Under the pieces are notes generated by a model that saw only the letters and a program-made list of their open reading frames with translations, did no database searches and was not told the DNA's origin. From positions 160,001-224,000 of the forward strand of contig JAVYPJ010000002.1 in the NCBI GenBank assembly GCA_038733315.1: a stretch of DNA of 64,000 nt, in the 5' to 3' direction. This DNA comes from Candidatus Aenigmatarchaeota archaeon (GTDB lineage: Archaea; Aenigmatarchaeota; Aenigmatarchaeia; CG10238-14; SpSt-28). Made by a program: the position numbers and the translations under genes. Of this stretch, positions 1-64,000 are shown in pieces. The number at the start of each line of letters is the position of its first letter. The stretch's first letter is position 1.

Positions 1-1850
1 GAAGCTGTTGTAACTCCTTCATATTTATCTATATCTATTGTTCCCAAAGAAGGATCAAACCCAAATTGTTTTAGAGATGTTACCATTAATCTTATTGCTC
101 TCTCAGCATCATCTACAGTTACTTCATTACTTAGTCTTGCTTTTGCGGACGCTTGAGCTAATCTAATTAATGCCTCAAATTGCCTTAACGTAATAGTAAT
201 AGCTGAAGTCTCACTAGACTTTTCTCTAGTTTCTAAGAAAAACTCTTTTATCCTTTCAAAAGCTTCCTTAGTTAGTTTTGGAAAAACGTTTTTTCTAGCA
301 TATGCTATATACTTTTTAAATAATGCCGTTGGAATAACTTCTTTTGTAATTTTATCCTTTTCAAAAAATCTTGTTTTTTCTATATGTTCCACTATCTTTT
401 CATCAATTTCTTTTTTTGGAATGTCTCTCAAAGCGAATTTGAGGTCGAATCTGCTTAATAGAGGTTCTGGTAATTCTATTTGCTCTCTCAGAGCTATATA
501 TGGATCAAATCTTCCATATTTTGGATTTCCAGCAGCTAATACACTTGTTTTTGCTGGTAAAGTTGCTACTATGCTAGCCTTAGCTATAGATACACTTCCT
601 TGTTCCATTGCCTCGTGTAAAGCTATCAAATCGTCTTTCCTTACTTTTTCAAACTCATCAATACATATAATACTTTTATTAGCCATAACCATAGCTCCAG
701 CTTCCAAAACCCAGCCACCAAGAAATTCTTCATCTTTTGTAACAGTAGCTATTAGTCCAGCTGCTGTTGCTCCGCTCCCGCTAACATATTTAGCTCTAGG
801 CATCAACCCAGCTACATATTTTAATAATTGTGATTTTGCTGTAGATGGTTCTCCGATTAGCAAAATATGAATTTCTCCCCTAATTCTTGTTCCATCTGGC
901 ATTAATTGCTCATTACCTCCAAACATTTGCAAAAGTATTGCTTCTTTAACCTCTTCTAAACCAAAAATTGTTGGCGCGATAGAATTAACAAGCTTCTTAG
1001 TTATTTCTGGATCTTTTGCTAGCTCCAAAATTTTTTTCTCATCCTCCTCAGAAATTTCAATATCTTCCCATTCTGTTTCTAAAATTTCGAAGTTTAAAGC
1101 GTCTATAAAAATTTCCATAGTTCTTCCATAATTTTTCCTTAACTTTCTTTGTATGCTTTTTAAAACCCCAATAACCTTAATTCTATTTCCAGGATCTGTT
1201 TTAACTCTTAGTTTTGGATCCACCAAATCTTCTTTTAAATAAACCATTATATTACTAGGTCTCTCTCCACTAAGAATTTCATAAGGCTCTTCTATAACAA
1301 TCCATCTGGCGTCGTATAGTTTTTCTCCTACTATTTCAAATGTCCTAGATTCGCAAAAAGGACATTTTATAGGTTTCTTTAAACTTCTTTCGGTTTGAAG
1401 TTGAGATATTATTCTTTTACACTCAACACAAGCAAAAATAGCTTCATGTATTTCTGGTCTTACTTCACTAGCTCTTTTAACTATTCCATCTACAATTACC
1501 AATTTTCCTATATGTTCACTTCTCAAGCTACTAATCCTTTTTTCTAGACTTTTAGAAAAATTATAGAATCTTATTTTTATTCTATCTTTTAATTCCGGCT
1601 CTAACTCATATAAGGCCTCTTCAAATACACTAGAAATTTCTTCCGGACTCTCTATAAACTTTTCAGCTATTGTAATATCAAACTTTTCTAATAAAGAAAA
1701 ATCTATTAATAACCTTCTTTCATCGCTTAACCTAATTCTACCAATTTCTCTATAATAATACTCTTCCAAAAAGTTTGAAAAAACATTCTTTATCTGATTT
1801 TTTTCGTTTTCATCTATTTTTTTAGGCTCTTTTATCTGAAGAACTAACAT
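1..1850 (-). CDS. mcm: MCM replicative helicase (3' end runs off window)
   Basis: Not in ORF track; manual translation from ATG at 1850: Zn finger CVEC...CPFC, Walker A GEPSTAKSQ, Walker B CIDEFEK, LHEAMEQ, arginine finger LLSRFD, ITLRQFEALIRLAQASAKARL; no intein. Confidence 0.95.
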   Translation of the reverse strand, partial: MLVLQIKEPKKIDENEKNQIKNVFSNFLEEYYYREIGRIRLSDERRLLIDFSLLEKFDITIAEKFIESPEEISSVFEEALYELEPELKDRIKIRFYNFSKSLEKRISSLRSEHIGKLVIVDGIVKRASEVRPEIHEAIFACVECKRIISQLQTERSLKKPIKCPFCESRTFEIVGEKLYDARWIVIEEPYEILSGERPSNIMVYLKEDLVDPKLRVKTDPGNRIKVIGVLKSIQRKLRKNYGRTMEIFIDALNFEILETEWEDIEISEEDEKKILELAKDPEITKKLVNSIAPTIFGLEEVKEAILLQMFGGNEQLMPDGTRIRGEIHILLIGEPSTAKSQLLKYVAGLMPRAKYVSGSGATAAGLIATVTKDEEFLGGWVLEAGAMVMANKSIICIDEFEKVRKDDLIALHEAMEQGSVSIAKASIVATLPAKTSVLAAGNPKYGRFDPYIALREQIELPEPLLSRFDLKFALRDIPKKEIDEKIVEHIEKTRFFEKDKITKEVIPTALFKKYIAYARKNVFPKLTKEAFERIKEFFLETREKSSETSAITITLRQFEALIRLAQASAKARLSNEVTVDDAERAIRLMVTSLKQFGFDPSLGTIDIDKYEGVTTA

Positions 1851-1893
1851 TAAATAATAGAGTTAAGAAGCTAAAAAAAGATTTTTATATTTT

Positions 1894-2439
1894 TCAATAT
1901 GGTTCAAAACAATTAGAATTCTTTATTTTCTTTGCCAATCTCTCTAATTCCTTCTTTACTTCATCCACATTTTTACCTCCAGTACATATTATCTTTCCAC
2001 TTTTAAAAACTAAAAAAACTAATTTTGGTTCGTTTTTTCTATAAACTAAACCTGGAAATTGCTCCGGCTCAAACTCAGCACCCTCTAATTCCATTGCTAA
2101 GCAGTTCAAATTCACCTCGCCATCTAACTTTACAGAGGCTACAACGTTTTCAACAACCTTTTCTGATTTAGAGATATCTACACCAACACTCTTTAATCTT
2201 TCTAAAATAACCTTTAAGGCTTTATCAACATCTTCAATTCTTCTATTTCCGGTACATATTACTTTTCCACTTTCAAATATTAGAAAAGAGCACTTTGGAT
2301 CTTGCATTTTATAAACTAAACCTGGAAATTGTTCTGGTTCGAACTCTATATCTAAATACTTATTTAGCAGCTGGTTTATTGGAATTCTTTGGCTAAATGT
2401 TAAAGATACTACAATATTTTCTATAGTAACTTCCTCCAT
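1894..2439 (-). CDS. tbp: TATA-box binding protein
   Basis: Two repeats of NIV/NVVAS...EFEPEQFPGLVY...F.SGK.ICTG. Confidence 0.97.
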   Translation of the reverse strand: MEEVTIENIVVSLTFSQRIPINQLLNKYLDIEFEPEQFPGLVYKMQDPKCSFLIFESGKVICTGNRRIEDVDKALKVILERLKSVGVDISKSEKVVENVVASVKLDGEVNLNCLAMELEGAEFEPEQFPGLVYRKNEPKLVFLVFKSGKIICTGGKNVDEVKKELERLAKKIKNSNCFEPY

Positions 2440-2518
2440 TTAATAATAATTTACATTTAAAATATAAATTTTCAAGTTGATATAGATAAAGACTTTTTAA
2501 CCTTTACAATATTTTTAT

Positions 2519-3172
2519 ATGATAGTTGCTGGAATAGATGAAAACGGTAGAGGATGTATTATTGGACCCTTAGTTATTACTGTTTTTATTATAGATGATG
2601 AAAAAATAAATGAATTGGAAAAAATTGGAGTAAAGGATTCGAAAAAAATTCATCCGAAAAAAAGAAAAGAAATTTATGAGAAGTTAATTTCCTTAGGGGA
2701 AATACATCAAAAAATAATTAGCGCTATAGAGATAGATTACTATCTGAAGAATAAAAAAATAGGACTAAATAATTTAGAGATAATCAAAATAGCGGAATTA
2801 ATTAATGAAACTAATTCAGAAATTTATTATATAGATGCAATTTCTAATCCAATAAAATTTAAAGAAAATTTAAAGAAATTTGTTAAAAGAGATGTTGAAA
2901 TAATTGCAGAAAATAAAATGGATGAAAAAAACTTAGTTGTAGCAGCTGCTAGCATAATAGGAAAAGTTGTTAGAGATATGGAGATTGAAAAAATAAAAGA
3001 GCGCATTAATTTTGATTTTGGAAGTGGGTATGTTAGTGATGAAAGAACAAAAAAATTTATAGAATACGTTGTAAAAAAGGGGTTAAACTATGATTTTATT
3101 AGAAAATCGTGGATAACCTATGAGGAGGAAAACAAAAAAATAAAATTTAAGAAACTAATTGATTTTATATGA
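2519..3172 (+). CDS. rnhB: Ribonuclease HII
   Basis: GIDENGRG.IIGPLV, GVKDSKK, VAAASIIGKV.RD, GSGY.SD, C-terminal PIP-box-like KKLIDFI. Confidence 0.95.
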   Translation: MIVAGIDENGRGCIIGPLVITVFIIDDEKINELEKIGVKDSKKIHPKKRKEIYEKLISLGEIHQKIISAIEIDYYLKNKKIGLNNLEIIKIAELINETNSEIYYIDAISNPIKFKENLKKFVKRDVEIIAENKMDEKNLVVAAASIIGKVVRDMEIEKIKERINFDFGSGYVSDERTKKFIEYVVKKGLNYDFIRKSWITYEEENKKIKFKKLIDFI

Positions 3173-3414
3173 GAAAGGTATTAAATAAAAGTAAAATAAA
3201 GATTTTATTTTCAATTTTAGGAATTTTTTGCGCTCCAATAACTTTTTATTTTTATTATAACGACTTAATAGGATTATCCTTACCTTTTTTGATTTTCTTA
3301 ACTCTTTGCTATTTTCTAGGTAAAGAAAAGTTTTTTTGGAAGTTTTTCGAGGAAAATATATTAATTTTTTTATTTTTTTGGATTATAACTCTAAGTATTC
3401 TTATTAACCTTTAA
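3169..3414 (+). CDS. Small 3-TM membrane protein (possibly archaeal EMC6-like)
   Basis: Three hydrophobic segments, C-terminal FW...IFLFFWIITLSILINL; ATGA overlap with rnhB; family guess from pattern only. Confidence 0.5.
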   Translation: MRKVLNKSKIKILFSILGIFCAPITFYFYYNDLIGLSLPFLIFLTLCYFLGKEKFFWKFFEENILIFLFFWIITLSILINL

Positions 3415-3416
3415 AA

Positions 3417-3905
3417 ATGCCAGATATTATTACGCATCTAATAATTTCCTTAGCCTGCTCCTTTCCACTACTTTTATCTATTAAAGAATTAAAAAACAAA
3501 ATTATTTTTCTATTACTTGTATTCTTGTTTTCAATTTTACCAGATTTCGACTTCTTTTTTAATTCCCACAGAATCTTTACGCACTCTGTTTTCTTTATTT
3601 TTTCACTTTTATTAATATTTAGCGTTATAAATCTAAAAATCAGAAACCAAAAAATCCTAATTCTTCCTATTATAACGCTTTTGCATATTGTGTTGGATTT
3701 GTTTAATGGAAATGTTAGATTTCTATATCCATTTAGCAACGAAGAAATAACCTTAGAAAAATACTTTACGTATAATTTTCCATTTCTAAATGTAAAAACC
3801 GATTTAAATATAGAAGTCATTATAATATCTATATTTTTTATTTTTTGTTTCACTGTCTCTAAAAAATATATTAGGAATTCAAAGCAAAGTATTTCCTACT
3901 ATTAA
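3417..3905 (+). CDS. Membrane-bound metal-dependent hydrolase (YdjM/DUF457-like)
   Basis: TH, SILPDFD, HRIFTHS, HIVLD and LYPF motifs. Confidence 0.8.
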   Translation: MPDIITHLIISLACSFPLLLSIKELKNKIIFLLLVFLFSILPDFDFFFNSHRIFTHSVFFIFSLLLIFSVINLKIRNQKILILPIITLLHIVLDLFNGNVRFLYPFSNEEITLEKYFTYNFPFLNVKTDLNIEVIIISIFFIFCFTVSKKYIRNSKQSISYY

Positions 3906-4433
3906 TTTATACTCATCTTTTTCATCCAGCTCTTCCTTTATCCTTTCTTTAATCATTTTTTCTGGATTCATTAAAAATTTTATCCTATTTTTTAAATCCG
4001 TGAAATTTTCAAAAGGTTTTATTCTTCTTTCTTTTAATATTTCTTCTAAATGTTTTTTCCCTATGCCTCTTAACAATTCTAGGGCATGCATTTTTGGAGT
4101 TAACGGGCCTGCAATGTTAAATATTTTTATAATTCTGTTTTCGTTCTGCTTAATAAGCTCGTCTAATACTTCTTCTAAGACATTTTTTGCAATAGAAGAT
4201 AATTCGCTATATTTTATTTTTCTTATAATTCTTTGTGCCTTATCTCTTAAACCACTACCTATATATACAACTTCTTTAATATCTACCTTTACATTTGGTT
4301 TTAGGCTTATTTCTAATAAATTAAAATATTTATTTCCAATCCCATGTGCTATAGGAATTTTTATAGGACTACCGGGCTTTCCTGCTGGAAAATAATCTAA
4401 TATTATTATGTATTCGTCCTTCATTTTATACAA
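3879..4433 (-). CDS. DUF655 putative RNA-binding protein
   Basis: ILDY, GNKYFNLLE, HALELLRGIGKK helix-hairpin-helix; typical position after rpoF. Confidence 0.88.
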   Translation of the reverse strand: MYKMKDEYIIILDYFPAGKPGSPIKIPIAHGIGNKYFNLLEISLKPNVKVDIKEVVYIGSGLRDKAQRIIRKIKYSELSSIAKNVLEEVLDELIKQNENRIIKIFNIAGPLTPKMHALELLRGIGKKHLEEILKERRIKPFENFTDLKNRIKFLMNPEKMIKERIKEELDEKDEYKLIVGNTLL

Positions 4434-4438
4434 AAAAG

Positions 4439-4753
4439 TTAGATTTTATTAAGTATTTCTATTATTTTTTTTAGTTTTTCTTCACTAAAAAATCTTATGT
4501 TTTTTCCAAATAGAATGTTTAGATCTTCTATGCTTTCTGGAAGAAAATCCAAAATAAGTACAATTTCGTTATCTTTTAGGCCTAAATCCTTTAACTCCTT
4601 CTTAATTTCTTCTATTTTCTCTAAATTAACGTCTCTCTTCATAGAACTCTTTATATTTTCTATAATATCATTTAAAACGTTATTGGAAATTTCTCCCTTA
4701 AGTATTTCTAACGCTTCATATTTCGTAATATGTCTCTCTTCTAATACTTCCAT
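4439..4753 (-). CDS. rpo4: RNA polymerase subunit Rpo4 (F)
   Basis: ERHITKYEALEIL, ILDFLPESIEDL; L21e-rpoF-DUF655 synteny. Confidence 0.8.
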   Translation of the reverse strand: MEVLEERHITKYEALEILKGEISNNVLNDIIENIKSSMKRDVNLEKIEEIKKELKDLGLKDNEIVLILDFLPESIEDLNILFGKNIRFFSEEKLKKIIEILNKI

Positions 4754-4760
4754 AAAAAAA

Positions 4761-5030
4761 TTAAGATAATCTTTTTAAATGTTGTGGCTGAACTATAAGA
4801 GTTTTCTCTTTAAACCTATCAGATACCTTAACTAAATATGACCTCCCCCTTTTTCCAATAATTTTTCCTATCTTTCCATGAAATCTATGATGCGGGGCTC
4901 CATTGTAGCTGCTAGGATCTATCTTAATAACAACTTTTTCTCCATTTTCAAACTCTTGAAAAAATCTAGATATACCACTTTTTTCATACTTACTGCTTAA
5001 TTTTTTTCTGGATTTACTACCTTTAACCAT
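4761..5030 (-). CDS. rpl21e: 50S ribosomal protein L21e
   Basis: GEKVVIKIDPS..G.PH.RFHGK.G, PQHLK. Confidence 0.95.
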   Translation of the reverse strand: MVKGSKSRKKLSSKYEKSGISRFFQEFENGEKVVIKIDPSSYNGAPHHRFHGKIGKIIGKRGRSYLVKVSDRFKEKTLIVQPQHLKRLS

Positions 5031-5061
5031 TATAATTTATAATAATATTAAATTTAAATTT

Positions 5062-5559
5062 ATGAATTTGAACAATATAAAAGCAAGAATAGAAGCTATT
5101 CTTTTTGCATCCTCTAAGCCTATTACAGTTTTTCAGCTTTCTAAAATATTAAATGCTAACGAGAATGAAATCGAAGAAGCTTTAAACGAATTAATTAAAG
5201 AGTATGAAAGAGAAGATAAAGCTTTAGAAATAGTAGAAACTCCAGAAGGTTTTGAAATGAGGATAAAAGCAATTTATAGAAGTGATGCTTCCAAGGTAGC
5301 TGCATTTAGTGATTTAAGTTCTGGAGTTTTAAAAACACTAGCAATAATAATATATAAAAATCCTATTAAACAAAGTGATATAATAAAAATTCAAGGAAAC
5401 AGAGCATACGACTATATTAAAATCTTAGAGAAAAAAGGTTTAATAATTTCAAAAAAACATAAAAACACTAAAATATTGCTACCAAGCCAGAACTTAGAGA
5501 GATATTTTGGTATGAAAATAGAAGAGATAAAAAGACAAATAGAAAAATATATTCAATGA
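5062..5559 (+). CDS. scpB: SMC-Scp complex subunit ScpB
   Basis: IEAILFAS..P, LKTLAII.YKNPI.QSDI..IQG, two winged helices. Confidence 0.9.
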   Translation: MNLNNIKARIEAILFASSKPITVFQLSKILNANENEIEEALNELIKEYEREDKALEIVETPEGFEMRIKAIYRSDASKVAAFSDLSSGVLKTLAIIIYKNPIKQSDIIKIQGNRAYDYIKILEKKGLIISKKHKNTKILLPSQNLERYFGMKIEEIKRQIEKYIQ

Positions 5560-6275
5560 GAGTTTTGCTAACTATAAATCCATCTAAGAACATATTTAAA
5601 CAAATAAAATTAGCTAAAAAAATAGGATTTGATGGTGTTGAAATAGTGTTAGAAGATAAGGCTATGAAAACTGTTTTAAATAAAAAAAGTGATGTTAAAA
5701 ATCTTTTAGAAGAATTAAACATGTTTGCATCTTTTCATTTACCTTTTTGGCTTAACATACTTAATAAAGATGATTTTAACGAAATTCAAAATCTCTATGA
5801 AATAGCAAACTTTTTTAACACTTTTTGTGTTACTCACATAAATTCAGAAAATAAAAATGATTTAAAGATTTTCTCAAAAATTCTAAAAAAAATTCGAGAT
5901 AAAAAAATTTATTTTGAAAATTTATTTCAAAAAATAGATTTTTTAGAAAACTTTTCTAAGCTTAATGTTTTTTTAACTATCGACATTTCTCATATGCTCA
6001 CAATAAACACCTTTACAGAGTTTAGAAATTTTATAGTAAATAATAAACAAAAAATTCTTCATTTTCATATTTCAGATGCAAACGGTTTTTCCCATTCCCA
6101 TTTGCCTTTTGGTAAAGGGGTTTTACCTCTTAGAAGGATAGCAGAATTACTAATAAAAAATTTTAATGATAGAACTATATCTTTTGAAATTTTTGATACA
6201 GACTTTCCAGAAATAGATTTCGAATCTTCTTTTATAATTTTTAAAAATTTAATAGATAAATATGGAAAAGAGTGA
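5556..6275 (+). CDS. TIM-barrel sugar-phosphate isomerase/epimerase (AP endonuclease 2 family)
   Basis: GFDGVE, FHLP, FEN, TIDISH, HFHISD, HLPFGKG, FE metal ligands. Confidence 0.8.
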   Translation: MRVLLTINPSKNIFKQIKLAKKIGFDGVEIVLEDKAMKTVLNKKSDVKNLLEELNMFASFHLPFWLNILNKDDFNEIQNLYEIANFFNTFCVTHINSENKNDLKIFSKILKKIRDKKIYFENLFQKIDFLENFSKLNVFLTIDISHMLTINTFTEFRNFIVNNKQKILHFHISDANGFSHSHLPFGKGVLPLRRIAELLIKNFNDRTISFEIFDTDFPEIDFESSFIIFKNLIDKYGKE

Positions 6276-6957
6276 GATAATTAAAGTTTTTAGAGAAAAC
6301 AATTTAGATTTCATTAATTCTTTATATTCTAAATGTTTTGACGTTTTGATAAAAAAAGGCGAAGAGTTTTATTTTGTAAAAATATATAAAAACTTAAACT
6401 CTTTGACTTCTGAAGTTTGTCATGATTTAGCTAATTTAGAAAGTTTTTTTGAAGTAAATTCAATAATACTTTCCTTAAGAACATCTAGAAAAACATTAGG
6501 AAATCACATTTATTTAAGAAAAAATGTTAGAGTTTTAAATCTACAAACATTTTTAAAGTTCTTAGAAAATAAAGAGATTTCCATTTATAGATATGGAAAA
6601 GTTGTAATTAATATAGATTTTCAAAAAATGAAAAAACAAAGAGAAACTCTTGGCTATTCTTTAAAAACCTTAGCAAAAAAGCTTGATGTCAGTAAGAAAC
6701 ATATTTACGAAATAGAAAAGGGTATTAGAAAACCTTCTTATGAATTAGCCTTAAAATTAGAAAAAGTTTTAGGAACAAAACTAGTTTGTGAATTAGAAAG
6801 GAAAATTGAAGAAAAAGAAACCTTTAATTTTCTGAAGTTTTGCTCTATAAAGGGTATTAAAAAAGAGGGCAGGAAGTTTATAATTCCTAGAAAAGAAGAT
6901 AAGGCCTTAGAAGAAAGTAGAGAAATGTCTAATTTTTTAAACGTTGAAATATTATGA
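6262..6957 (+). CDS. Archaeal Cro/C1-type HTH transcriptional regulator
   Basis: CFDV..K N-terminal domain plus RETLGYSLKTLAKKLDVSKKHIYEIEKG.RKPS HTH. Confidence 0.8.
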   Translation: MEKSEIIKVFRENNLDFINSLYSKCFDVLIKKGEEFYFVKIYKNLNSLTSEVCHDLANLESFFEVNSIILSLRTSRKTLGNHIYLRKNVRVLNLQTFLKFLENKEISIYRYGKVVINIDFQKMKKQRETLGYSLKTLAKKLDVSKKHIYEIEKGIRKPSYELALKLEKVLGTKLVCELERKIEEKETFNFLKFCSIKGIKKEGRKFIIPRKEDKALEESREMSNFLNVEIL

Positions 6958-8174
6958 AAGTTAGAGGTTGGGTTGAAGAACTTAGAGATTTGGGAAAAAT
7001 AAAATTTATTATACTTCATACAGTAGAAGAAGATTACCAAATAACGTGTAAAAAAGAAATTACAGAAAACTTTGAAGAAATAGATAAAATTACATTACAA
7101 AGCGCCATAGAGGTTGAGGGAGATTTAATGGAGCATGGGATTTCTAAAAAACATAAAGAAATCTTGGCTAAAAAAATAAATATAATAAACATTTCTGAAA
7201 AAGTTTTGCCAATAGACCCAAGCAATAAAACTCCATATTCTCTAGACAAAAAATTAGATTGGAGATTTTTAGATTTTAGAAATCATAAAACAATAGCGAT
7301 AATCAAAATTCAAAATACCATTTTAAAATCTTTTAGGGAATTTTTTTCAAGCAAAGGTTTTATAGAGATTTTACCTCCGCTAATAATTTCTTCTGCAAGT
7401 GAAGGGGGTGCCGAATTATTTAAAGTTCAATACTTTGAAAAAGAAGCGTATTTAGCTCAAAGTCCTCAACTATATAAACAGATGGCTGCAATAAGTTTAG
7501 AAAAAGTTTTTTGCATAACTCCTATTTTTAGAGCTGAAAAGCATGATACGCCATTTCATATTAATCAAGTAACAAGCTTAGATATAGAAGTCGCTTTTGC
7601 AAATCACGAAGAAGTTATGAAATATTTAGAAGAATTCTTCGTATATGCTCTAGAAAACATTCAAAACAAAAATGAAAAAGAATTAAAAGAACTAAACATT
7701 AAACTAAATATTCCTCAACTACCATTAACAAGAATAAAGTATGAGGAAGCGATTCAGCTTTTAAATCTTAATTTTGGAGATGAAATAAAAAGAGTTCATG
7801 AAAAAACTCTTTGTGAAAAAATCGAAGAAGCAATTTTTATAACACATTTTCCTAAGGAGCATAGACCATTTTATACAATGATAAATGAAAGTGATAATAG
7901 AATTACAAATTCTTTCGATTTCCTTTATAAAGGCTTAGAATTAGCGAGCGGTTCTCAAAGAATTCATATCGCTGAAATGCTAAAAGCAAGAATTATTGAA
8001 AGCGGACTAGAACCAAAAGATTTTGAAAATTATATTAATGCATTTAAATATGGAGCACCTATGCATGCTGGCTGGGGATTAGGTTTAGAAAGATTCACAA
8101 TGAAAATTTGTAATTTAGAAAATATTAGAGAAGCTACTATGTGGCCAAGAGATAGAAATAGATTAATGCCTTAA
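6954..8174 (+). CDS. aspS: Aspartate-tRNA ligase (archaeal type)
   Basis: OB fold VRGWV..RDLG, EGGAELF, YLAQSPQLYKQ, FRAE, ELASGSQRIH, HAGWGLGLER. Confidence 0.92.
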   Translation: MKVRGWVEELRDLGKIKFIILHTVEEDYQITCKKEITENFEEIDKITLQSAIEVEGDLMEHGISKKHKEILAKKINIINISEKVLPIDPSNKTPYSLDKKLDWRFLDFRNHKTIAIIKIQNTILKSFREFFSSKGFIEILPPLIISSASEGGAELFKVQYFEKEAYLAQSPQLYKQMAAISLEKVFCITPIFRAEKHDTPFHINQVTSLDIEVAFANHEEVMKYLEEFFVYALENIQNKNEKELKELNIKLNIPQLPLTRIKYEEAIQLLNLNFGDEIKRVHEKTLCEKIEEAIFITHFPKEHRPFYTMINESDNRITNSFDFLYKGLELASGSQRIHIAEMLKARIIESGLEPKDFENYINAFKYGAPMHAGWGLGLERFTMKICNLENIREATMWPRDRNRLMP

Positions 8175-8208
8175 TTTAAGATTAAAATAGATTTTTCATA
8201 ATATTTTT

Positions 8209-8535
8209 ATGGAAATAACTTTCGAAGAATTCCAAAAAATAGAAATGAAAATAGGAAAAGTGATAGATGTGCAAGAGATTCCGCAATCCAAAAATCTACT
8301 AAAACTAGTTGTAGATTTTGGTAACGAAAAAAGACAATCTGTAGCAGGGCTAAAAACTTATTTCAAAAAAGAAGATCTCATTGGTAAAAAATATGTTTTT
8401 GTAACTAATTTAGAAAAGAAAAAAATGATGGGAGAAGTAAGTGAGTGTATGATATTGGCAGCAATAGATGATTCCGGAAACCTTTCTTTAATCACTCCAG
8501 AAAAAGACATTAAAGAGGGTAGTAAAATAAAATGA
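8209..8535 (+). CDS. Stand-alone tRNA-binding OB-fold protein (Trbp111/CsaA/MetRS C-terminal-like)
   Basis: ITFEEFQK.EMKIG, LLKLVVDFG, VTNL...MMG..SECMILAA. Confidence 0.88.
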   Translation: MEITFEEFQKIEMKIGKVIDVQEIPQSKNLLKLVVDFGNEKRQSVAGLKTYFKKEDLIGKKYVFVTNLEKKKMMGEVSECMILAAIDDSGNLSLITPEKDIKEGSKIK

Positions 8536-8828
8536 AAGTATTTATTGGAAAGAAAAACAATCAAAAAAGAGTAGAAAGTTTAATAACAAAAAATGAAAAA
8601 ACATCGATGCTTTCTATATATTTTAGAGATTTTAAAACCTTAGGCTTAGGAGATGAGGAAAAATTTGTATTAATTTTAGATGGACCAGAAGAATATCTTA
8701 AAATTGCTGAAAGTTTAGTTAAAGGTTTTGTTGAAACTCCAGATGAAAATTTAGAAAAAGAAATAATTAAAAAGTTTAATGAAGAAGAAAACAGAGCAAA
8801 AGAGGGATTTGGATTTTTATTCTCCTGA
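8532..8828 (+). CDS. Hypothetical protein
   Basis: ATGA overlap with upstream gene; ends EENRAKEGFGFLFS. Confidence 0.65.
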   Translation: MKVFIGKKNNQKRVESLITKNEKTSMLSIYFRDFKTLGLGDEEKFVLILDGPEEYLKIAESLVKGFVETPDENLEKEIIKKFNEEENRAKEGFGFLFS

Positions 8829-8860
8829 ATATTTTTAATTTTTATTTTAATAATTTATAT

Positions 8861-8935
8861 GCCCCGGTAGCTCAGCATGGATAGAGCGGCGGCCTTCTAA
8901 GCCGTAGGTCGGGGGTTCAAATCCCTCCCGGGGCA
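8861..8935 (+). tRNA. tRNA-Arg (TCT)
   Basis: Acceptor GCCCCGG/CCGGGGC-A, anticodon arm GCGGC-CTTCTAA-GCCGT, T-loop TTCAAAT, A20 in D loop; CCA not encoded. Confidence 0.93.
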
Positions 8936-9484
8936 CTATCGAAACATTATTTCAAATTCGCAAAATTCATCTCCATTGGCAATGCATTTGGTTTCTTCAA
9001 CATCTATATTCTTTTCTAGCAAATTAGATAAGACGCCGGAAAAAATTCCAGCTAAATAATAACAAACCTTTGTTTTTTCATTATACTTCTTTTTAAACTC
9101 AATCGCATCGGGAGAACTCTTTACTATTATTTTATTTTGAGATATAAAGCTTATGTCAGAATATCCAATAAACTTTAAAAAACCTAAAACTCTACCAATC
9201 TTTTTCTCATAGTCATTTCCCATTTTTAGAGTCTTTACAATTTCCTTTCCAACCTCGATTCCTATATTGTATAGTATTCCGCCCGCTGCTTTTTTAAAGT
9301 TTTCAGAGAGATGATGATAAAAATCGGCCATGAAATAATCGGCACCAAATAGTATTAAATAAATGTCATATTCAGAAACGAAAATTTCACCCTTTTCATT
9401 TCCATGCAAATTTACACTAGATAATAACTTTTTGAACTCCTCGTTCTTACTCTCTTCAATTTTTTTAATATCCGAATTTATCAT
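8936..9484 (-). CDS. V4R domain protein
   Basis: CYYLAGIFSG...VEETKCIANGDEFCEFE; start placed at 9484 (track gives 9514, overlapping the upstream gene). Confidence 0.85.
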   Translation of the reverse strand: MINSDIKKIEESKNEEFKKLLSSVNLHGNEKGEIFVSEYDIYLILFGADYFMADFYHHLSENFKKAAGGILYNIGIEVGKEIVKTLKMGNDYEKKIGRVLGFLKFIGYSDISFISQNKIIVKSSPDAIEFKKKYNEKTKVCYYLAGIFSGVLSNLLEKNIDVEETKCIANGDEFCEFEIMFR

Positions 9485-9486
9485 TT

Positions 9487-10116
9487 TTAATAAAATATGG
9501 TTCTGAATAGGCAATATTCATCACCCTTAGCTTTACATTTTTCTTCCACGCATTCTTTTACTTCTCTTCCCCAGATAACAGCAGTAAGACCTGCTAAAAC
9601 TCCTCTAAAAAAATGACATATTGGCTCGTTTTGTTTTTCAGAAACTAGAAAAGTTTCAAAGGAATCATAAATCTTACCTAGAACGTAATTTTCAGTTTCC
9701 TCAACGATTTCAAAATCACTTAACCATCCAGCATGTTTGCCATATCCACCAATTTTATACGACATAGAGTATTTATCATCCTTAGATATCTTTAAAGAAT
9801 TAATAATTCCAATCTTAAGCACCACATTTATTTTTTCCTTAATAGATAAATTTTTGGATTTAACAAACATACTAGCGATATCCATACCACTCTTAAACCC
9901 TATGTCATACAAAATTTTTTTGCTGTACCCCTTAAAGCTTTTTTCTATTTCCGATCTAATTATATAAAAAACGTTTCTTGGCAAAAAAATTAATCTTCTA
10001 TTGAAATATTCTATTATCCCATCTTTATTTGGTTTAGAAGGAAAAAGTTTATTCGATACAGACCATGTAATTTTTAAAATATCATTCAACTCATTTTTTT
10101 GTTTTTCCGAAATCAT
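9487..10116 (-). CDS. V4R domain protein
   Basis: LYDIGFKSG, SFET, PICHFFRGVLAG...EEKCKAKGDEYCLF. Confidence 0.85.
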   Translation of the reverse strand: MISEKQKNELNDILKITWSVSNKLFPSKPNKDGIIEYFNRRLIFLPRNVFYIIRSEIEKSFKGYSKKILYDIGFKSGMDIASMFVKSKNLSIKEKINVVLKIGIINSLKISKDDKYSMSYKIGGYGKHAGWLSDFEIVEETENYVLGKIYDSFETFLVSEKQNEPICHFFRGVLAGLTAVIWGREVKECVEEKCKAKGDEYCLFRTIFY

Positions 10117-10149
10117 AAAATATTTATATCGCTACTCAAATATTTTTCT

Positions 10150-10524
10150 CTACATTAATCTCTCTATCTTTTTAGCTTGTTTTTCCATTTCTAACAACAC
10201 TAAACCAAGATTAGCGTCTTTTTTTATTAAAGATATTAATATAGCATCCTCACCAGCTTTTATACAAACGTATTGACCCTCTGTAGCATTTACTATTACC
10301 TGTTGGAAATTGCCAATCTTAAATTCTTGAATTGTCGTTTCACTAGTACCTACAATAGCTGCTGCCATAGCTGCAACAGCTTTCGAATTTACCTCAGCTG
10401 GCAAATCTGCTGCTATTAATAAGCCATCTACTCTTGCTATTGCAGAACCTATTATATCTCTTACATTTCTTAACTCTTTTAAAATGTTTTCTAGCTGTTG
10501 TCTTTTATCAATCGTTCCCTCCAT
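10150..10524 (-). CDS. Roadblock/LC7 domain protein (MglB-like)
   Basis: IIGSAIARVDGLLIAADLP, VAAMAAAIVG, ANLGLVLLEM. Confidence 0.92.
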   Translation of the reverse strand: MEGTIDKRQQLENILKELRNVRDIIGSAIARVDGLLIAADLPAEVNSKAVAAMAAAIVGTSETTIQEFKIGNFQQVIVNATEGQYVCIKAGEDAILISLIKKDANLGLVLLEMEKQAKKIERLM

Positions 10525-10527
10525 AAT

Positions 10528-11679
10528 TTATATATGAAAATACTTAAAGATTTTATCTATTAACTTTTTCAAACCTTCTTCTAAACCTTCGCCTGTTGTC
10601 GCAACAGTTGGAATAACATCTTCCTTAGGTACTCCTAATCTTTTTGCAATTTCTTCTATACTTAAAGCATTCTCTAAATCTTGTTTGTTTGCAAACACAA
10701 CATAAGGAACTCCCTCTTCTCTTGCCTTTTGTAACATTTCTAATGCCCTCGGAAAACTTTCCGGCTTAGTAGAGTCAACAACCAAAATAACTCCAAAAAC
10801 ATCTCTAGCTAATATAGATAAAATCCAATCAAATCTTTCTTGACCTGGTGTTCCAAAGATATCACAAACTAACCCTCTTTTTTCTATGTATCCATGATCT
10901 AATGCTATTGTAGTTCCTAGTCTATTAACAGAAACTGCTCTTTCCGAAAGATTTCTAATAACAGTAGATTTGCCAGCGTGATAAGGTCCGGTTATAAGTA
11001 TTTTTGGAACATATATACTTATACCAGTTAAAGTTTCCGAATATAGAATTCTTGGCTTTCCTTCAACAGTAAAATAATTTGCAAAAAAGAGTTTTTTCTC
11101 TAAGGAATCTAAGTATATTACTTTATCGGCAAATTTCTTAAGTTTTTCTATATCGTTAACATTATAGCCCCAATTAGTGAAAAGAATTAAAAGCGTTGAG
11201 TTTGAAGAGTTTATCTTTTCTTTCCAAGCATTTAAAACGGTTATTATTTTATCTATTCCTAAACCCATAAAGCTTTCTAAAGCATCTAAGACAACAACCT
11301 TAAAACCTTGAATTTCTTCCATAGCCTTGTTAAATAAATCGTTTAACTGAGAAAATGCAGAATCTATATTTGTTAATTTTTCTTTTAAAAAATATTTTGC
11401 ATCGCTTTGTTTGTTTAAGGTAAAAGAAACGGCATCTATAAATTCTAAATCAGAAACTTCGAAGCCATGATAATACATTGTCTTAAGAATTTGGGCTGGA
11501 GTTTTAGTTGTTGTTATGTAGATTGCTTTATCTCCGTCTGTCATTCTATATGAGATTATTTGCTGAGCAAACAAAGATTTATTAACAAATATGCCAGAAA
11601 GTATTAACACTGTACTACCACTATCTATGCCACCATCCAAAATTTCGTCGAGTTTTTCTATTCCTGTTTTTAGTTTCAT
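10528..11679 (-). CDS. Degenerate KaiC/RecA-like domain fused to MglA-like small GTPase
   Basis: N-terminal TGIEKLDEILDGGI with broken Walker A (SGIFVNKS); C-terminal G1 GPYHAGKST, G2 GTTIALDHG, G3 FGTPGQERF, G4 NKQD, G5 VATTG. Confidence 0.88.
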   Translation of the reverse strand: MKLKTGIEKLDEILDGGIDSGSTVLILSGIFVNKSLFAQQIISYRMTDGDKAIYITTTKTPAQILKTMYYHGFEVSDLEFIDAVSFTLNKQSDAKYFLKEKLTNIDSAFSQLNDLFNKAMEEIQGFKVVVLDALESFMGLGIDKIITVLNAWKEKINSSNSTLLILFTNWGYNVNDIEKLKKFADKVIYLDSLEKKLFFANYFTVEGKPRILYSETLTGISIYVPKILITGPYHAGKSTVIRNLSERAVSVNRLGTTIALDHGYIEKRGLVCDIFGTPGQERFDWILSILARDVFGVILVVDSTKPESFPRALEMLQKAREEGVPYVVFANKQDLENALSIEEIAKRLGVPKEDVIPTVATTGEGLEEGLKKLIDKIFKYFHI

Positions 11680-11719
11680 AATAATATAAAGTATTATCGT
11701 AATAAAATATAAATTGTTA

Positions 11720-12412
11720 TTAGAGTATAACTTTTATACCATCGTTTTCTATTTCATATGGAAACCAATCAAAATCGAATTTAGTTGCCATCATCTTATT
11801 AATTCTCATTATTCTTTTCTGAAGTATTTCACTAAAATTCATTTCTATGCAACCATCAAACATTAAAGATAGGCTATCGATTAAAGATTGTGTATGCAAA
11901 GTTGAAAGAAGAGTGCAAACAGTAACTAAGTTAGAAGCTTTGGCTCTTCCAATTATAGAAGAGACAAACCTTAAAGCCAAATCTTGATGTAAAAATAAGA
12001 AAAGTGTAGAAAGGGAGTCTACTACACATCTTTTCGGATTTTTATTTTCTAAATATTTTAAAGCCTTATGAAATTTTAACATAAAATCATTTAAATCTGT
12101 TATCTCTTGAATTACAAACTCGTCACTAACTTTTCCACCAACTCTCCAAGAATACGCATCTATAAAAACTACGATTTTACCCTCTATAACCCATCCAAAC
12201 TTTTTCATATTATTAATTAAGTCTTCTGGCGGCGTATCGAACGTTATATATATACCACTTTCACCCCTAGTTAAACCGGTATATATAAACTGTCCACAAA
12301 AAACTGTTTTACCAACTCCAGATGGCCCGAAAAGTAATATTGATGATTTATCTGGAAATCCACCTTCAATTTTATCATCTAAGCCAATTATTCCGCTAGG
12401 AACTCTTTCCAT
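11720..12412 (-). CDS. Single-domain KaiC-like (RAD55/GvpD) ATPase
   Basis: RVPSGIIGLD..IEGG.P, Walker A GPSGVGKT, Walker B VVDSLS. Confidence 0.88.
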   Translation of the reverse strand: MERVPSGIIGLDDKIEGGFPDKSSILLFGPSGVGKTVFCGQFIYTGLTRGESGIYITFDTPPEDLINNMKKFGWVIEGKIVVFIDAYSWRVGGKVSDEFVIQEITDLNDFMLKFHKALKYLENKNPKRCVVDSLSTLFLFLHQDLALRFVSSIIGRAKASNLVTVCTLLSTLHTQSLIDSLSLMFDGCIEMNFSEILQKRIMRINKMMATKFDFDWFPYEIENDGIKVIL

Positions 12413-12444
12413 AAATATTATATTTTTTGATATAAAAGATTTTT

Positions 12445-13203
12445 ATGAGTGTTGAAAGAATATCTTCTGGTATTAAAGGTCTAGATGAAAAAATTGGTGG
12501 TGGATTTCCAAAAAATTCAGTTATATTAATAACCGGAAGTCCTGGAACTGGCAAAACAATATTTTGTACTAATTTTTTATTAGATGGTATTAAAAAGAAT
12601 GAGCCAGGAGTTTTTGTTATAACAGAGCAGAAATCTTCAGATTTAAAGTTTGACATATTCGAAAGTATGAAAATTAATTTAGAGGATTATGAAAAAAACA
12701 ATCTACTAAAAATTATTGAAATAGAGCCAGTTTTTTCTGCATCTCCTCAAAGAATAGAGTTAGAAAGAGAAATGGGAAGTATTATCAAAATATATATATT
12801 TGACTTACTTAAAAAAATAGAAAGTGCAATAAAAGAAATAGGTGCTAAAAGATTATGCATAGATTCTATTTCTTTAATAGAAACATTCATAAAAGATGAG
12901 TACTTAAGAAGGGCTGCCCTTACTTTTTTCTTAAAAAATCTGAAAAACTTAGGAATAGTAACTTTAATAACATCATCTCCAAACGATAAAACCAAAAATT
13001 TAAGCATTTCAGGAATTATAGAGTTTTTGGTTGATGGAATAATTAAATTGAGTTATAAACCAAAATCTAAGGACTTTAAAAGAACGATGACAATACTAAA
13101 AATGAGAAGAACTAAACATAGCGAATTCGTTTTACCTTTCAATATAACTAACGAAGGTATAAAGCTTGTAGAAACTGCAATTCAAGAAAAAATTCAGTTT
13201 TAA
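12445..13203 (+). CDS. Single-domain KaiC-like ATPase
   Basis: GSPGTGKT, ITEQ, CIDSIS, EFLVDGIIKL, KMRRTKH. Confidence 0.9.
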   Translation: MSVERISSGIKGLDEKIGGGFPKNSVILITGSPGTGKTIFCTNFLLDGIKKNEPGVFVITEQKSSDLKFDIFESMKINLEDYEKNNLLKIIEIEPVFSASPQRIELEREMGSIIKIYIFDLLKKIESAIKEIGAKRLCIDSISLIETFIKDEYLRRAALTFFLKNLKNLGIVTLITSSPNDKTKNLSISGIIEFLVDGIIKLSYKPKSKDFKRTMTILKMRRTKHSEFVLPFNITNEGIKLVETAIQEKIQF

Positions 13204-13217
13204 ATAAACATAGATTT

Positions 13218-13466
13218 ATGAATATTAGAACAATTTGGATTAAAGTTAAAGCAAGAAAACTTTTAAGAGAAAATAGAGTTAAAAAAGATTTTGAAAATGA
13301 TTTTAGAATACATTTTAGCGTTAAGGGAGATAAAGATGTTCATTATGTTATTTACGATAAGAATAAAAACGAATTTAGCTGCGATTGTAAATGGTTTTCT
13401 ATTAAAAAAAGAGAGTGTAGCCACATTTTAGCTTGCAAAATGCTTATGCAAATAAAATTAGATTAG
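13218..13466 (+). CDS. SWIM zinc-finger protein
   Basis: FSCDC...ECSHILA (CxC-x9-CxH). Confidence 0.8.
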   Translation: MNIRTIWIKVKARKLLRENRVKKDFENDFRIHFSVKGDKDVHYVIYDKNKNEFSCDCKWFSIKKRECSHILACKMLMQIKLD

Positions 13467-13502
13467 CTCTTCAAATAATTATTTGATTAGAAAAATAATT
13501 TT

Positions 13503-14117
13503 ATGGGTGATCAAAAAGAAGAAATTATAAATTTTTTTAAGTCTTGGGATGTTCCTAAGATAGTTTTGCTGAATTTTAAAGAAAAAAAAGGTATTAAATT
13601 AGATTTAGAAATTTCTAACGTCATAAAATTTTTAGTAAATGAAAAAAAGTTAAAATGTATATACATATCAATCAGAACTCCTTCTATTCATCTAATTGAA
13701 ATTTTCAAAAAAAATGATATAGACATTTCTAACATTCTTTTTATAGATGTTATATCTCAATACATATACGTTTCTTCTCCAGAAATCTCTATTTCTAGCG
13801 AAGTCAAATCAGAAAAGTTGGAAAATGTAATAATGCTGAGCTCGCCAGTAAATTTAACAGAATTAGGAATAATTTTTCTAGAAATATCTTCATCTTTTGA
13901 AAAAGATAAGAATTGTTTTATCGTTTTGGATTCTTTAGATTCTATCCTTTTGTACATAGAGAAAGATAAATTTTTAAAGTTTTTTCATTTTTTAGTTACT
14001 AAGCTCAAGCTGTTTAAAGTTCTTGGCATATTCATACAAACTTCCGAAAAGAAAGAAATAATAGAAGATGTAAAATATCTGATAGACGAAATATTTACTA
14101 TTCCAGAAGAAATATAA
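13503..14117 (+). CDS. Inactivated KaiC/RecA-fold protein
   Basis: CIYIS..P, LFIDVIS, SSPVNLTEL, IVLDSLDSILLY; no Walker A. Confidence 0.7.
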   Translation: MGDQKEEIINFFKSWDVPKIVLLNFKEKKGIKLDLEISNVIKFLVNEKKLKCIYISIRTPSIHLIEIFKKNDIDISNILFIDVISQYIYVSSPEISISSEVKSEKLENVIMLSSPVNLTELGIIFLEISSSFEKDKNCFIVLDSLDSILLYIEKDKFLKFFHFLVTKLKLFKVLGIFIQTSEKKEIIEDVKYLIDEIFTIPEEI

Positions 14118-14121
14118 AATT

Positions 14122-14499
14122 ATGAGCTTGGATATGCTTAGTAGCTATATAATGTTTGTAGGCGTTTTTGGTATTATAATAGGTAGCTTAATAACAGCAA
14201 TATTTTTGTTTTTTTCTTCTAGATACTTTATAACTAAGGAATTAAAAAGAATCTTCAGATTTTTATCTTTTTCTGTATTTTTTCTTTTTCTGTACTTTTT
14301 TTCATATATTTACTCTCTTTTCTTTGACTTACAGAAAAACATTGTAATTATAGTCTTTCAAGTAATTTTTATAATTTTGAATTTAACGTTTTTAATTTAT
14401 TCCTCTATACTAATTTATAATATTTCATTAGATTTAGGCTTTGCTAGCCCAAAAAATGTTAAAAAAATAAAGAGATTTATGGAAAAGAAAGAAGAATAA
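14122..14499 (+). CDS. 3-TM membrane protein, candidate sensor of KaiC cluster
   Basis: Three long hydrophobic helices; 4 bp after the inactive KaiC-like gene. Confidence 0.6.
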   Translation: MSLDMLSSYIMFVGVFGIIIGSLITAIFLFFSSRYFITKELKRIFRFLSFSVFFLFLYFFSYIYSLFFDLQKNIVIIVFQVIFIILNLTFLIYSSILIYNISLDLGFASPKNVKKIKRFMEKKEE

Positions 14500-14558
14500 A
14501 ATTTTGACTACTATAGTAGCCAAAATTTATAAATTTTGACTAATATAGTAGTTAAATT
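14499..14558 (+). promoter_or_regulatory. Two operator-like palindromes flanking a TATA box
   Basis: 30-bp palindrome AAATTTTGACTACTA|TAGTAGCCAAAATTT (1 mismatch) at 14499-14528; degenerate copy starts 32 bp later; TTTATAAA at 14526-14533. Confidence 0.7.
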
Positions 14559-15884
14559 ATGAAAGAGAAAATCTTAGAGATTTTAGAGGATTGGAATTTT
14601 TGGAAAAAAGAAATAGATATAGGAATAAAAAGGTTAGAATACCTAGAAAAAATAAAGAGTTTTCTTAAAACTAATATGATAATTGCTATAATTGGGCCAA
14701 GAAGGGCTGGAAAATCTTTTATAATGAGGCAAATCGCTAGAGAGTTAATTATTAATGGTATTAATCCAAAAGAAATTTTAATAGTAAATTTTGAAGATAG
14801 AAGATTTATAGATTTTTCGGTTGAGCTCTTAGATAAAATTTTTGAAACGTATTTAGAATTTGTTAAACCAAAATCAAAACCATATGTTTTCTTTGATGAA
14901 ATTCACAAAATTAAAAACTGGGAAAAATGGATAAGAAATTTTCAGGAGTTGCAAAAAGGTAAGGTTATAATTTCTGGTTCAAATGCAAATTTGCTAAAAG
15001 GAGAATTATCTACTTTACTTACTGGAAGACATTTAGATATAGTTGTTTTTCCTCTTAGCTTTAAGGAGTTCTTAGAATTTAAAGGACTAAAAATAGAAGA
15101 TGTTATAGATTTAGTTAATAAAAGAATTGAAATAAAGTCTTTCCTTAGAGAGTATTGTGAATTTGGCGGATTTCCTGAAGTTGTCTTATCTGAAAGTAAA
15201 AAAGATATTTTACTAACTTATTTTGAAGATATAACAACAAAAGATATTCTGCTAAGATATAAAATTAAAAAGGCTAATGAACTAATTAGTTTAGCTAAAT
15301 TCTATCTAACTAATATTTCAAACCCAATAACATTTACTTCCATAGAAAAATCTCTTAACATTTCAGCAGATACTATACAAAAATTTTCACGCTATTTCGA
15401 AGAAACCTTTTTAATATTTTTTATTCATAGATTTTCAAAAAAAGTTAAAGAAGTTGAAAAATCTCCGAAAAAAGTTTATTGTATAGATGTGGGTCTTGCT
15501 AATGTAGTTGCTTTAAGATTTAGCGAAAACATTGGAAGAATTATTGAAAACATAGTTGCAATAGAATTAAAAAGAGTGTCTTTCCGAAATCCTAACATAG
15601 AAATTTTCTATTGGAAGGATTATCAGCAAAACGAAATAGATTTCGTAATAAAAGAAGGCTTAGAAATTAAACAGCTAATCCAAGTAACATATGCATCAAA
15701 TAAAGATGAAATTGAAAAAAGAGAAATAAAAGCTTTATTAAAGGCAAGCGAATTACTTAAATGCAAAGATTTATTAATAATTACTTGGGATTATGAAGAT
15801 GAGATAAATGTTGAAAACAAAAAAATTAAATGCATTCCATTGTGGAAATGGTTGTTATTAAAAGCAAAAAGCAATTATATGTAA
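14559..15884 (+). CDS. AAA+ ATPase (AAA_14 + DUF4143, COG1373), paralogue 1
   Basis: GPRRAGKS, FFDEIH, SGSN, LTGR, GGFPE, KKVYCID.G, EIDF. Confidence 0.9.
   Translation: MKEKILEILEDWNFWKKEIDIGIKRLEYLEKIKSFLKTNMIIAIIGPRRAGKSFIMRQIARELIINGINPKEILIVNFEDRRFIDFSVELLDKIFETYLEFVKPKSKPYVFFDEIHKIKNWEKWIRNFQELQKGKVIISGSNANLLKGELSTLLTGRHLDIVVFPLSFKEFLEFKGLKIEDVIDLVNKRIEIKSFLREYCEFGGFPEVVLSESKKDILLTYFEDITTKDILLRYKIKKANELISLAKFYLTNISNPITFTSIEKSLNISADTIQKFSRYFEETFLIFFIHRFSKKVKEVEKSPKKVYCIDVGLANVVALRFSENIGRIIENIVAIELKRVSFRNPNIEIFYWKDYQQNEIDFVIKEGLEIKQLIQVTYASNKDEIEKREIKALLKASELLKCKDLLIITWDYEDEINVENKKIKCIPLWKWLLLKAKSNYM
15631..15857 (+). repeat. 227-bp shared 3' segment, copy 1 of 3
   Basis: Colinear without indels with 16976-17202 (12 mismatches counted) and 18367-18593. 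Confidence 0.92.
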
Positions 15885-15936
15885 AAATGTCATAACTACT
15901 ATGACAAATTTAAATTAAAATGTCATAATAATTATT
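15884..15936 (+). promoter_or_regulatory. Operator-like palindrome plus repeated half-site around TATA-like box
   Basis: TGTCATA-N5-TATGACA at 15888-15906; AAAATGTCATAA at 15884 and 15917 (33-bp period); TTTAAATT between. Confidence 0.65.
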
Positions 15937-17211
15937 ATGTTTGATGAAAAACTAGTAATAGAATTTTTCAAATCTATTAAAGAAAGGACGGAAGAAGAAA
16001 AAATTATAGAAAGAGAGTTAAAAGTAGAAAAGATGAAAAACAAAGTAATAAGCATAATTGGGCCAAGAAGGGCTGGAAAATCATATTTCTTGCTTAAACT
16101 ATTTTCTAAGGAAAGTGAAAGTATTTATTTCGATTTAGAAAACATTGCATTCAGAAATGTTAGAGCAGAGGAAATTTTAAAAATAGTGAGAATTTATGAA
16201 AATTATTTTAATGAAAAGGTTAAAAATATTTTTTTAGATGAAATTCAAGTAATTAATAATTGGGAATCCTTAGTTCGATCGCTACTCGATATGGGATACT
16301 ATGTTTTTATTTCTGGTTCTTCTTCAAAACTGCTTTCTAAGGAAATCGCAACACAACTTAGAGGAAGAAGTCTAAGCTATATTTTATTACCATTAAGCTT
16401 TAGAGAGTTTTTAAACTTTAAGGAAATGCAAATAAAACAACTTATTTCGCTAGATGAAGAAATAAAAATAAAGAAATTTTTAGAAGAATTCTTAGAATGG
16501 GGTGGCTATCCAGAAGTTGTATTGTTTTTTGAGAAAAAAGAAAAACTTCTTAAAGAATATTTCGATTTAATTTTCTATAGAGATTTTGTTGAAAGGTTTG
16601 GCATAAAAAGTATAAATGTGGCATCTTTAATTTTTGAATTTATTCTTCAAAACTTTTCAAAAGAAATTAGTATAAGGAAAATAGTTAACTATGTAACTTC
16701 AAACTTAAAAGTTGAAACAAAATCAACTATTTATAATTATTTCGATAAAATTTCTGATATATTTTTTTGCTTTTGCGTAGAAAAGTTTAGAAAGAGCTTA
16801 TATGAAAGAAAAAGCTGGCCAAACAAAATTTATATTTGTGATTTAGGGCTATCTAACTTAGTTAGATTTGAAAAAGATTTTGGAAAGAGGATGGAAAATA
16901 CAGTTTACTTAGAATTACTTAGAAGCACGAATTATAGACCGCTAAGTAAAATATATTATTTTAAAACTGATAATTACGAAGTAGATTTTGTAATAAAAGA
17001 AGGTTTAGAAATTAAGCAGCTAATCCAAGTAACATATGCATCAAATAAAGATGAAATTGAAAAAAGAGAAATAAAAGCTTTATTAAAGGCAAGTGAATTA
17101 CTTAAATGCAAAGATTTATTAATAATTACTCGGGATTATGAGGATGAGTTAAATGTTGAAAACAAAAAAATTAAATGCGCTCCTTTATGGAAATGGTTGT
17201 TAAAAAATTAA
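15937..17211 (+). CDS. AAA+ ATPase (AAA_14 + DUF4143), paralogue 2
   Basis: GPRRAGKS, FLDEIQ, SGSSS, LRGR, GGYPE, EVDF. Confidence 0.9.
   Translation: MFDEKLVIEFFKSIKERTEEEKIIERELKVEKMKNKVISIIGPRRAGKSYFLLKLFSKESESIYFDLENIAFRNVRAEEILKIVRIYENYFNEKVKNIFLDEIQVINNWESLVRSLLDMGYYVFISGSSSKLLSKEIATQLRGRSLSYILLPLSFREFLNFKEMQIKQLISLDEEIKIKKFLEEFLEWGGYPEVVLFFEKKEKLLKEYFDLIFYRDFVERFGIKSINVASLIFEFILQNFSKEISIRKIVNYVTSNLKVETKSTIYNYFDKISDIFFCFCVEKFRKSLYERKSWPNKIYICDLGLSNLVRFEKDFGKRMENTVYLELLRSTNYRPLSKIYYFKTDNYEVDFVIKEGLEIKQLIQVTYASNKDEIEKREIKALLKASELLKCKDLLIITRDYEDELNVENKKIKCAPLWKWLLKN
16976..17202 (+). repeat. 227-bp shared 3' segment, copy 2 of 3
   Basis: Near-identical to copies 1 and 3; carries TGG>CGG (ITWD>ITRD). 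Confidence 0.92.
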
Positions 17212-17255
17212 GCTAACATTTTGAATCTTCCCTATGATAGTTTGGTTTTTATTTC

Positions 17256-17304
17256 TAGTATAAACATTATTTAAATCTTTAAACTATTAGTATAAATATT
17301 TAAG
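17256..17304 (+). promoter_or_regulatory. Direct repeat/TATA region upstream of paralogue 3
   Basis: TAGTATAAA at 17256 and 17288 (32-bp period), each followed by TATTTAA; weaker than the other two. Confidence 0.4.
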
Positions 17305-17324
17305 AATAGAAAGAACATAAAATT

Positions 17325-18605
17325 ATGGGGATAGAGGAAATAAAGATGGCAATAGTAGAAAGAGAAGAGAGTATGCTAAAAACTTTTAAAGAGGAGAATA
17401 TTATCGAAAGAGAAAATTTAGAGTATGTTAAAAATAGTATAAAGAAAGGCATAGCAAACATAATAGTGGGAATTAGAAGATGTGGTAAATCGATATTTGC
17501 TTTTCAACTATCTAAAAACGAAAGTTTTGGTTATGTTAATTTTGAGGATGAAAGATTAGATATTTCAGCCGAAGAATTAAATAAAGTTTTAGAAGCTATT
17601 TATTCTATTAAAGGAAATGTAAATCTCTTAATTTTAGATGAAATTCAGAATATTCAAGGCTGGGAAAAATTTGTTGCTAGGATAATTAACGATAAAAAAG
17701 TTATAATTACTGGAAGCAATGCAAGGTTATTGAGCAAAGAGCTCGCTACATTTTTAACTGGAAGGCATATAGAATATAAGCTATTTCCCTTTAGTTTCAG
17801 AGAATATATAAAGTTCAAAGGATTCGAGTTTAAAGAAAAAGATTATTATATTACCGAAAATATTGCTAAGATTAAGAATTTGCTTAAGGAATATTTAAAA
17901 AAAGGTGGATTTCCTCTTGTAGAAAAATTTGGATTTATTTTTCTTAGTGAAAATTACAAAGATATAGTTGAGAGGGATGTAATTCAAAGGTTTAACGTAA
18001 AAAATGTAAGAATTTTTAAAGATTTTTCTCGTTATTTAATCTCAAACTCTACCAACGAAATAAGCTATAACTCTTTAAAAAATATTTTTAATGTGAGTGT
18101 AAGAACGATTTCAAATTGGATTAATTATTTAGAAACTGCATTCCTATTTTTTGAGTTAGAAAGATTCTCTCCAAAACTTAAGCAGCAAATCCTTGCCCCT
18201 AAAAAAATTTATTGCATTGATAGCGGTATTATAAATACTATTGCTTTTAAGCTTTCTGAAAATATAGGAAAGCTAATGGAGAATTTAGTAGCTATAGAAC
18301 TTCTTAGAAAAAAAAGTTATTGGTTCGATAATTGGGAAATCTATTATTTCAAAGATTATCAGCAAAACGAAGTAGATTTCGTTATTAAAGAAGGCTTAGA
18401 AATTAAACAATTAGTTCAAGTAACATATGCATCAAATAAAGATGAAATTGAAAAAAGAGAAATAAAAGCTTTACTAAAAGCAAGTGAATTATTAAAATGC
18501 AAAGATTTATTAATAATTACTTGGGATTATGAAGATGAGTTAAATTTTGAAAACAAAACAATTAAATGCATACCATTATGGAAATGGTTGTTAAAGCAAG
18601 ATTAG
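17325..18605 (+). CDS. AAA+ ATPase (AAA_14 + DUF4143), paralogue 3
   Basis: GIRRCGKS, ILDEIQ, TGSN, LTGR, GGFP, KKIYCIDSG, EVDF. Confidence 0.9.
   Translation: MGIEEIKMAIVEREESMLKTFKEENIIERENLEYVKNSIKKGIANIIVGIRRCGKSIFAFQLSKNESFGYVNFEDERLDISAEELNKVLEAIYSIKGNVNLLILDEIQNIQGWEKFVARIINDKKVIITGSNARLLSKELATFLTGRHIEYKLFPFSFREYIKFKGFEFKEKDYYITENIAKIKNLLKEYLKKGGFPLVEKFGFIFLSENYKDIVERDVIQRFNVKNVRIFKDFSRYLISNSTNEISYNSLKNIFNVSVRTISNWINYLETAFLFFELERFSPKLKQQILAPKKIYCIDSGIINTIAFKLSENIGKLMENLVAIELLRKKSYWFDNWEIYYFKDYQQNEVDFVIKEGLEIKQLVQVTYASNKDEIEKREIKALLKASELLKCKDLLIITWDYEDELNFENKTIKCIPLWKWLLKQD
18367..18593 (+). repeat. 227-bp shared 3' segment, copy 3 of 3
   Basis: Near-identical to copies 1 and 2; similarity to copy 1 extends upstream to GATTATCAGCAAAACGAA (18354). 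Confidence 0.92.
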
Positions 18606-18830
18606 ACGTTATCAAAATTATCATCAAATCAAGCACATTTGAAATGTTCAGCAAGCTTATCAGCCAATTGTCTCTTTAGCTTTGTTATTTTTAACAAGTT
18701 AGCATTCGTTAAGATGCTCTTTTCTCCAATTGTGATGGAAAATTTTCTGTTGGATTAACTCAAGATTACTTTTATTAATAAGTATTCCGCCTTTACCCAA
18801 TCGCCTATTAATTTCAATTATTTCTTCTAA

Positions 18831-19848
18831 TTATATGTTTACTTTTTCATAAACAGCATGTAAAGGAAAAAATTCATAATAATATTTCTCGTCAAACCAA
18901 GCACATTTAAAATCTTTAACGGCAAGCTTTGTTCTGCTTGCTAAGGCTAAAGCGTAAATTGTTAATTGATTAATTGCATTTACTTTTTCAGCGTTTGGCT
19001 TATAATCTAAAATATGAATTAAGCCATTTCTTATTTGCAAAATATCTATGTGCCCAGTAATCGGTGTTCTATAATTTTCAAAATCAAAAGTAAATCCTTT
19101 GCTTTTAAAATATTTAATATCGTTTTTTGTTAAATAAACTGGTACTTCGCATGCTATTGTTGTGCTATCATTTATTAGCATAAAGTTTTGAATTGCTTGA
19201 TGCCTTTCTTTGTTTGTTTTTGCTAGCAATAAAGCAAATTCTGCCAATTCATTAGCTAAGTTTTTCTTTTCTACTTTCGTTATTTCTAATAGATTTGCTT
19301 TTATTTGGCTTGCTCTTTTTTCGAGTTCTTCATCTGAAGCTGTAAAAATGTGGTGAGGAAATTTATCGCTTTTAACAAATTCTAAATAGTTTTTTAATAG
19401 TTGAAACTTTTTTTTCTTGCAATTCCTTTCCTCTAATAGCTAGCTTTGCCTTGTGTATTTGGAAGTTATAAATTTGCTTGTGAAATAGTTTTTGCGAGAA
19501 TATAAGCTCTTCTTTTTCATATAATTCTAGGGCTTGCTTCCTAATTTTGTTAAATGTACATATTTTTGAATATTTCTTTACCCAATAGCTTATTGTTCTT
19601 TCTGGAATTTTTATGTGAAATTTCTTTGCTATTAGTTTCGATACCTCTTTCTGCGAATAACCTAAGTTATAGAAAGTTATTGTATGCAATATTATTTTTT
19701 CTGGATATTTTGTTTTCTTTATTTTTGTTAGGGTAAAAGTTTTGTTACAGTTTTTGCAGAAATAAAGTTGAAGTTGCTTAAGTTTTTCTTTTCTCACACC
19801 TTTTTTAATTATATTTGTTGAGCTACAGTTTGGACAACTTATTTCCAT
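18831..19848 (-). pseudogene. Zn-ribbon/HTH + PD-(D/E)XK nuclease gene split by a frameshift in an A8 run
   Basis: ORFs 19372-19848 (CPNC...CKNC, HTH) and 18831-19247 (E.P...GHIDIL...ILDYKP...QL.IYALAL) join into a 338-aa ORF if one A is removed from the run at 19408-19415. Confidence 0.8.
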
Positions 19849-20038
19849 AAATAAATATTTAATTTTAGGTTTTAAAGTTCGCCGGCAAAATTTGATGCTT
19901 AAGCAACGAAAATTGCTGGTAGTTTGAGTTACGTAAATTGCTTTCGGAATTAGAAAAATTGAGGAATTTTGCTGGATTTTTCGGAGTTTTTGAGGTTTGG
20001 GTTAAACATACATAACACAAGCCGATAACCATTTTCAT

Positions 20039-23000
20039 CTATTTAATCTTTAGAGTACCTCCACCGCCGGTTATTAACAAATTTCCTTCTCCACCAGAAA
20101 TTCTTATCCAGGTTTCTTCTGGGCCTAAGGTTGCTGCTGGTATTTCCTCATTTCCTAAAGAAATTATTGGTTTTGGAGAAGTGTATTTACGAACTCTTAT
20201 CCAATCCCAATAGGCTTCATAAGCTTGTCCTGTATTAGCATCGTCATATCTTCTTCCTAAAACAATTGGTTCTGCAGAAACTGAGTTTTGTATATTAGTG
20301 ATATTATGGTAAATAGCACCAGTATTGTAATTTGTCACAAGCAAATCTACTGTATTTGATGACTTCACGGTAATTCTTGTTAATAAGTAAGTTGCTGAAG
20401 GTGGTGTTGATCCAAGCTGAACCCAACTACTATCATTTCTATAATAGTCCGTAGAAGGATGGTTCAAATAACCAAAAGCGTTAGATGTTGAAATGAAAAA
20501 GCCACCTACTTGATAACCGTTAGCTGGTAGGGATATGTAACGTGATTTAATTTCTAAGATAATACCATTACTAAAAGTAGCTACAGATGTTAAGCGTCCC
20601 ATAGTATTTGTTCCTTTTAATTCTCCATTAACAACACTCCAACCGGTCGCATTTGTTATAATCCATTTACTTGTATTCAAACTTGTTCCATCAAAATCAT
20701 CAAAAAATTCAAAAACTAAATCTCCATTACTCATAGAAGTAGCACTCGGATTTCCATAATACAAATAAATTATTTTATTTGAATTAGCAGGAATATTTGG
20801 AACTTTAATCCAAATTCTTGTATTATTTGTATTGCATCCACTTTCAATCCAATAATTTAATAAAGTTGTTCCATCGCTATCAGTAAATCTAATATCTCCA
20901 CAATCTGAACGCATTTTTCCACCAGATGATATTTGAGTTATTATTCTTTCGTTGCCAAGATTTGTCGTTGGTTCTGGTGAAGTGTATTTGCGAATTCTAA
21001 TATTATCAAATTTAGCGCCCATAGAATGTTGCCAACCTCCTATGTATATTGTCGTTATAGGATATGGATAGATTGCTTCAGAAATAGAATAAGTATTTAC
21101 ATCGTTCATTCTAACAGTATAATGAGTTCCATTAAATATAATAGTTATACGATGCCAAGTGCCATATGGGAAATCCAAGCTGCTAGAATAAAAATTATTA
21201 TTTACTCTAAGCTCTAGAGCTCTTGTAGAAGAATAATCACATAAAACACCGCCACCACCAATCATTATAGCGTTTGATGAGTTTAGTAAGAGAACTTCAT
21301 TATTATAACACCATGTTCCCGCCCACCAAGAGTTAAAATCTATTGCTATTTTTTGTGGTGATATCGGTTGAGGTAAATTTGAATAAAGATTTAAGCTGCA
21401 AAAACCTGATGTTAATTCTAAATATCTGTTAGAAGCACTATAACTTCCACAACAGTAGCTTGTACATATTTTTTGACCAGTATCTATATTCCATACAGGA
21501 TTATTAGTGTAATCACCATCTTCAAAATCATCAAAAAATATAAAAGTGCTAGTTCCATTACTCATCGAATTAGCACTATAATTTCCATAATACATATAAA
21601 TAGTAGTTCCTCCACTTGCAGGAATATTTGGTACTTTTACCCAAACGACTAATCTTTGGTTTGGAATAATTTCTTCAATCCAATATGGTAATAATCCATT
21701 AGTATCAGAATACGGATTATCTGTACTTCTACTAAAAAATCTTATATCTCTCCCATCATCTGATATTTTTCTTAATATAGAAGTGTCTGTTATATTAATT
21801 TTTATTTGATAATCAGTTAGTTCTGTACCAACAGAAGAAATATAAATCGGTAATTCGTAGATTCCTTCTCCCTCAATAAGTTTTTTAGTATTTATTGTTA
21901 CTAAAACTTGATAATCCTCTAAATTATTTGAATTTAAAGTATTATTTATTATTACAGGAATTCTATAGTACCAACCAGATATACTTGTATTTGAAATTGA
22001 AGTTACAGAAGGATTTCCATAATAAGCGTAAAAGCTTGTAACTCCAGAAGGAACTTCTACGTAAAATGTTGTTCCGGTTTCTTCATTTCCTATGGAAACT
22101 GTTGGTTCTATCGAAGAATATTTGCGAACAAAAATCCAGCCCCACCTTGCATCTAAACTATCACCAATACCTCTTGCGGCTCCAAACAATCCTATTCTTG
22201 CTGAGGGGGAGTTGAATGTAGATGTAGTTGCCGCAGTTACATCATTAAAATAAATTCTAAAGTTATTACTTGTATCTTTAATATATTTAACTCTATAAAT
22301 ACCAGGAGATAATGTTGTGGCAGTGAGTATACTAATTGTTCTTGTTCCACTTTCTTCCTTAACAACTCTTATTCCGTTACCACCCTGGTTACCACTCGCA
22401 TCCCATGTCCAATCAAAATCTACTCTATTATCCTTATCGTAAATTGTTGACAAACCTACTCTAATCCCTCTATATGTTGCGGTGCCTTGACCATAAGAAT
22501 AAAGATTTAATAATGCTTCTATAATCAATCCTTTAGTCAAATTAAAAGTAGTTACACTCCTAATACCCTTACCAAGCCATCCAGAAGTTACACCATCTTC
22601 TGACACAGTATTTACTGCTGCAGTTCCATAAACTCTGTAATAACCAGGTACTGAATTTTCATCAGCATTCAAATCGGTTCCTGTTATAGCAAATAAACCT
22701 GAATTTTCTGAAACATATCTGTTAAACGTGTTTGTTCCTACATCCCACTTTGTTGTGTTTACTATACCATCATCAAAATCATCAAAAAATTCAAAAACTA
22801 AATCTCCATTACTCATAGAATTAGCATTTGAATTTCCATAATACAAATAAATTGTTTTATTTGAATTAGCCGGAATATTTGGTACTTTTACCCAAATTTT
22901 TGTGTTTTGAATATATTCTCCGTTTCTTCTAATTTCTTGGCCATCTATAAATAATCTAAAGAAACAAAGTTCAGCACCACTTGCTTCTGAGCACCAAATT

Positions 23001-24172
23001 CTTATTTCATTTTGACCTTGAATTATATATTGGGTTATATCCCATGATCTTTGCGCAGTTCCACCAACATGACATATATTAGTCGATGGAGCAGAGCCTA
23101 AATAATTACCATTTATCCATACAGCATGACCATCATCACTTTTAACTTCTAAAACCGCATTTCCAAGAGTTCCGGTAAAATTAAAGTAAATCCTTACATA
23201 ATAATCACAATTATCACATGACCATACATCATATGTCCACCAATCATTAGTTCCATAAGAATTAGGTGTGTTAGGAAAATTGCTCATATCACTTATACAT
23301 GTTGTTCCAATTCCATAAAATGCACTCACATTAATTCTAAATCCATAATTCTCTATCCAATAATTCAATAAAGTTATTCCATCGCTATCGGTAAATCTAA
23401 TATCTCCACAATCACTTTTCATTTTATTTTGAGAAATTAAATTTTGAGTATTTATTGTTACTAAAACTTGATAGTCGGTTAAGGTGTTTGAGTTTTGAGT
23501 GTTGTCTATTATTATTGGTCTTCTGTAACTAAAATCTTGAAGCCACTGACAAGCTGTAACTTGATTATAAGAAAAATTTCTTGTCCAAAAAGCTGAATCA
23601 AAAGCTTTGCTATCGGTAAATCTTATATCTCCACAATCTGAACGCATTTTTCCTTGAGAAATCAAAGAGGTAGTATCCAAGCTAATTCCAATAATTCTTG
23701 GACCAAGTGGAAAAAATTGAAGATTACTTATGTTTATTCTACAACAAAAAACTGGATCATCATGAAACTGCAAAACAAAAAAACTTTCTTTACCTTTAAC
23801 ATTTCTTGCAATAATAGTTGCATTATAAGTTTTTCCCACTTCAACACTATGAACGAACCAGCTTGCTTGATAAATTCCTTCGTTTTCATTTCCAGAAATT
23901 AATTTTAAATCAACTATTTCAATTCCAGCCATATCAGCTTTTACACTTTCAATTCCATATTTATCTTTTACTGTTGCTGTAATTATCATCCAATCGCTCG
24001 GCTCAACTTTTATTGGCTCGATTTTTGCTTCTAAAATTTCTGGAGAGCTCGGAAAAATAATTTCGAATAAAAATTGAAATGGTAAAAGTATGTTATCTAA
24101 TAGAGAAGCTTTTGCTATAGAGATGAAAATTACCAAAAACATTAAAATAACTATTATTATTTTTTTCTTCAT
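20039..24172 (-). CDS. Large secreted multi-DUF2341 surface protein (putative adhesin)
   Basis: Signal peptide; repeated DYQV, GKMRSDCGDIRFTDS, YWIE, WVKVPNIPA, YYGN, FFDDF, RKY..EP...GNEE motifs. Confidence 0.85.
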   Translation of the reverse strand: MKKKIIIVILMFLVIFISIAKASLLDNILLPFQFLFEIIFPSSPEILEAKIEPIKVEPSDWMIITATVKDKYGIESVKADMAGIEIVDLKLISGNENEGIYQASWFVHSVEVGKTYNATIIARNVKGKESFFVLQFHDDPVFCCRINISNLQFFPLGPRIIGISLDTTSLISQGKMRSDCGDIRFTDSKAFDSAFWTRNFSYNQVTACQWLQDFSYRRPIIIDNTQNSNTLTDYQVLVTINTQNLISQNKMKSDCGDIRFTDSDGITLLNYWIENYGFRINVSAFYGIGTTCISDMSNFPNTPNSYGTNDWWTYDVWSCDNCDYYVRIYFNFTGTLGNAVLEVKSDDGHAVWINGNYLGSAPSTNICHVGGTAQRSWDITQYIIQGQNEIRIWCSEASGAELCFFRLFIDGQEIRRNGEYIQNTKIWVKVPNIPANSNKTIYLYYGNSNANSMSNGDLVFEFFDDFDDGIVNTTKWDVGTNTFNRYVSENSGLFAITGTDLNADENSVPGYYRVYGTAAVNTVSEDGVTSGWLGKGIRSVTTFNLTKGLIIEALLNLYSYGQGTATYRGIRVGLSTIYDKDNRVDFDWTWDASGNQGGNGIRVVKEESGTRTISILTATTLSPGIYRVKYIKDTSNNFRIYFNDVTAATTSTFNSPSARIGLFGAARGIGDSLDARWGWIFVRKYSSIEPTVSIGNEETGTTFYVEVPSGVTSFYAYYGNPSVTSISNTSISGWYYRIPVIINNTLNSNNLEDYQVLVTINTKKLIEGEGIYELPIYISSVGTELTDYQIKINITDTSILRKISDDGRDIRFFSRSTDNPYSDTNGLLPYWIEEIIPNQRLVVWVKVPNIPASGGTTIYMYYGNYSANSMSNGTSTFIFFDDFEDGDYTNNPVWNIDTGQKICTSYCCGSYSASNRYLELTSGFCSLNLYSNLPQPISPQKIAIDFNSWWAGTWCYNNEVLLLNSSNAIMIGGGGVLCDYSSTRALELRVNNNFYSSSLDFPYGTWHRITIIFNGTHYTVRMNDVNTYSISEAIYPYPITTIYIGGWQHSMGAKFDNIRIRKYTSPEPTTNLGNERIITQISSGGKMRSDCGDIRFTDSDGTTLLNYWIESGCNTNNTRIWIKVPNIPANSNKIIYLYYGNPSATSMSNGDLVFEFFDDFDGTSLNTSKWIITNATGWSVVNGELKGTNTMGRLTSVATFSNGIILEIKSRYISLPANGYQVGGFFISTSNAFGYLNHPSTDYYRNDSSWVQLGSTPPSATYLLTRITVKSSNTVDLLVTNYNTGAIYHNITNIQNSVSAEPIVLGRRYDDANTGQAYEAYWDWIRVRKYTSPKPIISLGNEEIPAATLGPEETWIRISGGEGNLLITGGGGTLKIK
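20689..22902. repeat. Internal ~130-bp DNA repeats in the DUF2341 gene (20689-20820 and 22771-22902)
   Basis: Shared CATCAAAATCATCAAAAAATTCAAAAACTAAATCTCCATTACTCATAGA...; further repeats near 20881, 23391 and 23616 encode DCGDIRFTD. Confidence 0.85.
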
Positions 24173-24206
24173 AATTTTTAATTTTTTACATTATTTATAT
24201 TTATAC

Positions 24207-25970
24207 TTAACTTCCCAATATTATCCATGCTGTTCCATTACAGCCATAAAATTTTTTATCTGTTGTATTAAAGAAAATTGCACCCTCTTTTGAAGAATCG
24301 CAAACAAATGGTTGAAGTGAATGTTTCGGAACATAAAATACTACAGTAGCATTTATACTTCCTTTTACATCTAAAATTCCATCGCTTGGTTCTAATTCAA
24401 ATGGATTACTACTTACAACTAAAACTCTTCCTTGAACTTCTAATTGCTCAGTAGGTGTATTAGTATTTATTCCTACTCTTCCAGAAGAATCGATTGTTAA
24501 TCTATCGTAACCACCAGTAACAAATCTCAAAGTATCTTCTCCAGCTCTATAAATTCCCGTATTTGTATCACTACTAAAACTATAAGCTGGTAGAGATGCA
24601 CTTCCATCTGCTGCTAAAAATAATCTATCAGAAGTTATTACATTTATTCCTCCTATTTGCAAATTACCTGAAACCAAATTTAAACTATTTCCTGATGCTA
24701 AATCTAATCTATTAGCTGCTCCTCTAAAAAGTCGAACATCTGGAGTAAAAAATAAAGAACCGCTAATATAAGCATTTGAAGTTAAACTTAAATTACTTGC
24801 ATTAACCCAATTAACATTTATTATATTTCTATAAGGATCTATAACGTTTATTCCTCCTATTTGCAAATATCCTCCAGCTATGTTAAGATTTGTTGTTCCT
24901 GATATAGTTGTAGTAGCCCCTAATGTTATTCTTGTAGTTCCAGAGGAATCTATTATATTATTACCTCCAATTTTTAGGTTACCAGCAATATCAAATAAAG
25001 AAGAAGAAAGAGTTGCTATAGTAGAACCAGAACCAGCAAAACCAATTGTACCACTAGAATGACGATAAATTCCCGTATTACTATCACTACTAAAACTATA
25101 AGCTGGTAGAGATGCACTTCCATCTGCTGCTTGAATATTACCTACTATAATTCTGCTTGCTCTTACACTATCGCTGGCATTAATATTGCTTGCATTAACC
25201 CAATTCGAAGCAATCAGATTATTTATAGAAAGCAGTGGAGCATATATTGTTCCGGTAGCATTTATACTTCCTTTTACATCTAAAGTTCCATCGCTTGGTT
25301 CTAATTCAAATGAATTACTACTTACAACTAAAACTCTTCCTTGAACTTCTAATTTTTCTGTCGGTACATTTGTACCGATACCAAGATTCCAGCTTAAATC
25401 TTTTGGATAAAGAAAAGAACCAGTTAAATTCCAAAAACCTGCTGAAGGTTCTGTTATTGTGGTAATACAATCTGTCCAAGCCCCATTTTGATAACATCTA
25501 AATTTATTTAGGGAACTATCATAATATATTACACCATTTGTTCCTATTGGTTCAGAACTTGGTTGTAATCTTAAAGCTCCGGCAACATCCAACTTTGCTT
25601 GCGGATTGTTTGTCCCAATCCCAACATTGCCTGTAGTTGCATTAACAAACAAAATATTACTAATATTAACATTAAGCGGATAGCCTTCTCTAATAAAAAT
25701 CCAAGTACTACTATTATCCCAAGGACCTATAGTAGCGTCTGCTCTTTGCCAAGAAGATATACAATCGTTGCCTATGCAAAAGCTAGTTGCAAATACCTTT
25801 CCAGCTGAAATAACTCCAACATTAGTTATATTATACCCAAACATGTTGAGACTAGTATCTATAGGACAAATCTCAGATAAAGGATGAGATTGTAAAGGGC
25901 AATAAGAAAGTACAACGTAAAATAATGCTAATAAAGAAAATGCTAAAAACAAAAGAAGTTTTGTTCCCAT
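24207..25970 (-). CDS. Secreted fibre-like beta-repeat protein (phage tail-fibre-like repeats)
   Basis: Signal peptide; GNVGIGT..P..KLDV.G repeats, ADGSASLPAYSFSSD.NTGIYR twice, C...EGAIFFN...FYGCNGTAW cap. Confidence 0.7.
   Translation of the reverse strand: MGTKLLLFLAFSLLALFYVVLSYCPLQSHPLSEICPIDTSLNMFGYNITNVGVISAGKVFATSFCIGNDCISSWQRADATIGPWDNSSTWIFIREGYPLNVNISNILFVNATTGNVGIGTNNPQAKLDVAGALRLQPSSEPIGTNGVIYYDSSLNKFRCYQNGAWTDCITTITEPSAGFWNLTGSFLYPKDLSWNLGIGTNVPTEKLEVQGRVLVVSSNSFELEPSDGTLDVKGSINATGTIYAPLLSINNLIASNWVNASNINASDSVRASRIIVGNIQAADGSASLPAYSFSSDSNTGIYRHSSGTIGFAGSGSTIATLSSSLFDIAGNLKIGGNNIIDSSGTTRITLGATTTISGTTNLNIAGGYLQIGGINVIDPYRNIINVNWVNASNLSLTSNAYISGSLFFTPDVRLFRGAANRLDLASGNSLNLVSGNLQIGGINVITSDRLFLAADGSASLPAYSFSSDTNTGIYRAGEDTLRFVTGGYDRLTIDSSGRVGINTNTPTEQLEVQGRVLVVSSNPFELEPSDGILDVKGSINATVVFYVPKHSLQPFVCDSSKEGAIFFNTTDKKFYGCNGTAWIILGS
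24346..25354. repeat. Internal direct repeats: 100 bp (24346-24445 / 25255-25354) and 67 bp (24549-24615 / 25065-25131)
   Basis: Read directly; the 100-bp pair differs at 2 positions. Confidence 0.9.
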
Positions 25971-25995
25971 AAAAATTATAAATAAATTATTATTC

Positions 25996-26604
25996 TTAAA
26001 GCTTGCATCCAGTTATATTAGAAAACCAGTTAATATCTTTCAATCCAAAATATATTTTATCATTATACATTACCGCTGGAAACTGATCTATTCCATAACT
26101 AATACAACTACTAAGCATTTCCCCATCGCAATTAACAAAAATTAAATAGGAATATCTACCAAGAATATTTAACTGATAAGAAGTTAAAGTAGCAGCTTGC
26201 GAATAATTTTGAAAATCTAACAAACCATAAATTCTTAACCCCTTATCTCTCAAACACTCAACAAACTTTTTATACTTTTCTAAATTAACTACAGAACTTT
26301 TCAAGTATACAACGTTTTCTACTAATATATTTAAATCCCTTGAAACCCAAGCTTCATAGTAATTTATATTATTATTTAAAATAACTTTAACTAAAACTTT
26401 ATACATTTCACCATCTTTTTTAACGCTTTCAACGCTAACAACAGAATTTGGCATTAATAATTCATAAAACTTTTTAACTTCTATTTCAACATTTTTAACC
26501 TCGAAAATACTTTTAATAAACTCATAAAGAAAAATACCAATTATCCCACCAAAAATTAATAAAAATATTGTTTTTAAATATTTTTTAAACTTCTCTACTG
26601 GCAT
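25996..26604 (-). CDS. Membrane-anchored protein with C-terminal thioredoxin-like segment
   Basis: N-terminal TM; C-terminal VNCD...C..YGIDQFPA...ITGC. Confidence 0.55.
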   Translation of the reverse strand: MPVEKFKKYLKTIFLLIFGGIIGIFLYEFIKSIFEVKNVEIEVKKFYELLMPNSVVSVESVKKDGEMYKVLVKVILNNNINYYEAWVSRDLNILVENVVYLKSSVVNLEKYKKFVECLRDKGLRIYGLLDFQNYSQAATLTSYQLNILGRYSYLIFVNCDGEMLSSCISYGIDQFPAVMYNDKIYFGLKDINWFSNITGCKL

Positions 26605-27059
26605 GTTAAATTTAAATCTTTAATCTTTATATTTATATTAGTACATTGAGTTAAAAACTCTAAGCTTAAAATATTAGAAATTCCAGAAATGTTAACGTAA
26701 TAATTTTTAACAGTATTAGGCCTTAAAGGATTATTAACATCAGCAATGTTTCCATTTTCATCATAAACATCTAAGGTATGCATTTTTATACCATCAAAAA
26801 CAACAACCTTCAAATTATATAAATCTATATAACCATTATTTCTTAAAGAAAAATTTAAAGTTTCTGAAGTGCAATTCAGAGTTTCTGTTAAAACGATAAA
26901 AGAACCAAATTGACAAGAAACTTGCTTTTCTCCAACATTCTTAACTTCTTCTCCAGTTCTTTGAAAAAACTGAATGTACCAACTATAAACAAAAAATCCA
27001 ATAGCAAGGGTTACCAAAACTATTATAAACGTTGCTACATAAGTCGATATTATCTTCAT
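26595..27059 (-). CDS. Type IV pilin/archaellin-like protein
   Basis: MKIISTYVATFIIVLVTLAIG...SW class III-like N-terminus; LRNNG.IDL. Confidence 0.7.
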   Translation of the reverse strand: MKIISTYVATFIIVLVTLAIGFFVYSWYIQFFQRTGEEVKNVGEKQVSCQFGSFIVLTETLNCTSETLNFSLRNNGYIDLYNLKVVVFDGIKMHTLDVYDENGNIADVNNPLRPNTVKNYYVNISGISNILSLEFLTQCTNINIKIKDLNLTCQ

Positions 27060-27934
27060 AATACATAAATTTTTATTTTATTAAAATCTATTTTTTCTAT
27101 TACTAAAACATATTCTCCTTTAGAAATCACAAAATCGCCAATAATTTCTATATCTAAATAACTCAAAATTATTTTACCTATTTCTGATATAGAAGAATAA
27201 CAACAAAGATTATTTGGATAATAATCGCATATAGCTGCATGGGAATTCAAACCTTTATAAAAAGATGCTACACAAATTTCGTTATTGCTACATTTACTTT
27301 TCAAAGAACATGAAACTATTGGATATGAGCAAATTCTAAAAGAATATTTATTAAAACCTGCATGAGAGTTTTCATCTTTTAAAATTCTAAGAATTTCAGA
27401 TTCTTTTTCATAACAAGTTTCAGCCCTTATAATTTCTAAACCTTTACAACAAACTTTATAAGAATAATTTAAAGAATTACAATCCGCTATATGAGAATTG
27501 TTTAATTTATACATAGAAAAAACACATTCCTCACTTTCTAAACAATTGTTTTCTCTAATTTCACATTTTATACTAACATTTTTAAATATTAATGCTAAAT
27601 TTCCAAAAGATTTTACAATATCTTTAAGAAAATCAAAAGTCGAAATAGTTTCTAATTCGTAAAATATCTTACCATCTTTAACTAATAATCTTCCTTCTGG
27701 AATGTAAATTTTTACATTTGTTTTTGAGCCTATATCTAAGTTATTTATATATAAAATTGTGGCATCTAAAACTCTTAATTGTTCTATTACTTGTAAAAAA
27801 GTGCTACTTATTTTAGATTTTTCAGTAAATTCCTTAAAGGTAAAGGATAAAAAAGATATTAAAAATAGCGATAAAATTATATAAATAGAAAGAGATATTG
27901 TATTAGATATTAACCTCATAAAAAAATTTAGCAA
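27056..27934 (-). CDS. Pilin-like protein with Cys-rich NSH repeats (probable start 27919)
   Basis: MRLIS + hydrophobic helix; three NSH(I/A)-C repeats (NSHIADC, NSHAG, NSHAAIC). Confidence 0.6.
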   Translation of the reverse strand: MLNFFMRLISNTISLSIYIILSLFLISFLSFTFKEFTEKSKISSTFLQVIEQLRVLDATILYINNLDIGSKTNVKIYIPEGRLLVKDGKIFYELETISTFDFLKDIVKSFGNLALIFKNVSIKCEIRENNCLESEECVFSMYKLNNSHIADCNSLNYSYKVCCKGLEIIRAETCYEKESEILRILKDENSHAGFNKYSFRICSYPIVSCSLKSKCSNNEICVASFYKGLNSHAAICDYYPNNLCCYSSISEIGKIILSYLDIEIIGDFVISKGEYVLVIEKIDFNKIKIYVL

Positions 27935-28392
27935 ACATAAACTTTTATTCTTAGCTCAGCGTCTTTAAGAATACATATTCTATAAGTTCCGCTAGATAAA
28001 TAAATATCGCCAACAATATTTGCATATTCAAAATTTAAAGTTATAGAAAAAGTATTACCAATTTTTTCAATAAGCAAATTTCCATCCTTCTTAGTAAAAT
28101 CATCTAATGGAATATTTTCCGATTCAAGAGTAAAAACAATTGAATTATTATTAACATATAAAATGCCTTTATGAATTCTAATTTCTAAAACTCTCTGAGA
28201 TCCTATTGCTTCGCTTAAAACTTCTTTACTCATAGCTTCAATTTTTTTCATATTAGAAATAGCTTCTTGAATTGAAATGGAGTTTAAATTCTTATCTATT
28301 ATAGGATTTAAAAAAAGTAGAGCTACAGAAATGGCTACAATAGAAATAAAGAGAACTAAAATTTTTGAAATGAACTCAGATATTAACTTCAT
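27928..28392 (-). CDS. Pilin-like protein
   Basis: MKLISEFISKILVLFISIVAIS; GSQRVLEI..G; paralogous to the neighbouring gene's N- and C-termini. Confidence 0.6.
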   Translation of the reverse strand: MKLISEFISKILVLFISIVAISVALLFLNPIIDKNLNSISIQEAISNMKKIEAMSKEVLSEAIGSQRVLEIRIHKGILYVNNNSIVFTLESENIPLDDFTKKDGNLLIEKIGNTFSITLNFEYANIVGDIYLSSGTYRICILKDAELRIKVYVC

Positions 28393-28407
28393 AATATAAA
28401 ATCATCT

Positions 28408-28968
28408 TTAGCTTTTCAATATCAAAGATTTAACTATTTTTATATCATCTTTATAGCCCATAGAAATTAAAAAATTGCAATTTGATTCGCAATATACTTT
28501 AAAAAAAGAAGAATTAAAAATAGCTATGTTTATTAGTTGAGAGTTTTCAAAACTAATATTTATATTTTTTAAACTTTTTGGCTCTAAATTAAAAGCTAAG
28601 GAATCTATATCTGAAGATATATTTAAAAAATATTCTCTTTCTGCAAAAAGATAAATTTCACAATTAACTCTTTTCTGAGAAAAATCTAAGCTAATATTTA
28701 AAAATAAAACCTCTATAATAAAATTTCTTTTTTTAGAAACGTTAATAAAAAATTCTGAAAAATTAAAAAACTCTGAATTTTTTTTGTTCTCTAAAAGAAA
28801 TTTTGCCTCTGTTAAATAATTATCGATAGCCCTTAAAACTATTGAATTGCTTAGATAGTTAGTTTTTTTACTCAAATATCCGAAATAGAAAAGATTAACG
28901 CTAAAAATTAATAAAAATATTGCTGTTGCAACTATAAAAAATTGTAGCTTAAGCTTTTTTCCAAACAT
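28408..28968 (-). CDS. Pilin-like membrane-anchored protein
   Basis: KKLKLQFFIVATAIFLL (KGQ-like position); operonic. Confidence 0.5.
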   Translation of the reverse strand: MFGKKLKLQFFIVATAIFLLIFSVNLFYFGYLSKKTNYLSNSIVLRAIDNYLTEAKFLLENKKNSEFFNFSEFFINVSKKRNFIIEVLFLNISLDFSQKRVNCEIYLFAEREYFLNISSDIDSLAFNLEPKSLKNINISFENSQLINIAIFNSSFFKVYCESNCNFLISMGYKDDIKIVKSLILKS

Positions 28969-29338
28969 AAATTATTAACTCTATATTTTCGTAGTTAGTG
29001 AAGTTAGAGGAAAAAAAATAACTTATAGAAAAAACGTTACTTTCATTAAACTCTATATTCTTAAAGCATTCATTATAATTCTTTTCATAACAAATCAAAA
29101 CTTTAAAATCATATATTTTTGGAAGCTCTTTTCTAAAAATGTTTTCTATTTCATTTGCTTTTCCTAAAAACGCATAATTTCTTATCTCAAGATTATAAGA
29201 ATTTAAAATGTTATATATCGCAACCTTTATAGCTTCGGTATCTTCTAAATACAAAGAAGAAGAATACAGTATTAAAACGAAAGATAATAAAATAATAGAG
29301 GAAATTGCTAATTCTAAAAACTTTTCCATTTTATTCAA
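28949..29338 (-). CDS. Pilin-like membrane-anchored protein
   Basis: FLELAISSIILL (Glu at pilin +5-like position); ends LIIYVW. Confidence 0.5.
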   Translation of the reverse strand: MNKMEKFLELAISSIILLSFVLILYSSSLYLEDTEAIKVAIYNILNSYNLEIRNYAFLGKANEIENIFRKELPKIYDFKVLICYEKNYNECFKNIEFNESNVFSISYFFSSNFTNYENIELIIYVWKKA

Positions 29339-30050
29339 AAATCCTAAGAACGATATTTAACTTTTTTCCATTTATCGATAAAATAGGCATACTAAAGGAA
29401 AAAATATTACCAGCTTTGCTTTTCTTACAACTCATAATTATATTTTCATTCTCAAAAACTTCTACCTCGACCTCTTCTTTATTTTTACAATATTCATTTA
29501 CAATACTTTCAAAAGCGTATAAATCTATACCTTTTAAAGTAATAGTACCGATATATTCATAGCTTGCATTTTTATAATTCTCTTCAAACTCATAAAACAC
29601 TTGATTTCCATAGCTAGATGACATAAAAACATATAAAATTTCTTTACCGAAAAAATCTTGTAAAAAAACAGATATATTAGCTCTGTATAAGCTGTTATCG
29701 TTACAAACATCATAATCTTTTATTTTAAACGCTAATTCAGAAAAACTAGAATTATAAATTCTTATTGACGTTACATTTATTTTCTTTTCACAACTAACGC
29801 TTAAATTTATATAAATAGTTTGATTGCCATTTTCGATAGCATTAATTTCAAAGATATTAATAAACAAATCCTTATAAACGCTTGGATTAGAATATATTAG
29901 CCTATCAAAATAAGAAAGCAAAAGCTCTCTATAAAAAATTTCTGAATTTATATTTCTATACTCTTGAAACCTATAATTCAAAAATAGAAAGCTCATTATT
30001 ACTAACACTAAAAATATTGCTGACGATACAATCATTTCCAAATAACTCAT
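29331..30050 (-). CDS. Pilin-like membrane-anchored protein
   Basis: MSYLEMIVSSAIFLVLVI N-terminal helix; first gene of the operon. Confidence 0.5.
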   Translation of the reverse strand: MSYLEMIVSSAIFLVLVIMSFLFLNYRFQEYRNINSEIFYRELLLSYFDRLIYSNPSVYKDLFINIFEINAIENGNQTIYINLSVSCEKKINVTSIRIYNSSFSELAFKIKDYDVCNDNSLYRANISVFLQDFFGKEILYVFMSSSYGNQVFYEFEENYKNASYEYIGTITLKGIDLYAFESIVNEYCKNKEEVEVEVFENENIIMSCKKSKAGNIFSFSMPILSINGKKLNIVLRIFE

Positions 30051-30084
30051 AAAATATTATAATACTTTTGAACAAATCTTCTGC

Positions 30085-30170
30085 TGCGGGGGGTGGGATT
30101 TGAACCCACGAAGGCACTAAGCCACTGGGACCTCAACCCAGCGCCCTTGACCAGGCTAGGCGACCCCCGC
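30085..30170 (-). tRNA. tRNA-Leu (GAG)
   Basis: GCGGGGG acceptor, anticodon arm CTGGG-TTGAGGT-CCCAG, long variable arm, GTTCAAATC, discriminator A. Confidence 0.95.
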
Positions 30171-30214
30171 ATAATTGCATAATTTATCATAAAAAATCAA
30201 TTCTAGAAAAAAAT

Positions 30215-30258
30215 TAAAACATCTGATGGCATTTGAAAAGCTGCAATGGTAATTCTGG
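30215..30258 (-). other. 3' arm of 16S processing stem with bulge-helix-bulge
   Basis: Inverted repeat of 31727-31770; central helix TTTC (30235-30238), bulge AAA (30232-30234). Confidence 0.85.
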
Positions 30259-30260
30259 TT

Positions 30261-31733
30261 ATTAAGTGATCCAGCCGCACGTTCCCGCACGGCTACCTTG
30301 TGACGACTTCGCCCCCCTCGCGGAGCCCCTGTTCGAGCCTTTAGACCCTCACAGGAACTCCACTCGGTTGGCGTGACGGGCAGTGTGAGCAAGGGGCAGG
30401 GACGTATTCGGCGAGGTTTGCTAAACCCCGCCTACTAGGGATTTCGGCTTCACGAGGGCGAGTTACAGCCCTCGATCTGAACTAGGGGCGCTTTTAGGGG
30501 ATTTGCTTCGCCTTTCGGCGTCGCATCCCTTTGTAGCGCCCATTGTGTTGCGCGTGTAGCCCTGGGGATTCGGGGCATACGGACTTACCGTCGCCCGTAC
30601 CTTCCTCCCGCTTGTCGCGGGCAGTCCCCCATGAGTGCCCCACAGCCGAAGCTGCGGGTAGCAACATGGGGCACGGGTCTCGCTCGTTAGCCAACTTGAT
30701 GGCACGCCTCACGGTACGAGCTGACGGTAGCCATGCACCACCTCTCGGCTCGTCTGGTAAGGTCTTTAGCCTGACCTTCATGCTGCCGTCTCCCCAGGTA
30801 AGATTCCCGGTGTCGAGTCCAATTGAACCGCACAACCCACCCCTTGTGTGCCCCCCCGCCAATACCCTTAAGTTTCACCCTTTCGGGCGTACTCCCCAGG
30901 CGGCCCACTTAACGGCTTCCCTTCGCCACCGAAGTGGCTCTAAGCCACTCCGATAGCTAGCGGGCAACGTTTACAGCTGGGACTACAGGGGTATCTAATC
31001 CCTTTCGCTCCCCCAGCTTTCGCCCCTCACCGTCAGGCCCGTTCCAGCCGGCCGCCTTCGCCACTGGTAGTCCTCCCAGGATTAAAGGATTTCACCCCTA
31101 CCCTGGGAGTACTGCCGGCCTCTCCCGGCCTCAAGGCTAGCAGTATCTCCCGCAGTCCCATAGTCTACTATGGGATTTAACGGGAGACTTACTAGCCCGG
31201 CTACGGGCGCTTTAGGCCCAATAATCGCGGGGTCGACTTGGGGCGCCGGTATTACCGTGGCGGCTGCCACCGGTCTTGCCCACCCCTTATTCGCCCAGCT
31301 TTCTATCACTGGGCAAAAGCCCTGGCAAAGCCAGGGCACTCCGGGTCACCTCCTCGTGCGTTAGCACATTGGGAAGGTTTCGCGCCTGCTGCGACCCGTA
31401 GGCCCTGGGTTCATGTCTCAGAACCCATCTGGAGGCTTCCGCTTTCACGGCCCCTACCCGTCTTAGGCTTGGGGGTCCTTTACACCCCCAACAACCTGAT
31501 AGGACCACCTCCCATCCTACGGCACTAATAGCTAATAGCTATTAGCTTTCGGAGAGGGTCCTTCCAGAATCCCTCCCCTATGGGGTATTAGCCCCAGTTT
31601 CCCGGGATTATCCCCCACCGTAGGGTAGGTTGAGGTGGTATTACTCAGCAGTGCGCCGAGGGCTTACCCCTCACGACTCGCATGGCTTAGCCTGACCCGG
31701 ATAGCCGCCCCCTCTGGCGGGTTCAGCCAGAAT
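30261..31733 (-). rRNA. rrs: 16S rRNA (archaeal, divergent, not linked to 23S)
   Basis: GC-rich island with archaeal SSU landmarks: AAGCCATGCGAGTC, GATTAGATACCC, AAACTTAAAGG-like, AAGTCGT..CAAGGTAGCC, GGCTGGATCAC; ends estimated by analogy. Confidence 0.97.
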
Positions 31734-31770
31734 TACCATTGCAACTTATTTTCTGCCATCAGATGTTTTA
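31727..31770 (-). other. 5' arm of 16S processing stem with bulge-helix-bulge
   Basis: AAAACATCTGATGGCA-GAAA-ATA-AGT-TGCAATGGTAATTCTGG; complementary to 30215-30258. Confidence 0.85.
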
Positions 31771-31904
31771 CACATCTGATGAGCTATACGCTTGCTTGAT
31801 ATTGTTTTTCATTTTCATTGAGCGTATGCTCTCTCAAAACAACGACACAGCAAGCTCTATAATAAAATATTTTAAAACATATATTTAAAAATAAATATTT
31901 TAAA

Positions 31905-32570
31905 TTAAAAATCAAAAACTTCCATCGCTGCTTGTATTTCGTATGGACTAGTTTTGGAACCTAACAACATTCCACTAGAATTAGCTACGATTCCAACAGA
32001 AACATAAATATTTCCCATATTTACGCTACCAACACCGAATTTCTTAACTCTAAAAAATTCACTAATCTTTTTCGCTTCCTCCTCCTCTATATTTCTATTA
32101 AATAAAATTCCTTTGTTTGTTACATAAGCTACAGAAGCTATTAAATTATTCTTTAAAATTTTTCCAACCTCTACCTCTACATCAAGAGCATCTCTTATAA
32201 TTTTTAAATTCTCCTTTTCGATTAAAGGACTAACAAGCGCGGCTTTATCATTACATAAAATTAGATTTCCAAGTGCGTTAAAATCGGAATCTATTATATC
32301 TACATTCAAATTCAAACTCTTAAAAAATTTTATCTCATTTTCAAATATTGTCTTTGGCAATAGTAAGCCATTAGAATTTAAACAACAAAGAATTCCTATT
32401 AACGAAGTATCCCATATACTACATTCTATTACTTCAGTTTTAAGAATTCTAGAAATTTTTTCTTTAATTTCGTAGCTAGTTTTTTTAGGAACTAGAGAAA
32501 TTTTTTCAGAAGTTTTAAAGAATATTCCAATATTTGCATCTCCATTATAATCTATTAATTCGTATTTCAT
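31905..32570 (-). CDS. eif6: Translation initiation factor aIF-6
   Basis: NIGIF, LIG....NSNGLLLP, ALGNLILCND, GSVNMG..V..G..ANS.G. Confidence 0.93.
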   Translation of the reverse strand: MKYELIDYNGDANIGIFFKTSEKISLVPKKTSYEIKEKISRILKTEVIECSIWDTSLIGILCCLNSNGLLLPKTIFENEIKFFKSLNLNVDIIDSDFNALGNLILCNDKAALVSPLIEKENLKIIRDALDVEVEVGKILKNNLIASVAYVTNKGILFNRNIEEEEAKKISEFFRVKKFGVGSVNMGNIYVSVGIVANSSGMLLGSKTSPYEIQAAMEVFDF

Positions 32571-32812
32571 GCAAGATCCACCTTAGCAATATTATTCTCC
32601 TTTTGTATTCTTAGTGTAAACTTATACGTTAATTTTTTTGGTGAATGTCTTTGTATAAATACGTTTAACGCGTTTCCAACCTTTACTTCTTCAACTTTTA
32701 ATATTCTTTTTAATTTTTCTTTTAATCTTTTCATTAGAAGTTTTTTCCTATTCCATCTTGGTTTTTTTATTATTTCCCTTCTTAAATTTATTCTTACTAT
32801 TCTTTCCTCCAT
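32567..32812 (-). CDS. rpl31e: 50S ribosomal protein L31e
   Basis: EERIVRINLR...PRWNR, VKVGNALN; synteny with aIF-6. Confidence 0.85.
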   Translation of the reverse strand: MEERIVRINLRREIIKKPRWNRKKLLMKRLKEKLKRILKVEEVKVGNALNVFIQRHSPKKLTYKFTLRIQKENNIAKVDLA

Positions 32813-32843
32813 TATATTTTTTATCTTAAAAATTTAAAAATTT

Positions 32844-33641
32844 ATGCAAGTAGATTGGAATAAGTTTAAAGAATTTTTAAGTTTAAGATGTACAAATAAA
32901 ACACATATAAATAACTTAACTAACTATGCAAAAAAATATGGATATCTTTTAGATTTAAATACCATAGATTTTTCTATTGAATTTAAAAAAATTACTCAAA
33001 ATAAAAAAACTTTGAAAAAGCATATTTTACAAGCTTTATCGGCGTATTCAAAATTTTTAGATGCATTAACAGAAAGTGACATATACTATAAAAAATTTAA
33101 CGAATTAAGAAAAAAATCTGGAATAACGTGGTATTCTCAAAAAATTCCAAAAATTTTAGATGAAAGAATAAATAAAGACGAAATCTTAGAAAAAATAAAA
33201 TATTTTCCGAAAAGATTAAAAGCAACCTCTATTTTACAATTATTAACCGGCTTAAGGACGCATGAAATTTTCTATTTAATAAAAAATTTTGAAAAATTTA
33301 AAAAAATAAAAATAGAAGATGCATACGTTTTTGAAATTCTATACTTAAGAAAAACAAAAAAAACATTCTTCACTATATTAAATGAAAAAGCTACAGAACT
33401 TTTGCCAATTGCATATAAATCTAAAATAAGTTATTGGAAAAACCTAAAAAAATATAATTTAAAGCCATACGATTTTAGAAGAATTTTTGAAAGTTTGTTC
33501 GATAACTTAAGATCGCATGAAATAGATTTATTGCAAGGAAGGGTAAGAGAAGAGTTAATAGTACATTATACAAGAGATCTTGAAAGCCTTGTAAAAAAAG
33601 TTTCTGAAAAACAAAGAGAAATTCTAAAAAATATACTCTAA
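32844..33641 (+). CDS. Tyrosine recombinase/integrase (archaeal virus/plasmid type)
   Basis: TGLRTHE, RKTKK, PYDFRR, IDLLQGR, VHY catalytic set. Confidence 0.8.
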   Translation: MQVDWNKFKEFLSLRCTNKTHINNLTNYAKKYGYLLDLNTIDFSIEFKKITQNKKTLKKHILQALSAYSKFLDALTESDIYYKKFNELRKKSGITWYSQKIPKILDERINKDEILEKIKYFPKRLKATSILQLLTGLRTHEIFYLIKNFEKFKKIKIEDAYVFEILYLRKTKKTFFTILNEKATELLPIAYKSKISYWKNLKKYNLKPYDFRRIFESLFDNLRSHEIDLLQGRVREELIVHYTRDLESLVKKVSEKQREILKNIL

Positions 33642-34144
33642 TTTTTCTCTTTAACCCTAACTAATAGCAAAGTATTTTCGGTTAGCTTAACGTAATACTC
33701 TTTATTTGGCTTTAAATCGAATGAGTGATAATTTTTATTAGAATTCAATTCAGCTGAATTATTATTATCCCTTATTGTTATCTTGCCTTTACTTTCGAAA
33801 TCTTTTTCAAATCTCAACAAATATCTACCATCTCTTTCGAAAGAGCTAAGATTTATAACACTCATTTTTAAGCAGTATATTTCTGGCTGTCTATCGATGT
33901 TTATCTCTCGCATAGCTATATCACTATATTTTGTTGATATTTCTAATCCACTCTTGCCCTTTACTATTACAACCTCGTTGTTTTTAGATTTATTCCTACC
34001 TATATATATTGGGAGTTCAGAGAGGTCAACATTCATTTTATATACTTCTTTGCATACCTCTAAATTTCCTTCAGACTTTTCTTTAAACAACTTTCTCTCA
34101 AGTAATATAATCTCCAACTCTAATTCTTTTTTAACTTTCTCCAC
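33638..34144 (-). CDS. Hypothetical protein (weak FHA-like beta-rich pattern)
   Basis: PIYIGR followed by beta-rich sequence; GTG start. Confidence 0.5.
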   Translation of the reverse strand: MEKVKKELELEIILLERKLFKEKSEGNLEVCKEVYKMNVDLSELPIYIGRNKSKNNEVVIVKGKSGLEISTKYSDIAMREINIDRQPEIYCLKMSVINLSSFERDGRYLLRFEKDFESKGKITIRDNNNSAELNSNKNYHSFDLKPNKEYYVKLTENTLLLVRVKEKN

Positions 34145-34184
34145 ACCTAATTGAAAAATATTTTAAAAAAATAAAAGTATAAAT

Positions 34185-34781
34185 TTATCTTGCACCTTCT
34201 GCCTCTTTTTCTATCCTTTCTCTTTCTTTTAATGCATAGCTCTTAGAAATGTCGTTATTTGCAGCTGCAATAATTTCCTCAGCTAATAAATCTTTCATTT
34301 TCGCAAAACCTACTTTTCTTCTATAGCAGGAATTAACAATATTTCTTATAGCTATATCTACTCTTCTTTGAGGAGAAATTATTACTGCAGTTCTAGCTAT
34401 AATTCCACCTATTTGATAGGATAGAGGCTCTTCTAATGGGGCAGAATTTTCTATAGCTCTTACCAAAACCTCTATAGGATTTCTTTTAGTCTTACTCTCA
34501 ATTATTTCAAGAGTTTCTTTTATTATTTTAATTATTTTATCTGTTTTTCCAACACATCTAGCAGAAGAGATTAAATGTTTTTTACCTTTATGACCAGGAA
34601 CCATCATTCTAGTTATTAATCTTTCTACAATATTCATCTTCTCTTTACCAAATCTTATTTGACTATATCTCCCATATGTCCTAGGAATTACAATTGGGTT
34701 TAAATTAATGTATCTTTTTAATCCCGCATCCTTAACTTCTACATTCCAATCCCATCTACCAAATAACTTTAATTCGCTCAT
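34185..34781 (-). CDS. rps7: 30S ribosomal protein S7
   Basis: KLFGRW, IVERLI, NPIEVLVRAIENSAP.EE, SPQRRVDIA. Confidence 0.96.
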   Translation of the reverse strand: MSELKLFGRWDWNVEVKDAGLKRYINLNPIVIPRTYGRYSQIRFGKEKMNIVERLITRMMVPGHKGKKHLISSARCVGKTDKIIKIIKETLEIIESKTKRNPIEVLVRAIENSAPLEEPLSYQIGGIIARTAVIISPQRRVDIAIRNIVNSCYRRKVGFAKMKDLLAEEIIAAANNDISKSYALKERERIEKEAEGAR

Positions 34782-35203
34782 TATCTAGCAGGTTTTTGCT
34801 TTTTTCCTTTTCTAATAGCATCTAAGGAAACTCCATTAACAGCAATAACTCTATATCTAACACCCCACATACTTCCGACGGGACCTTTTTGGCCTCCACC
34901 TAAGGACTCTACTATAACTTCGTCATGTTCATTAATATAATTTATGCTTCCGCTCTTTGGAACAAAAGCTGTTAACTCTCTACCGTTTTTAATTAATTTA
35001 ACCCTAACACACTTTATTAATCCAGAGTGCGGCCTTTTTTGCTCAACAACTCTTTTCTCTATAACAATACCTCTAGCTTGGGGAGAACCTTCTAATGGAT
35101 CTGCTTTCCATAAACCTAAAACTCTAGATTTATACTTATAAGAGCTCCACCTAAACTTTTTTCTTCTTTTTATTAAAACTCTCGCAGCAAACTCGCCAGA
35201 CAT
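34781..35203 (-). CDS. rps12: 30S ribosomal protein S12
   Basis: DPLEGSPQARGIVIEK, KCVRVKLIKNG, TAFVP. Confidence 0.96.
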   Translation of the reverse strand: MSGEFAARVLIKRRKKFRWSSYKYKSRVLGLWKADPLEGSPQARGIVIEKRVVEQKRPHSGLIKCVRVKLIKNGRELTAFVPKSGSINYINEHDEVIVESLGGGQKGPVGSMWGVRYRVIAVNGVSLDAIRKGKKQKPAR

Positions 35204-35227
35204 TATTAAATAATTAGAACATAATGT

Positions 35228-35629
35228 TTAAATAATTTTTATATCATCAATTTTATACATTCTTTCCAAAAAAGTTTTATATAACCTAAGCTTTCTTTTG
35301 TTTCTTCCGTATACAATACCTTTATAAACTTTATTTATTCCTATTTCAATAATTTTATTGCCGTTATGAGTTTTTATTCTAGCAAAATTAACAAAAGGTA
35401 TTAGCTCTTTAAGAAATTCAAAAACATTAGAAGAATACTCTAAGATTTTTATCTCTTTATTTAAAACTTTTCTCAATATTCCAATCAGCGGTAATATTTT
35501 AGCCCTCTGATTTTTTTCAACAACTATATAAACCACATTTTCAAACATTACAACATCTTTAACGTTAACATTAGTTAAATTCTCGACTAAATTTATTATT
35601 CTAATTAGCTCGTTATCAAATATTCTCAT
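35228..35629 (-). CDS. nusA: Archaeal NusA (KH domains)
   Basis: rpoA2-L30e-nusA-S12 synteny; ILEYS, KGIVYGRN. Confidence 0.8.
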   Translation of the reverse strand: MRIFDNELIRIINLVENLTNVNVKDVVMFENVVYIVVEKNQRAKILPLIGILRKVLNKEIKILEYSSNVFEFLKELIPFVNFARIKTHNGNKIIEIGINKVYKGIVYGRNKRKLRLYKTFLERMYKIDDIKII

Positions 35630-35886
35630 TTTCTAACCACTAAAACACTTATTGGAAAAGGCTTACCTAAAGCTATCCCTAACTCTATGCTATTCATTTC
35701 TGTTTCTATCACTTTGCTCTTATCCATAACTGAACTTAAGATATCTCCTTTCATATTCTCTGGTATATCTCTAGTCACTATAACTAATTTTGGTTCTTTT
35801 AACTTTAAATACTTTAAGCACTTTCTAAATCCATAAATCACGTTTCCTTTCTTTAATTCCTCTTTTATTTCACTTATCCTTTCCAT
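35626..35886 (-). CDS. rpl30e: 50S ribosomal protein L30e
   Basis: GNVIYG, SIELGIALGKPFPISVL. Confidence 0.9.
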   Translation of the reverse strand: MERISEIKEELKKGNVIYGFRKCLKYLKLKEPKLVIVTRDIPENMKGDILSSVMDKSKVIETEMNSIELGIALGKPFPISVLVVRK

Positions 35887-36997
35887 GTTTTAAACCAACT
35901 TCAACTCTTCCAGTTCCTATTGGCGCAACATTTCCAACCATAACATTTTCAAACATACCTCTAAACTCATCTCTTAAATTTTTTATCCCAGCCTCTATTA
36001 AATGTTTTGTAGTTTCCTCAAAACCAGCTCTAGCTAGAATACTCACTTTTCTCCCAGCAACACCATATCTACCTATTGGCATTATATCACCACTAAAACA
36101 CATAGTATCTACAATTAAAGATAAAAATCTTATGTTAACGTCTAAACCTTGTTGCTGCAAAGTTCTATATATTTCAAGAATTAACAAATTTCTTGCCGCC
36201 TCTATTCCAAAAACTTCTTTAACTTCGTGAGGATTGTTCGAATATGTATGAGTAATATCGACCCAAGGATATCTTATAACTTCTTTTAAATTGCTACCTT
36301 GCGTTTGAATTACCCACCTATTACCATCTTTCGTGACTATAGCAGCTTCTATTCCTTTAATACCTCTTATTGGAGTTTTAATGATTCTATCTCTTAAAAT
36401 TCTAAGCTCCTTAAACTCATATTCTTTCTTAGGCACAAGCACTATTTTTCCTCTACTTTTTTCGCACTCACAACTCTTGACTTTTTCCTTAAGTTTTTTA
36501 TATAGTTCTTCAAAATCATTCTTGTCATAAGGTATTACTTCCAAAGTGAATTCGCTCAAATTTATAACTACGCTCGCCAAATCCTCTAACTTTTTTTCTA
36601 TAATTTCATTAGCAATTTCATGCGCTTTTTCTTCTGTATTATATTCATTCTTCAAATAAATTGTCATAGAAGGAGAAGAAATTTCCTTTCTTGCATCAAA
36701 AAGCTCTATTAATCTTGGTAAACCTAAGGTTATCTTTAAACCAACAGTTCCAGCTAAGTGATAAACTCTCATAGTAGCTTGAGTTGCAGGTTCGCTAATA
36801 CATTGTGCAGCTAATATTCCTATGCTTTCATTCGGCTCAACTAAGCTCTTTATATATTCTTCATAAACTCTAAGTATTAATTTATCTTTTTTGTCCTCAC
36901 TCAAATTGAATTTCTTTACAGCATCGTCTATCTTTTTCTTCAAATTTTCTGGCAAGCTTTCGTATATTTTATAGATTTCTTGCGATTTCATATACAT
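35870..36997 (-). CDS. rpo1C: RNA polymerase subunit Rpo1C (A'')
   Basis: GILAAQCISEPATQATMR, TLGLPRLIE, FGIEAARN, LARAGFE, PIGTG. Confidence 0.96.
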   Translation of the reverse strand: MYMKSQEIYKIYESLPENLKKKIDDAVKKFNLSEDKKDKLILRVYEEYIKSLVEPNESIGILAAQCISEPATQATMRVYHLAGTVGLKITLGLPRLIELFDARKEISSPSMTIYLKNEYNTEEKAHEIANEIIEKKLEDLASVVINLSEFTLEVIPYDKNDFEELYKKLKEKVKSCECEKSRGKIVLVPKKEYEFKELRILRDRIIKTPIRGIKGIEAAIVTKDGNRWVIQTQGSNLKEVIRYPWVDITHTYSNNPHEVKEVFGIEAARNLLILEIYRTLQQQGLDVNIRFLSLIVDTMCFSGDIMPIGRYGVAGRKVSILARAGFEETTKHLIEAGIKNLRDEFRGMFENVMVGNVAPIGTGRVEVGLKHGKDK

Positions 36998-39900
36998 CTA
37001 TATCTCCACCTTCAACTTTATATGGATCTATTCCATCATCTAAGGCAATGAACTGAACTATATTATCATTAGCATCTCTAACAGTTAAATCTGTTTCTAC
37101 TCTTAAATCATTTAGAGCTCCTATAAACCTTCTTTCTAAATAACCACTCTGTCTAGTTTTAACTCCCTTATCCATTAGCGCTTCTCTCTGATTCATTATA
37201 TCAAAAAATGTCTCTAATGGTTTTAATCCGTAGAAATATCCATTAGAAATAAATCCCTTGGCCTCTAACCTTAAATCACCTCTTTCAAAGTGTGGGAAAG
37301 CCCTATTATAATATCCAATGCTTATTCTTTTACCCATAACTTTTGCTTGACCTATTAAACCGCTTATCTGGAAGAAGTTTACAAAGCTGCCTCTAGCACC
37401 ACTAGCAGCAAGAATAAAAAATTCTTTATCTTTTTTATCTTTAACCTCCTCTAATAATATTTCGTTAATCTTAGTTAATTTTTCATTAATTACTCTGTTT
37501 ATTAATTCTTCTAGCGTTTCTTCGCTTGTTCTTCCAATTAATAGCTTTAACTCGTTTTTATTAAACTTGTCTATTAACTCTTCAACTTTTTTATTTGCCT
37601 CTTTGAGATGCTCTTTTATTTTCTTTCTAGATTCTTCACTTATAGAATATTCAATAGTAGAAATGCTAAATCCACGCATCATTAGATAATAATTACTTAG
37701 CCTAGATATTTTTTCTATAAATTCCTTAGTATACTTTGGACCATATAATTGTAATATTTTATTCAATAGCTTTCCATTATCTCCAACCGCTCTACTATCT
37801 ATTGCACCACTAATTAACTTACCATTTTGTATTTTAACTATTCCTTCTTTATCGGCTTCCCAGCTTAAAGAGGATAATCTATTTTTGAATTCCATAGATA
37901 TGTTTGGTAATAGTAAGCTAAATATTTCTTTTCCGCTAAGCTTCTCCTTTCTTGGAATGTCTACCGATAAATCAACATTCCTTATTAGCTGCACAACATC
38001 TTTATAATCCAAAAGGTTTTCTCCATATGTTAACAAAAAGAGTCCAGAAATTTGATCATGTAATAAAGCGATTATTGGTCCACCATATCTCGGACTTCTT
38101 ATATGCTTTTCAACTCCCATCAAAATTTCTGCTTCAGCCATAGCTTCTACTGATTGTAAAACATGCAAATTCATTTCATCGCCATCGAAATCTGCATTAT
38201 AAGGAATTGTTGCACATAGATTTATTCTAAATGTTTTTCCATTTGTAATTCTAACTTTATGCGCCATAATGCTCATTCTATGTAAACTTGGTTGTCTATT
38301 GAACAAAACTATATCACCATTTTTCAAATGCCTTTCAACTATCCAACCTACACTTAACATTTTTGCTATTTCATTCTTATTCTTTTCGGTTATTTTTATC
38401 CTAATACCATCTGGTCTTATAACATAATTCGCTCCCGGCCACTCGTTTCCATTAGAAACTAGCTTCCTTATTTCTTCTATGTTTTCTTCATTAACAATAG
38501 TAGGAACAGTTAATTCTTTTGCTATCTCCTTAGGTACTCCTACTTCATTAATTTCTAAGAAAGGATCTGGAGAAACAACACTTCTAGCTGAGAAGTTTGT
38601 TCTTTTTCCTAATAAATTGTATCTGAATCTTCCCTCTTTTGTTTCTAATCTTTGAGCTAACGCTTTTAATACTCTTCCGCTTCTATGTCTTGCAGCTGGA
38701 ATTCCACTCAATTCATTATCGAAATATGTAGCAACGTGATATTGTAATAATTCCCATAAGTCCTCTATAACTAATTGTGGTGCTCCTAGTTCTATTGCCT
38801 CTCTCAATTTTTCATTTACTCTTATTATATCAGCTAATTTATGCGTTAAATCATCTTCACTTCTCTCTCCAGTTTCTAAGACTATAGAGGGTCTAATTAT
38901 TGGTGGAGAAACTAACAATAAACTTAATACAAAGCTTGTGGGATCAACCTTTATTCCTATTTTTTTAACGTCTTCTCTATCTATGTTAAGCAAAAATTCT
39001 CTTATCTCTTCTGGATTTAATTTTCTATCGTTAATCTTAAAAGTATATGGTCTAACAAATGTTACAGAAGGTTGCTTAGCCTTGCAATGCGGACAAACAG
39101 ATGGCAAAGATTTTAATACCTCTTTTAGTTTTGGTTTTTCCTCTTTACTCAAAAGTTTTCCGCAAGATTTGCAAAAAACTCTTAAAAGTATGTATATGTA
39201 CTTTATAAATAAAGGATGTAAAACAGGTTTAGCCAATTCCATATGTCCAAAATGACCGACACAATTAGTAAAATTACCAAAACATGTTCTGCATCTAACT
39301 CCGGGATCTATTGTTCCCATTCTTGGATCCATTATTCCACCCTCTATAGGAAATCCTTCTTCATCATAAACATCTATCTTAGAAATTTTTATTGGCGCGT
39401 ACTTCTTTATATCTTCAACAGTAAAAACTCTAAACTCTATGGCATCTATTTTTCTAAGAGTTTTGTTAATTATAAGTTTTGGATATAAATGCATTGAAAT
39501 TAATTCTTGGAATAATAGTTTGAACGCATATGACATTTCTATTTCATATACTTCGCTATCATCTTTACAATAAATACAATAATGTTTGTTTTTAGAAAAG
39601 TCTTTAATCGCTATTAAACCACACTTTGCACAAACTGGAACTAAAATCTTGTCACTATCAAACCTTTCCTTTAGTGTTAGTGCTGCTCCATGAGCTAAAA
39701 GAACATCTTTTTCCATCTCACCCAATCTTAATCCACCTTCCTTAGATTTTCCTTCAGTAGGTTGCCTTGTTAATAATGTTACAGGTCCTCTAGATCTTGC
39801 AAACCATTTATTTGAAACCAAATGATGTAACCTATAATAATAAATGTTTCCTATCAATATTTTTACTTCATACTTTCTACCAGTTACTGGATCATACATC

Positions 39901-41252
39901 TCTTCCCTTCCACTTTCTTCAAATCCATACTTTTTAAGTAATTCTACTATTTCCTTTTCTCTATCTCCCTCAAAAGCAGTTCCATCCATTATCTTTCCTT
40001 CTAAGGCAGCTATCTTACCAAACAAAATTTCGAATAAATGACCTAAACTCATTCTCGATGGAATACTATGCGGATTAAAAATTATGTCTGGAACTATTCC
40101 GCTAGAAGTAAACGGCATATCTTCATGCCTAATCGTAAGTCCAACTACTCCCTTTTGTCCATGTCTAGATGCAAATTTATCGCCTATTTCTGGAATTTTT
40201 AGCTCTCTTAAAACTATTTTTGCCAACTTATTACCTTCTGAAGAAGAGGTAATAAAAACTCTATCAACTATGCCCTGCTCACCACCTCTAACTTCTACAG
40301 AAGTTTCTCTCATGTTTTCTAAGGATACTATAAATTTATCTACTTTACCTAAGAATCTTAATGGCGACATTTTCCCAACTAAAACATCTCCCTCTTTAAC
40401 TTCAGTTTCTACCGAAACTATACCATCTATATCTAAATTTTTATAAGCTTCCTCACCCCTATAACCCTTTACTCCTGGCTGAGGTATACCTATAATTTCT
40501 TCTTGCCCACTAGCAAATTTTTTTTCTTCAGTTTCATAAGTTCTAAACATATAACTTCTAAACAATCCTCTTTCTATGCTTGACTTATTCATTACTATAG
40601 CGTCTTGCATTGTATAAGGATGAGAAATTATAGCAATTACAACATTACAACCATTTGGATGTGTATCAAATGGAAAAACTTTATAAGAAAAAGTTTGTAT
40701 GAGAGGAACCTGGGAATATAACATAACATGCCAAAATGAATAAGTTCTGCTTTTATATGCTAACGTTGGTATTCCTAAGGCTTGACCGCTCATTCTTGCT
40801 CCAAAATTAATTCTATCTCCTCTAGTATGTTCAACAAAAGGTATTAACGAAGCATGCAAACCTAACATAACCGCAGGATGCACCTCAAAATGCGTATAAT
40901 TATCCTTCTTTTCCCCATCTATTTCTATACTTATTTTTGTGATTTCCTCTTCTTCTGCATCTAAAAACTCTATTATACCATTCTTAAGTAAATCGCTAAA
41001 ACTGAAATTCCCATCTTTTATGTACTTCTCTAATTCATCAATTTTTTCAGAATTGATAAGCGGTCTTCTTATTCTTCCGCTATCTGTGGAAATTCTTACT
41101 TCATTCTTATAATCTAAAATACTTACATTTACCTGATAAGAGATTTCTCCCTTTCTTCTTGCACTTCTTATTTTTTCCACAACCTTTTCAGGTTTTGTTG
41201 TATATCCAAGAAGTTCTCCATCTAGAAATACTTTATACTTTTTAGCCTTCAT
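36969..41252 (-). CDS. Fused RNA polymerase subunits Rpo2C (B') + Rpo1N (A')
   Basis: First ~595 aa are B' (GDKFASRHGQKG, RQPTEGKSKEGGLRLGEME, SYAFKLLFQEL); remainder is A' (CRTC...GHFGH, LLGKR.NFSARSV, NRQPSLH, NADFDGD). Confidence 0.95.
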   Translation of the reverse strand: MKAKKYKVFLDGELLGYTTKPEKVVEKIRSARRKGEISYQVNVSILDYKNEVRISTDSGRIRRPLINSEKIDELEKYIKDGNFSFSDLLKNGIIEFLDAEEEEITKISIEIDGEKKDNYTHFEVHPAVMLGLHASLIPFVEHTRGDRINFGARMSGQALGIPTLAYKSRTYSFWHVMLYSQVPLIQTFSYKVFPFDTHPNGCNVVIAIISHPYTMQDAIVMNKSSIERGLFRSYMFRTYETEEKKFASGQEEIIGIPQPGVKGYRGEEAYKNLDIDGIVSVETEVKEGDVLVGKMSPLRFLGKVDKFIVSLENMRETSVEVRGGEQGIVDRVFITSSSEGNKLAKIVLRELKIPEIGDKFASRHGQKGVVGLTIRHEDMPFTSSGIVPDIIFNPHSIPSRMSLGHLFEILFGKIAALEGKIMDGTAFEGDREKEIVELLKKYGFEESGREEMYDPVTGRKYEVKILIGNIYYYRLHHLVSNKWFARSRGPVTLLTRQPTEGKSKEGGLRLGEMEKDVLLAHGAALTLKERFDSDKILVPVCAKCGLIAIKDFSKNKHYCIYCKDDSEVYEIEMSYAFKLLFQELISMHLYPKLIINKTLRKIDAIEFRVFTVEDIKKYAPIKISKIDVYDEEGFPIEGGIMDPRMGTIDPGVRCRTCFGNFTNCVGHFGHMELAKPVLHPLFIKYIYILLRVFCKSCGKLLSKEEKPKLKEVLKSLPSVCPHCKAKQPSVTFVRPYTFKINDRKLNPEEIREFLLNIDREDVKKIGIKVDPTSFVLSLLLVSPPIIRPSIVLETGERSEDDLTHKLADIIRVNEKLREAIELGAPQLVIEDLWELLQYHVATYFDNELSGIPAARHRSGRVLKALAQRLETKEGRFRYNLLGKRTNFSARSVVSPDPFLEINEVGVPKEIAKELTVPTIVNEENIEEIRKLVSNGNEWPGANYVIRPDGIRIKITEKNKNEIAKMLSVGWIVERHLKNGDIVLFNRQPSLHRMSIMAHKVRITNGKTFRINLCATIPYNADFDGDEMNLHVLQSVEAMAEAEILMGVEKHIRSPRYGGPIIALLHDQISGLFLLTYGENLLDYKDVVQLIRNVDLSVDIPRKEKLSGKEIFSLLLPNISMEFKNRLSSLSWEADKEGIVKIQNGKLISGAIDSRAVGDNGKLLNKILQLYGPKYTKEFIEKISRLSNYYLMMRGFSISTIEYSISEESRKKIKEHLKEANKKVEELIDKFNKNELKLLIGRTSEETLEELINRVINEKLTKINEILLEEVKDKKDKEFFILAASGARGSFVNFFQISGLIGQAKVMGKRISIGYYNRAFPHFERGDLRLEAKGFISNGYFYGLKPLETFFDIMNQREALMDKGVKTRQSGYLERRFIGALNDLRVETDLTVRDANDNIVQFIALDDGIDPYKVEGGDIDVYEIARNL

Positions 41253-42769
41253 AATTCTATTTTATAACTAATTTCATCTTCTATTAGTTTTTTTATTTTT
41301 TCTCTTTCCTCATCACTAACTCCAAAAGTTATTTCGCTAAAAATAGCTAGGTGTTTTCTCAAACCAATAGTTGGACCCTCTGGAGTTTCTACTAAGCACA
41401 ATTTCCCAAAATGAGTAGGATGCAACTCTCTAGCTTCAAAATGTTCTTGAGTAGATTTTAATGGTGAGCTAACCACTCTTAAATGTGTTAAAGTTTTGTT
41501 GAAGTTCGTTCTCTCTAATCTTTGAGAAGTTCCGGTCCTATTTCCAATCCATGTTCCCACAGCCATTACAGATTGCACTATATTACTAACAAAATTTGCA
41601 TCTATTACAGCATTTATTGGTGGCAAGCTACCTCTTTTAGCAAGTTTATGATAATTAAAAATCATCCTATTTATAACCCCCTGCTTACCTTTTAAAATTG
41701 TTCTAAATAGAATTTCAAAAAGTTCTCCAGCTAATCTAACTCTTTTGTTTGCATAATGATCTATATCATCTTCCTTATCCTTACCTAACGCAACACCAAT
41801 CATTCTTTCAACTATTTTTGCCAAAAATATAGCTTTGTTTATCCTATCTTTTTTTGTTTGACCTAAGTGCAACAGGAAATACTTATCCAAAATCATTTCG
41901 GCCCTTTCTTTTCTTAGCTTCTTTTGTGGTATTTTAAGATACTCACCGATTTTATCCAAAGCCTCTTCTTGAGTCGTAATAGGATATTCATAGAAATTAA
42001 TTACAAATTCTTCTTGAATTTCCTTATCTTCCGAAATCAATTCTAATAATTTTTCATCATTTTCAATTCCCAATGCTTTAAATAAAACGACCAAAGGAAA
42101 ATCTCTTAAAGCAGAAAAAGTGGAAAGTAAAATTCCGTTTCTCTTTAATTCAAAAAGGTGTTTAACAATATAACCCTCTTTTTCTGAATTTACTCTACAA
42201 TTTACTATAACATTATTCTGATCTACCCTTCTTATTATTGGTTTATTGTTCGCCAATTCTTCTATTAGAATTAAATTTCTTTCAACTCCATTAATTATAA
42301 AATATCCACCAGGATCATCAGGATCTTCCTTAGCTGCCATCAATTCTTCTCTGCTCATTCTAGATAGCGGACATATTACAGATTTTACCATTACCGGTAA
42401 TTGCCCAAAATAAACTTCTATAGGATCGCTTTTTATTCCGCTAACTTCTGTAACAATTTTTATATACATAGGTGCCGAGTATGTTAACCCCCTTATTCTT
42501 GCTTCAAATGGTAATAATGGATTTGTTTCGCTTCTCACAACTCCATCGGCTTCTACAAAAGTTGGATAATTACTTACTCTACCATCTATAAAATGTATTT
42601 TTACATCACCTATTTCAGGAATCTCTGGCTCTATAGTACCTATATTTTTTATTAACTTAGAAAATCTTCTCTGCACGAAATCATTATATGAATCTATTTG
42701 ATACTTAACTAATCCAAACTCCTCAATATATTTTTTTAATAATGTTGTTATTAGCAAATTCTGGTTCAT
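41249..42769 (-). CDS. rpo2N: RNA polymerase subunit Rpo2N (B'')
   Basis: QIDSYNDF, EARIRGLTYSAP, DPGGYFIING, DHYANKR, ETPEG..IGL. Confidence 0.96.
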   Translation of the reverse strand: MNQNLLITTLLKKYIEEFGLVKYQIDSYNDFVQRRFSKLIKNIGTIEPEIPEIGDVKIHFIDGRVSNYPTFVEADGVVRSETNPLLPFEARIRGLTYSAPMYIKIVTEVSGIKSDPIEVYFGQLPVMVKSVICPLSRMSREELMAAKEDPDDPGGYFIINGVERNLILIEELANNKPIIRRVDQNNVIVNCRVNSEKEGYIVKHLFELKRNGILLSTFSALRDFPLVVLFKALGIENDEKLLELISEDKEIQEEFVINFYEYPITTQEEALDKIGEYLKIPQKKLRKERAEMILDKYFLLHLGQTKKDRINKAIFLAKIVERMIGVALGKDKEDDIDHYANKRVRLAGELFEILFRTILKGKQGVINRMIFNYHKLAKRGSLPPINAVIDANFVSNIVQSVMAVGTWIGNRTGTSQRLERTNFNKTLTHLRVVSSPLKSTQEHFEARELHPTHFGKLCLVETPEGPTIGLRKHLAIFSEITFGVSDEEREKIKKLIEDEISYKIEL

Positions 42770-43011
42770 CTTTCTACTACAACCCTATAATATATTGATT
42801 TTAAACCTAATATATCTCTTTCTATTTTTATAACATCCCCTACTTTTGCTCCTAAAGCTTTAACTGCTGGATCATCTATAAATATCTTAGGAAGTTGTGA
42901 TAATTTAGCTCCAAGTTTTTTTAGTAATTCATTCTTTTCTTCTTCCGAAAGTATAGAGTACTTTGGTGATAAAAAATAGTTAAAAACAATTTCTTTGTTT
43001 TTCTCTTCCAT
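42766..43011 (-). CDS. rpo5: RNA polymerase subunit Rpo5 (H)
   Basis: QLPKI..DDP....GAKVGDVIKIER, YYRVV. Confidence 0.95.
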   Translation of the reverse strand: MEEKNKEIVFNYFLSPKYSILSEEEKNELLKKLGAKLSQLPKIFIDDPAVKALGAKVGDVIKIERDILGLKSIYYRVVVER

Positions 43012-43078
43012 ATAAATTAAATTACGTAAAATATTTATACTTTTCTTTTTTATATAAATACTTTCAAATCATTAATTT

Positions 43079-43504
43079 ATGAAAGGTATAAGTCCAATAC
43101 TAGCAACGGTAATTTTAATCGCAATAACAGTAGGAACAGCGCTTTTATTATGGGCGTTTGTACAGCAGTACATTTCAGCACATACATCCAGCATTCCAGA
43201 AATATGTTTAAATACAGTAGATTTTAAATGCAGGTATGAGAATGAGAATATAACATTTTGCATGTTTCAGCATTTATCAGGAAAAAAACTTAATGATGTT
43301 ACTATAAACTTTATATGTAAAAACCCTCAAAAAAGTAGTGATGAAAAAATTGGAATTGTACCTGTTGGGAGTTTAAAATCTATTTCGACAAACTTTAGCT
43401 GCCCACTTCAAGAATTATCTATTTTCGTTATAGGTAGATGCGAAGGATTTAAAAATAATCAAACAATTTATAGATGCGATGGTGTAAATTGTGTATTTGA
43501 TTAA
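43079..43504 (+). CDS. Type IV pilin/archaellin with canonical class III signal peptide
   Basis: MKG|ISPILATVILIAITV. Confidence 0.85.
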   Translation: MKGISPILATVILIAITVGTALLLWAFVQQYISAHTSSIPEICLNTVDFKCRYENENITFCMFQHLSGKKLNDVTINFICKNPQKSSDEKIGIVPVGSLKSISTNFSCPLQELSIFVIGRCEGFKNNQTIYRCDGVNCVFD

Positions 43505-44511
43505 TAGATAAAATCTGGATCAAAGTTTTTTAAAATAGTTTCAATTTTTAATATATTAGCTAGTTTTACTAATTTTTTCCTTTTTATAACTATGTCTGCA
43601 AACTTTCCAATAAGGATTGGCTTACAAAATATTTTTTTCAATTTTCTTTCGTAATTTTCTTTACAGTTACTTTTTATAGATTTATACGCCAAATATGCAG
43701 AAATTATTCCATAAGTAATACCACCAAAACTAAATGGTTTTAATAAACCACTAGCTTCGCCAATAATTAAACAATTTTTTAAAGAATGTTTTTTTAACTC
43801 GCAATAAAGTATTGGATGAGAATAACTATATTCAATTCTTTCTATTTCAAACTTTTCTAAAAATTTTTTGAAAACACTCAGTCTTAATCTAAAATCTATC
43901 AAACCTATTAAAGAATTTTCTCCAACTTCAATTAACCAACCGAATTTTGACTTGGAAAAATTCTTGTCGAAAAAAATATTAGCATCTATAAAATTTGAAT
44001 TTTTTAATTTTGCAAAAACTTCGAAAGAGTTATAAACTTTTTTATGCTTAAAAAGATTAAATCTATTCGCTATAAAAGAATATGGCCCGCTTGCATCTAC
44101 CAAAAAATCAAAATTAACTCTTCTCTTATTCGTTACTAAAAAATTTTTTTCTAAATTTACATCTAAAACTTCTTCTCCAAAACCAAACTTAGAATAATTT
44201 TTATCTGTTTGATTATATATTTCACTTTCTAATTTCAAATAATTTGTGAGATACATTCCGCTTGAACTTTTTACTTCTAAGAGTTTTTCATTCGAATACC
44301 AAAAGCTTGCAGTATTAATCTTTTTTATTACTATATCACTTTCTTTTAAAAAATCTAGAAAATCAAAAATTTTAGAAGAGACTAATGACGTGCTTCTATA
44401 ATTCTTTCCGACATCCTTTCTCATATCTATCACTAAATTCTTTATACCAGCTGAAGATAAAAAATAAGATAAAGAAAGCCCAGAAACTCCAGCACCTATA
44501 ATAACTATCAT
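43501..44511 (-). CDS. FAD-dependent oxidoreductase, geranylgeranyl reductase family
   Basis: IIGAGVSG, DASG..S, FGW, IIGEASGLLKPFSFGGI. Confidence 0.78.
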   Translation of the reverse strand: MIVIIGAGVSGLSLSYFLSSAGIKNLVIDMRKDVGKNYRSTSLVSSKIFDFLDFLKESDIVIKKINTASFWYSNEKLLEVKSSSGMYLTNYLKLESEIYNQTDKNYSKFGFGEEVLDVNLEKNFLVTNKRRVNFDFLVDASGPYSFIANRFNLFKHKKVYNSFEVFAKLKNSNFIDANIFFDKNFSKSKFGWLIEVGENSLIGLIDFRLRLSVFKKFLEKFEIERIEYSYSHPILYCELKKHSLKNCLIIGEASGLLKPFSFGGITYGIISAYLAYKSIKSNCKENYERKLKKIFCKPILIGKFADIVIKRKKLVKLANILKIETILKNFDPDFIY

Positions 44512-45200
44512 TTACCAAAGTTCCTTTGAATTTTATTGAACCATTTTATAGCGTCTAATATGTCTCTCTTATTTATTTCTGGCCATAACTTCTTTGTTAC
44601 ATAAATTTCGGCATAAGTAGATTGAAAAGGCAAAAAATTAGAAAGTCTCGAATATCCACCAGATCTTATTATTAAATCTACATTATCCTTAACTAATAGG
44701 TATTTTCTCAATTCATCCTCATTAATCTTTTCTATTTTTATTTTTCTTTTTGCGATTTCTCTCATTGCTTTAAGAATTTCGTAAGTGCCACTATAAGCTA
44801 TTAATATGTTTAAAATTCTCTTGTTATATTTAGATGTTTTTCTAACTATTTTACTCATTAATTTTGTTAGCGATTTTGGTAAGGAAATTAAATTTCCGCA
44901 GAAATTAATTTTTACTTCGTATAATTCTAATTCTTTATATTCTCCATTTAACCATCTTTTTAAATATTGTCTTAAAATCTTAAACAATCCTCTCTTTTCT
45001 TTTTCACTCCTGTTTATTAAGTTTTCTAGCGATAATGCATATATGCTTACTTTCTTAACACCAATCTCTAAAAGATAGCTGAGAATTTCTTCAATTTTTT
45101 TTGCACCATAAAAATGCCCCATATATGGAGGCAACCCCTTTTTTCTTGCCCACCTTCTATTTCCATCTGGTATTATTCCTATGTGTTCTGGAACTTTCAT
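44508..45200 (-). CDS. uppS: cis-prenyltransferase (UppS family)
   Basis: HIGIIPDGNRRWA, YALSLEN..R, DLIIRSGG..RLSNFL..Q..YAE. Confidence 0.95.
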   Translation of the reverse strand: MKVPEHIGIIPDGNRRWARKKGLPPYMGHFYGAKKIEEILSYLLEIGVKKVSIYALSLENLINRSEKEKRGLFKILRQYLKRWLNGEYKELELYEVKINFCGNLISLPKSLTKLMSKIVRKTSKYNKRILNILIAYSGTYEILKAMREIAKRKIKIEKINEDELRKYLLVKDNVDLIIRSGGYSRLSNFLPFQSTYAEIYVTKKLWPEINKRDILDAIKWFNKIQRNFGK

Positions 45201-45550
45201 AGCTTGGGATTCAATATTTTAAAGTTTAACTCTTTTAATTTGTTTTCTATTTCAACTCTTTTCTTTTTTCCAACCGTAGATGCTATTCTAATAGCATATA
45301 AGTTTTTATCTAAATCTTTAATTTTTTCGATATCTTTTAAACTTCTTACTAAAATTTCGTAGTAGCCAGCCTTGTTTTTGTATTTTAAGTTCTTAGGAGC
45401 ACCATAACCAATTCTAACAACCTTTGGTTTGCCTTTTTTATGCAACCTTACTTTACTTTGCCTGCCTCTAGGCTTTCTCCAATTTCCCTTTAATCTTTTA
45501 ACCGAATCCTTCATTTGCCTTTTAAAATTTGGTAATTTTCTTGGATTCAT
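45197..45550 (-). CDS. rpl32e: 50S ribosomal protein L32e
   Basis: FKRQ, WRKPRG.QSK.R, IGYG, IASTVGKKKR, ILNP. Confidence 0.95.
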   Translation of the reverse strand: MNPRKLPNFKRQMKDSVKRLKGNWRKPRGRQSKVRLHKKGKPKVVRIGYGAPKNLKYKNKAGYYEILVRSLKDIEKIKDLDKNLYAIRIASTVGKKKRVEIENKLKELNFKILNPKL

Positions 45551-45552
45551 GT

Positions 45553-46122
45553 TTAATTTAAGTTCTCTTTACTTATTAAGAATATTCCATCTTGAAAAAC
45601 TCTTCTGTCCCATTTCGGAACTCTTGTAGACTGTTCTATATTATTGCATGTTTGCCCGACATCTTCGATGTTGTTTCCAGAAACTATTAAATAATTCTCC
45701 TTCATCTCAACTTTTGCATTTCCGACTATCTCAGCTATTCTAGGCTTCTTTTCCCCTAAAAAATTATAAATAAAAATTTTACCCTCTTTTATTTCAATCT
45801 TTATCGGAAAATGAGAATAAACTATTTTCATAGTGTATTTATATCCCTTAGTAACCCCCTCGATTAAATTTCTCACATGCGCTATAATAGTATTAACCAT
45901 AGCTACATACTCTTTTCTAATTTTTGTTGTATATGCAATAAATTTGTTATCCTCTATTTTCATAAAAATTATCTTATTTAGCGCGTAATGTTTTATTTCC
46001 TTCGACGTTTTGCCCAATTTTCCCTCGCAAATTATTTTATTTTCTTGGATCTCTATTTTAACATCTTCCGGAATCCTAATTTCTGCTTTATATGTTTTTT
46101 GAGTTTCTGATTTAGTAGACAT
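45553..46122 (-). CDS. rpl6: 50S ribosomal protein L6
   Basis: YSHFP, NFLGEKKPR, EDVGQT, DRRVFQDGI; start placed at ATG 46122. Confidence 0.95.
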   Translation of the reverse strand: MSTKSETQKTYKAEIRIPEDVKIEIQENKIICEGKLGKTSKEIKHYALNKIIFMKIEDNKFIAYTTKIRKEYVAMVNTIIAHVRNLIEGVTKGYKYTMKIVYSHFPIKIEIKEGKIFIYNFLGEKKPRIAEIVGNAKVEMKENYLIVSGNNIEDVGQTCNNIEQSTRVPKWDRRVFQDGIFLISKENLN

Positions 46123-46498
46123 ATGCCAAAAGTTTCCCACCTATATGCAATTCTTTTGCTCTTTTATTGTCTATAACACCCTTAGATGTTGTTAATATTA
46201 TTATTCCAACATTTTTAGCCGGTAAAAATCTTTTTTCATATTTTTCTATTTCATCTATCTTAACAGAAAATCTCGGTATTATAACGTTGCAATCAACAAT
46301 TTTATTCTTGAGTTCTATTTTTATTAATCCTTGTTTATTATCTGGTATTATCTCTATATTTCCGACATACTTATTTTCTTGCATAACTTTTAAAACATTT
46401 TCTACCAACTTACTTCTCTTTACAACTACTTCTTTCTTACCAATTCTTTCAGCGTTTTTTATTTGAGATAGCACATCAGCTAATAAGTTATGCTGCAT
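46112..46498 (-). CDS. rps8: 30S ribosomal protein S8
   Basis: LADVLSQIKNAE, PRF, EKRFLPA, TTSKG, GGKLLAYVY. Confidence 0.96.
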   Translation of the reverse strand: MQHNLLADVLSQIKNAERIGKKEVVVKRSKLVENVLKVMQENKYVGNIEIIPDNKQGLIKIELKNKIVDCNVIIPRFSVKIDEIEKYEKRFLPAKNVGIIILTTSKGVIDNKRAKELHIGGKLLAYVY

Positions 46499-46553
46499 AG
46501 TAATTCTTATATATATTGAAAATATAAATTTATAAAGAATTAATTTATGAATT

Positions 46554-46659
46554 GCCCCGGTCGTCTAGCGGCCAAGGATAGCGGCCTTTCGTTCAAGAAA
46601 GGATTGATAAAACAATGAAAGGAAAGCCGCAGACCCGGGTTCGAATCCCGGCCGGGGCA
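46554..46659 (+). tRNA. tRNA-Glu (TTC) with 33-nt intron at 37/38 (46592-46624)
   Basis: GCCCCGG/CCGGGGC-A acceptor; GCGGC-CTTTCG^intron^A-GCCGC; BHB helix CTTT/AAGG with 3-nt bulges. Confidence 0.9.
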
Positions 46660-46685
46660 ATTTTTAAAAATTCTAACAAATAATT

Positions 46686-47297
46686 TTATTTGGTTAAGAC
46701 TTCGCTTTCTGTTTTTCTTTTACCTATAAAATCTTCTATAGAGTATCTAAACTCTTTATAATCTTTTATCTGCCCTTTAAGCAAAGCAATTTCTCTTGCT
46801 AAAAGATATAAAAATAATGCAATAGATTTTTTACTTTTGTTATTAATAGGAATTATAAAATCTATTCCTGAAGGATTGGATTTGGAGTTACAAAGAGCAA
46901 AAATCGGAACGTTCATTTTAAAAGCTTCTATTACAGCTCTAAAATCTAAATCTAAGCTAAAAACTAAAATTGCATCTATTTCTATAAAATTCTCGCTAGA
47001 ACAGTTAGTAAAAGTTCCTGGCAAAAATCTACCTAAATGAACATTCATACCTGTTATTTCTTTGAACTTTTCTAAGGGATAAAAATATTTTTTATTTCTG
47101 TTAATAATAATAACATTTTTGTTTACTAAATACCTAGCTAACATTCTTATTCTCCTATCTATTTCTCTTATATTTAATACAACACTTCCGTTTGGTAACT
47201 CTCTATATATAAATCTTTTCATTAAATCGTTCTTACCCTTTCCTAAGGGAATAAAATACTTTAAATACATTTTTTTACTTATTAACAACTTTTCCAT
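46686..47297 (-). CDS. rps2: 30S ribosomal protein S2
   Basis: M..FIY, IDRRI, GRFLPGTFTN, AVIEA, IPINNKS..SIAL..YLLARE. Confidence 0.93.
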   Translation of the reverse strand: MEKLLISKKMYLKYFIPLGKGKNDLMKRFIYRELPNGSVVLNIREIDRRIRMLARYLVNKNVIIINRNKKYFYPLEKFKEITGMNVHLGRFLPGTFTNCSSENFIEIDAILVFSLDLDFRAVIEAFKMNVPIFALCNSKSNPSGIDFIIPINNKSKKSIALFLYLLAREIALLKGQIKDYKEFRYSIEDFIGKRKTESEVLTK

Positions 47298-47302
47298 ATT
47301 TA

Positions 47303-47512
47303 TTATACAATATTCTTAATTAAATTTCTTATTTTGTTTTTAATTTCCTCTCTAACGCACTTAGAACAAAGATACCCACCAAAAATTCTATTAACCCTTT
47401 TCTTTGAAAGACAAAGTTTCTTAAGCTTATTAGCTCTAGGAATCCCATGAATTATTCCTTTACATTTTGCACATTTTACATATCCATATAGTTTCATTTT
47501 TTTCTTCCCCAT
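47303..47512 (-). CDS. rpl34e: 50S ribosomal protein L34e (short N-terminus)
   Basis: CAKC...HGIPR, KRVNRIFGGYLCSKC. Confidence 0.9.
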   Translation of the reverse strand: MGKKKMKLYGYVKCAKCKGIIHGIPRANKLKKLCLSKKRVNRIFGGYLCSKCVREEIKNKIRNLIKNIV

Positions 47513-47883
47513 ATTTTTAAAATTATTCTACTAGTAAAGTATTTTAACATTAAGGTAAGTAGAAAAACTATTAAAATATACATCAAAACCCAACTAACCT
47601 CTAAGTTTAAATACGGTAAATATACCTTAAAATTACCCAAAAACATCCACAGAACGTAAAAAATTAGAATTCCGGCAAAGATATTAACAAAAATATATTT
47701 TGAGCTAATTCTAAAAAATCTTATTTGACACTCCAAAACCTTATCTATTTTGTTTTCCTTAGAGTATTTTTCCATTTCTTTATAAAGTTCAGAAATCTTT
47801 CTATTTCTTTTAATAGCCAATTCAATTATAGTAGCTATGATTGCATAGATTATTGAAGCCGTTATTATTATAATTTCGCTCAT
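47494..47883 (-). CDS. DUF106 / EMC3-TMCO1 (Oxa1 superfamily) membrane protein
   Basis: TM-coiled coil-2TM, LP...SWVLMYIL; position between secY and L34e. Confidence 0.7.
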   Translation of the reverse strand: MSEIIIITASIIYAIIATIIELAIKRNRKISELYKEMEKYSKENKIDKVLECQIRFFRISSKYIFVNIFAGILIFYVLWMFLGNFKVYLPYLNLEVSWVLMYILIVFLLTLMLKYFTSRIILKIWGRKK

Positions 47884-49313
47884 TCTAAAAACCTTTTTAT
47901 GAAATTTGGTACATCTTCACTCTTTTCTCTCTTGATCATTAAGTAATAGCTATAAGACGCTGAAACGAGAATTATTAAAGCTGTATGATAAAGAATTGCT
48001 CCAAAAACGTCTGTTAAAACAGCTATTATTCCACTAAGTATTCCACTTAATATAGTTATAGTTGGTATGTATCTATCTAAAACATCTTTAATTACTCTTT
48101 CATCACTTCTATATCCACTAATTCCAAAACCATAATGAGATAGACTTTCAGCTATGGATTGTGGATCCATACCAGAAGAATATACCCAAATCCAAGAAAA
48201 GATAGTCAAAATTATAGTAAAAAATATAAAAAATACAATCGTTTTCAATATTTCTTTCTCTATGGTTATACCTTCTGGCAAAGTTTTTATTCCAAAAAAT
48301 TCAAGAATTAAGCCTCTAGGAACTGTGAAATAATAAGCAATTCCGCTAACAGCATAACCATTTGAATCAAAACAACCAAAAATTCCACATCTTAAATCAT
48401 CAACTTGAATAGTTGCGGAAGATAAAAACATCGAATGTAAAATCATTAAAAGTGATGAGCCAAAAATTAGAGGTAGTGTAGATGTATAAAACAAACTAAG
48501 CTCTAAGGGTCTTCCAAAACCTCTAAATTGAGTATAAACTAATGGTATTTCTATAACACTTCTTATAAACACTATCGAAAGAACAATTAATCCAAAAGTT
48601 GAAATAAGAGAAATTAAAGAACTCAAAAAAATTTCATAGTTTCCTCTTTCCATAGCAACAATTAAAGAAAGTAATTTTCCAGTGGGGTATGCGTTATCTT
48701 CTTGAAACCAAAGAATATACTTTCCAGTTTTGTATGAAATAGTAAATGGGCTTAACAAATTCACAAAAAACATGTAAATTATTCCGGCGAGAATTATTAA
48801 AGTTAACCCGCTTCCAAATCTTGTTTTATCAATACCCTTAGAAATTAAATAAACTAAAATGCCACCAAGAACTATTTGAAAATAAACTATTGCAAAAAAA
48901 CCAGGCTTTATTGGAACTTGGAAAGCAAATGCTAAACCCTCTATAAATATAAATAAATACGCTAATATAGCTTCTAAAGCCTTTGTTTTTTTTCTACCCT
49001 CTATATCTTTTATATCCCAGCCTAAAATCTTAGAAGATACGAGCAAATGAACTATAATAGATGCAGTAATTATTGGAGTTACGCCCAATGTAGCTAAGGT
49101 TCCTATTTTAGATCCGGTTAATGTTGAGTATAAAACCATAAACGGATTTGGTGTTTGATATGCATGTAATGTTCCTACTAAGGGAATGTTGAGCAAAAAG
49201 AAGTATAAAAGCAAAAATATGCAAATCCACTTCAACTTTTCTCTAAACGATAAACTCGTTTTAAATTCTTCAACAGTTGGCAAATACTTAGAAATTTTTA
49301 TTAGTATATCCAT
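47880..49313 (-). CDS. secY: Protein translocase subunit SecY
   Basis: EKLKW, LGVTPIITASII, GSGLTLII, LFYTS.LP.I, ISGYR, LDRYIP. Confidence 0.95.
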   Translation of the reverse strand: MDILIKISKYLPTVEEFKTSLSFREKLKWICIFLLLYFFLLNIPLVGTLHAYQTPNPFMVLYSTLTGSKIGTLATLGVTPIITASIIVHLLVSSKILGWDIKDIEGRKKTKALEAILAYLFIFIEGLAFAFQVPIKPGFFAIVYFQIVLGGILVYLISKGIDKTRFGSGLTLIILAGIIYMFFVNLLSPFTISYKTGKYILWFQEDNAYPTGKLLSLIVAMERGNYEIFLSSLISLISTFGLIVLSIVFIRSVIEIPLVYTQFRGFGRPLELSLFYTSTLPLIFGSSLLMILHSMFLSSATIQVDDLRCGIFGCFDSNGYAVSGIAYYFTVPRGLILEFFGIKTLPEGITIEKEILKTIVFFIFFTIILTIFSWIWVYSSGMDPQSIAESLSHYGFGISGYRSDERVIKDVLDRYIPTITILSGILSGIIAVLTDVFGAILYHTALIILVSASYSYYLMIKREKSEDVPNFIKRFLE

Positions 49314-49325
49314 AATTTTTTAGAA

Positions 49326-49745
49326 TTATGTAAAAATTACTTTTCCTCCCATACTTTCTATCTTTTTAATTGCATTCTTAGAAGCTTTACTTATTCTAAC
49401 TATTACTTTTCTATTTATACTCCCCTTAGATAAAAGCTTGTCATACCCCAATTTTTTAAGATCTATTTCTATATTATTTTCATCGATTTTCCCTTCTATA
49501 ATCATTCTATCTATAAGATTTGAAAGCTGAGATAAAGTTATTGTTTTTAACTCCTTTCTTAATGGATAAGAAAACCCTTTTTTTCCTATGGATTCTGGGT
49601 AATATTTTAGAAAATACATTAATTTTGAACCGAACTTACCAGCATTTCCCCTCCCCCCTCTTGAGCCTTTGCCTCTAGGATACCCATGCTTTCCATGGTA
49701 CGTTCTTTCACCCCTTCTCCTTTTTTTCTTAAACCTCACTACCAT
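49326..49745 (-). CDS. rpl15: 50S ribosomal protein L15
   Basis: RG.RT.HG, GSRGGRGNAG, GKKGF, KLLSKG, KIESMGG. Confidence 0.95.
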   Translation of the reverse strand: MVVRFKKKRRRGERTYHGKHGYPRGKGSRGGRGNAGKFGSKLMYFLKYYPESIGKKGFSYPLRKELKTITLSQLSNLIDRMIIEGKIDENNIEIDLKKLGYDKLLSKGSINRKVIVRISKASKNAIKKIESMGGKVIFT

Positions 49746-50155
49746 TTATATTTTTTATACAATAATGAATAAATTTCCTTCGAAAGCAGAAGCAATAAAG
49801 ATATTAGCGATAAAATAGAGGCTTCTAAGAGATATCCTAGGCCTACTAGCATTCCTATTGCAGAAACAAACCATAAGGATGCTGCAGTTGTTACCCCTAT
49901 AACCTTTTCTTCAATCTTTTCCTTTATTATTACACCCGCACCTATAAATCCCATTCCAACTAGTATATTTGCAATAATTCTTGCAGCATCCTGCTTTTCA
50001 AAAAAATCCATTGAAAAATAGGTAAATGTAAAGGCAGCTAAACCAACTAATATATGAGTTCTTACTCCAGCGGATTTATGCCTACTTTCCCTCTCTAAAC
50101 CTATTATACCACTAAGAATTATTATTAATGCTACCTTAATTAAAAACTCTTCCAT
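49739..50155 (-). CDS. MgtC/SapB family membrane protein
   Basis: IGLERE...KSAGVRTH, RIIANI..GMGFIGAG.I, GVTTAASLW; start placed at ATG 50155. Confidence 0.9.
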   Translation of the reverse strand: MEEFLIKVALIIILSGIIGLERESRHKSAGVRTHILVGLAAFTFTYFSMDFFEKQDAARIIANILVGMGFIGAGVIIKEKIEEKVIGVTTAASLWFVSAIGMLVGLGYLLEASILSLISLLLLLSKEIYSLLYKKYKW

Positions 50156-50165
50156 ACATATTTTT

Positions 50166-50369
50166 ATGAGAAAATTTCCAATAAATACTTTAAGGAGGTT
50201 GGCAAAGGAGTTAAAAGTTAGAAGACTATCCAAAGAAGCTATAGAGGAGCTTCAATTTTTTATAGAGTACAAAACAAAAAAAATTTTAGAATTAGCAAAA
50301 GAGATTATGATAAACTCTAAAAGAAAAACCCTAAAAAAGGAAGATATTTTATTAACTGTCAAAAAATGA
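50166..50369 (+). CDS. Archaeal histone-fold protein
   Basis: 67 aa; FP...RR, R.S..A, RKT.K.EDI.L aligns with HMf family. Confidence 0.85.
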   Translation: MRKFPINTLRRLAKELKVRRLSKEAIEELQFFIEYKTKKILELAKEIMINSKRKTLKKEDILLTVKK

Positions 50370-50376
50370 GATTATT

Positions 50377-51516
50377 ATGGAAAAGAAAACAAAAATAACT
50401 CCGTGGGAAGTTAAGGGAAAAATAGAATATGAAAAAGTTGCAAACGAATTTGGCCTAAAAATAATAGATGAAGACATAAAAGAAAAAATTAAAAAAATTG
50501 CAAAAGAAATTCATATTCTAATAAGAAGGGGCTATTTTTTTGCTCATAGAGATTTGGATTTAGTTTTAAAAGATTATGAAAATGGCAAAAAATTTTTTCT
50601 ATATACAGGCAGAGCACCAAGCGGGCCAATGCATATTGGTCACTTAATTCCATTTATTCTAACAAAATGGCTTCAAGAAAAATTCGAAGCTAATGTTTAC
50701 ATAGAAATACCAGATGAAGAAAAATTTGTAGCTGGAAAGGCGAAATTGGAAGAAATTGAATATTGGACAAAAGATAATTTATTAGATATCGCTGCTTTAA
50801 ATTTTGATGAGGATAAAACATTCATTTTTCTAACAAGTGAATATATAAAAAACATTTATAAATTAGCGATAAGAATTTCGTCTAAAATTAATTTTTCTAC
50901 AGCAAAAGCTATATTCGGCTTTACAAACCAATCTAATATAGGGATAATTTTTTACCCAGCGATTCAACTAGCACCAACTTTTTTCGAAGATTGCTATTGT
51001 TTAATTCCAGCTTCTCTAGATCAAGACCCTTATTGGAGATTACAAAGAGATATTGCAGAAAAGCTTAACGGAAAAAAATCTGCTCAAATAACTTCAAAAT
51101 TCTTAGTCCCATTAACAGGAATAGAAGGAAAAATGAGTTCTAGCGATCCAAAAACAGCAATATTTCTAAATGATTCAGAAGAAGAAGTAAAAGAAAAAAT
51201 TTTTAAATATGCATTTTCTGGAGGGCAGCCAACTATAGAATTGCATAGAAAGCTTGGAGGTAATCCAGAAATAGATGTTTGCTTTCAGTGGCTATATGCT
51301 TTTTTTGAAGAAGATGATAAAAAAATAGAAGAAATAAAAGAAAAGTATAAGAGTGGAGAATTATTAACTGGAGAGTTAAAAGAATATGCATCTAAAAAAA
51401 TATCTGAATTTTTAAAAGAGCATCAAAAAAGAAAAAAACACGCTGAAGATAAGTTAAGAAAGTATATGTATGAAGGAAAGTTAGCTAATGAAATGTTAAA
51501 CAAAATCTATTCATGA
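50377..51516 (+). CDS. trpS: Tryptophan-tRNA ligase
   Basis: TPWEV, HRD, YTGRAPS..MHIGH, DQDPYWR, KMSSS, AFSGG. Confidence 0.96.
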   Translation: MEKKTKITPWEVKGKIEYEKVANEFGLKIIDEDIKEKIKKIAKEIHILIRRGYFFAHRDLDLVLKDYENGKKFFLYTGRAPSGPMHIGHLIPFILTKWLQEKFEANVYIEIPDEEKFVAGKAKLEEIEYWTKDNLLDIAALNFDEDKTFIFLTSEYIKNIYKLAIRISSKINFSTAKAIFGFTNQSNIGIIFYPAIQLAPTFFEDCYCLIPASLDQDPYWRLQRDIAEKLNGKKSAQITSKFLVPLTGIEGKMSSSDPKTAIFLNDSEEEVKEKIFKYAFSGGQPTIELHRKLGGNPEIDVCFQWLYAFFEEDDKKIEEIKEKYKSGELLTGELKEYASKKISEFLKEHQKRKKHAEDKLRKYMYEGKLANEMLNKIYS

Positions 51517-52322
51517 ATGAAATTATTGAAATTTTAAATCAGATAGAAAAAAACTTTGGGAAAATTACACATAACGAATTTCTAAATCTTTTAAATAATA
51601 TAAAAAAACAAAATTTAGTTGAGAAATTAAGCGATGAAGTTTTTGTAATAGGAGATTTGCATGGCGATTACGATTCTTTAATAAATTTATTAAAATTTGT
51701 AGAAAATGAAAAAATTGTTTTTTTAGGTGATTATGGAGATAGAGGAAATTATCAAGTTGATGTTTATTATACAATAATAAAGCTAAAGAATGAATTAAAA
51801 GATAGAGTAATCCTATTGAGAGGTAATCACGAATTCTTCAAAAATTTCTTAGTATCTCCACATGATTTACCAAGACAACTATTAGCAAGGTTTGGGAATA
51901 AAGCTCTAGAAATTTATGAAGAAATAAAAAACTTTTGGGAAAAAATGAGCTTAGCAGCTTATAATAAAGATATATTTTTTGTTCACGGCGGAATTCCTAT
52001 AGAAAAAATAAAGATAGAAGAAATAGAAAAGCAAACTATTTCTGTATGGAATCAATTATTGTGGAACGATCCTATAGAAAAACAAGGTTTTTATCCTTCC
52101 TATAGAGGTATTGGATACCTTTTTGGAAGCGATATAACGAATGATTTTTTAGAAAAAAACAAAAAAAAGATTATAATAAGATCTCATGAACCATGTAACG
52201 GAATAAAGTACAATCATAACAATAAAGTTATTACTATTTTCTCGATGAAAGGTTACTACGGAAATGAAAAAGTAGCTGCTATAAGAATTAGAAAAGAAGA
52301 AATAGAAAAGATAATTATTTAA
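51513..52322 (+). CDS. PPP-family Ser/Thr protein phosphatase
   Basis: GDLHGD, GDYGDRG, LRGNHE, HGG, LWNDP, RSHE. Confidence 0.9.
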   Translation: MNEIIEILNQIEKNFGKITHNEFLNLLNNIKKQNLVEKLSDEVFVIGDLHGDYDSLINLLKFVENEKIVFLGDYGDRGNYQVDVYYTIIKLKNELKDRVILLRGNHEFFKNFLVSPHDLPRQLLARFGNKALEIYEEIKNFWEKMSLAAYNKDIFFVHGGIPIEKIKIEEIEKQTISVWNQLLWNDPIEKQGFYPSYRGIGYLFGSDITNDFLEKNKKKIIIRSHEPCNGIKYNHNNKVITIFSMKGYYGNEKVAAIRIRKEEIEKIII

Positions 52323-53089
52323 TGGCGCTATATTTTGTAGGTTTGGGAGTTGCCAACATTAAGGATATAAGTATAAGAGGCCTAGAGTTAATTAAAGAAA
52401 GTGATTTGATTTTTCTAGAAAATTATACTAGTTTATTTGAAAGCTCAAAGGAAGAAATAGAAAAGATAATAAACAAAGAAATAAAAATTCTAAGTAGAAA
52501 AGAATTAGAGGAAGAATATGAAAAAATTTTAGAGTTAGCAAAAAATAAGAAAGTTTGTATTTTAGTTTTTGGAGAGCCTTTTTTTGCAACAACTCATGTT
52601 TTTTTAAGAAACGAAGCTCTAAAAAGAAAAATAGAGGTTAAAATAGCTCATTCCTCTTGCTCCCTATGTTCAATTTTCTCTTTTGGAATAAGCTGCTATA
52701 AAATAGGAAAAATTATAACTATTCCTCTAAAATCAAAAATTTCGGATTATCCAAAAAGCATTTACGAGTTTATAAAACAAAATAAAAACAAAAAATTACA
52801 TACAATTCTTTTATTAGATATAGATGTTGAAAAAAAAGAATTTTTAAAACCTAAGGACGCTTTGAATTTCTTAATAGAAATAGAAAGGGAGTTTAAAGAA
52901 AATGTTATTAATGAAAATGATTTAGTAGCTATAATCAGTAAAATAGGTTATAATGAAGAAAAACTGTTCTTCGGAAAAATAAAAGATTTAATAGAAAGAG
53001 AAATAGAAATCCCAGCTATTATAGTACTTCTAGCTGAATTGTCAAAAATAGAAAAAGAAAGCTTAGAACTGTTATCAGAAAAGGTTTAA
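52322..53089 (+). CDS. dph5: Diphthine synthase
   Basis: LYFVGLG, ENYTS, GEPFFATTH, YKIGK..TIP, HTILLLD. Confidence 0.92.
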   Translation: MALYFVGLGVANIKDISIRGLELIKESDLIFLENYTSLFESSKEEIEKIINKEIKILSRKELEEEYEKILELAKNKKVCILVFGEPFFATTHVFLRNEALKRKIEVKIAHSSCSLCSIFSFGISCYKIGKIITIPLKSKISDYPKSIYEFIKQNKNKKLHTILLLDIDVEKKEFLKPKDALNFLIEIEREFKENVINENDLVAIISKIGYNEEKLFFGKIKDLIEREIEIPAIIVLLAELSKIEKESLELLSEKV

Positions 53090-53092
53090 AAA

Positions 53093-53623
53093 TCACTTAG
53101 AAGGTTTAAGAGAAAAGTAAATTATTATAGAAAATATGAGAAGGAAAACTATTAATGCTATTGTGGAATAAACTTCTTCTTCCATAGAAGAAATAGAAAA
53201 AGCAAAGCCCCTGAAAACTACTAATCCTATTACTATAAAAACTGAAAGTGTTAGAAAGAATATGAAAATGAAAGAAGTCTTATCTATTTGTTTTTTGCCA
53301 ACTTCTTCTAAGGCTGGTTTAAATATAAAGGGTAAAAACATTATTACTATAATTGATATCATTACAAAAATTGTATAAATCAAAAATCCGGAAAGATATT
53401 GAGTAATATCTATACCAGCAATTATAGGTGCTGCAGAAACTAAAAAAGCTGCAGATATAGATATGACAGAATTCACAGCCATGTTTTCCTTAGGATCTCC
53501 AAAAATTTTACTTTTCCTAAGCAAACCGTAAAAAACTGCGGATGTTAATATAAAGGGTATTATAAACTTAAAAAATCCAAGATTGTTCAAAGTTATTATT
53601 AAATTCGAGATGGGATCTACCAT
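53093..53623 (-). CDS. Multi-pass membrane protein
   Basis: GFFKFIIPFILT.A..YGLL.KSKIFG, 5 TMs; paralogous to next gene. Confidence 0.65.
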   Translation of the reverse strand: MVDPISNLIITLNNLGFFKFIIPFILTSAVFYGLLRKSKIFGDPKENMAVNSVISISAAFLVSAAPIIAGIDITQYLSGFLIYTIFVMISIIVIMFLPFIFKPALEEVGKKQIDKTSFIFIFFLTLSVFIVIGLVVFRGFAFSISSMEEEVYSTIALIVFLLIFSIIIYFSLKPSK

Positions 53624-53626
53624 ATT

Positions 53627-54190
53627 TTACCTTATTGTCACCCTTCCAGCTATTACTATTATAATAGCAAGAATTATTAATAAAACTAGTAAACCAAGAG
53701 TAAAAGTTATTTCAGATGGCGTTGAACTTACAGAGCTTGTATGAGTTTTTTCGTAAGCAACGCTTGGGCCGCCAAGTGTTGAAATAATAATAGTAAGCAT
53801 TCCACTAGTTATAAGAACTAAAATACCGAAAATTAACATAACGCTTAACATCATTCTACTATTTTGAAACCTCTCCAAAACTTTCAAAAAATCCGGATAA
53901 AACATAGAAGAAACTATAAGACCAACTAAGAAAATTATCGCTATAATAAACATCTGAACAAAGAAAGTAGATAAAAATATGGAAATGTCTATACCACTAA
54001 TAACTGGAAAGACTAAAACGAGTAAAAAAACTAAGAAAGAAATTAATCCGGAAATAGACTTAGATTCAACTATTTTTGACCTTGTTAAAAAAACATAAGT
54101 CAATGTCATAAACAAAATCGATGGTACTACAAAAGTTATTATTCCGCTTTCTATTAGACTCAATATAGCATTTTCTATATAATTCTCCAT
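53627..54190 (-). CDS. Multi-pass membrane protein
   Basis: GIITFVVP.IL...Y..L.RSKI, 5 TMs. Confidence 0.65.
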   Translation of the reverse strand: MENYIENAILSLIESGIITFVVPSILFMTLTYVFLTRSKIVESKSISGLISFLVFLLVLVFPVISGIDISIFLSTFFVQMFIIAIIFLVGLIVSSMFYPDFLKVLERFQNSRMMLSVMLIFGILVLITSGMLTIIISTLGGPSVAYEKTHTSSVSSTPSEITFTLGLLVLLIILAIIIVIAGRVTIR

Positions 54191-54192
54191 AA

Positions 54193-54921
54193 TTAGACCT
54201 TAAGTTTTTGTACTATTTCGCCCAATAATCTAACGCTTTCTATTAATGAAGGTAGCAACTCTTTTAAGGTCTTGCTTAAAGTATCTACTTTAATAGATAG
54301 CTCGCTTACCATATCTCTATTTAATCTAATTTCACTAAGAATTTTATTTAGCTCGTCTTTGCTTCCTTTTGATAAATCCTCTATTTCCTCCTTTAGACTC
54401 AAAATCCTCTCTTCAAACTCTTTAAATCTTAAATTTGTCTCCATAAGTCTCTTGTTAATTTCCTGCATTTTTTCCCTAAGTAAGTATTCTATATATTCCT
54501 CTAAGCTTACATAGTCTATTTGTGTATCTACAGCTTCTTCTTTTTTCGTTTGCGCTTGTTGAGTTGTTGAAAGAGGTGCTGAAGCTATAGGTTGAAATGC
54601 TTGTTGTTGAAATTGCGATTGAATGCTTGCTTGGATGTTTTGAGGTTGTTGTGTATAAATTTGTTGATTTTGCGGTACTAATTCTGTTTGTTGAGTAATA
54701 GAGGTTTTTTCAACTTGAGTCTGCAAGCTCCTACTACTTAAAGCTTCCATAAGAGCCTTATCTATTTCTTCTGGGGAAAATCCTTCTTTTCTTAATAAAT
54801 CGATAATTTCGATTTCGCTAAAACCCTTGTCTAACAAGTTTTTAACCCTTTCTACAGGAATCTCGCCTTTACCAACTTTTACCTCTTTTTTGCCACTAAA
54901 TAACCCGCCAAACATACTCAT
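54193..54921 (-). CDS. Coiled-coil protein with N-terminal helical domain and Gln-rich linker
   Basis: GFSE.EII..LR.EGFSPEEID.A; Q-rich spacer; heptad-rich C-terminus. Confidence 0.65.
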   Translation of the reverse strand: MSMFGGLFSGKKEVKVGKGEIPVERVKNLLDKGFSEIEIIDLLRKEGFSPEEIDKALMEALSSRSLQTQVEKTSITQQTELVPQNQQIYTQQPQNIQASIQSQFQQQAFQPIASAPLSTTQQAQTKKEEAVDTQIDYVSLEEYIEYLLREKMQEINKRLMETNLRFKEFEERILSLKEEIEDLSKGSKDELNKILSEIRLNRDMVSELSIKVDTLSKTLKELLPSLIESVRLLGEIVQKLKV

Positions 54922-54927
54922 AAATTA

Positions 54928-55314
54928 TTATTTATTTTTAATATTTATTAATTCATTAACAATCCTTTTAACTTCTTCTCTAGTAACAAAATTAGATCTT
55001 ATTGGATTAAACAACTCGAACAATTCCTTTATTTCTTTGACTTCAATCACATCAGCTTTTTTCTTAAGCTCTGCCTTAATCTTTTCTATTTCAATATTAA
55101 TAGAATTTAACTCGTTTTTTAAATCTTCAATAGCTGCCTTATTTTTGTTATTTTCTTCATTAAAATTTTTTATTATTTTATCGATTTTTTCATTAGTATT
55201 CCTAATCTCCATTTCTATTTTAGTTATTCTCTGATCTATCATCCTTATTTGTAAATTTAAGTCATTCAATAAACTAATAAACTTTTGGTCGCTAGAAAAA
55301 GACTCACTCGCCAT
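54928..55314 (-). CDS. Coiled-coil protein
   Basis: Heptads, LFNP..S.FVTREEV; start placed at ATG 55314. Confidence 0.6.
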   Translation of the reverse strand: MASESFSSDQKFISLLNDLNLQIRMIDQRITKIEMEIRNTNEKIDKIIKNFNEENNKNKAAIEDLKNELNSINIEIEKIKAELKKKADVIEVKEIKELFELFNPIRSNFVTREEVKRIVNELINIKNK

Positions 55315-55345
55315 AATTAATTGTAGTCCAGAAAAATTATATATT

Positions 55346-57574
55346 ATGGAAATTAATGTAATAGAGAACAAGCTACAAATAGACTTGAGGTCTGGATGGA
55401 GCGATTTAATAACTATCGAAGATGGAAGAGAAACTATGAAATTAGTTATAGAAAATTTGCTTGCAAATAAAAATATTGTAGATATAATAATTCTAGGTGA
55501 TAGAGAGCTTGAGTATGATTTCGAAAAAATAAAAATACTAAGAGAAATAGCAAATTGCTATGAAGCCATAAACTATAAAAAATTATTAACTCCGCTTCCA
55601 GAAGAAATAAAATTTTTTGAAAGCCTATCTACAAATTTTGAAATATTGAATAATATTGTCGAAAACATTAAATCGGACATTATAGAAAGTTACAAAAAAT
55701 TAGTATTACTGAAAAAAAGACTATCCTTCTTAGCACAAAAAACTAAGAACAATGTTTTAGCGTTTTTCATCGAAAAACACATAATACCTATAATAGATGA
55801 AATGAAAAAAACCACTATAATTAAACTCTTGATAGAAAAAGAAGAAATAGAAAAATACATTTATAAACCAAAAGATAGGAGTATATATAGAGAAATACTT
55901 TCACCAATAATAAGACCGATATTCATGGAAACGAAATTTTATTTAGTTTTGCCAAAAGATTCTATAAAAATAGAAGAGTATGAAATAAAAGGAAACTTAA
56001 AGGTTGAAATTTATAAAGTTCCTAATAAAGTTAGATACATTTATGTTTTGCACGCCCCAGAATTCTATTTAAATAGCGATGAAATAAGAATATTAGAAAG
56101 GGTTAGAGAATATTTAACAGAACATAAGCCAAGTGAAGCAGAATTAAGGGATTTTCAAAAAACAAGAGAAGCGTTTTATAATTTAGAGTTAGATTTAATA
56201 AAAAGAGTTGCTGAAGAGCTCAATACACCAATACCAGAAAAAAGAGTTAAGGAATTAGCAGATATATTAGTTAGATATACTGTAGGTTTTGGAATTTTAG
56301 AAAGAATTCTTGCAGATGAAAACGTCACAGATATTTATATTAATGCACCTATAGGAATGCTCCCAATATTTGTTCAACACGTAAATTATGAAGAATGCGA
56401 AACGAATATAGTTATTTCAGCAATAGAGGCAGAAAACTGGGCAACTAAGTTTAGATTATACTCTGGAAGACCATTAGATGAAGCTAATCCAGTATTAGAT
56501 ACTGAACTAAACATTCCAGAGGGTAGAGCTAGAGTTGCGATTACTACTAGAAGCTTAAATCCAGAAGGTTTATCTTTTGCATTTAGAAGGCATAGAGATA
56601 AACCATGGACCTTACCTTTATTAATAAAAAAGAAAGCAATTAATCCACTGTTTGCTGGATTAATGAACTTTATTGCAGCAGGCGGTAGAAGTTTCTTAGT
56701 TGCTGGTGGAAGAGGTTCTGGAAAAACTAGTTTATTAGGGGCAATAATGTTAGAAATACCAAGAAAATATAGAATAATAGTTATTGAAGATACCCTAGAA
56801 TTACCAGTACCACAGATGAGAGAGCTTGGATTTAATGTAGAAAGATTAAAATCAAGAAGTGTAATTACAAAAGTAGAAAGCGAATTGCCAGCTGAAGAAG
56901 CATTAAGAACTGCATTAAGATTAGGAGATAGTGCATTAATAATTGGTGAAATTAGATCTACAGAAGCATTAACACTTTTTGAAGCGATGAGAGTTGGTGC
57001 ATTAGCACATAGCGTTGCTGGAACTATTCATGGCGAATCTGCATATGGAGTTTTCGATAGAGTTGTTAACGATCTAAAAGTTCCTAAGACAAGCTTTAAA
57101 GCAGTAGATTTAATAATAATTTCAGCAAACTTAAAATCGGCAGATGGACTAAGAAGATATAAAAGAGTTGTTGAAGTTGTTGAAGTTAAAAAACATTGGG
57201 AAGAAGATCCATTAGCTGAAAACGCGTTTGTTCCATTAATGATTTATAATGCAAAAGAAGATAGTTTGCTACCAACCCAAACATTAATTAATGGAGAAAG
57301 TTTTGTTATTAGAGAAATTTCAAAAAGAATACCAGAGTTTTATGGAAATTGGGATTTGGTATGGAATAATATTTTACTTAGAGCAAAAATAAAACAAAGG
57401 TTAGTTGAGCTAAGCGAAGAACTTAAAAAACCCGAACTCTTAGAGGCTGATTTTGTTGTATGGAGCAATGAATTGTTTAATTTAATTTCTGAAGAAGTAA
57501 AAAATGAAATTGGGAAATTAGATTCCAATGAAATTTATAAGAGATGGGAAGAAAAGGTTATGGAAAAAATTTAA
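55346..57574 (+). CDS. Type II/IV secretion system ATPase (FlaI/TadA/VirB11 family)
   Basis: GFGILE..L.D, GGRGSGKTS, IEDTLEL, LRLGDSALIIGEIRS.EA, GTIHG. Confidence 0.92.
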   Translation: MEINVIENKLQIDLRSGWSDLITIEDGRETMKLVIENLLANKNIVDIIILGDRELEYDFEKIKILREIANCYEAINYKKLLTPLPEEIKFFESLSTNFEILNNIVENIKSDIIESYKKLVLLKKRLSFLAQKTKNNVLAFFIEKHIIPIIDEMKKTTIIKLLIEKEEIEKYIYKPKDRSIYREILSPIIRPIFMETKFYLVLPKDSIKIEEYEIKGNLKVEIYKVPNKVRYIYVLHAPEFYLNSDEIRILERVREYLTEHKPSEAELRDFQKTREAFYNLELDLIKRVAEELNTPIPEKRVKELADILVRYTVGFGILERILADENVTDIYINAPIGMLPIFVQHVNYEECETNIVISAIEAENWATKFRLYSGRPLDEANPVLDTELNIPEGRARVAITTRSLNPEGLSFAFRRHRDKPWTLPLLIKKKAINPLFAGLMNFIAAGGRSFLVAGGRGSGKTSLLGAIMLEIPRKYRIIVIEDTLELPVPQMRELGFNVERLKSRSVITKVESELPAEEALRTALRLGDSALIIGEIRSTEALTLFEAMRVGALAHSVAGTIHGESAYGVFDRVVNDLKVPKTSFKAVDLIIISANLKSADGLRRYKRVVEVVEVKKHWEEDPLAENAFVPLMIYNAKEDSLLPTQTLINGESFVIREISKRIPEFYGNWDLVWNNILLRAKIKQRLVELSEELKKPELLEADFVVWSNELFNLISEEVKNEIGKLDSNEIYKRWEEKVMEKI

Positions 57575-57586
57575 GAACTTAGTTCT

Positions 57587-58513
57587 TTAAGATAGTCCCC
57601 TAAGAACTTCCCTTATTTTTTCTTTGGCCTGTTGTTTGTCTTGAATGGTATCTATCTCAGTTATAGAAAGAGTAGAAGTAACAGCTTTCAAACCTTCATA
57701 CTCCTCTCGCAAGTTTTTTAATTTGTTTTTTATTTCCTCTAAAGGTAAGGCGTCTACCTTCTTTAATAATTCCTCAAACTTTTGTCTAGCCTCTTTAGCT
57801 TTCTGAGCAAGGATTTTTAACTCAATGCTATATTTTTCTGCCTTAATAAATCCATATCCTCTAAAGAAAGCGCCAGCTAAAAACATTGCTACAAAAATCG
57901 CTACAGAAAATGCTCCTAATATGCTGAACCAACTAGCAACTAAAAGAATAAAAATTCCCATCGGTAATGTCATGAAAGTTATAATAAAGGCTATTAAAGC
58001 TTCTATTGGTCTACCAACTCCTTCAAATATTTTAAGTTGTTTTAAAAAAGCCCATGTGATTACGTATATTGCAGCGAATGGTAGTATGAAAAAATATAGC
58101 AAAGCTGGCATATAGCAAGATATACTTTCGCTTATATTCAAACTGCTTAAAACTTTACAAACTGGTTGCGGCAATTGATAAATCTTAAATCCTTTAAATT
58201 CCTCCCTTCTAAACAATTCCTCTGGATTATCTGGAAATATTTTTACGTATCCAAACCTCTGTAAAATCGGTAGTAAAAATATAGTTATAATTAAAACTGA
58301 GTATAGCAAGATGGGCAACCATCCAAATCCGCCTCTAAATTTCAAAACACCGCCCAAATAAAGAAGAATTAAAACTATAGATAATATTACAACTACAACT
58401 ATAATACCTTCCATTATAGACTCTATACCTTGACTATAAACTGGAAAAATGAAAAAAACTGTAAATAACAAAAAAAGCGTAAAAATATTCAAACTGATTT
58501 TTTTATTGCTCAT
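57587..58513 (-). CDS. Multi-pass membrane protein with C-terminal coiled coil
   Basis: Several TMs, FFILPFAAIY motif reminiscent of 53093/53627 proteins. Confidence 0.6.
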   Translation of the reverse strand: MSNKKISLNIFTLFLLFTVFFIFPVYSQGIESIMEGIIVVVVILSIVLILLYLGGVLKFRGGFGWLPILLYSVLIITIFLLPILQRFGYVKIFPDNPEELFRREEFKGFKIYQLPQPVCKVLSSLNISESISCYMPALLYFFILPFAAIYVITWAFLKQLKIFEGVGRPIEALIAFIITFMTLPMGIFILLVASWFSILGAFSVAIFVAMFLAGAFFRGYGFIKAEKYSIELKILAQKAKEARQKFEELLKKVDALPLEEIKNKLKNLREEYEGLKAVTSTLSITEIDTIQDKQQAKEKIREVLRGLS

Positions 58514-58561
58514 AATTTTTTATATGTAATCTTCTTATATAAATATCTTTGCTACCAAATT

Positions 58562-59194
58562 TCATTTGTTTATAGATACGAACCCTGCATCTACTAAAAT
58601 ATTTGCTATTTCCCTACTTAATTCAACCACGCTATCTTTTTCGTATGGCCCATACCAATTTCCATCAGGCCCAATAAACTTTGGAATTTCAACTAGAACT
58701 CTCACCTTAACAACATTATCGTTAGCTGATTTAAAATTTTCTTCCTGATTAACTTCTTTTTGAACATTTGAAGTTTCTCTATTTTCTATATTAATATTTT
58801 CATTAACATTCTTAACATCTTTTTTAATTTCATCACTCTCAAATAACTTTTTTTTCATTTCCTTAACCAAATCTATTATCTTAAAAAATATTTCCTCTTC
58901 GTTTTCAGTCATATTTGGCGGTAAACTACCGCTTTTCAAAAAAACAAACACGCCATCAATAATTTTTTTAATCCTTAAAGATAAAATATCATCTACCATC
59001 TTTTTAGCGCTCTTTAGTTCGTGCTTAACTTTTTCATCTTGTGTAGATTTATAAATTTCTTCCTTAGAGTTTAGATAATAATTAACCTTCTTAAAAAAAT
59101 CCTTAGGAAGTAAAGAGAGTTTATTTTCACTTTTTTCCGCAATATAAGCCTCTCTTATATAATCAAAAGTTATTATTTCTTCTATGTCCTCCAT
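58562..59194 (-). CDS. DNA replication complex GINS protein (Gins51/15-type)
   Basis: EK....LS.LP.DFF..V..Y, R..KI, NMT.NE; C-terminal B domain EIPKFIGPDG..YGP...A.IL. Confidence 0.85.
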   Translation of the reverse strand: MEDIEEIITFDYIREAYIAEKSENKLSLLPKDFFKKVNYYLNSKEEIYKSTQDEKVKHELKSAKKMVDDILSLRIKKIIDGVFVFLKSGSLPPNMTENEEEIFFKIIDLVKEMKKKLFESDEIKKDVKNVNENINIENRETSNVQKEVNQEENFKSANDNVVKVRVLVEIPKFIGPDGNWYGPYEKDSVVELSREIANILVDAGFVSINK

Positions 59195-59242
59195 AAAATA
59201 ACTTCTAAAAAATATTTTATGTATTTCTATACTGCTTTATCT

Positions 59243-59410
59243 CTAATACTCATCTATAATTTCTACTTTCTCTAATTTCGCCTTTCCCCCAGTGGGTCTA
59301 GCAATAATTTGATTACAATTCAAACATTTTACAATAGTACTTGCCTTCTCAAAAATTATTTGTTCGCTTCTGCACTTTAAACAAACTACTTTTAAAAACT
59401 TCCCTGCCAT
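59243..59410 (-). CDS. rps27e: 30S ribosomal protein S27e
   Basis: Not in ORF track; MAGKFLKVVCLKCRSEQIIFEKASTIVKCLNCNQIIARPTGGKA... (55 aa). Confidence 0.95.
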   Translation of the reverse strand: MAGKFLKVVCLKCRSEQIIFEKASTIVKCLNCNQIIARPTGGKAKLEKVEIIDEY

Positions 59411-59411
59411 A

Positions 59412-59693
59412 TTAACTTTTTATATCTATCTTTTTAGCTCTAAACCCTTTTCCGTGCGAATGTTTCTTCCCACACTCTTTACACTTAAACTTTAAATCAA
59501 CCTTCTTAACACTCTTTTCTCTGCCTTTTGGATTTTCCTTAGGAAAACTTCCATATCCTTTCATTTTTCTCATAAATCTTCTTTGACCGTGAGATAATGT
59601 TCTTCTCTGCCTTTTTTTAGAAATTTCAACAGTATGCAAAGTATGTTTTTTGCAGTACTTGCAATATACTTTAACTTCCTTTGGAATCTTCAT
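59412..59693 (-). CDS. rpl44e: 50S ribosomal protein L44e
   Basis: MKIPK....YCKYCKKHT.H, GQRR, KGYG, CKECGK. Confidence 0.95.
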   Translation of the reverse strand: MKIPKEVKVYCKYCKKHTLHTVEISKKRQRRTLSHGQRRFMRKMKGYGSFPKENPKGREKSVKKVDLKFKCKECGKKHSHGKGFRAKKIDIKS

Positions 59694-59731
59694 TAAAATA
59701 ATAATTTCATAGATAAATTTATAAATTTATA

Positions 59732-60037
59732 ATGCCTAGAGACGAATTTAACTTAGTTAGACATGAACTAATAGGCTTAAAAGTTAAAATAATAGATAGT
59801 AAAAACAAAAAACTCAAAGGAATTAGCGGAAACGTTGTTTACGAAACCTATAATACTATTATAATTGAGAATTTGAAAAAGAAAAGAAAAACAATTCCAA
59901 AAAAAGGAACTATTTTTGTTTTTGAGTTAGAAAATGGTAAAAAAGTAAAAATCTTAGGCAATATATTAGTTGGTAGACCAGAAGATAGAATCAAAAAGAA
60001 GTTTCCTAAATGGAAATTATCGGAAATAAATAGTTAG
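59732..60037 (+). CDS. rnp1: Ribonuclease P protein component 1 (Rpp29/POP4)
   Basis: HELIGL.V.I, G.V..ET.N, IPK, G..L.GRPEDR. Confidence 0.92.
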   Translation: MPRDEFNLVRHELIGLKVKIIDSKNKKLKGISGNVVYETYNTIIIENLKKKRKTIPKKGTIFVFELENGKKVKILGNILVGRPEDRIKKKFPKWKLSEINS

Positions 60038-60062
60038 AAAATAACAAACCTTAAATAATTTT

Positions 60063-63000
60063 ATGTTAGTCGTATACGAAAACTCTTGCCCGAATTGTGG
60101 AGGAAGAATAAGCTATGAAAGATTAATAAATAAACTACCTTGCGAATCTTGCATGAAAAATATTCCAGAAGAAATCAAAAAATTAAAACCTAATACCAAA
60201 AAATTTTATAAAAAAATTCTAAGAGAACTAAAATCTAACTATACTTTAAAGAATTACATTAATTATGTTAAAATAATTCTTCAAACAGACGATTTCTTAA
60301 AATTTTTTAAAAAAGCGATAAATTCAAATGCATGGAGTGCACAAAGAATGTGGGCAACTAGAATTTTCAAAAATTTATCCTTTGCAATAATGGCTCCAAC
60401 TGGAAGCGGCAAAACAACATTTTTAATAGTTTTATCTCTATACATGGCCTATAAACATAAAAAAAAGATATACTTCATATTACCAACAAGTTTATTAGCA
60501 TCTCAAGTTTATGATAAATTTAAGAGATTAGCAGAATCCTTAAATTTAGATTTAAAAATAGTTACTTTCAATTCTATTCTAAAAAAGAAGGAAAGAGAAG
60601 AAGCTATAGAAAAAATAAAAAACAAAGAATTTCAAATTTTAATAACTACAAATATGTTTCTATCTAAGAAATTTGAAATGGTAAAGGACTTTAACTTCGA
60701 TATTATAATAGTTGATGATGTCGATTCTTTTCTAAGAGCTTCAAAAAACATAAACAAAGTTCTAAATCTTTTAGGTTTTGGAGATGAAGTGATAGAAAAG
60801 GCATTAGAAAATGTTGAATTAAGAAGAAGCTTAATGTTTGCTAACGAAGAAGAGAGGAAAGAAAAAGAGAAAAAAATTGAAGAAAACAAAAATTTTATTA
60901 AAAAATTTTCTTATAAAAATAAGGTACTAGTTGTTAGCGGAGCCTCTGCAAGAGCAAGAACAAAAAGAGTAATGTTATTCAATGAATTGCTTGGTTTTCA
61001 AATCGGAACAAAAATAGAGGGAATAAGAAATGTTGAAGATGTATATGAACAAGTTAAAGAAAACTTAGAGGAAAAAATTTTCGAATATGTTAAAAAAATT
61101 GGTAAAGGAGGATTAATTTTTGTTCCTGCAGATAAAGGAATTGAATATGCTAAAAAATTAGAAGAATTTCTTGTTTCTAAAGGAATTAAAGCAAAAACTC
61201 TCGAGAAAACAAAATTATCTATAATTAAAGATTTTATAGCTGGAAATTTAGATGTTTTAATAGGAATTGCTTCTTATAAAAGTCCATTAGCTAGAGGTAT
61301 TGATTTACCAGACGTTATAAGATATGCAATATTTGCTGGCCCACCAAAATTCAAAATAAAAATAGACATCTCTGAATTTAAACCTTCTAGAATTTTAGCA
61401 CTATTGCTCCATATAAGAGAATATTTAGAAAAAAAAGAAGAAAAGGATAAGCTAGATGTGCTATCAAATAAACTCAGAAAGATTTCTGGATTAACAGAAG
61501 AGAATTTAAAAACAATAATAAATGCTATAAAAGAGAATAAGCAGCTTGAGGGTTTTCTAGAGCATTGTAGAGAAATACTTAAGGATAGTTATGAATTTAT
61601 TAAAAGTTTATTAAGCAATGAAAAATTCGTTAAAAAATTGAGAGAGAGTAAAAAGTTGTCGTTTGGAGAAAGCGAAGATAAATTTTATTTTATTATCGCA
61701 GACGTTCAAGCATATATTCAAGCAAGCGGAAGAACAAGTAGATTATATGCTGGCGGAATTTCTAAGGGTTTAAGCTTAGTTTTAGTAGATGATGAAAAAG
61801 CTTTTAATAGCTTAAAGGAAAAAATTAAATGGTTTGATGAAAAAGCTAACTTTAAAAACCTTAACGAAATCGATTTAGAAGAAATTATTAAAGAGATTGA
61901 TAAAGATAGAGAGACTATCAAAGCTTTAAAAGAAGGTAAAATAGAACCTAAAAAACTAAAAGACTTATTAAAAATTGGTTTATTGATAGTCGAAAGTCCA
62001 ACAAAGGCTAAAACAATATCTAAATTTTTCGGAACGCCTGCCATTAGAGAAATAGATGGAGTAAGAATTTACGAAGTTTCTAGCGGAGATTATATACTAC
62101 TAATAACTTCAAGTATAGGGCATGTATTTGATTTAGTTATAAAAGATGGCTTTCACGGAGTTTTAATAAAAGATGGTAACTTCATACCAGTATACGGAAC
62201 TATAAAAACTTGTCAAAAATGCAAATCCCAATATACAGATAATATAACGTTTTGTCCCATAGATAACGAAAAACTTTTTAATAAAATTAAAATCTTAAAC
62301 GTTTTAAGAGATTTAAGCCAAGAAGTAGATGAGATATTAATAGCAACAGACCCAGATGCCGAAGGAGAAAAAATTGGTTTTGACATAGCAAACTTTTTAA
62401 GTCCCTTTGTAAAAAAAATAAAAAGATTAGAATTTCATGAAATAACATACAAAGCTATTAGAAATGCTTTGAACAATCCAAGAGAAATAAACTTAAATTT
62501 GGTTAAGTCTCAAATAGTTAGAAGAATAGAAGATAGATGGTTTGGTTTTGAATTAAGTCAAAAAGTTCAAAAAGAATTCAAGAAAAAAACTTTATCTGCA
62601 GGCAGAGTACAAACACCAGTACTAGGCTGGATAGTAAAAAGAACTGAAGAGAGTAAAAATAGTTTAAAGGATTATTTAAGAGTTTATTTCGATAATCTTA
62701 AAGTTGTTTTTGAATTCGAAAAGTTGGCAAAAAAAGAAAAAGAAAAATTCTTCGAAGAAATTATAAAAAACAGATATGTTCTTGTTGAAAAAATAGAACA
62801 AAGAGAAGAAACATTAAATCCATTACCACCTTATACAACAGATAGCTTATTAAAAGATGCTTCGAACATTTTAAAATTTAGTACAGAAAAAACTATGAGA
62901 ATCGCTCAAGAATTATTTGAAAGTGGTTTAATAACTTATCATAGAACAGATTCCACAACAGTATCAACTGCTGGAATAAACATTGCTAAGGAATATATAA

Positions 63001-63716
63001 TTCAAGAATTTGGAGAAGAATTGTTTTTTCCAAGACCATGGACAAAAGAGGGTGCACACGAATGTATTAGACCTACAAAAGCAATAGATGCAGAAAGACT
63101 ACTAGAATTACTAAGATTAAAAATATTACAAATACCTATAATATTAACAAAAGATCATTTAGCGCTTTACGATTTAATATTTAAAAGATTTATTGCAAGC
63201 CAAATGAAATCTGCAAAAGTTGAAAAAACTAAATTTAAATTTAAGCTCTTGAATTTGGAAAGGGAAGAAGAATTCATAACAAAAATCTTAGATAAGGGTT
63301 TTACAAAAATCACTAAAATAAAAGAAACAAAAATTTCAGAAGGTAAATATGAAATCGTTAGATTTGATGCAGAAAAAGACTATTTCAGAAAACCTTCTAT
63401 TCCATTATTTTCTCAAGGAGATGTAATATCATTAATGAAGGAAAAGGGAATTGGCAGGCCATCTACTTATGCCTCAATAATTGCTAAGATTTTAGAAAGA
63501 AGATATGTTATTAGCGTTAAAAATAAATTAATCGCAACAAAAAGAGGAAAACAAGTTTTTGAATATCTAAAATCTAAATTTGAAAAGTATATTAGCGAAG
63601 AATTAACTAGAGATTTAGAAAGAAAAATGGATTTAATTGAGGAAAATAAAGTAGATTACATAGAAGTTCTAAAGGAGATTTACAGAGAAACTATGGAAAT
63701 AAAACAAATAAAATAA
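60063..63716 (+). CDS. rgy: Reverse gyrase (unsplit, no intein)
   Basis: N-terminal CPNCGG, APTGSGKT, DDVD, YIQASGRTSR, IVESPTKA, TDPD.EGE, ITYHRTDS, GIGRPSTY. Confidence 0.97.
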   Translation: MLVVYENSCPNCGGRISYERLINKLPCESCMKNIPEEIKKLKPNTKKFYKKILRELKSNYTLKNYINYVKIILQTDDFLKFFKKAINSNAWSAQRMWATRIFKNLSFAIMAPTGSGKTTFLIVLSLYMAYKHKKKIYFILPTSLLASQVYDKFKRLAESLNLDLKIVTFNSILKKKEREEAIEKIKNKEFQILITTNMFLSKKFEMVKDFNFDIIIVDDVDSFLRASKNINKVLNLLGFGDEVIEKALENVELRRSLMFANEEERKEKEKKIEENKNFIKKFSYKNKVLVVSGASARARTKRVMLFNELLGFQIGTKIEGIRNVEDVYEQVKENLEEKIFEYVKKIGKGGLIFVPADKGIEYAKKLEEFLVSKGIKAKTLEKTKLSIIKDFIAGNLDVLIGIASYKSPLARGIDLPDVIRYAIFAGPPKFKIKIDISEFKPSRILALLLHIREYLEKKEEKDKLDVLSNKLRKISGLTEENLKTIINAIKENKQLEGFLEHCREILKDSYEFIKSLLSNEKFVKKLRESKKLSFGESEDKFYFIIADVQAYIQASGRTSRLYAGGISKGLSLVLVDDEKAFNSLKEKIKWFDEKANFKNLNEIDLEEIIKEIDKDRETIKALKEGKIEPKKLKDLLKIGLLIVESPTKAKTISKFFGTPAIREIDGVRIYEVSSGDYILLITSSIGHVFDLVIKDGFHGVLIKDGNFIPVYGTIKTCQKCKSQYTDNITFCPIDNEKLFNKIKILNVLRDLSQEVDEILIATDPDAEGEKIGFDIANFLSPFVKKIKRLEFHEITYKAIRNALNNPREINLNLVKSQIVRRIEDRWFGFELSQKVQKEFKKKTLSAGRVQTPVLGWIVKRTEESKNSLKDYLRVYFDNLKVVFEFEKLAKKEKEKFFEEIIKNRYVLVEKIEQREETLNPLPPYTTDSLLKDASNILKFSTEKTMRIAQELFESGLITYHRTDSTTVSTAGINIAKEYIIQEFGEELFFPRPWTKEGAHECIRPTKAIDAERLLELLRLKILQIPIILTKDHLALYDLIFKRFIASQMKSAKVEKTKFKFKLLNLEREEEFITKILDKGFTKITKIKETKISEGKYEIVRFDAEKDYFRKPSIPLFSQGDVISLMKEKGIGRPSTYASIIAKILERRYVISVKNKLIATKRGKQVFEYLKSKFEKYISEELTRDLERKMDLIEENKVDYIEVLKEIYRETMEIKQIK

Positions 63717-63720
63717 AAAA

Positions 63721-64000
63721 TTATTTTTTTATTTTTCTCTCTATTTCATATACTATTTTTTTCGTTTTAACAACAACATCTGGATTCACACTTATCGAAT
63801 CTATTCCAGCTTTAACTAAAAATTCAGTAAATTCTGAATATACACTTGGTGCCTGTCCACAAATACTAACAGTTACTTTGTTTTTATGTGCTTCTTTTAT
63901 TAAATATTCAATTGCTCTTAAAACAGCTTCGTTTCTTTCATCAAAATATCCTAATTTTGCTAATAGTGCAGAATCTCTATCAACCCCTAAAATCAATTGA
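63721..64000 (-). CDS. ppsA: Phosphoenolpyruvate synthase, C-terminal part (5' end outside window)
   Basis: [35 protein letters not shown]. Confidence 0.9.

Follow-up and report, generated by a model that had tools for sequence, protein, structure and literature searches.

The single 16S rRNA gene of this archaeon has, in all likelihood, lost its anti-Shine-Dalgarno (anti-SD) sequence in the course of evolution, and its ribosomes start translation without pairing between mRNA and rRNA. The observation is real and this kind of loss is already known, from many reduced bacteria and from one archaeon in print, while the archaeal lineage in which it occurs here is new. By each of the three properties tested, the organism falls into class iv of PMC10783764, the SD-scarce prokaryotes in which CCUCC is not conserved. 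The gene lies in the window, a stretch of 64,000 nucleotides (G000:C2:160001-224000) taken from an assembly of 732,905 bases (about 0.73 Mb) in 7 contigs, which was rated 94% complete with an estimated contamination of 4.2%.

The 16S gene, its tail and its processing stem

Alignment to the Rfam model revealed a full-length archaeal SSU rRNA that is intron-free and has an intact helix 45. At the 3' end of the gene, GGAUCAC is followed by UUAAUAA, as opposed to the usual GGAUCAC-CUCCU: the model consensus GGAUCACCUCcu stands opposite GGAUCACUUAAU in the gene, with UUAAU facing the CUCCU of the model, and the minus-strand DNA across the 16S end reads GCGGCTGGATCAC, TTAATAA and CCAGAATTACC in succession. 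The original prediction had placed a tail without CTCCT at 30255-30275, and the Rfam alignment together with the minus-strand reading proved both the position and the letters correct. The features of the locus, in window coordinates, are:

31733..30261, minus strand: 16S (SSU) rRNA gene (Rfam RF01959, 1416.6 bits, model positions 1-1478)
30266..30272, minus strand: GGAUCAC after helix 45, the last conserved 16S letters (Rfam alignment)
30259..30265, minus strand: UUAAUAA in place of CUCCU(..), the missing anti-SD (Rfam alignment, contigs of other studies)
30083..30171, minus strand: tRNA-Leu(GAG) gene, directly 3' of the 16S gene (ARAGORN; Rfam tRNA, 54.5 bits)
30239..30258, minus strand: processing helix 1, 3' strand (20/20 positions pair with the 5' leader and 16S nt 1-7; cofold)
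30232..30238, minus strand: 3' half of the bulge-helix-bulge, UUUC (central 4-bp helix) and the 3-nt bulge AAA (4/4 pairs in the central helix)
30216..30231, minus strand: processing helix 2, 3' strand (16/16 positions pair)
31727..31746, minus strand: processing helix 1, 5' strand, including 16S nt 1-7 (31733..31727) (pairing)
31747..31753, minus strand: 5' half of the bulge-helix-bulge, GAAA (central helix) and the bulge AUA (pairing)
31754..31769, minus strand: processing helix 2, 5' strand (pairing)

The spacer that separates the 16S gene from tRNA-Leu(GAG) contains no CCTCC, and GATCACCTCC has no occurrence in the whole 732,905-base assembly. An intact second 16S copy, which the original prediction had named as evidence against itself, did not appear: the 16S search returned a single match in the whole assembly. 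The G+C content of the 16S gene was 60%, compared with 27.8% for the genome. The 23S gene is unlinked to the 16S gene (G000:C1:291268-294291, on contig C1), and the rRNA genes of Nanoarchaeum equitans are unlinked too.

Leader and trailer of the 16S together form a 3-nt bulge, a 4-bp helix and a second 3-nt bulge. The structure containing this motif was calculated at -57.3 kcal/mol (vs -59.4 kcal/mol for the minimum-free-energy structure) with 40/40 positions paired, and its helix 1 begins seven letters beyond GGAUCAC. The bulge-helix-bulge motif is the one cut by the archaeal splicing endonuclease. Thus a canonical stem of this type flanks the 16S gene, which argues for an ordinary, functional pre-rRNA. 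Moreover, in run X15 an RNA-library contig of a close relative, with its loose end at 30246, continues past the 16S end across the unchanged tail and the trailer and then, around the bulges, passes into the leader; of its 93 loose letters, 30 were compared by eye. The joint between trailer and leader matches what is expected of a ligated circular pre-16S intermediate and is taken as a hint of one; RNA runs were examined as assembled contigs, which cannot define RNA ends or the mature 16S 3' end. Another joint, 30111>30266, which one contig of run X20 shows with a short side of 20 letters, was set aside as most likely another organism's 16S-tRNA spacer.

That CCUCC is restored in the RNA, either by a small 3' exon spliced on from elsewhere or by a sequence displaced downstream, is scarcely conceivable. 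Relatives do carry many 16S introns, some of them within helix 45, and in L004, a foreign-looking 16S of the G018 bin, CCTCC lies displaced to 18 bases past GGATC. Here, however, a processing helix that starts seven letters past GGAUCAC leaves no room for an exon junction, the RNA contig of the relative passes directly from the unchanged tail to the flank junction, and the motif is missing from both the 16S-tRNA-Leu spacer (CCTCC) and the assembly (GATCACCTCC). A restored CCUCC would, moreover, have no partner, since SD motifs are missing as well (see below).

The letters of the tail were also recovered by others. The runs that contain the window's stretch are hot-spring metagenomes, and Logan contigs from two other studies span the tail with the same letters: record 13 of X2 (770 letters) covers 30144-30700 and record 28 of X8 (384 letters) covers 30146-30529, neither of them with a listed difference between 30210 and 30326, all their differences being confined to the spacer and the 16S interior. 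A CCTCC at this locus, which would have spoken against the claim, is therefore not what the two studies show; their contigs give the tail unchanged. In the same sample, other contigs diverge at 30266 and go on as the canonical ...AAGGAG, and thus canonical tails of other organisms do show when present.

The bin nevertheless holds foreign pieces: contigs C3 and C6 match a sister-genus member with 81-99% DNA identity, as against about 49% protein identity for true orthologs of the two genera. These small, truly foreign contigs, in a bin whose contamination is put at 4.2%, lend something to the view that the finding is an artefact, i.e., a mis-assembled tail, a decaying pseudogene or an intact 16S that is missing from the 94%-complete bin of 7 contigs. 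Several lines of evidence make such an artefact extremely unlikely: i) the same tail stands in contigs of two other studies, and the RNA-library contigs of a close relative cover it; ii) CCUCC is missing from each of the five species in the genus for which a 16S 3' end is available; iii) the SSU score is that of a full-length gene, with helix 45 intact and the processing stem perfect; iv) SD motifs are missing from the whole genome, something that a single misassembled locus could not bring about.

Shine-Dalgarno motifs and pairing with the tail

Genes were called as ORFs of at least 100 codons from the first ATG and dropped if more than 30% overlapped by a longer ORF, a crude procedure that ignores short genes and GTG/TTG starts. 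SD motifs were counted as 5-mers of GGAGGTGA at -18..-3 and compared with two control windows. The relatives were sampled in part (400,000 bases of G004, 287,748 of G005, 577,697 of G009, 380,000 of G012 and 626,003 of G039). The counts were:

G000, all contigs (own genome, without CCUCC): 7/641; controls 4 and 7
G000 minus C3 and C6 (without CCUCC): 4/624; controls 4 and 6
G004 (same genus, without CCUCC): 2/347; controls 5 and 2
G005 (same genus, without CCUCC): 0/233; controls 3 and 1
G009 (second genus without CCUCC): 5/461; controls 2 and 10
G012 (sister genus, with CCUCC): 51/339; controls 4 and 6
G039 (another family, with CCUCC): 35/605; controls 13 and 9

The absence of GGAGG and GGTGA before the start codons inspected in the original prediction thus extends to the whole genome, in which SD motifs were not enriched (4/624 against controls of 4 and 6). 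A genome-wide enrichment of GGAGG would tell against the claim, and none was found by a pipeline that does detect SD sites in G012 and G039. The difference between G000 and G012 was highly significant (Fisher test, p = 4e-20), and three of the seven matches in G000 sit on the foreign contig C3. SD 6-mers preceded none of the 624 starts of G000 (without C3 and C6) and 31 of the 339 starts of G012. In the latter genome the SD sites mostly precede operon-internal genes, 5-mers being found before 35 of the 113 genes with a gap of at most 20 bases to their predecessor. Among 207 reciprocal-best pairs between the two genomes, 33 G012 genes have an SD site, while the G000 partner has one in only two cases, one of which lies on contig C3. 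The most enriched words before internal genes were AGGTGA, GGTGAG and GAGGTG in G012 and AT-rich words only in G000. Moreover, the frequency of G at -12..-5 in G000 was depleted (0.088 vs 0.148 further upstream), and the duplex energy of a canonical tail at -20..-1 was -1.82 kcal/mol, vs -1.80 kcal/mol in shuffled windows. The proposal of SD-independent initiation is supported by this lack of SD enrichment in G000 and in three other CCUCC-less genomes; its leaderless and re-initiation parts we infer from the start context described below.

A rival reading is that the tail has acquired a new pairing partner. The original prediction had allowed for an alternative in which the new AU-rich tail (CACUUAAUAA) pairs with an AU-rich element upstream of genes, so that the SD system would have been replaced and not lost, a course that has been suggested for other organisms whose tails vary. 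Upstream regions are indeed very AT-rich, and class iii of the 2024 survey includes organisms that bind without the CCUCC core, e.g., Sulfolobales with CCUCA (PMC10783764). Yet the duplex energy of the organism's own tail at -20..-1 averaged -2.14 kcal/mol, as compared with -2.84 at -80..-61, -2.42 for shuffled windows and -2.07 for shuffled tails; being within or below the control range, it reveals no excess pairing. Furthermore, no k-mer complementary to the tail was enriched in G000; 5-mers complementary to the tail of G005 preceded 3 of its 233 starts, against 9 and 5 in the control windows; and congeners with four versions of the tail share one upstream composition. Five or six A-U pairs would, in addition, be very weak at hot-spring temperature. 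Replacement by an AU-rich pairing is thus very unlikely, this part of the original prediction having failed on both hybridisation energy and k-mer enrichment, and a variant anti-SD with a matching variant SD (class iii of PMC10783764) was rejected for G000.

Distribution of the loss and known cases

Loss of the anti-SD, as distinct from its replacement, extends beyond the window's organism. In a survey of 118 species genomes of the order, the 12-mer at the end of helix 45 was found in 77, in three of them as a chance match outside 16S; with the 3' end of G001 added (a variant 12-mer), 75 genomes have a 16S 3' end. The canonical ...GGATCACCTCC was present in 68 of the 75, while the seven CCUCC-less 3' ends were confined to two genera: the window's own (G000, G001, G002, G004 and G005, i.e., 5/5 of the 3' ends available) and a second one (G009 and G011, both its members). 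Within the order, the survey of related 16S tails that had been suggested as a check thus gave 7/75 without CCUCC. As all five congeners lack CCUCC and the contigs of two other studies agree, the loss is a lineage trait and not a sequencing error. Matches to the 12-mer pattern in G041, G068, G090, G084:C10, G092:C30 and G103:C51 were discarded as not being 16S. A scan of genome contigs for TGCGGCTGGATCACD, also part of the tail survey, gave at least 121 matches with titles almost all from bacteria, many of them G+C-rich, and these were judged to be chance. The G018 bin has a canonical 3' end on C128 in addition to the foreign-looking L004, whose tail resembles the published one of Ca. Nanopusillus acidilobi and is followed by CCTCC 18 bases further on.

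The 16S genes of the window's genus share 95-96% identity, and the letters up to GGAT are invariant in all five species (alignment A1). Between GGAT(C) and the processing helix, by comparison, four versions of the tail occur among seven genus-level sequences: CACTTAATAA, CACTCAGCT, CCCTCTCAG and CCCTGAAAAGCT. Four tails despite such high 16S identity point to drift after the constraint was lost.

A tree of 32 proteins (9,703 columns) had the topology ((G000,G004),(G012,(G009,G039))) with 100/100 support on both inner branches. Uniting the two CCUCC-less genera cost 83.8 log-likelihood units (AU p = 0.000335 under LG+G4), in a tree of five taxa with long branches and deviant amino-acid composition in three rows, and for a group that was named after the tree had been seen. 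This rejection of a CCUCC-less clade argues for two independent losses, and the loss probably happened at least twice within the family, as far as these alignments can tell. The 16S tree was rejected as a guide to the order of losses, the genera forming a polytomy and L004 sitting on a long branch. Co-evolution of Dim2/Pno1, a protein that binds the 3' end, with the tail was likewise rejected, as the first KH domain is without the GXXG loop regardless of CCUCC and gave no signal. The zinc-ribbon of NOB1 (PF08772) had no match in the organism's own genome, nor in any control genome, and is uninformative.

Among archaea, the 2024 survey lists one organism in the CCUCC-less, SD-scarce class, Ca. 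Nanopusillus acidilobi, with the tail GATCTAGTTAATTCC (PMC10783764). The other 38 archaea that it lists without CCUCC are Thermoprotei with one letter changed (CCUCA/CCUCU), and its Table 3 places the named Thermoprotei examples among organisms that still bind (PMC10783764). Like the window's organism, Ca. Nanopusillus acidilobi is a tiny hot-spring DPANN archaeon without CCUCC at the usual place, and its genes rarely have an SD site (2% in supplement file 2, 7% in Table 4; PMC10783764), a state that was ascribed to leaderless mRNAs and relaxed selection (PMC10783764). The letters of the two tails differ, however (GATCTAGTTAATTCC vs GATCACTTAATAACC in the window's organism), and the lineages are far apart: L004, with its Nanopusillus-type tail, is 74% identical to the window's 16S. 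Judging by L004, which retains CCTCC 18 bases on, the loss in the published case may be incomplete. That case takes up one table row and one sentence of the survey (PMC10783764); the present analysis goes beyond it with two whole genera, hypervariable tails, signs of two separate losses and, as control, a sister genus that retains CCUCC.

Two other groups of archaea come close. Nanoarchaeum equitans, likewise a reduced DPANN archaeon, makes almost no use of SD sites (2.5%, supplement file 2; PMC10783764) but, unlike the window's organism, retains GATCACCTCC (class ii, i.e., CCUCC kept and SD-scarce; PMC10783764). Sulfolobales and Acidilobus, with tails of the type GATCACCTCA... (class iii), are also listed without an exact CCUCC (PMC10783764). 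They are one letter off, keep UCACCUC and have SD pairing in 14-54% of genes (PMC10783764), whereas in the window's organism both the whole core and the pairing are gone.

In bacteria, losses of the anti-SD were documented by Amin et al. 2018 (PMC6107228) and Tsurumaki et al. 2022 (PMC9297842), and concern many Flavobacteriia, some Mollicutes, the insect endosymbionts Carsonella, Hodgkinia and Sulcia, SR1 and a subgroup of Parcubacteria. The original statement, which placed the known losses mainly in reduced bacteria, is in accord with these papers and the 2024 survey, and one archaeal case is in print (PMC10783764); in the main text of Amin et al. 2018 the word "archaea" does not occur (PMC6107228). 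As in the organism studied here, CCUCC loss and SD absence go together in these bacteria, lineage by lineage and with no compensating variant SD described, and the genomes are often small and AT-rich; their ribosomes and initiation factors, in contrast, are bacterial. A study by Lim from 2012 is said to be among the sources for such bacteria. As for the literature on SD use in Nanoarchaeota, Aenigmarchaeota and DPANN archaea, its accessible portion yielded no description of the loss in this lineage.

The 3' end of yeast 18S rRNA is GGAUCAUUA, the eukaryotic form being GGAUCA followed by a short A/U tail without CCUCC. GGAUCA with a short A/U tail is found here too, in a genome that likewise encodes a KH protein of the Pno1/Dim2 type. 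This resemblance is most likely convergent, and there is no evidence for cap-dependent scanning.

Start context, a proposed route of initiation and its meaning

As a proxy for the TATA box, we used an ad hoc set of hexamers and scored the frequency of those starting at -32..-25. In G000 such a hexamer preceded 37% of first genes, and 51% of those separated from their neighbour by 21-80 bases (controls about 12% in both), while the frequencies for genes 0-20 bases from their neighbour and for overlapping genes were 16% and 13% (controls about 10-12%). The starts of G000 are further preceded by an AT peak at -22..-28, by T at -1 in 68% of cases and by TT in 315 of the 624 predicted genes. Stop-start overlaps of the form ATGA join 70 of the 402 same-strand gene pairs, and 235 of the 624 genes overlap or closely follow the previous gene; the spacing is five bases or less in 45% of same-strand pairs, barely above the 40% of the sister genus with SD sites. 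The starts had originally been described as often of TTATG type, with TATA-like boxes ~25-30 bp upstream, or as overlapping the previous stop, and all three traits are borne out by these counts. The genome also encodes aIF1/SUI1 (69.4 bits) and the Dim2/Pno1-type KH protein.

Signals at -25/-30 in archaea were read as leaderless promoters by Nakagawa et al. 2017 (PMC5397173). In G000, the TATA-like signal 25-32 bases before the ATG together with T at -1 suggests that the promoter-proximal genes are probably leaderless, with transcription that would begin at the first base of the start codon. Where a gene overlaps or lies close to the previous one, it would be started by upstream ribosomes that have just terminated (stop-start coupling), on an AU-rich and nearly unstructured RNA. 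Such coupling is probably used by the close-packed genes; the initiation route of those within 20 bases of their predecessor, with their scant promoter signal, is the weakest link of the proposal.

All six genomes have the TATA-like peak at -32..-25, whether or not they keep CCUCC. Thus leaderless first cistrons would be a trait of the whole order, in which case SD sites, before their loss, would have served mainly operon-internal cistrons. Extra internal promoters in place of SD sites were rejected as a substitute (signal of 0.13-0.16 in G000 vs 0.17-0.23 in G012). Weaker RNA structure around starts was rejected as a specific trait; it was found in all five genomes, and the RNA is almost unstructured everywhere.

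A bolder idea, which we regard as unlikely though well short of dismissible, is that the genus marks its starts with the five bases UUAUG, read by an extended pairing with the initiator tRNA, at leaderless and internal cistrons alike. The anticodon loop of this tRNA is CUCAUAA, and its A37 and A38 would face U-1 and U-2. TT precedes 50-54% of the predicted starts in three genomes of the window's genus; the value is 36% for the second genus without CCUCC, 25% for the sister genus with SD sites and 16% for a further family. The bias is equally strong (53%) before genes 0-20 bases from their neighbour, where there is little promoter signal, while only 8% of in-frame internal ATGs have TT. Against the idea, T at -1 is equally expected from the initiator element of transcription, and internal TTATG is not clearly avoided (observed/expected 0.98-1.01, vs 1.10-1.18 in other genomes), selection against it being at most a slight effect. 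The strong preference for UU ahead of AUG in this genus, at 50-54% of its starts, is the boldest lead.

What this lineage adds to the known losses is their repetition, the drifting tails and an SD-using sister genus as a built-in comparison. Two practical points follow for such lineages: gene-finding programs that rely on a ribosome-binding-site score will put starts in the wrong place here, and the 3' ends of their 16S genes should not be "corrected" to CCUCC. Losses in two genera of one DPANN family beside a sister genus that uses SD sites amount to a natural comparison. Operons common to these genera have SD sites in one and lack them in the other, which offers a way to study how archaeal ribosomes begin at internal cistrons without pairing to rRNA.

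Composition of the genome assembly and a tRNA gene

Two contigs of the G000 assembly (the genome that holds the window), C3 (14,385 b) and C6 (6,551 b), both located outside the window, shared 81-99% DNA identity with G012, a member of the sister genus; for true orthologs between the window's genus and the genus of G012, protein identity was about 49%. By sequence comparison, C3 and C6 are foreign pieces that were mis-binned into G000. Moreover, textbook-type Shine-Dalgarno (SD) sites, e.g., AAGGAGG, were found on C3/C6 upstream of overlapping genes. As for the two large contigs, a sequence of 36 or more letters at the start of C1 recurred, inverted, at the end of C2, and C1 and C2 probably join at this shared end sequence.

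Within the window, the following tRNA gene was found via Rfam (49.9 bits):

46554-46659, + strand, tRNA gene, 106 bases

This gene, which was not detected by ARAGORN in default mode, probably bears an intron. Across the G000 genome, ARAGORN identified 49 tRNA genes with intron search but 38 without it.

Nucleotides preceding the start codons

Among all predicted starts (the window's genes included), TT occupied positions -2/-1 at 50-54% in the three genomes of the window's genus (G000, G004 and G005); the frequencies in three other genera were 36%, 25% and 16%. TT at -2/-1 was equally frequent before close-packed internal genes without promoter signal.

Processing of the 16S precursor and pairing of its tail

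An assembled RNA-library contig of a close relative (run X15; loose end at window position 30246) connects the 16S trailer with the leader in the region of the bulge-helix-bulge motif (16S flanks at window positions 31727-31769 and 30216-30258), a joint that would correspond to the junction expected for a circular pre-16S rRNA intermediate (n=1 contig; 30 of 93 loose letters visible and compared by eye). In the 16S of the congener G004 (locus L002), the tail letters UCAGC were paired with 16S nucleotides 8-12, and therefore the processing helix reaches GGAUCAC without a gap, whereas in the window's 16S the seven tail letters are unpaired.

Introns and 3' ends of 16S genes in relatives

Long insertions (introns) were present in the 16S of many relatives (loci L006, L016, L007, L009, L010, L011-L015 and L017), some of them within helix 45, with gene spans of up to 2,751-2,974 bases as compared to 1,468 in the window's gene; in this comparison with relatives' 16S genes, the window's genus had no 16S introns. 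The bin G018, from the same order, contained two 16S 3' ends, L004 (on C57) and L275 (on C128), one of which was canonical. The non-canonical end consisted of GGATC, a small hairpin and then GGATAACCTCC, and its first letters agreed, with one mismatch, with the Ca. Nanopusillus acidilobi tail in the literature, which is reported as lacking CCUCC. Because this lookalike tail goes on to GGATAACCTCC, the CCUCC of the published case may be displaced past the annotated 16S end.

Follow-up and report, generated by a model that had tools for sequence, protein, structure and literature searches.

An in-frame fusion of RNA polymerase subunits B' and A' in an Aenigmatarchaeota archaeon and its probable recurrence among relatives

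Archaea normally keep the genes for the RNA polymerase (RNAP) subunits B' and A' separate, and the stretch of 64,000 nucleotides analyzed here (the window) raises the question of whether a tiny hot-spring archaeon of the Aenigmatarchaeota carries both in one gene and, if so, how the two came to be joined. Positions 36969..41252 of the minus strand form a single ORF in the ORF listing, with an ATG start and 1427 amino acids, whose translation is free of internal stops, with ELISMHLYPKLIINKTLRKIDAIEFRVF across the junction and YNADFDGDEMNLH further on. The B' (Rpo2C) part takes up residues 1-597 (39462..41252, minus strand), and the A' (Rpo1N) part residues 598-1427 plus the stop codon (36969..39461, minus strand). 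Pfam places Rpb2 domains 4-7 within residues 8-594 and, in order, Rpb1 domains 1-5 within residues 600-1407, with the NADFDGD catalytic motif of the A' part at residues 1019-1025 (38178-38198). Among the NCBIfam models, TIGR03670 (archaeal rpoB') aligns with residues 8-597 along positions 1-597 of its 599, and NF006336 (subunit A') with residues 598-1425 along positions 5-875 of its 883. Since both profiles are matched nearly end to end, RpoB' (residues 3-597) and RpoA' (residues 598-1425) are complete and abut without a linker, and the first-pass annotation of a whole Rpo2C followed by Rpo1N with its active site agrees with both databases. A chance ORF was rejected, given 1427 open codons and two halves that match their own families at E values of 0 to 1e-236; so was a pseudogene, because this is the only copy of rpoB'/rpoA', an essential gene, in the genome (733 kb, 94% complete), and an alternative genetic code was unneeded, the frame being open under table 11.

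The boundary lies between N597 (39462-39464) and K598 (39459-39461), that is, at 39461/39462, which falls inside the range of 39450-39480 where a junction lacking a stop, an A'-start methionine and a long homopolymer had been annotated. The stretch SMHLYPKLIINKTLRKIDAIEF (residues 586-607; 39432..39497, minus strand) crosses it without a stop codon, a start codon or a Shine-Dalgarno motif; the junction DNA has no long homopolymer, and no in-frame ATG, GTG or TTG lies between the conserved B' Met588 and Met640 of the fused ORF. The remaining large-subunit genes are separate and flank the fused one on the same strand, as had been noted. Upstream, rpoB'' (Rpo2N; 41249..42769, minus strand, 506 aa) scores 460 bits against NF007175 (cut-off 355), carries Rpb2 domains 1-3 in Pfam and shares 4 nt, at its stop, with the start of the fused gene, and it is preceded by rpoH (Rpo5; 42766..43011, minus strand; Pfam RNA_pol_Rpb5_C, E 4.8e-21), the first gene of the RNAP operon. 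Downstream, rpoA'' (Rpo1C; 35870..36997, minus strand, 375 aa; Pfam Rpb1 domain 5) shares 29 nt with the end of the fused ORF and matches TIGR02389 at E 7.2e-114, its 380.6 bits being under the cut-off of 420.65. Further downstream operon genes, all on the minus strand, encode L30e (35626-35886; Pfam Ribosomal_L7Ae), an unnamed ORF of 133 aa (35228-35629), S12 (34781-35203; Pfam Ribosom_S12_S23) and S7 (34185-34781; Pfam Ribosomal_S7). The ORF, Pfam and NCBIfam matches thus agree on a core encoded as B'', B'A' and A'' through a genuine in-frame fusion.

The scores of the two halves have a practical consequence. Among the B'/A' models (NF006336, TIGR03670 and TIGR02390), only NF006336 is passed at its curated cut-off, with 1037.2 bits against 819, while the A' part reaches 1009.9 bits against TIGR02390, just under 1042.55, and the B' part 782.9 bits against TIGR03670, under 811. 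The end-to-end match indicates that the latter shortfall reflects divergence, but automatic naming skips B' at such a score, and the subunit would look missing. Homologues of about 1425 aa indeed carry the NCBI name "subunit A'" only, so the hazard foreseen for marker-gene pipelines is real: such naming, with B' unnamed, can bias both concatenated alignments and completeness estimates drawn from marker genes.

A gene of this kind could in principle be created on paper by an error of 1-2 nt in sequencing or assembly at an ordinary overlapping stop and start, and the 13 split relatives with printed junctions are indeed set apart from the fused ones by no more than frame and a few bases; in one metagenome-assembled genome, a lone indel could therefore pass for a fusion. 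An error of that sort would, however, sit at a junction that retains neither the ATG nor the stop, and it would have to be shared by independent assemblies. Positions 39420-39520 are bridged by one contig each of three other runs (X2, X5 and X9, from studies P1, P2 and P3), with substitutions only and no indel; these are Logan contigs rather than raw reads, so that minor variants could be missed, and the possible source run, X1, was set aside. Furthermore, the frame is open in all seven genomes of the genus (g1, which includes the window's genome) and in 45 from the order (identity 52-84%), and the close relatives thus do not all have separate genes. An artefact is therefore hardly credible, and the B'-A' fusion is genuine and inherited, without an added linker.

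How widespread the arrangement is was assessed at several depths. An uninterrupted frame of about 1430 aa is present in 26 of 40 relatives chosen by the search tool, at 53-84% identity. Within the order, where the junction could be inspected in 105 classifiable genomes of 118, the search for the junction found 45 genomes fused, 51 split in different frames and nine split by stop codons alone, in the same frame. One genome (G108) has an open frame of 1395 aa whose junction is a masked run of N, and it was kept unclassified. Outside the order, the search of the phylum yielded 16 more full-length and two contig-truncated uninterrupted matches among the other 253 genomes. Two candidates (P0131 and P0253) were rejected as B'-A' fusions, as Pfam gives Rpb2 domains only, and another (P0151) is a singleton whose nearest junction-spanning relatives in the homology search are triple fusions of Aenigmatarchaeota, at 32% identity. 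Altogether, five RNAP architectures occur in Aenigmatarchaeota: B'', B', A' and A'' all apart; B'', B'A' and A''; B, A' and A''; B''B'A' and A'', to which some families extend the fusion; and B and A. One genome (G228) has an unsplit A, and one is a single stop codon short of a one-chain B-A enzyme. The state is consistent within shallow clades (fused in 7/7 genomes of g1, 9/9 of g2 and 3/3 of g20) and differs between close relatives inside one genus in g15, g17 and g18.

This patchwork points to repeated change. On an RNAP gene tree of 107 B'+A' rows (LG+G4, quick search), of which 94 are from the order and 13 are outgroup rows picked for interesting-looking architecture and left out of the counts, at least 13 changes between fused and split states are needed in the order, and starred branches force 12 of these; this is not a species tree, and the number would come out too high if rpo genes had been transferred or had recombined, or under long-branch effects. 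Rooted parsimony gives 12-13 fusions with a split ancestor and 8-12 with a fused one, although equal-cost parsimony cannot fix the direction and fewer fusions would be needed if fission were much easier. Under any most-parsimonious history, the order would have seen at least eight independent B'-A' fusions, and the one in the clade to which the window belongs (genera g1 and g3) probably happened once. Of the claim of an independent archaeal fusion made from the window alone, the archaeal fusion holds and the single event does not, and the expectation of a useful lineage marker fares similarly, since recurrence makes the fusion a poor marker at depth and leaves it informative only within shallow clades such as g1, g2 and g20.

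The same counts must also be weighed against a scenario in which a lone ancient fusion, basal to the order or phylum, was later undone by many separate fissions. The number of changes gives no direction, parsimony with a fused root permits up to five fissions, and nine genomes are split by stops alone, six of them with an ATG 0-2 codons past the stop, a state one point mutation from a Met-retaining fusion. Yet at least eight fusions are required even with a fused root, and a single fused clade is rejected by the AU test (p = 2e-52, 56-row set). Moreover, in 51 of the 60 split genomes B' and A' lie in different frames and have full Shine-Dalgarno and ATG signals, as in other archaea, and the joining residues differ between fused clades, several of which bear the Met scar of a recent join. 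Descent of all these genes from one ancient fusion is thus very improbable.

The split relatives suggest how recurrent fusion could be so easy. In all 60 split genomes of the order, B' ends in ...YPK.(V/I)..EE and a stop and A' starts with M...IEF, with an overlap or gap of a few nucleotides between them; the contacts read ATGA, TAATG, or a stop and then an ATG within a few codons. The residues from YPK to IEF number 10-12 in 27 fused junctions and 10-13 for the summed tails of 13 split ones. Because stop and start abut or overlap in the split relatives and no extra residues are found in the fused ones, small indels or stop loss explain the join: an indel of 1-4 nt, or the loss of the stop codon, would be enough to merge the two frames, and this merging may have been repeated many times in Aenigmatarchaeota.

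What became of the former initiation signals bears on whether A' is still made on its own. An ATG was found in the examined interval in 60/60 split and 14/45 fused genomes of the order, and a 5-mer Shine-Dalgarno-like motif in 48/60 and 7/45, respectively. Separate B' and A' chains, of about 68 and 94 kDa, could still be produced from a fused ORF by internal initiation or by proteolysis at the junction, and a second product is conceivable in the 11 of 45 fused genes that keep an ATG at the old A' start and in the seven that keep the motif. Within g1, in contrast, neither the ATG nor the motif is found (0/7 for each); no in-frame ATG or GTG precedes the A' part in the window or the genus, a TTG occurs in 1/7 genomes, and the next methionine after the junction is residue 640, already inside the first conserved A' domain. 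As for proteolysis, no conserved cleavage motif was seen at the junction among relatives, where the joining residues vary. Two products from this gene are consequently very unlikely. The fusion in the clade of g1 and g3 appears old enough for the start codon and Shine-Dalgarno motif once used by A' to have decayed, and with these signals gone A' would be made only as part of the fusion. Judging from the sole copy, the conservation and the loss of internal start signals, the fused protein probably exists and enters the active enzyme.

Why the fused state should be tolerated may be found in the geometry of the clamp. The engineered P. furiosus clamp (PDB 3qqc_A) is colinear with residues 538-800, in an alignment that passes through the junction and has an E value of 4e-59. 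An AF2 model of residues 500-885 draws the junction as a strand-turn-strand, with a turn of four residues (KTLR) and block pLDDT of 79 and 69; the model is weak overall (mean pLDDT 59, pTM 0.50), its best Foldseek match is again 3qqc_A, at a weak rmsd of 11 A, and it appears to add little beyond the sequence alignment. The B' C-terminus and the A' N-terminus would both be parts of the clamp, lying side by side, and the peptide bond may merely tether two chains that are already packed together. Such a tether would enforce 1:1 synthesis and co-assembly and otherwise be close to neutral, so that the state flips readily; its near-neutrality is itself deduced from the frequent flipping. In bacteria, the Helicobacter pylori enzyme is reported to tolerate the separation of its fused subunits.

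A selected tether would be a different matter. In reduced and often thermophilic genomes, joining B' to A' might have been favored for clamp stability, stoichiometry or assembly, an explanation that overlaps with the near-neutral one and differs from it on selection only. The fused state does persist through approximately 40% sequence divergence in the clade of g1 and g3 and in g2, the extension to B''B'A' has been noted above, and the runs containing the fused sequence are hot-spring metagenomes, with no RNA run among them; the differences in state between close relatives within g15, g17 and g18 speak against it, and we regard selection as unlikely, if less so than the alternatives considered before. 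The reading we prefer, and hold to be very probable, is that the fused ORF is the sole rpoB'/rpoA' and specifies one chain of approximately 162 kDa, that it has a recurrent origin by small indels or stop loss, and that it acts as a near-neutral clamp tether.

The nearest precedents are bacterial. The available text of two papers describes rpoB and rpoC as fused in Helicobacteraceae and Wolbachia (PMC7483510) and in H. pylori, H. felis and Wolinella (PMC9696931). The analogy drawn in the first-pass annotation is apt: as in the bacterial beta-beta' fusions, the second-largest subunit runs in frame from its C-terminus into the N-terminus of the largest, here from residue 597 of B' into residue 598 of A', the genes being adjacent in one operon. 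Unlike them, the present fusion is archaeal, its partners are themselves fragments, with B'' and A'' separate, and the join appears to recur many times within one order. Against the Helicobacter-type (NF007172) and Wolbachia-type (NF011417) beta/beta' models, the fused protein scores only 305.8 and 294 bits, each in four stretches, with cut-offs of 5372 and 4632, which makes it an analogue and not a member of the bacterial family.

Another counterpart is man-made. According to the available text of PMC3094117, the 3QQC rClamp (Martinez-Rucobo et al. 2011) fused B 1053-1115, A' 3-318 and A'' 334-371 by short G/A/S linkers, was soluble, bound Spt4/5 and was crystallized. Like the fused protein, it has the C-terminal part of B and then the A' N-terminus in one chain, joined at the same site, but it is an artificial assembly of domains, 436 residues long, with linkers and an A'' piece, neither a whole subunit nor catalytic. 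Within archaea, a secondary re-fusion of A' and A'' in DPANN (Pacearchaeota) is described in the available text of Da Cunha et al. (2017; PMC5484517), who base an argument on the split of A and describe events of this kind as rare; it is also an altered partition of the RNAP large subunits in fast-evolving archaea whose genomes are small, but it rejoins parts of one ancestral subunit, while the B'-A' fusion joins two different subunits. Literature searches returned no description of an archaeal B'-A' fusion among searchable papers, and the available text of 10.64898/2026.06.17.729505, PMC5484517, PMC13257274 and PMC8407392 makes no mention of one. The archaeal B'-A' fusion represents a new form of the kind of join known from bacteria as beta-beta'.

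It is also a natural, full-length counterpart of the engineered P. furiosus clamp tether, and the fused genes offer single-chain B'-A' modules for recombinant archaeal RNAP work. Splits and fusions of RNAP subunits have been regarded as rare and have served as phylogenetic characters; at least eight probable fusions in one order and five architectures in the phylum imply that such characters can be strongly homoplastic. It is possible, and we suggest it only tentatively, that in Aenigmatarchaeota the division of the RNAP catalytic core among polypeptides can vary almost freely, which would make the phylum a natural experiment. If this is true, RNAP split and fusion states would not be the rare genomic changes assumed when rooting or grouping archaea, and a covalent clamp tether may benefit assembly or stability measurably in organisms with minimal proteostasis.

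The first-pass annotation had read the B' (Rpo2C) and A' (Rpo1N) subunits of RNA polymerase (RNAP) as fused in frame, with B'' and A'' kept apart, and this reading is borne out by a stop-free ORF and by the Pfam and NCBIfam matches. The fused ORF (36969..41252, minus strand) starts with ATG and encodes 1427 aa with no internal stop in its translation, which runs through the junction as ...SMHLYPKLIINKTLRKIDAIEF..., and it lies between separate genes for B'' (41249-42769, minus) and A'' (35870-36997, minus) in the canonical archaeal operon order, i.e., rpoH, B'', B'A', A'', L30e, a 133-aa ORF, S12, and S7. Pfam assigned residues 8-594 to Rpb2 domains 4-7 and residues 600-1407 to Rpb1 domains 1-5. 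Since TIGR03670, the NCBIfam model of archaeal B', matched end to end (profile positions 1-597 of 599, residues 8-597) and NF006336, the A' model, matched directly after it (1037 bits against a cut-off of 819; positions 5-875 of 883, residues 598-1425), both parts are complete and joined without a linker, the boundary falling between N597 and K598 (window 39461/39462) and the NADFDGD motif at residues 1019-1025. The slot between L30e and S12 is usually occupied by archaeal NusA; the 133-aa ORF found there (35228-35629, minus) had no Pfam match at E <= 0.001. A 141-aa ORF adjoining the operon (43079-43504, plus) gave a weak match to the archaeal type IV pilin N-terminus, at 23.3 bits, below the cut-off of 25.2.

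When Logan contigs from four runs were compared, the possible source run being left out, positions 39420-39520 were bridged by one contig each from X2, X5, and X9, which belong to three studies, with substitutions only and no insertion or deletion, whereas X10 had no coverage of the junction; the proposed read-mapping check, run here with Logan contigs, thus revealed no indel. All the runs listed with the fused sequence are hot-spring metagenomes, with no RNA run among them. The fused protein has a single match in its own genome (733 kb, 7 contigs, 94% complete), and the fused gene is therefore the sole source of two essential subunits. Its named homologues all come from 'Candidatus Aenigmatarchaeota/Aenigmarchaeota archaeon' (a DPANN phylum), and the suggested check of related archaeal genomes also favored the fusion: of 40 tool-chosen relatives, 26 have an uninterrupted frame of ~1430 aa over the whole query (53-84% identity), 13 carry two genes instead, and the remaining one gave no match. 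The join is genuine, inherited, and seamless, and no other B' or A' is encoded in this genome.

For the order to which this genome belongs (118 genomes), junctions were cut out in every genome having both sides on one contig, which made 105 classifiable: 45 are fused, 51 are split with B' and A' in different frames, and in nine the split parts share a frame, with one or two stop codons between them. The 13 unclassifiable genomes comprise G108 (N-masked junction), G044 (contig end), six with fragments only (G114, G107, G063, G057, G051, and G111), and five without a match; in the G108 locus (L053), the N run masks the B'/A' junction inside an apparently open 1395-aa frame. The phylum-wide search, with a match in 355 of 371 genomes, added at least 16 full-length and at least two contig-truncated uninterrupted matches outside the order.

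On the 56 loci of a first tree, an AU test rejected a grouping of all 34 fused rows (delta lnL 2241, p = 2e-52). This first tree (IQ-TREE quick, LG+G4), built from the B' and A' parts of 56 loci with 10 residues omitted on each side of the junction, needed 12 fused/split changes, and seven when restricted to the 38 rows from tool-chosen relatives. The order-wide tree of 107 rows (94 of the order and 13 outgroup; twelve further loci, partial, broken, or masked, were dropped, and L112 was without B') needed 13 changes among 45 fused rows and 49 split ones; branches with SH-aLRT >= 95 force 12 of these changes. These counts rest on the RNAP gene's own tree, a quick search, and a single-matrix model, and gene transfer would inflate them. 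Outgroup-rooted parsimony, which does not prove the direction of change, gave 12-13 fusions and 0-1 fissions if the root is split, and 8-12 and 1-5, respectively, if it is fused. B'-A' fusion is recurrent within Aenigmatarchaeota. The clade of the window's genome (its genus g1 plus g3, eight rows) is entirely fused and monophyletic, with support of 100 in the first tree. In both gene trees family f1 is not monophyletic, g1 and g3 standing apart from g2 and g4, which fall among rows of f2 and f3; long-branch effects, gene transfer, or the taxonomy itself may be responsible.

In each of the order's 60 split genomes, B' closes with ...YPK.(V/I)..EE* and A' opens with M...IEF, the two genes overlapping (ATGA, TAATG) or lying a few bases apart, as in ...KED*MLVERIEF from one of the nine same-frame cases. 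Fused junctions read ...YPKLVINDEGKISKIEF and ...SGEEMRVKRIEF, for example, and that of the window ...YPKLIINKTLRKIDAIEF. YPK and IEF are separated by 10-12 residues in 27 fused junctions, which matches the summed tails of 13 split junctions (10-13), so the join involved no insertion, and the retention of ATG at the old A' start in 11/45 fused genes of the order argues that a 1-4 nt indel, or stop loss, would suffice to merge B' and A'. With B' and A' out of frame in 51 of the order's 60 split genomes, indels would be the more frequent route, ahead of changes in a stop codon alone. In one locus (L051, from G116), the stretch separating B' from A' (KEE* ... RRSNM) holds two copies of a stop/Shine-Dalgarno (SD) stretch, GAGGAGTAATAT, at a distance of 21 nt, a small duplication that suggests slippage-type indels at this junction. 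In a fixed window upstream of the IEF anchor, we scored an in-frame ATG in 60/60 split and 14/45 fused genomes and a 5-mer SD-like motif in 48/60 and 7/45, respectively. Each of the two signals was found in 0/7 genomes of g1, including that of the window, so A' can probably be produced in this lineage only within the fusion, which is not recent.

Twenty further loci, picked for odd-looking rows in the phylum-wide search and hence not a fair sample, displayed other architectures. B''B'A' triple fusions of 1916-1934 aa occur in G119 (L041), G195 (L055), and G171 (L056), with A'' next where the locus reaches that far: it is a separate gene in L041, and had no match within the stretches fetched for L055 and L056. 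Open frames of 1827-1941 aa were present in at least 10 genomes of that search, and the homologue search also returned proteins of ~1911-1924 aa with all Rpb2 and Rpb1 domains. Genomes such as G144, G132, G139, G165, and G214 have an unsplit B followed by one or more stop codons and a same-frame A'. In L043 (G228; oriented coordinates 506-7381), an unsplit B (1102 aa) is followed by TAG and an in-frame unsplit A (A' plus A'', 1188 aa), one stop codon short of a one-chain B-A enzyme of ~2291 aa. Beyond the phylum, query residues 440-760 were searched against 1.84 billion 50%-identity representatives, and three of the best 150 matches span the junction and carry Rpb1 domains: P0022 (1428 aa), a fused protein also found by the named-homologue search; P0162 (1665 aa), which is truncated; and P0151 (2214 aa), a singleton from an 18.7-kb Logan contig that holds whole Rpb2 (domains 1, 3, 6, and 7) and whole Rpb1 (domains 1, 2, 3, and 5) in one chain. 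Across the junction, P0151 shares 34% identity with the query, and the closest relatives of P0151 that span the junction are Aenigmatarchaeota triple fusions (32% identity).

In a PDB sequence search with residues 470-800, 3qqc_A ranked first (E 4e-59), aligned unbroken through the junction (MHLYPKLIINKTLRKIDAIEF against MVIRPKLNLSEGGKVIGSIEF). According to PMC3094117, this engineered Pyrococcus furiosus clamp joins B 1053-1115, A' 3-318, and A'' 334-371 by short G/A/S linkers, is soluble, binds Spt4/5, and was solved at 3.3 A; the B' and A' termini therefore appear to be clamp neighbours that tolerate being joined directly. For residues 500-885, an AF2 model from a 31-row alignment was poor overall (pLDDT 59, pTM 0.50), with strands at 90-97 and 102-110 around a four-residue turn at the junction (block pLDDT 79 and 69), and its top Foldseek match was again 3qqc_A (TM 0.53, rmsd 11 A), which hints that the fused chain may fold. 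The functional effect of the fusion is probably small, that of a covalent clamp tether that would enforce 1:1 synthesis.

The window's B'A' is an archaeal analogue of the beta-beta' fusion of Helicobacter and Wolbachia, a bacterial arrangement documented in PMC7483510 and PMC9696931; it is not a member of that family, because it scores below the cut-offs of the models for the bacterial fused protein. No archaeal B'-A' fusion is described in the freely available main texts searched, including the available portions of archaeal RNAP evolution papers, of DPANN comparative genomics covering Aenigmarchaeota, and of Da Cunha et al. 2017 (PMC5484517), where splits and fusions are termed rare; the words 'fusion' and 'fused' do not occur in the available part of PMC13257274. 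As far as we could search, the fusion is thus undescribed. Homologues of ~1425 aa carry the NCBI name 'subunit A'' only. The TIGRFAM equivalogs score just under their cut-offs for B' (782.9 vs 811), A' (1009.9 vs 1042.55), and A'' (380.6 vs 420.65), and marker sets that use them may score the window's lineage as lacking these subunits.
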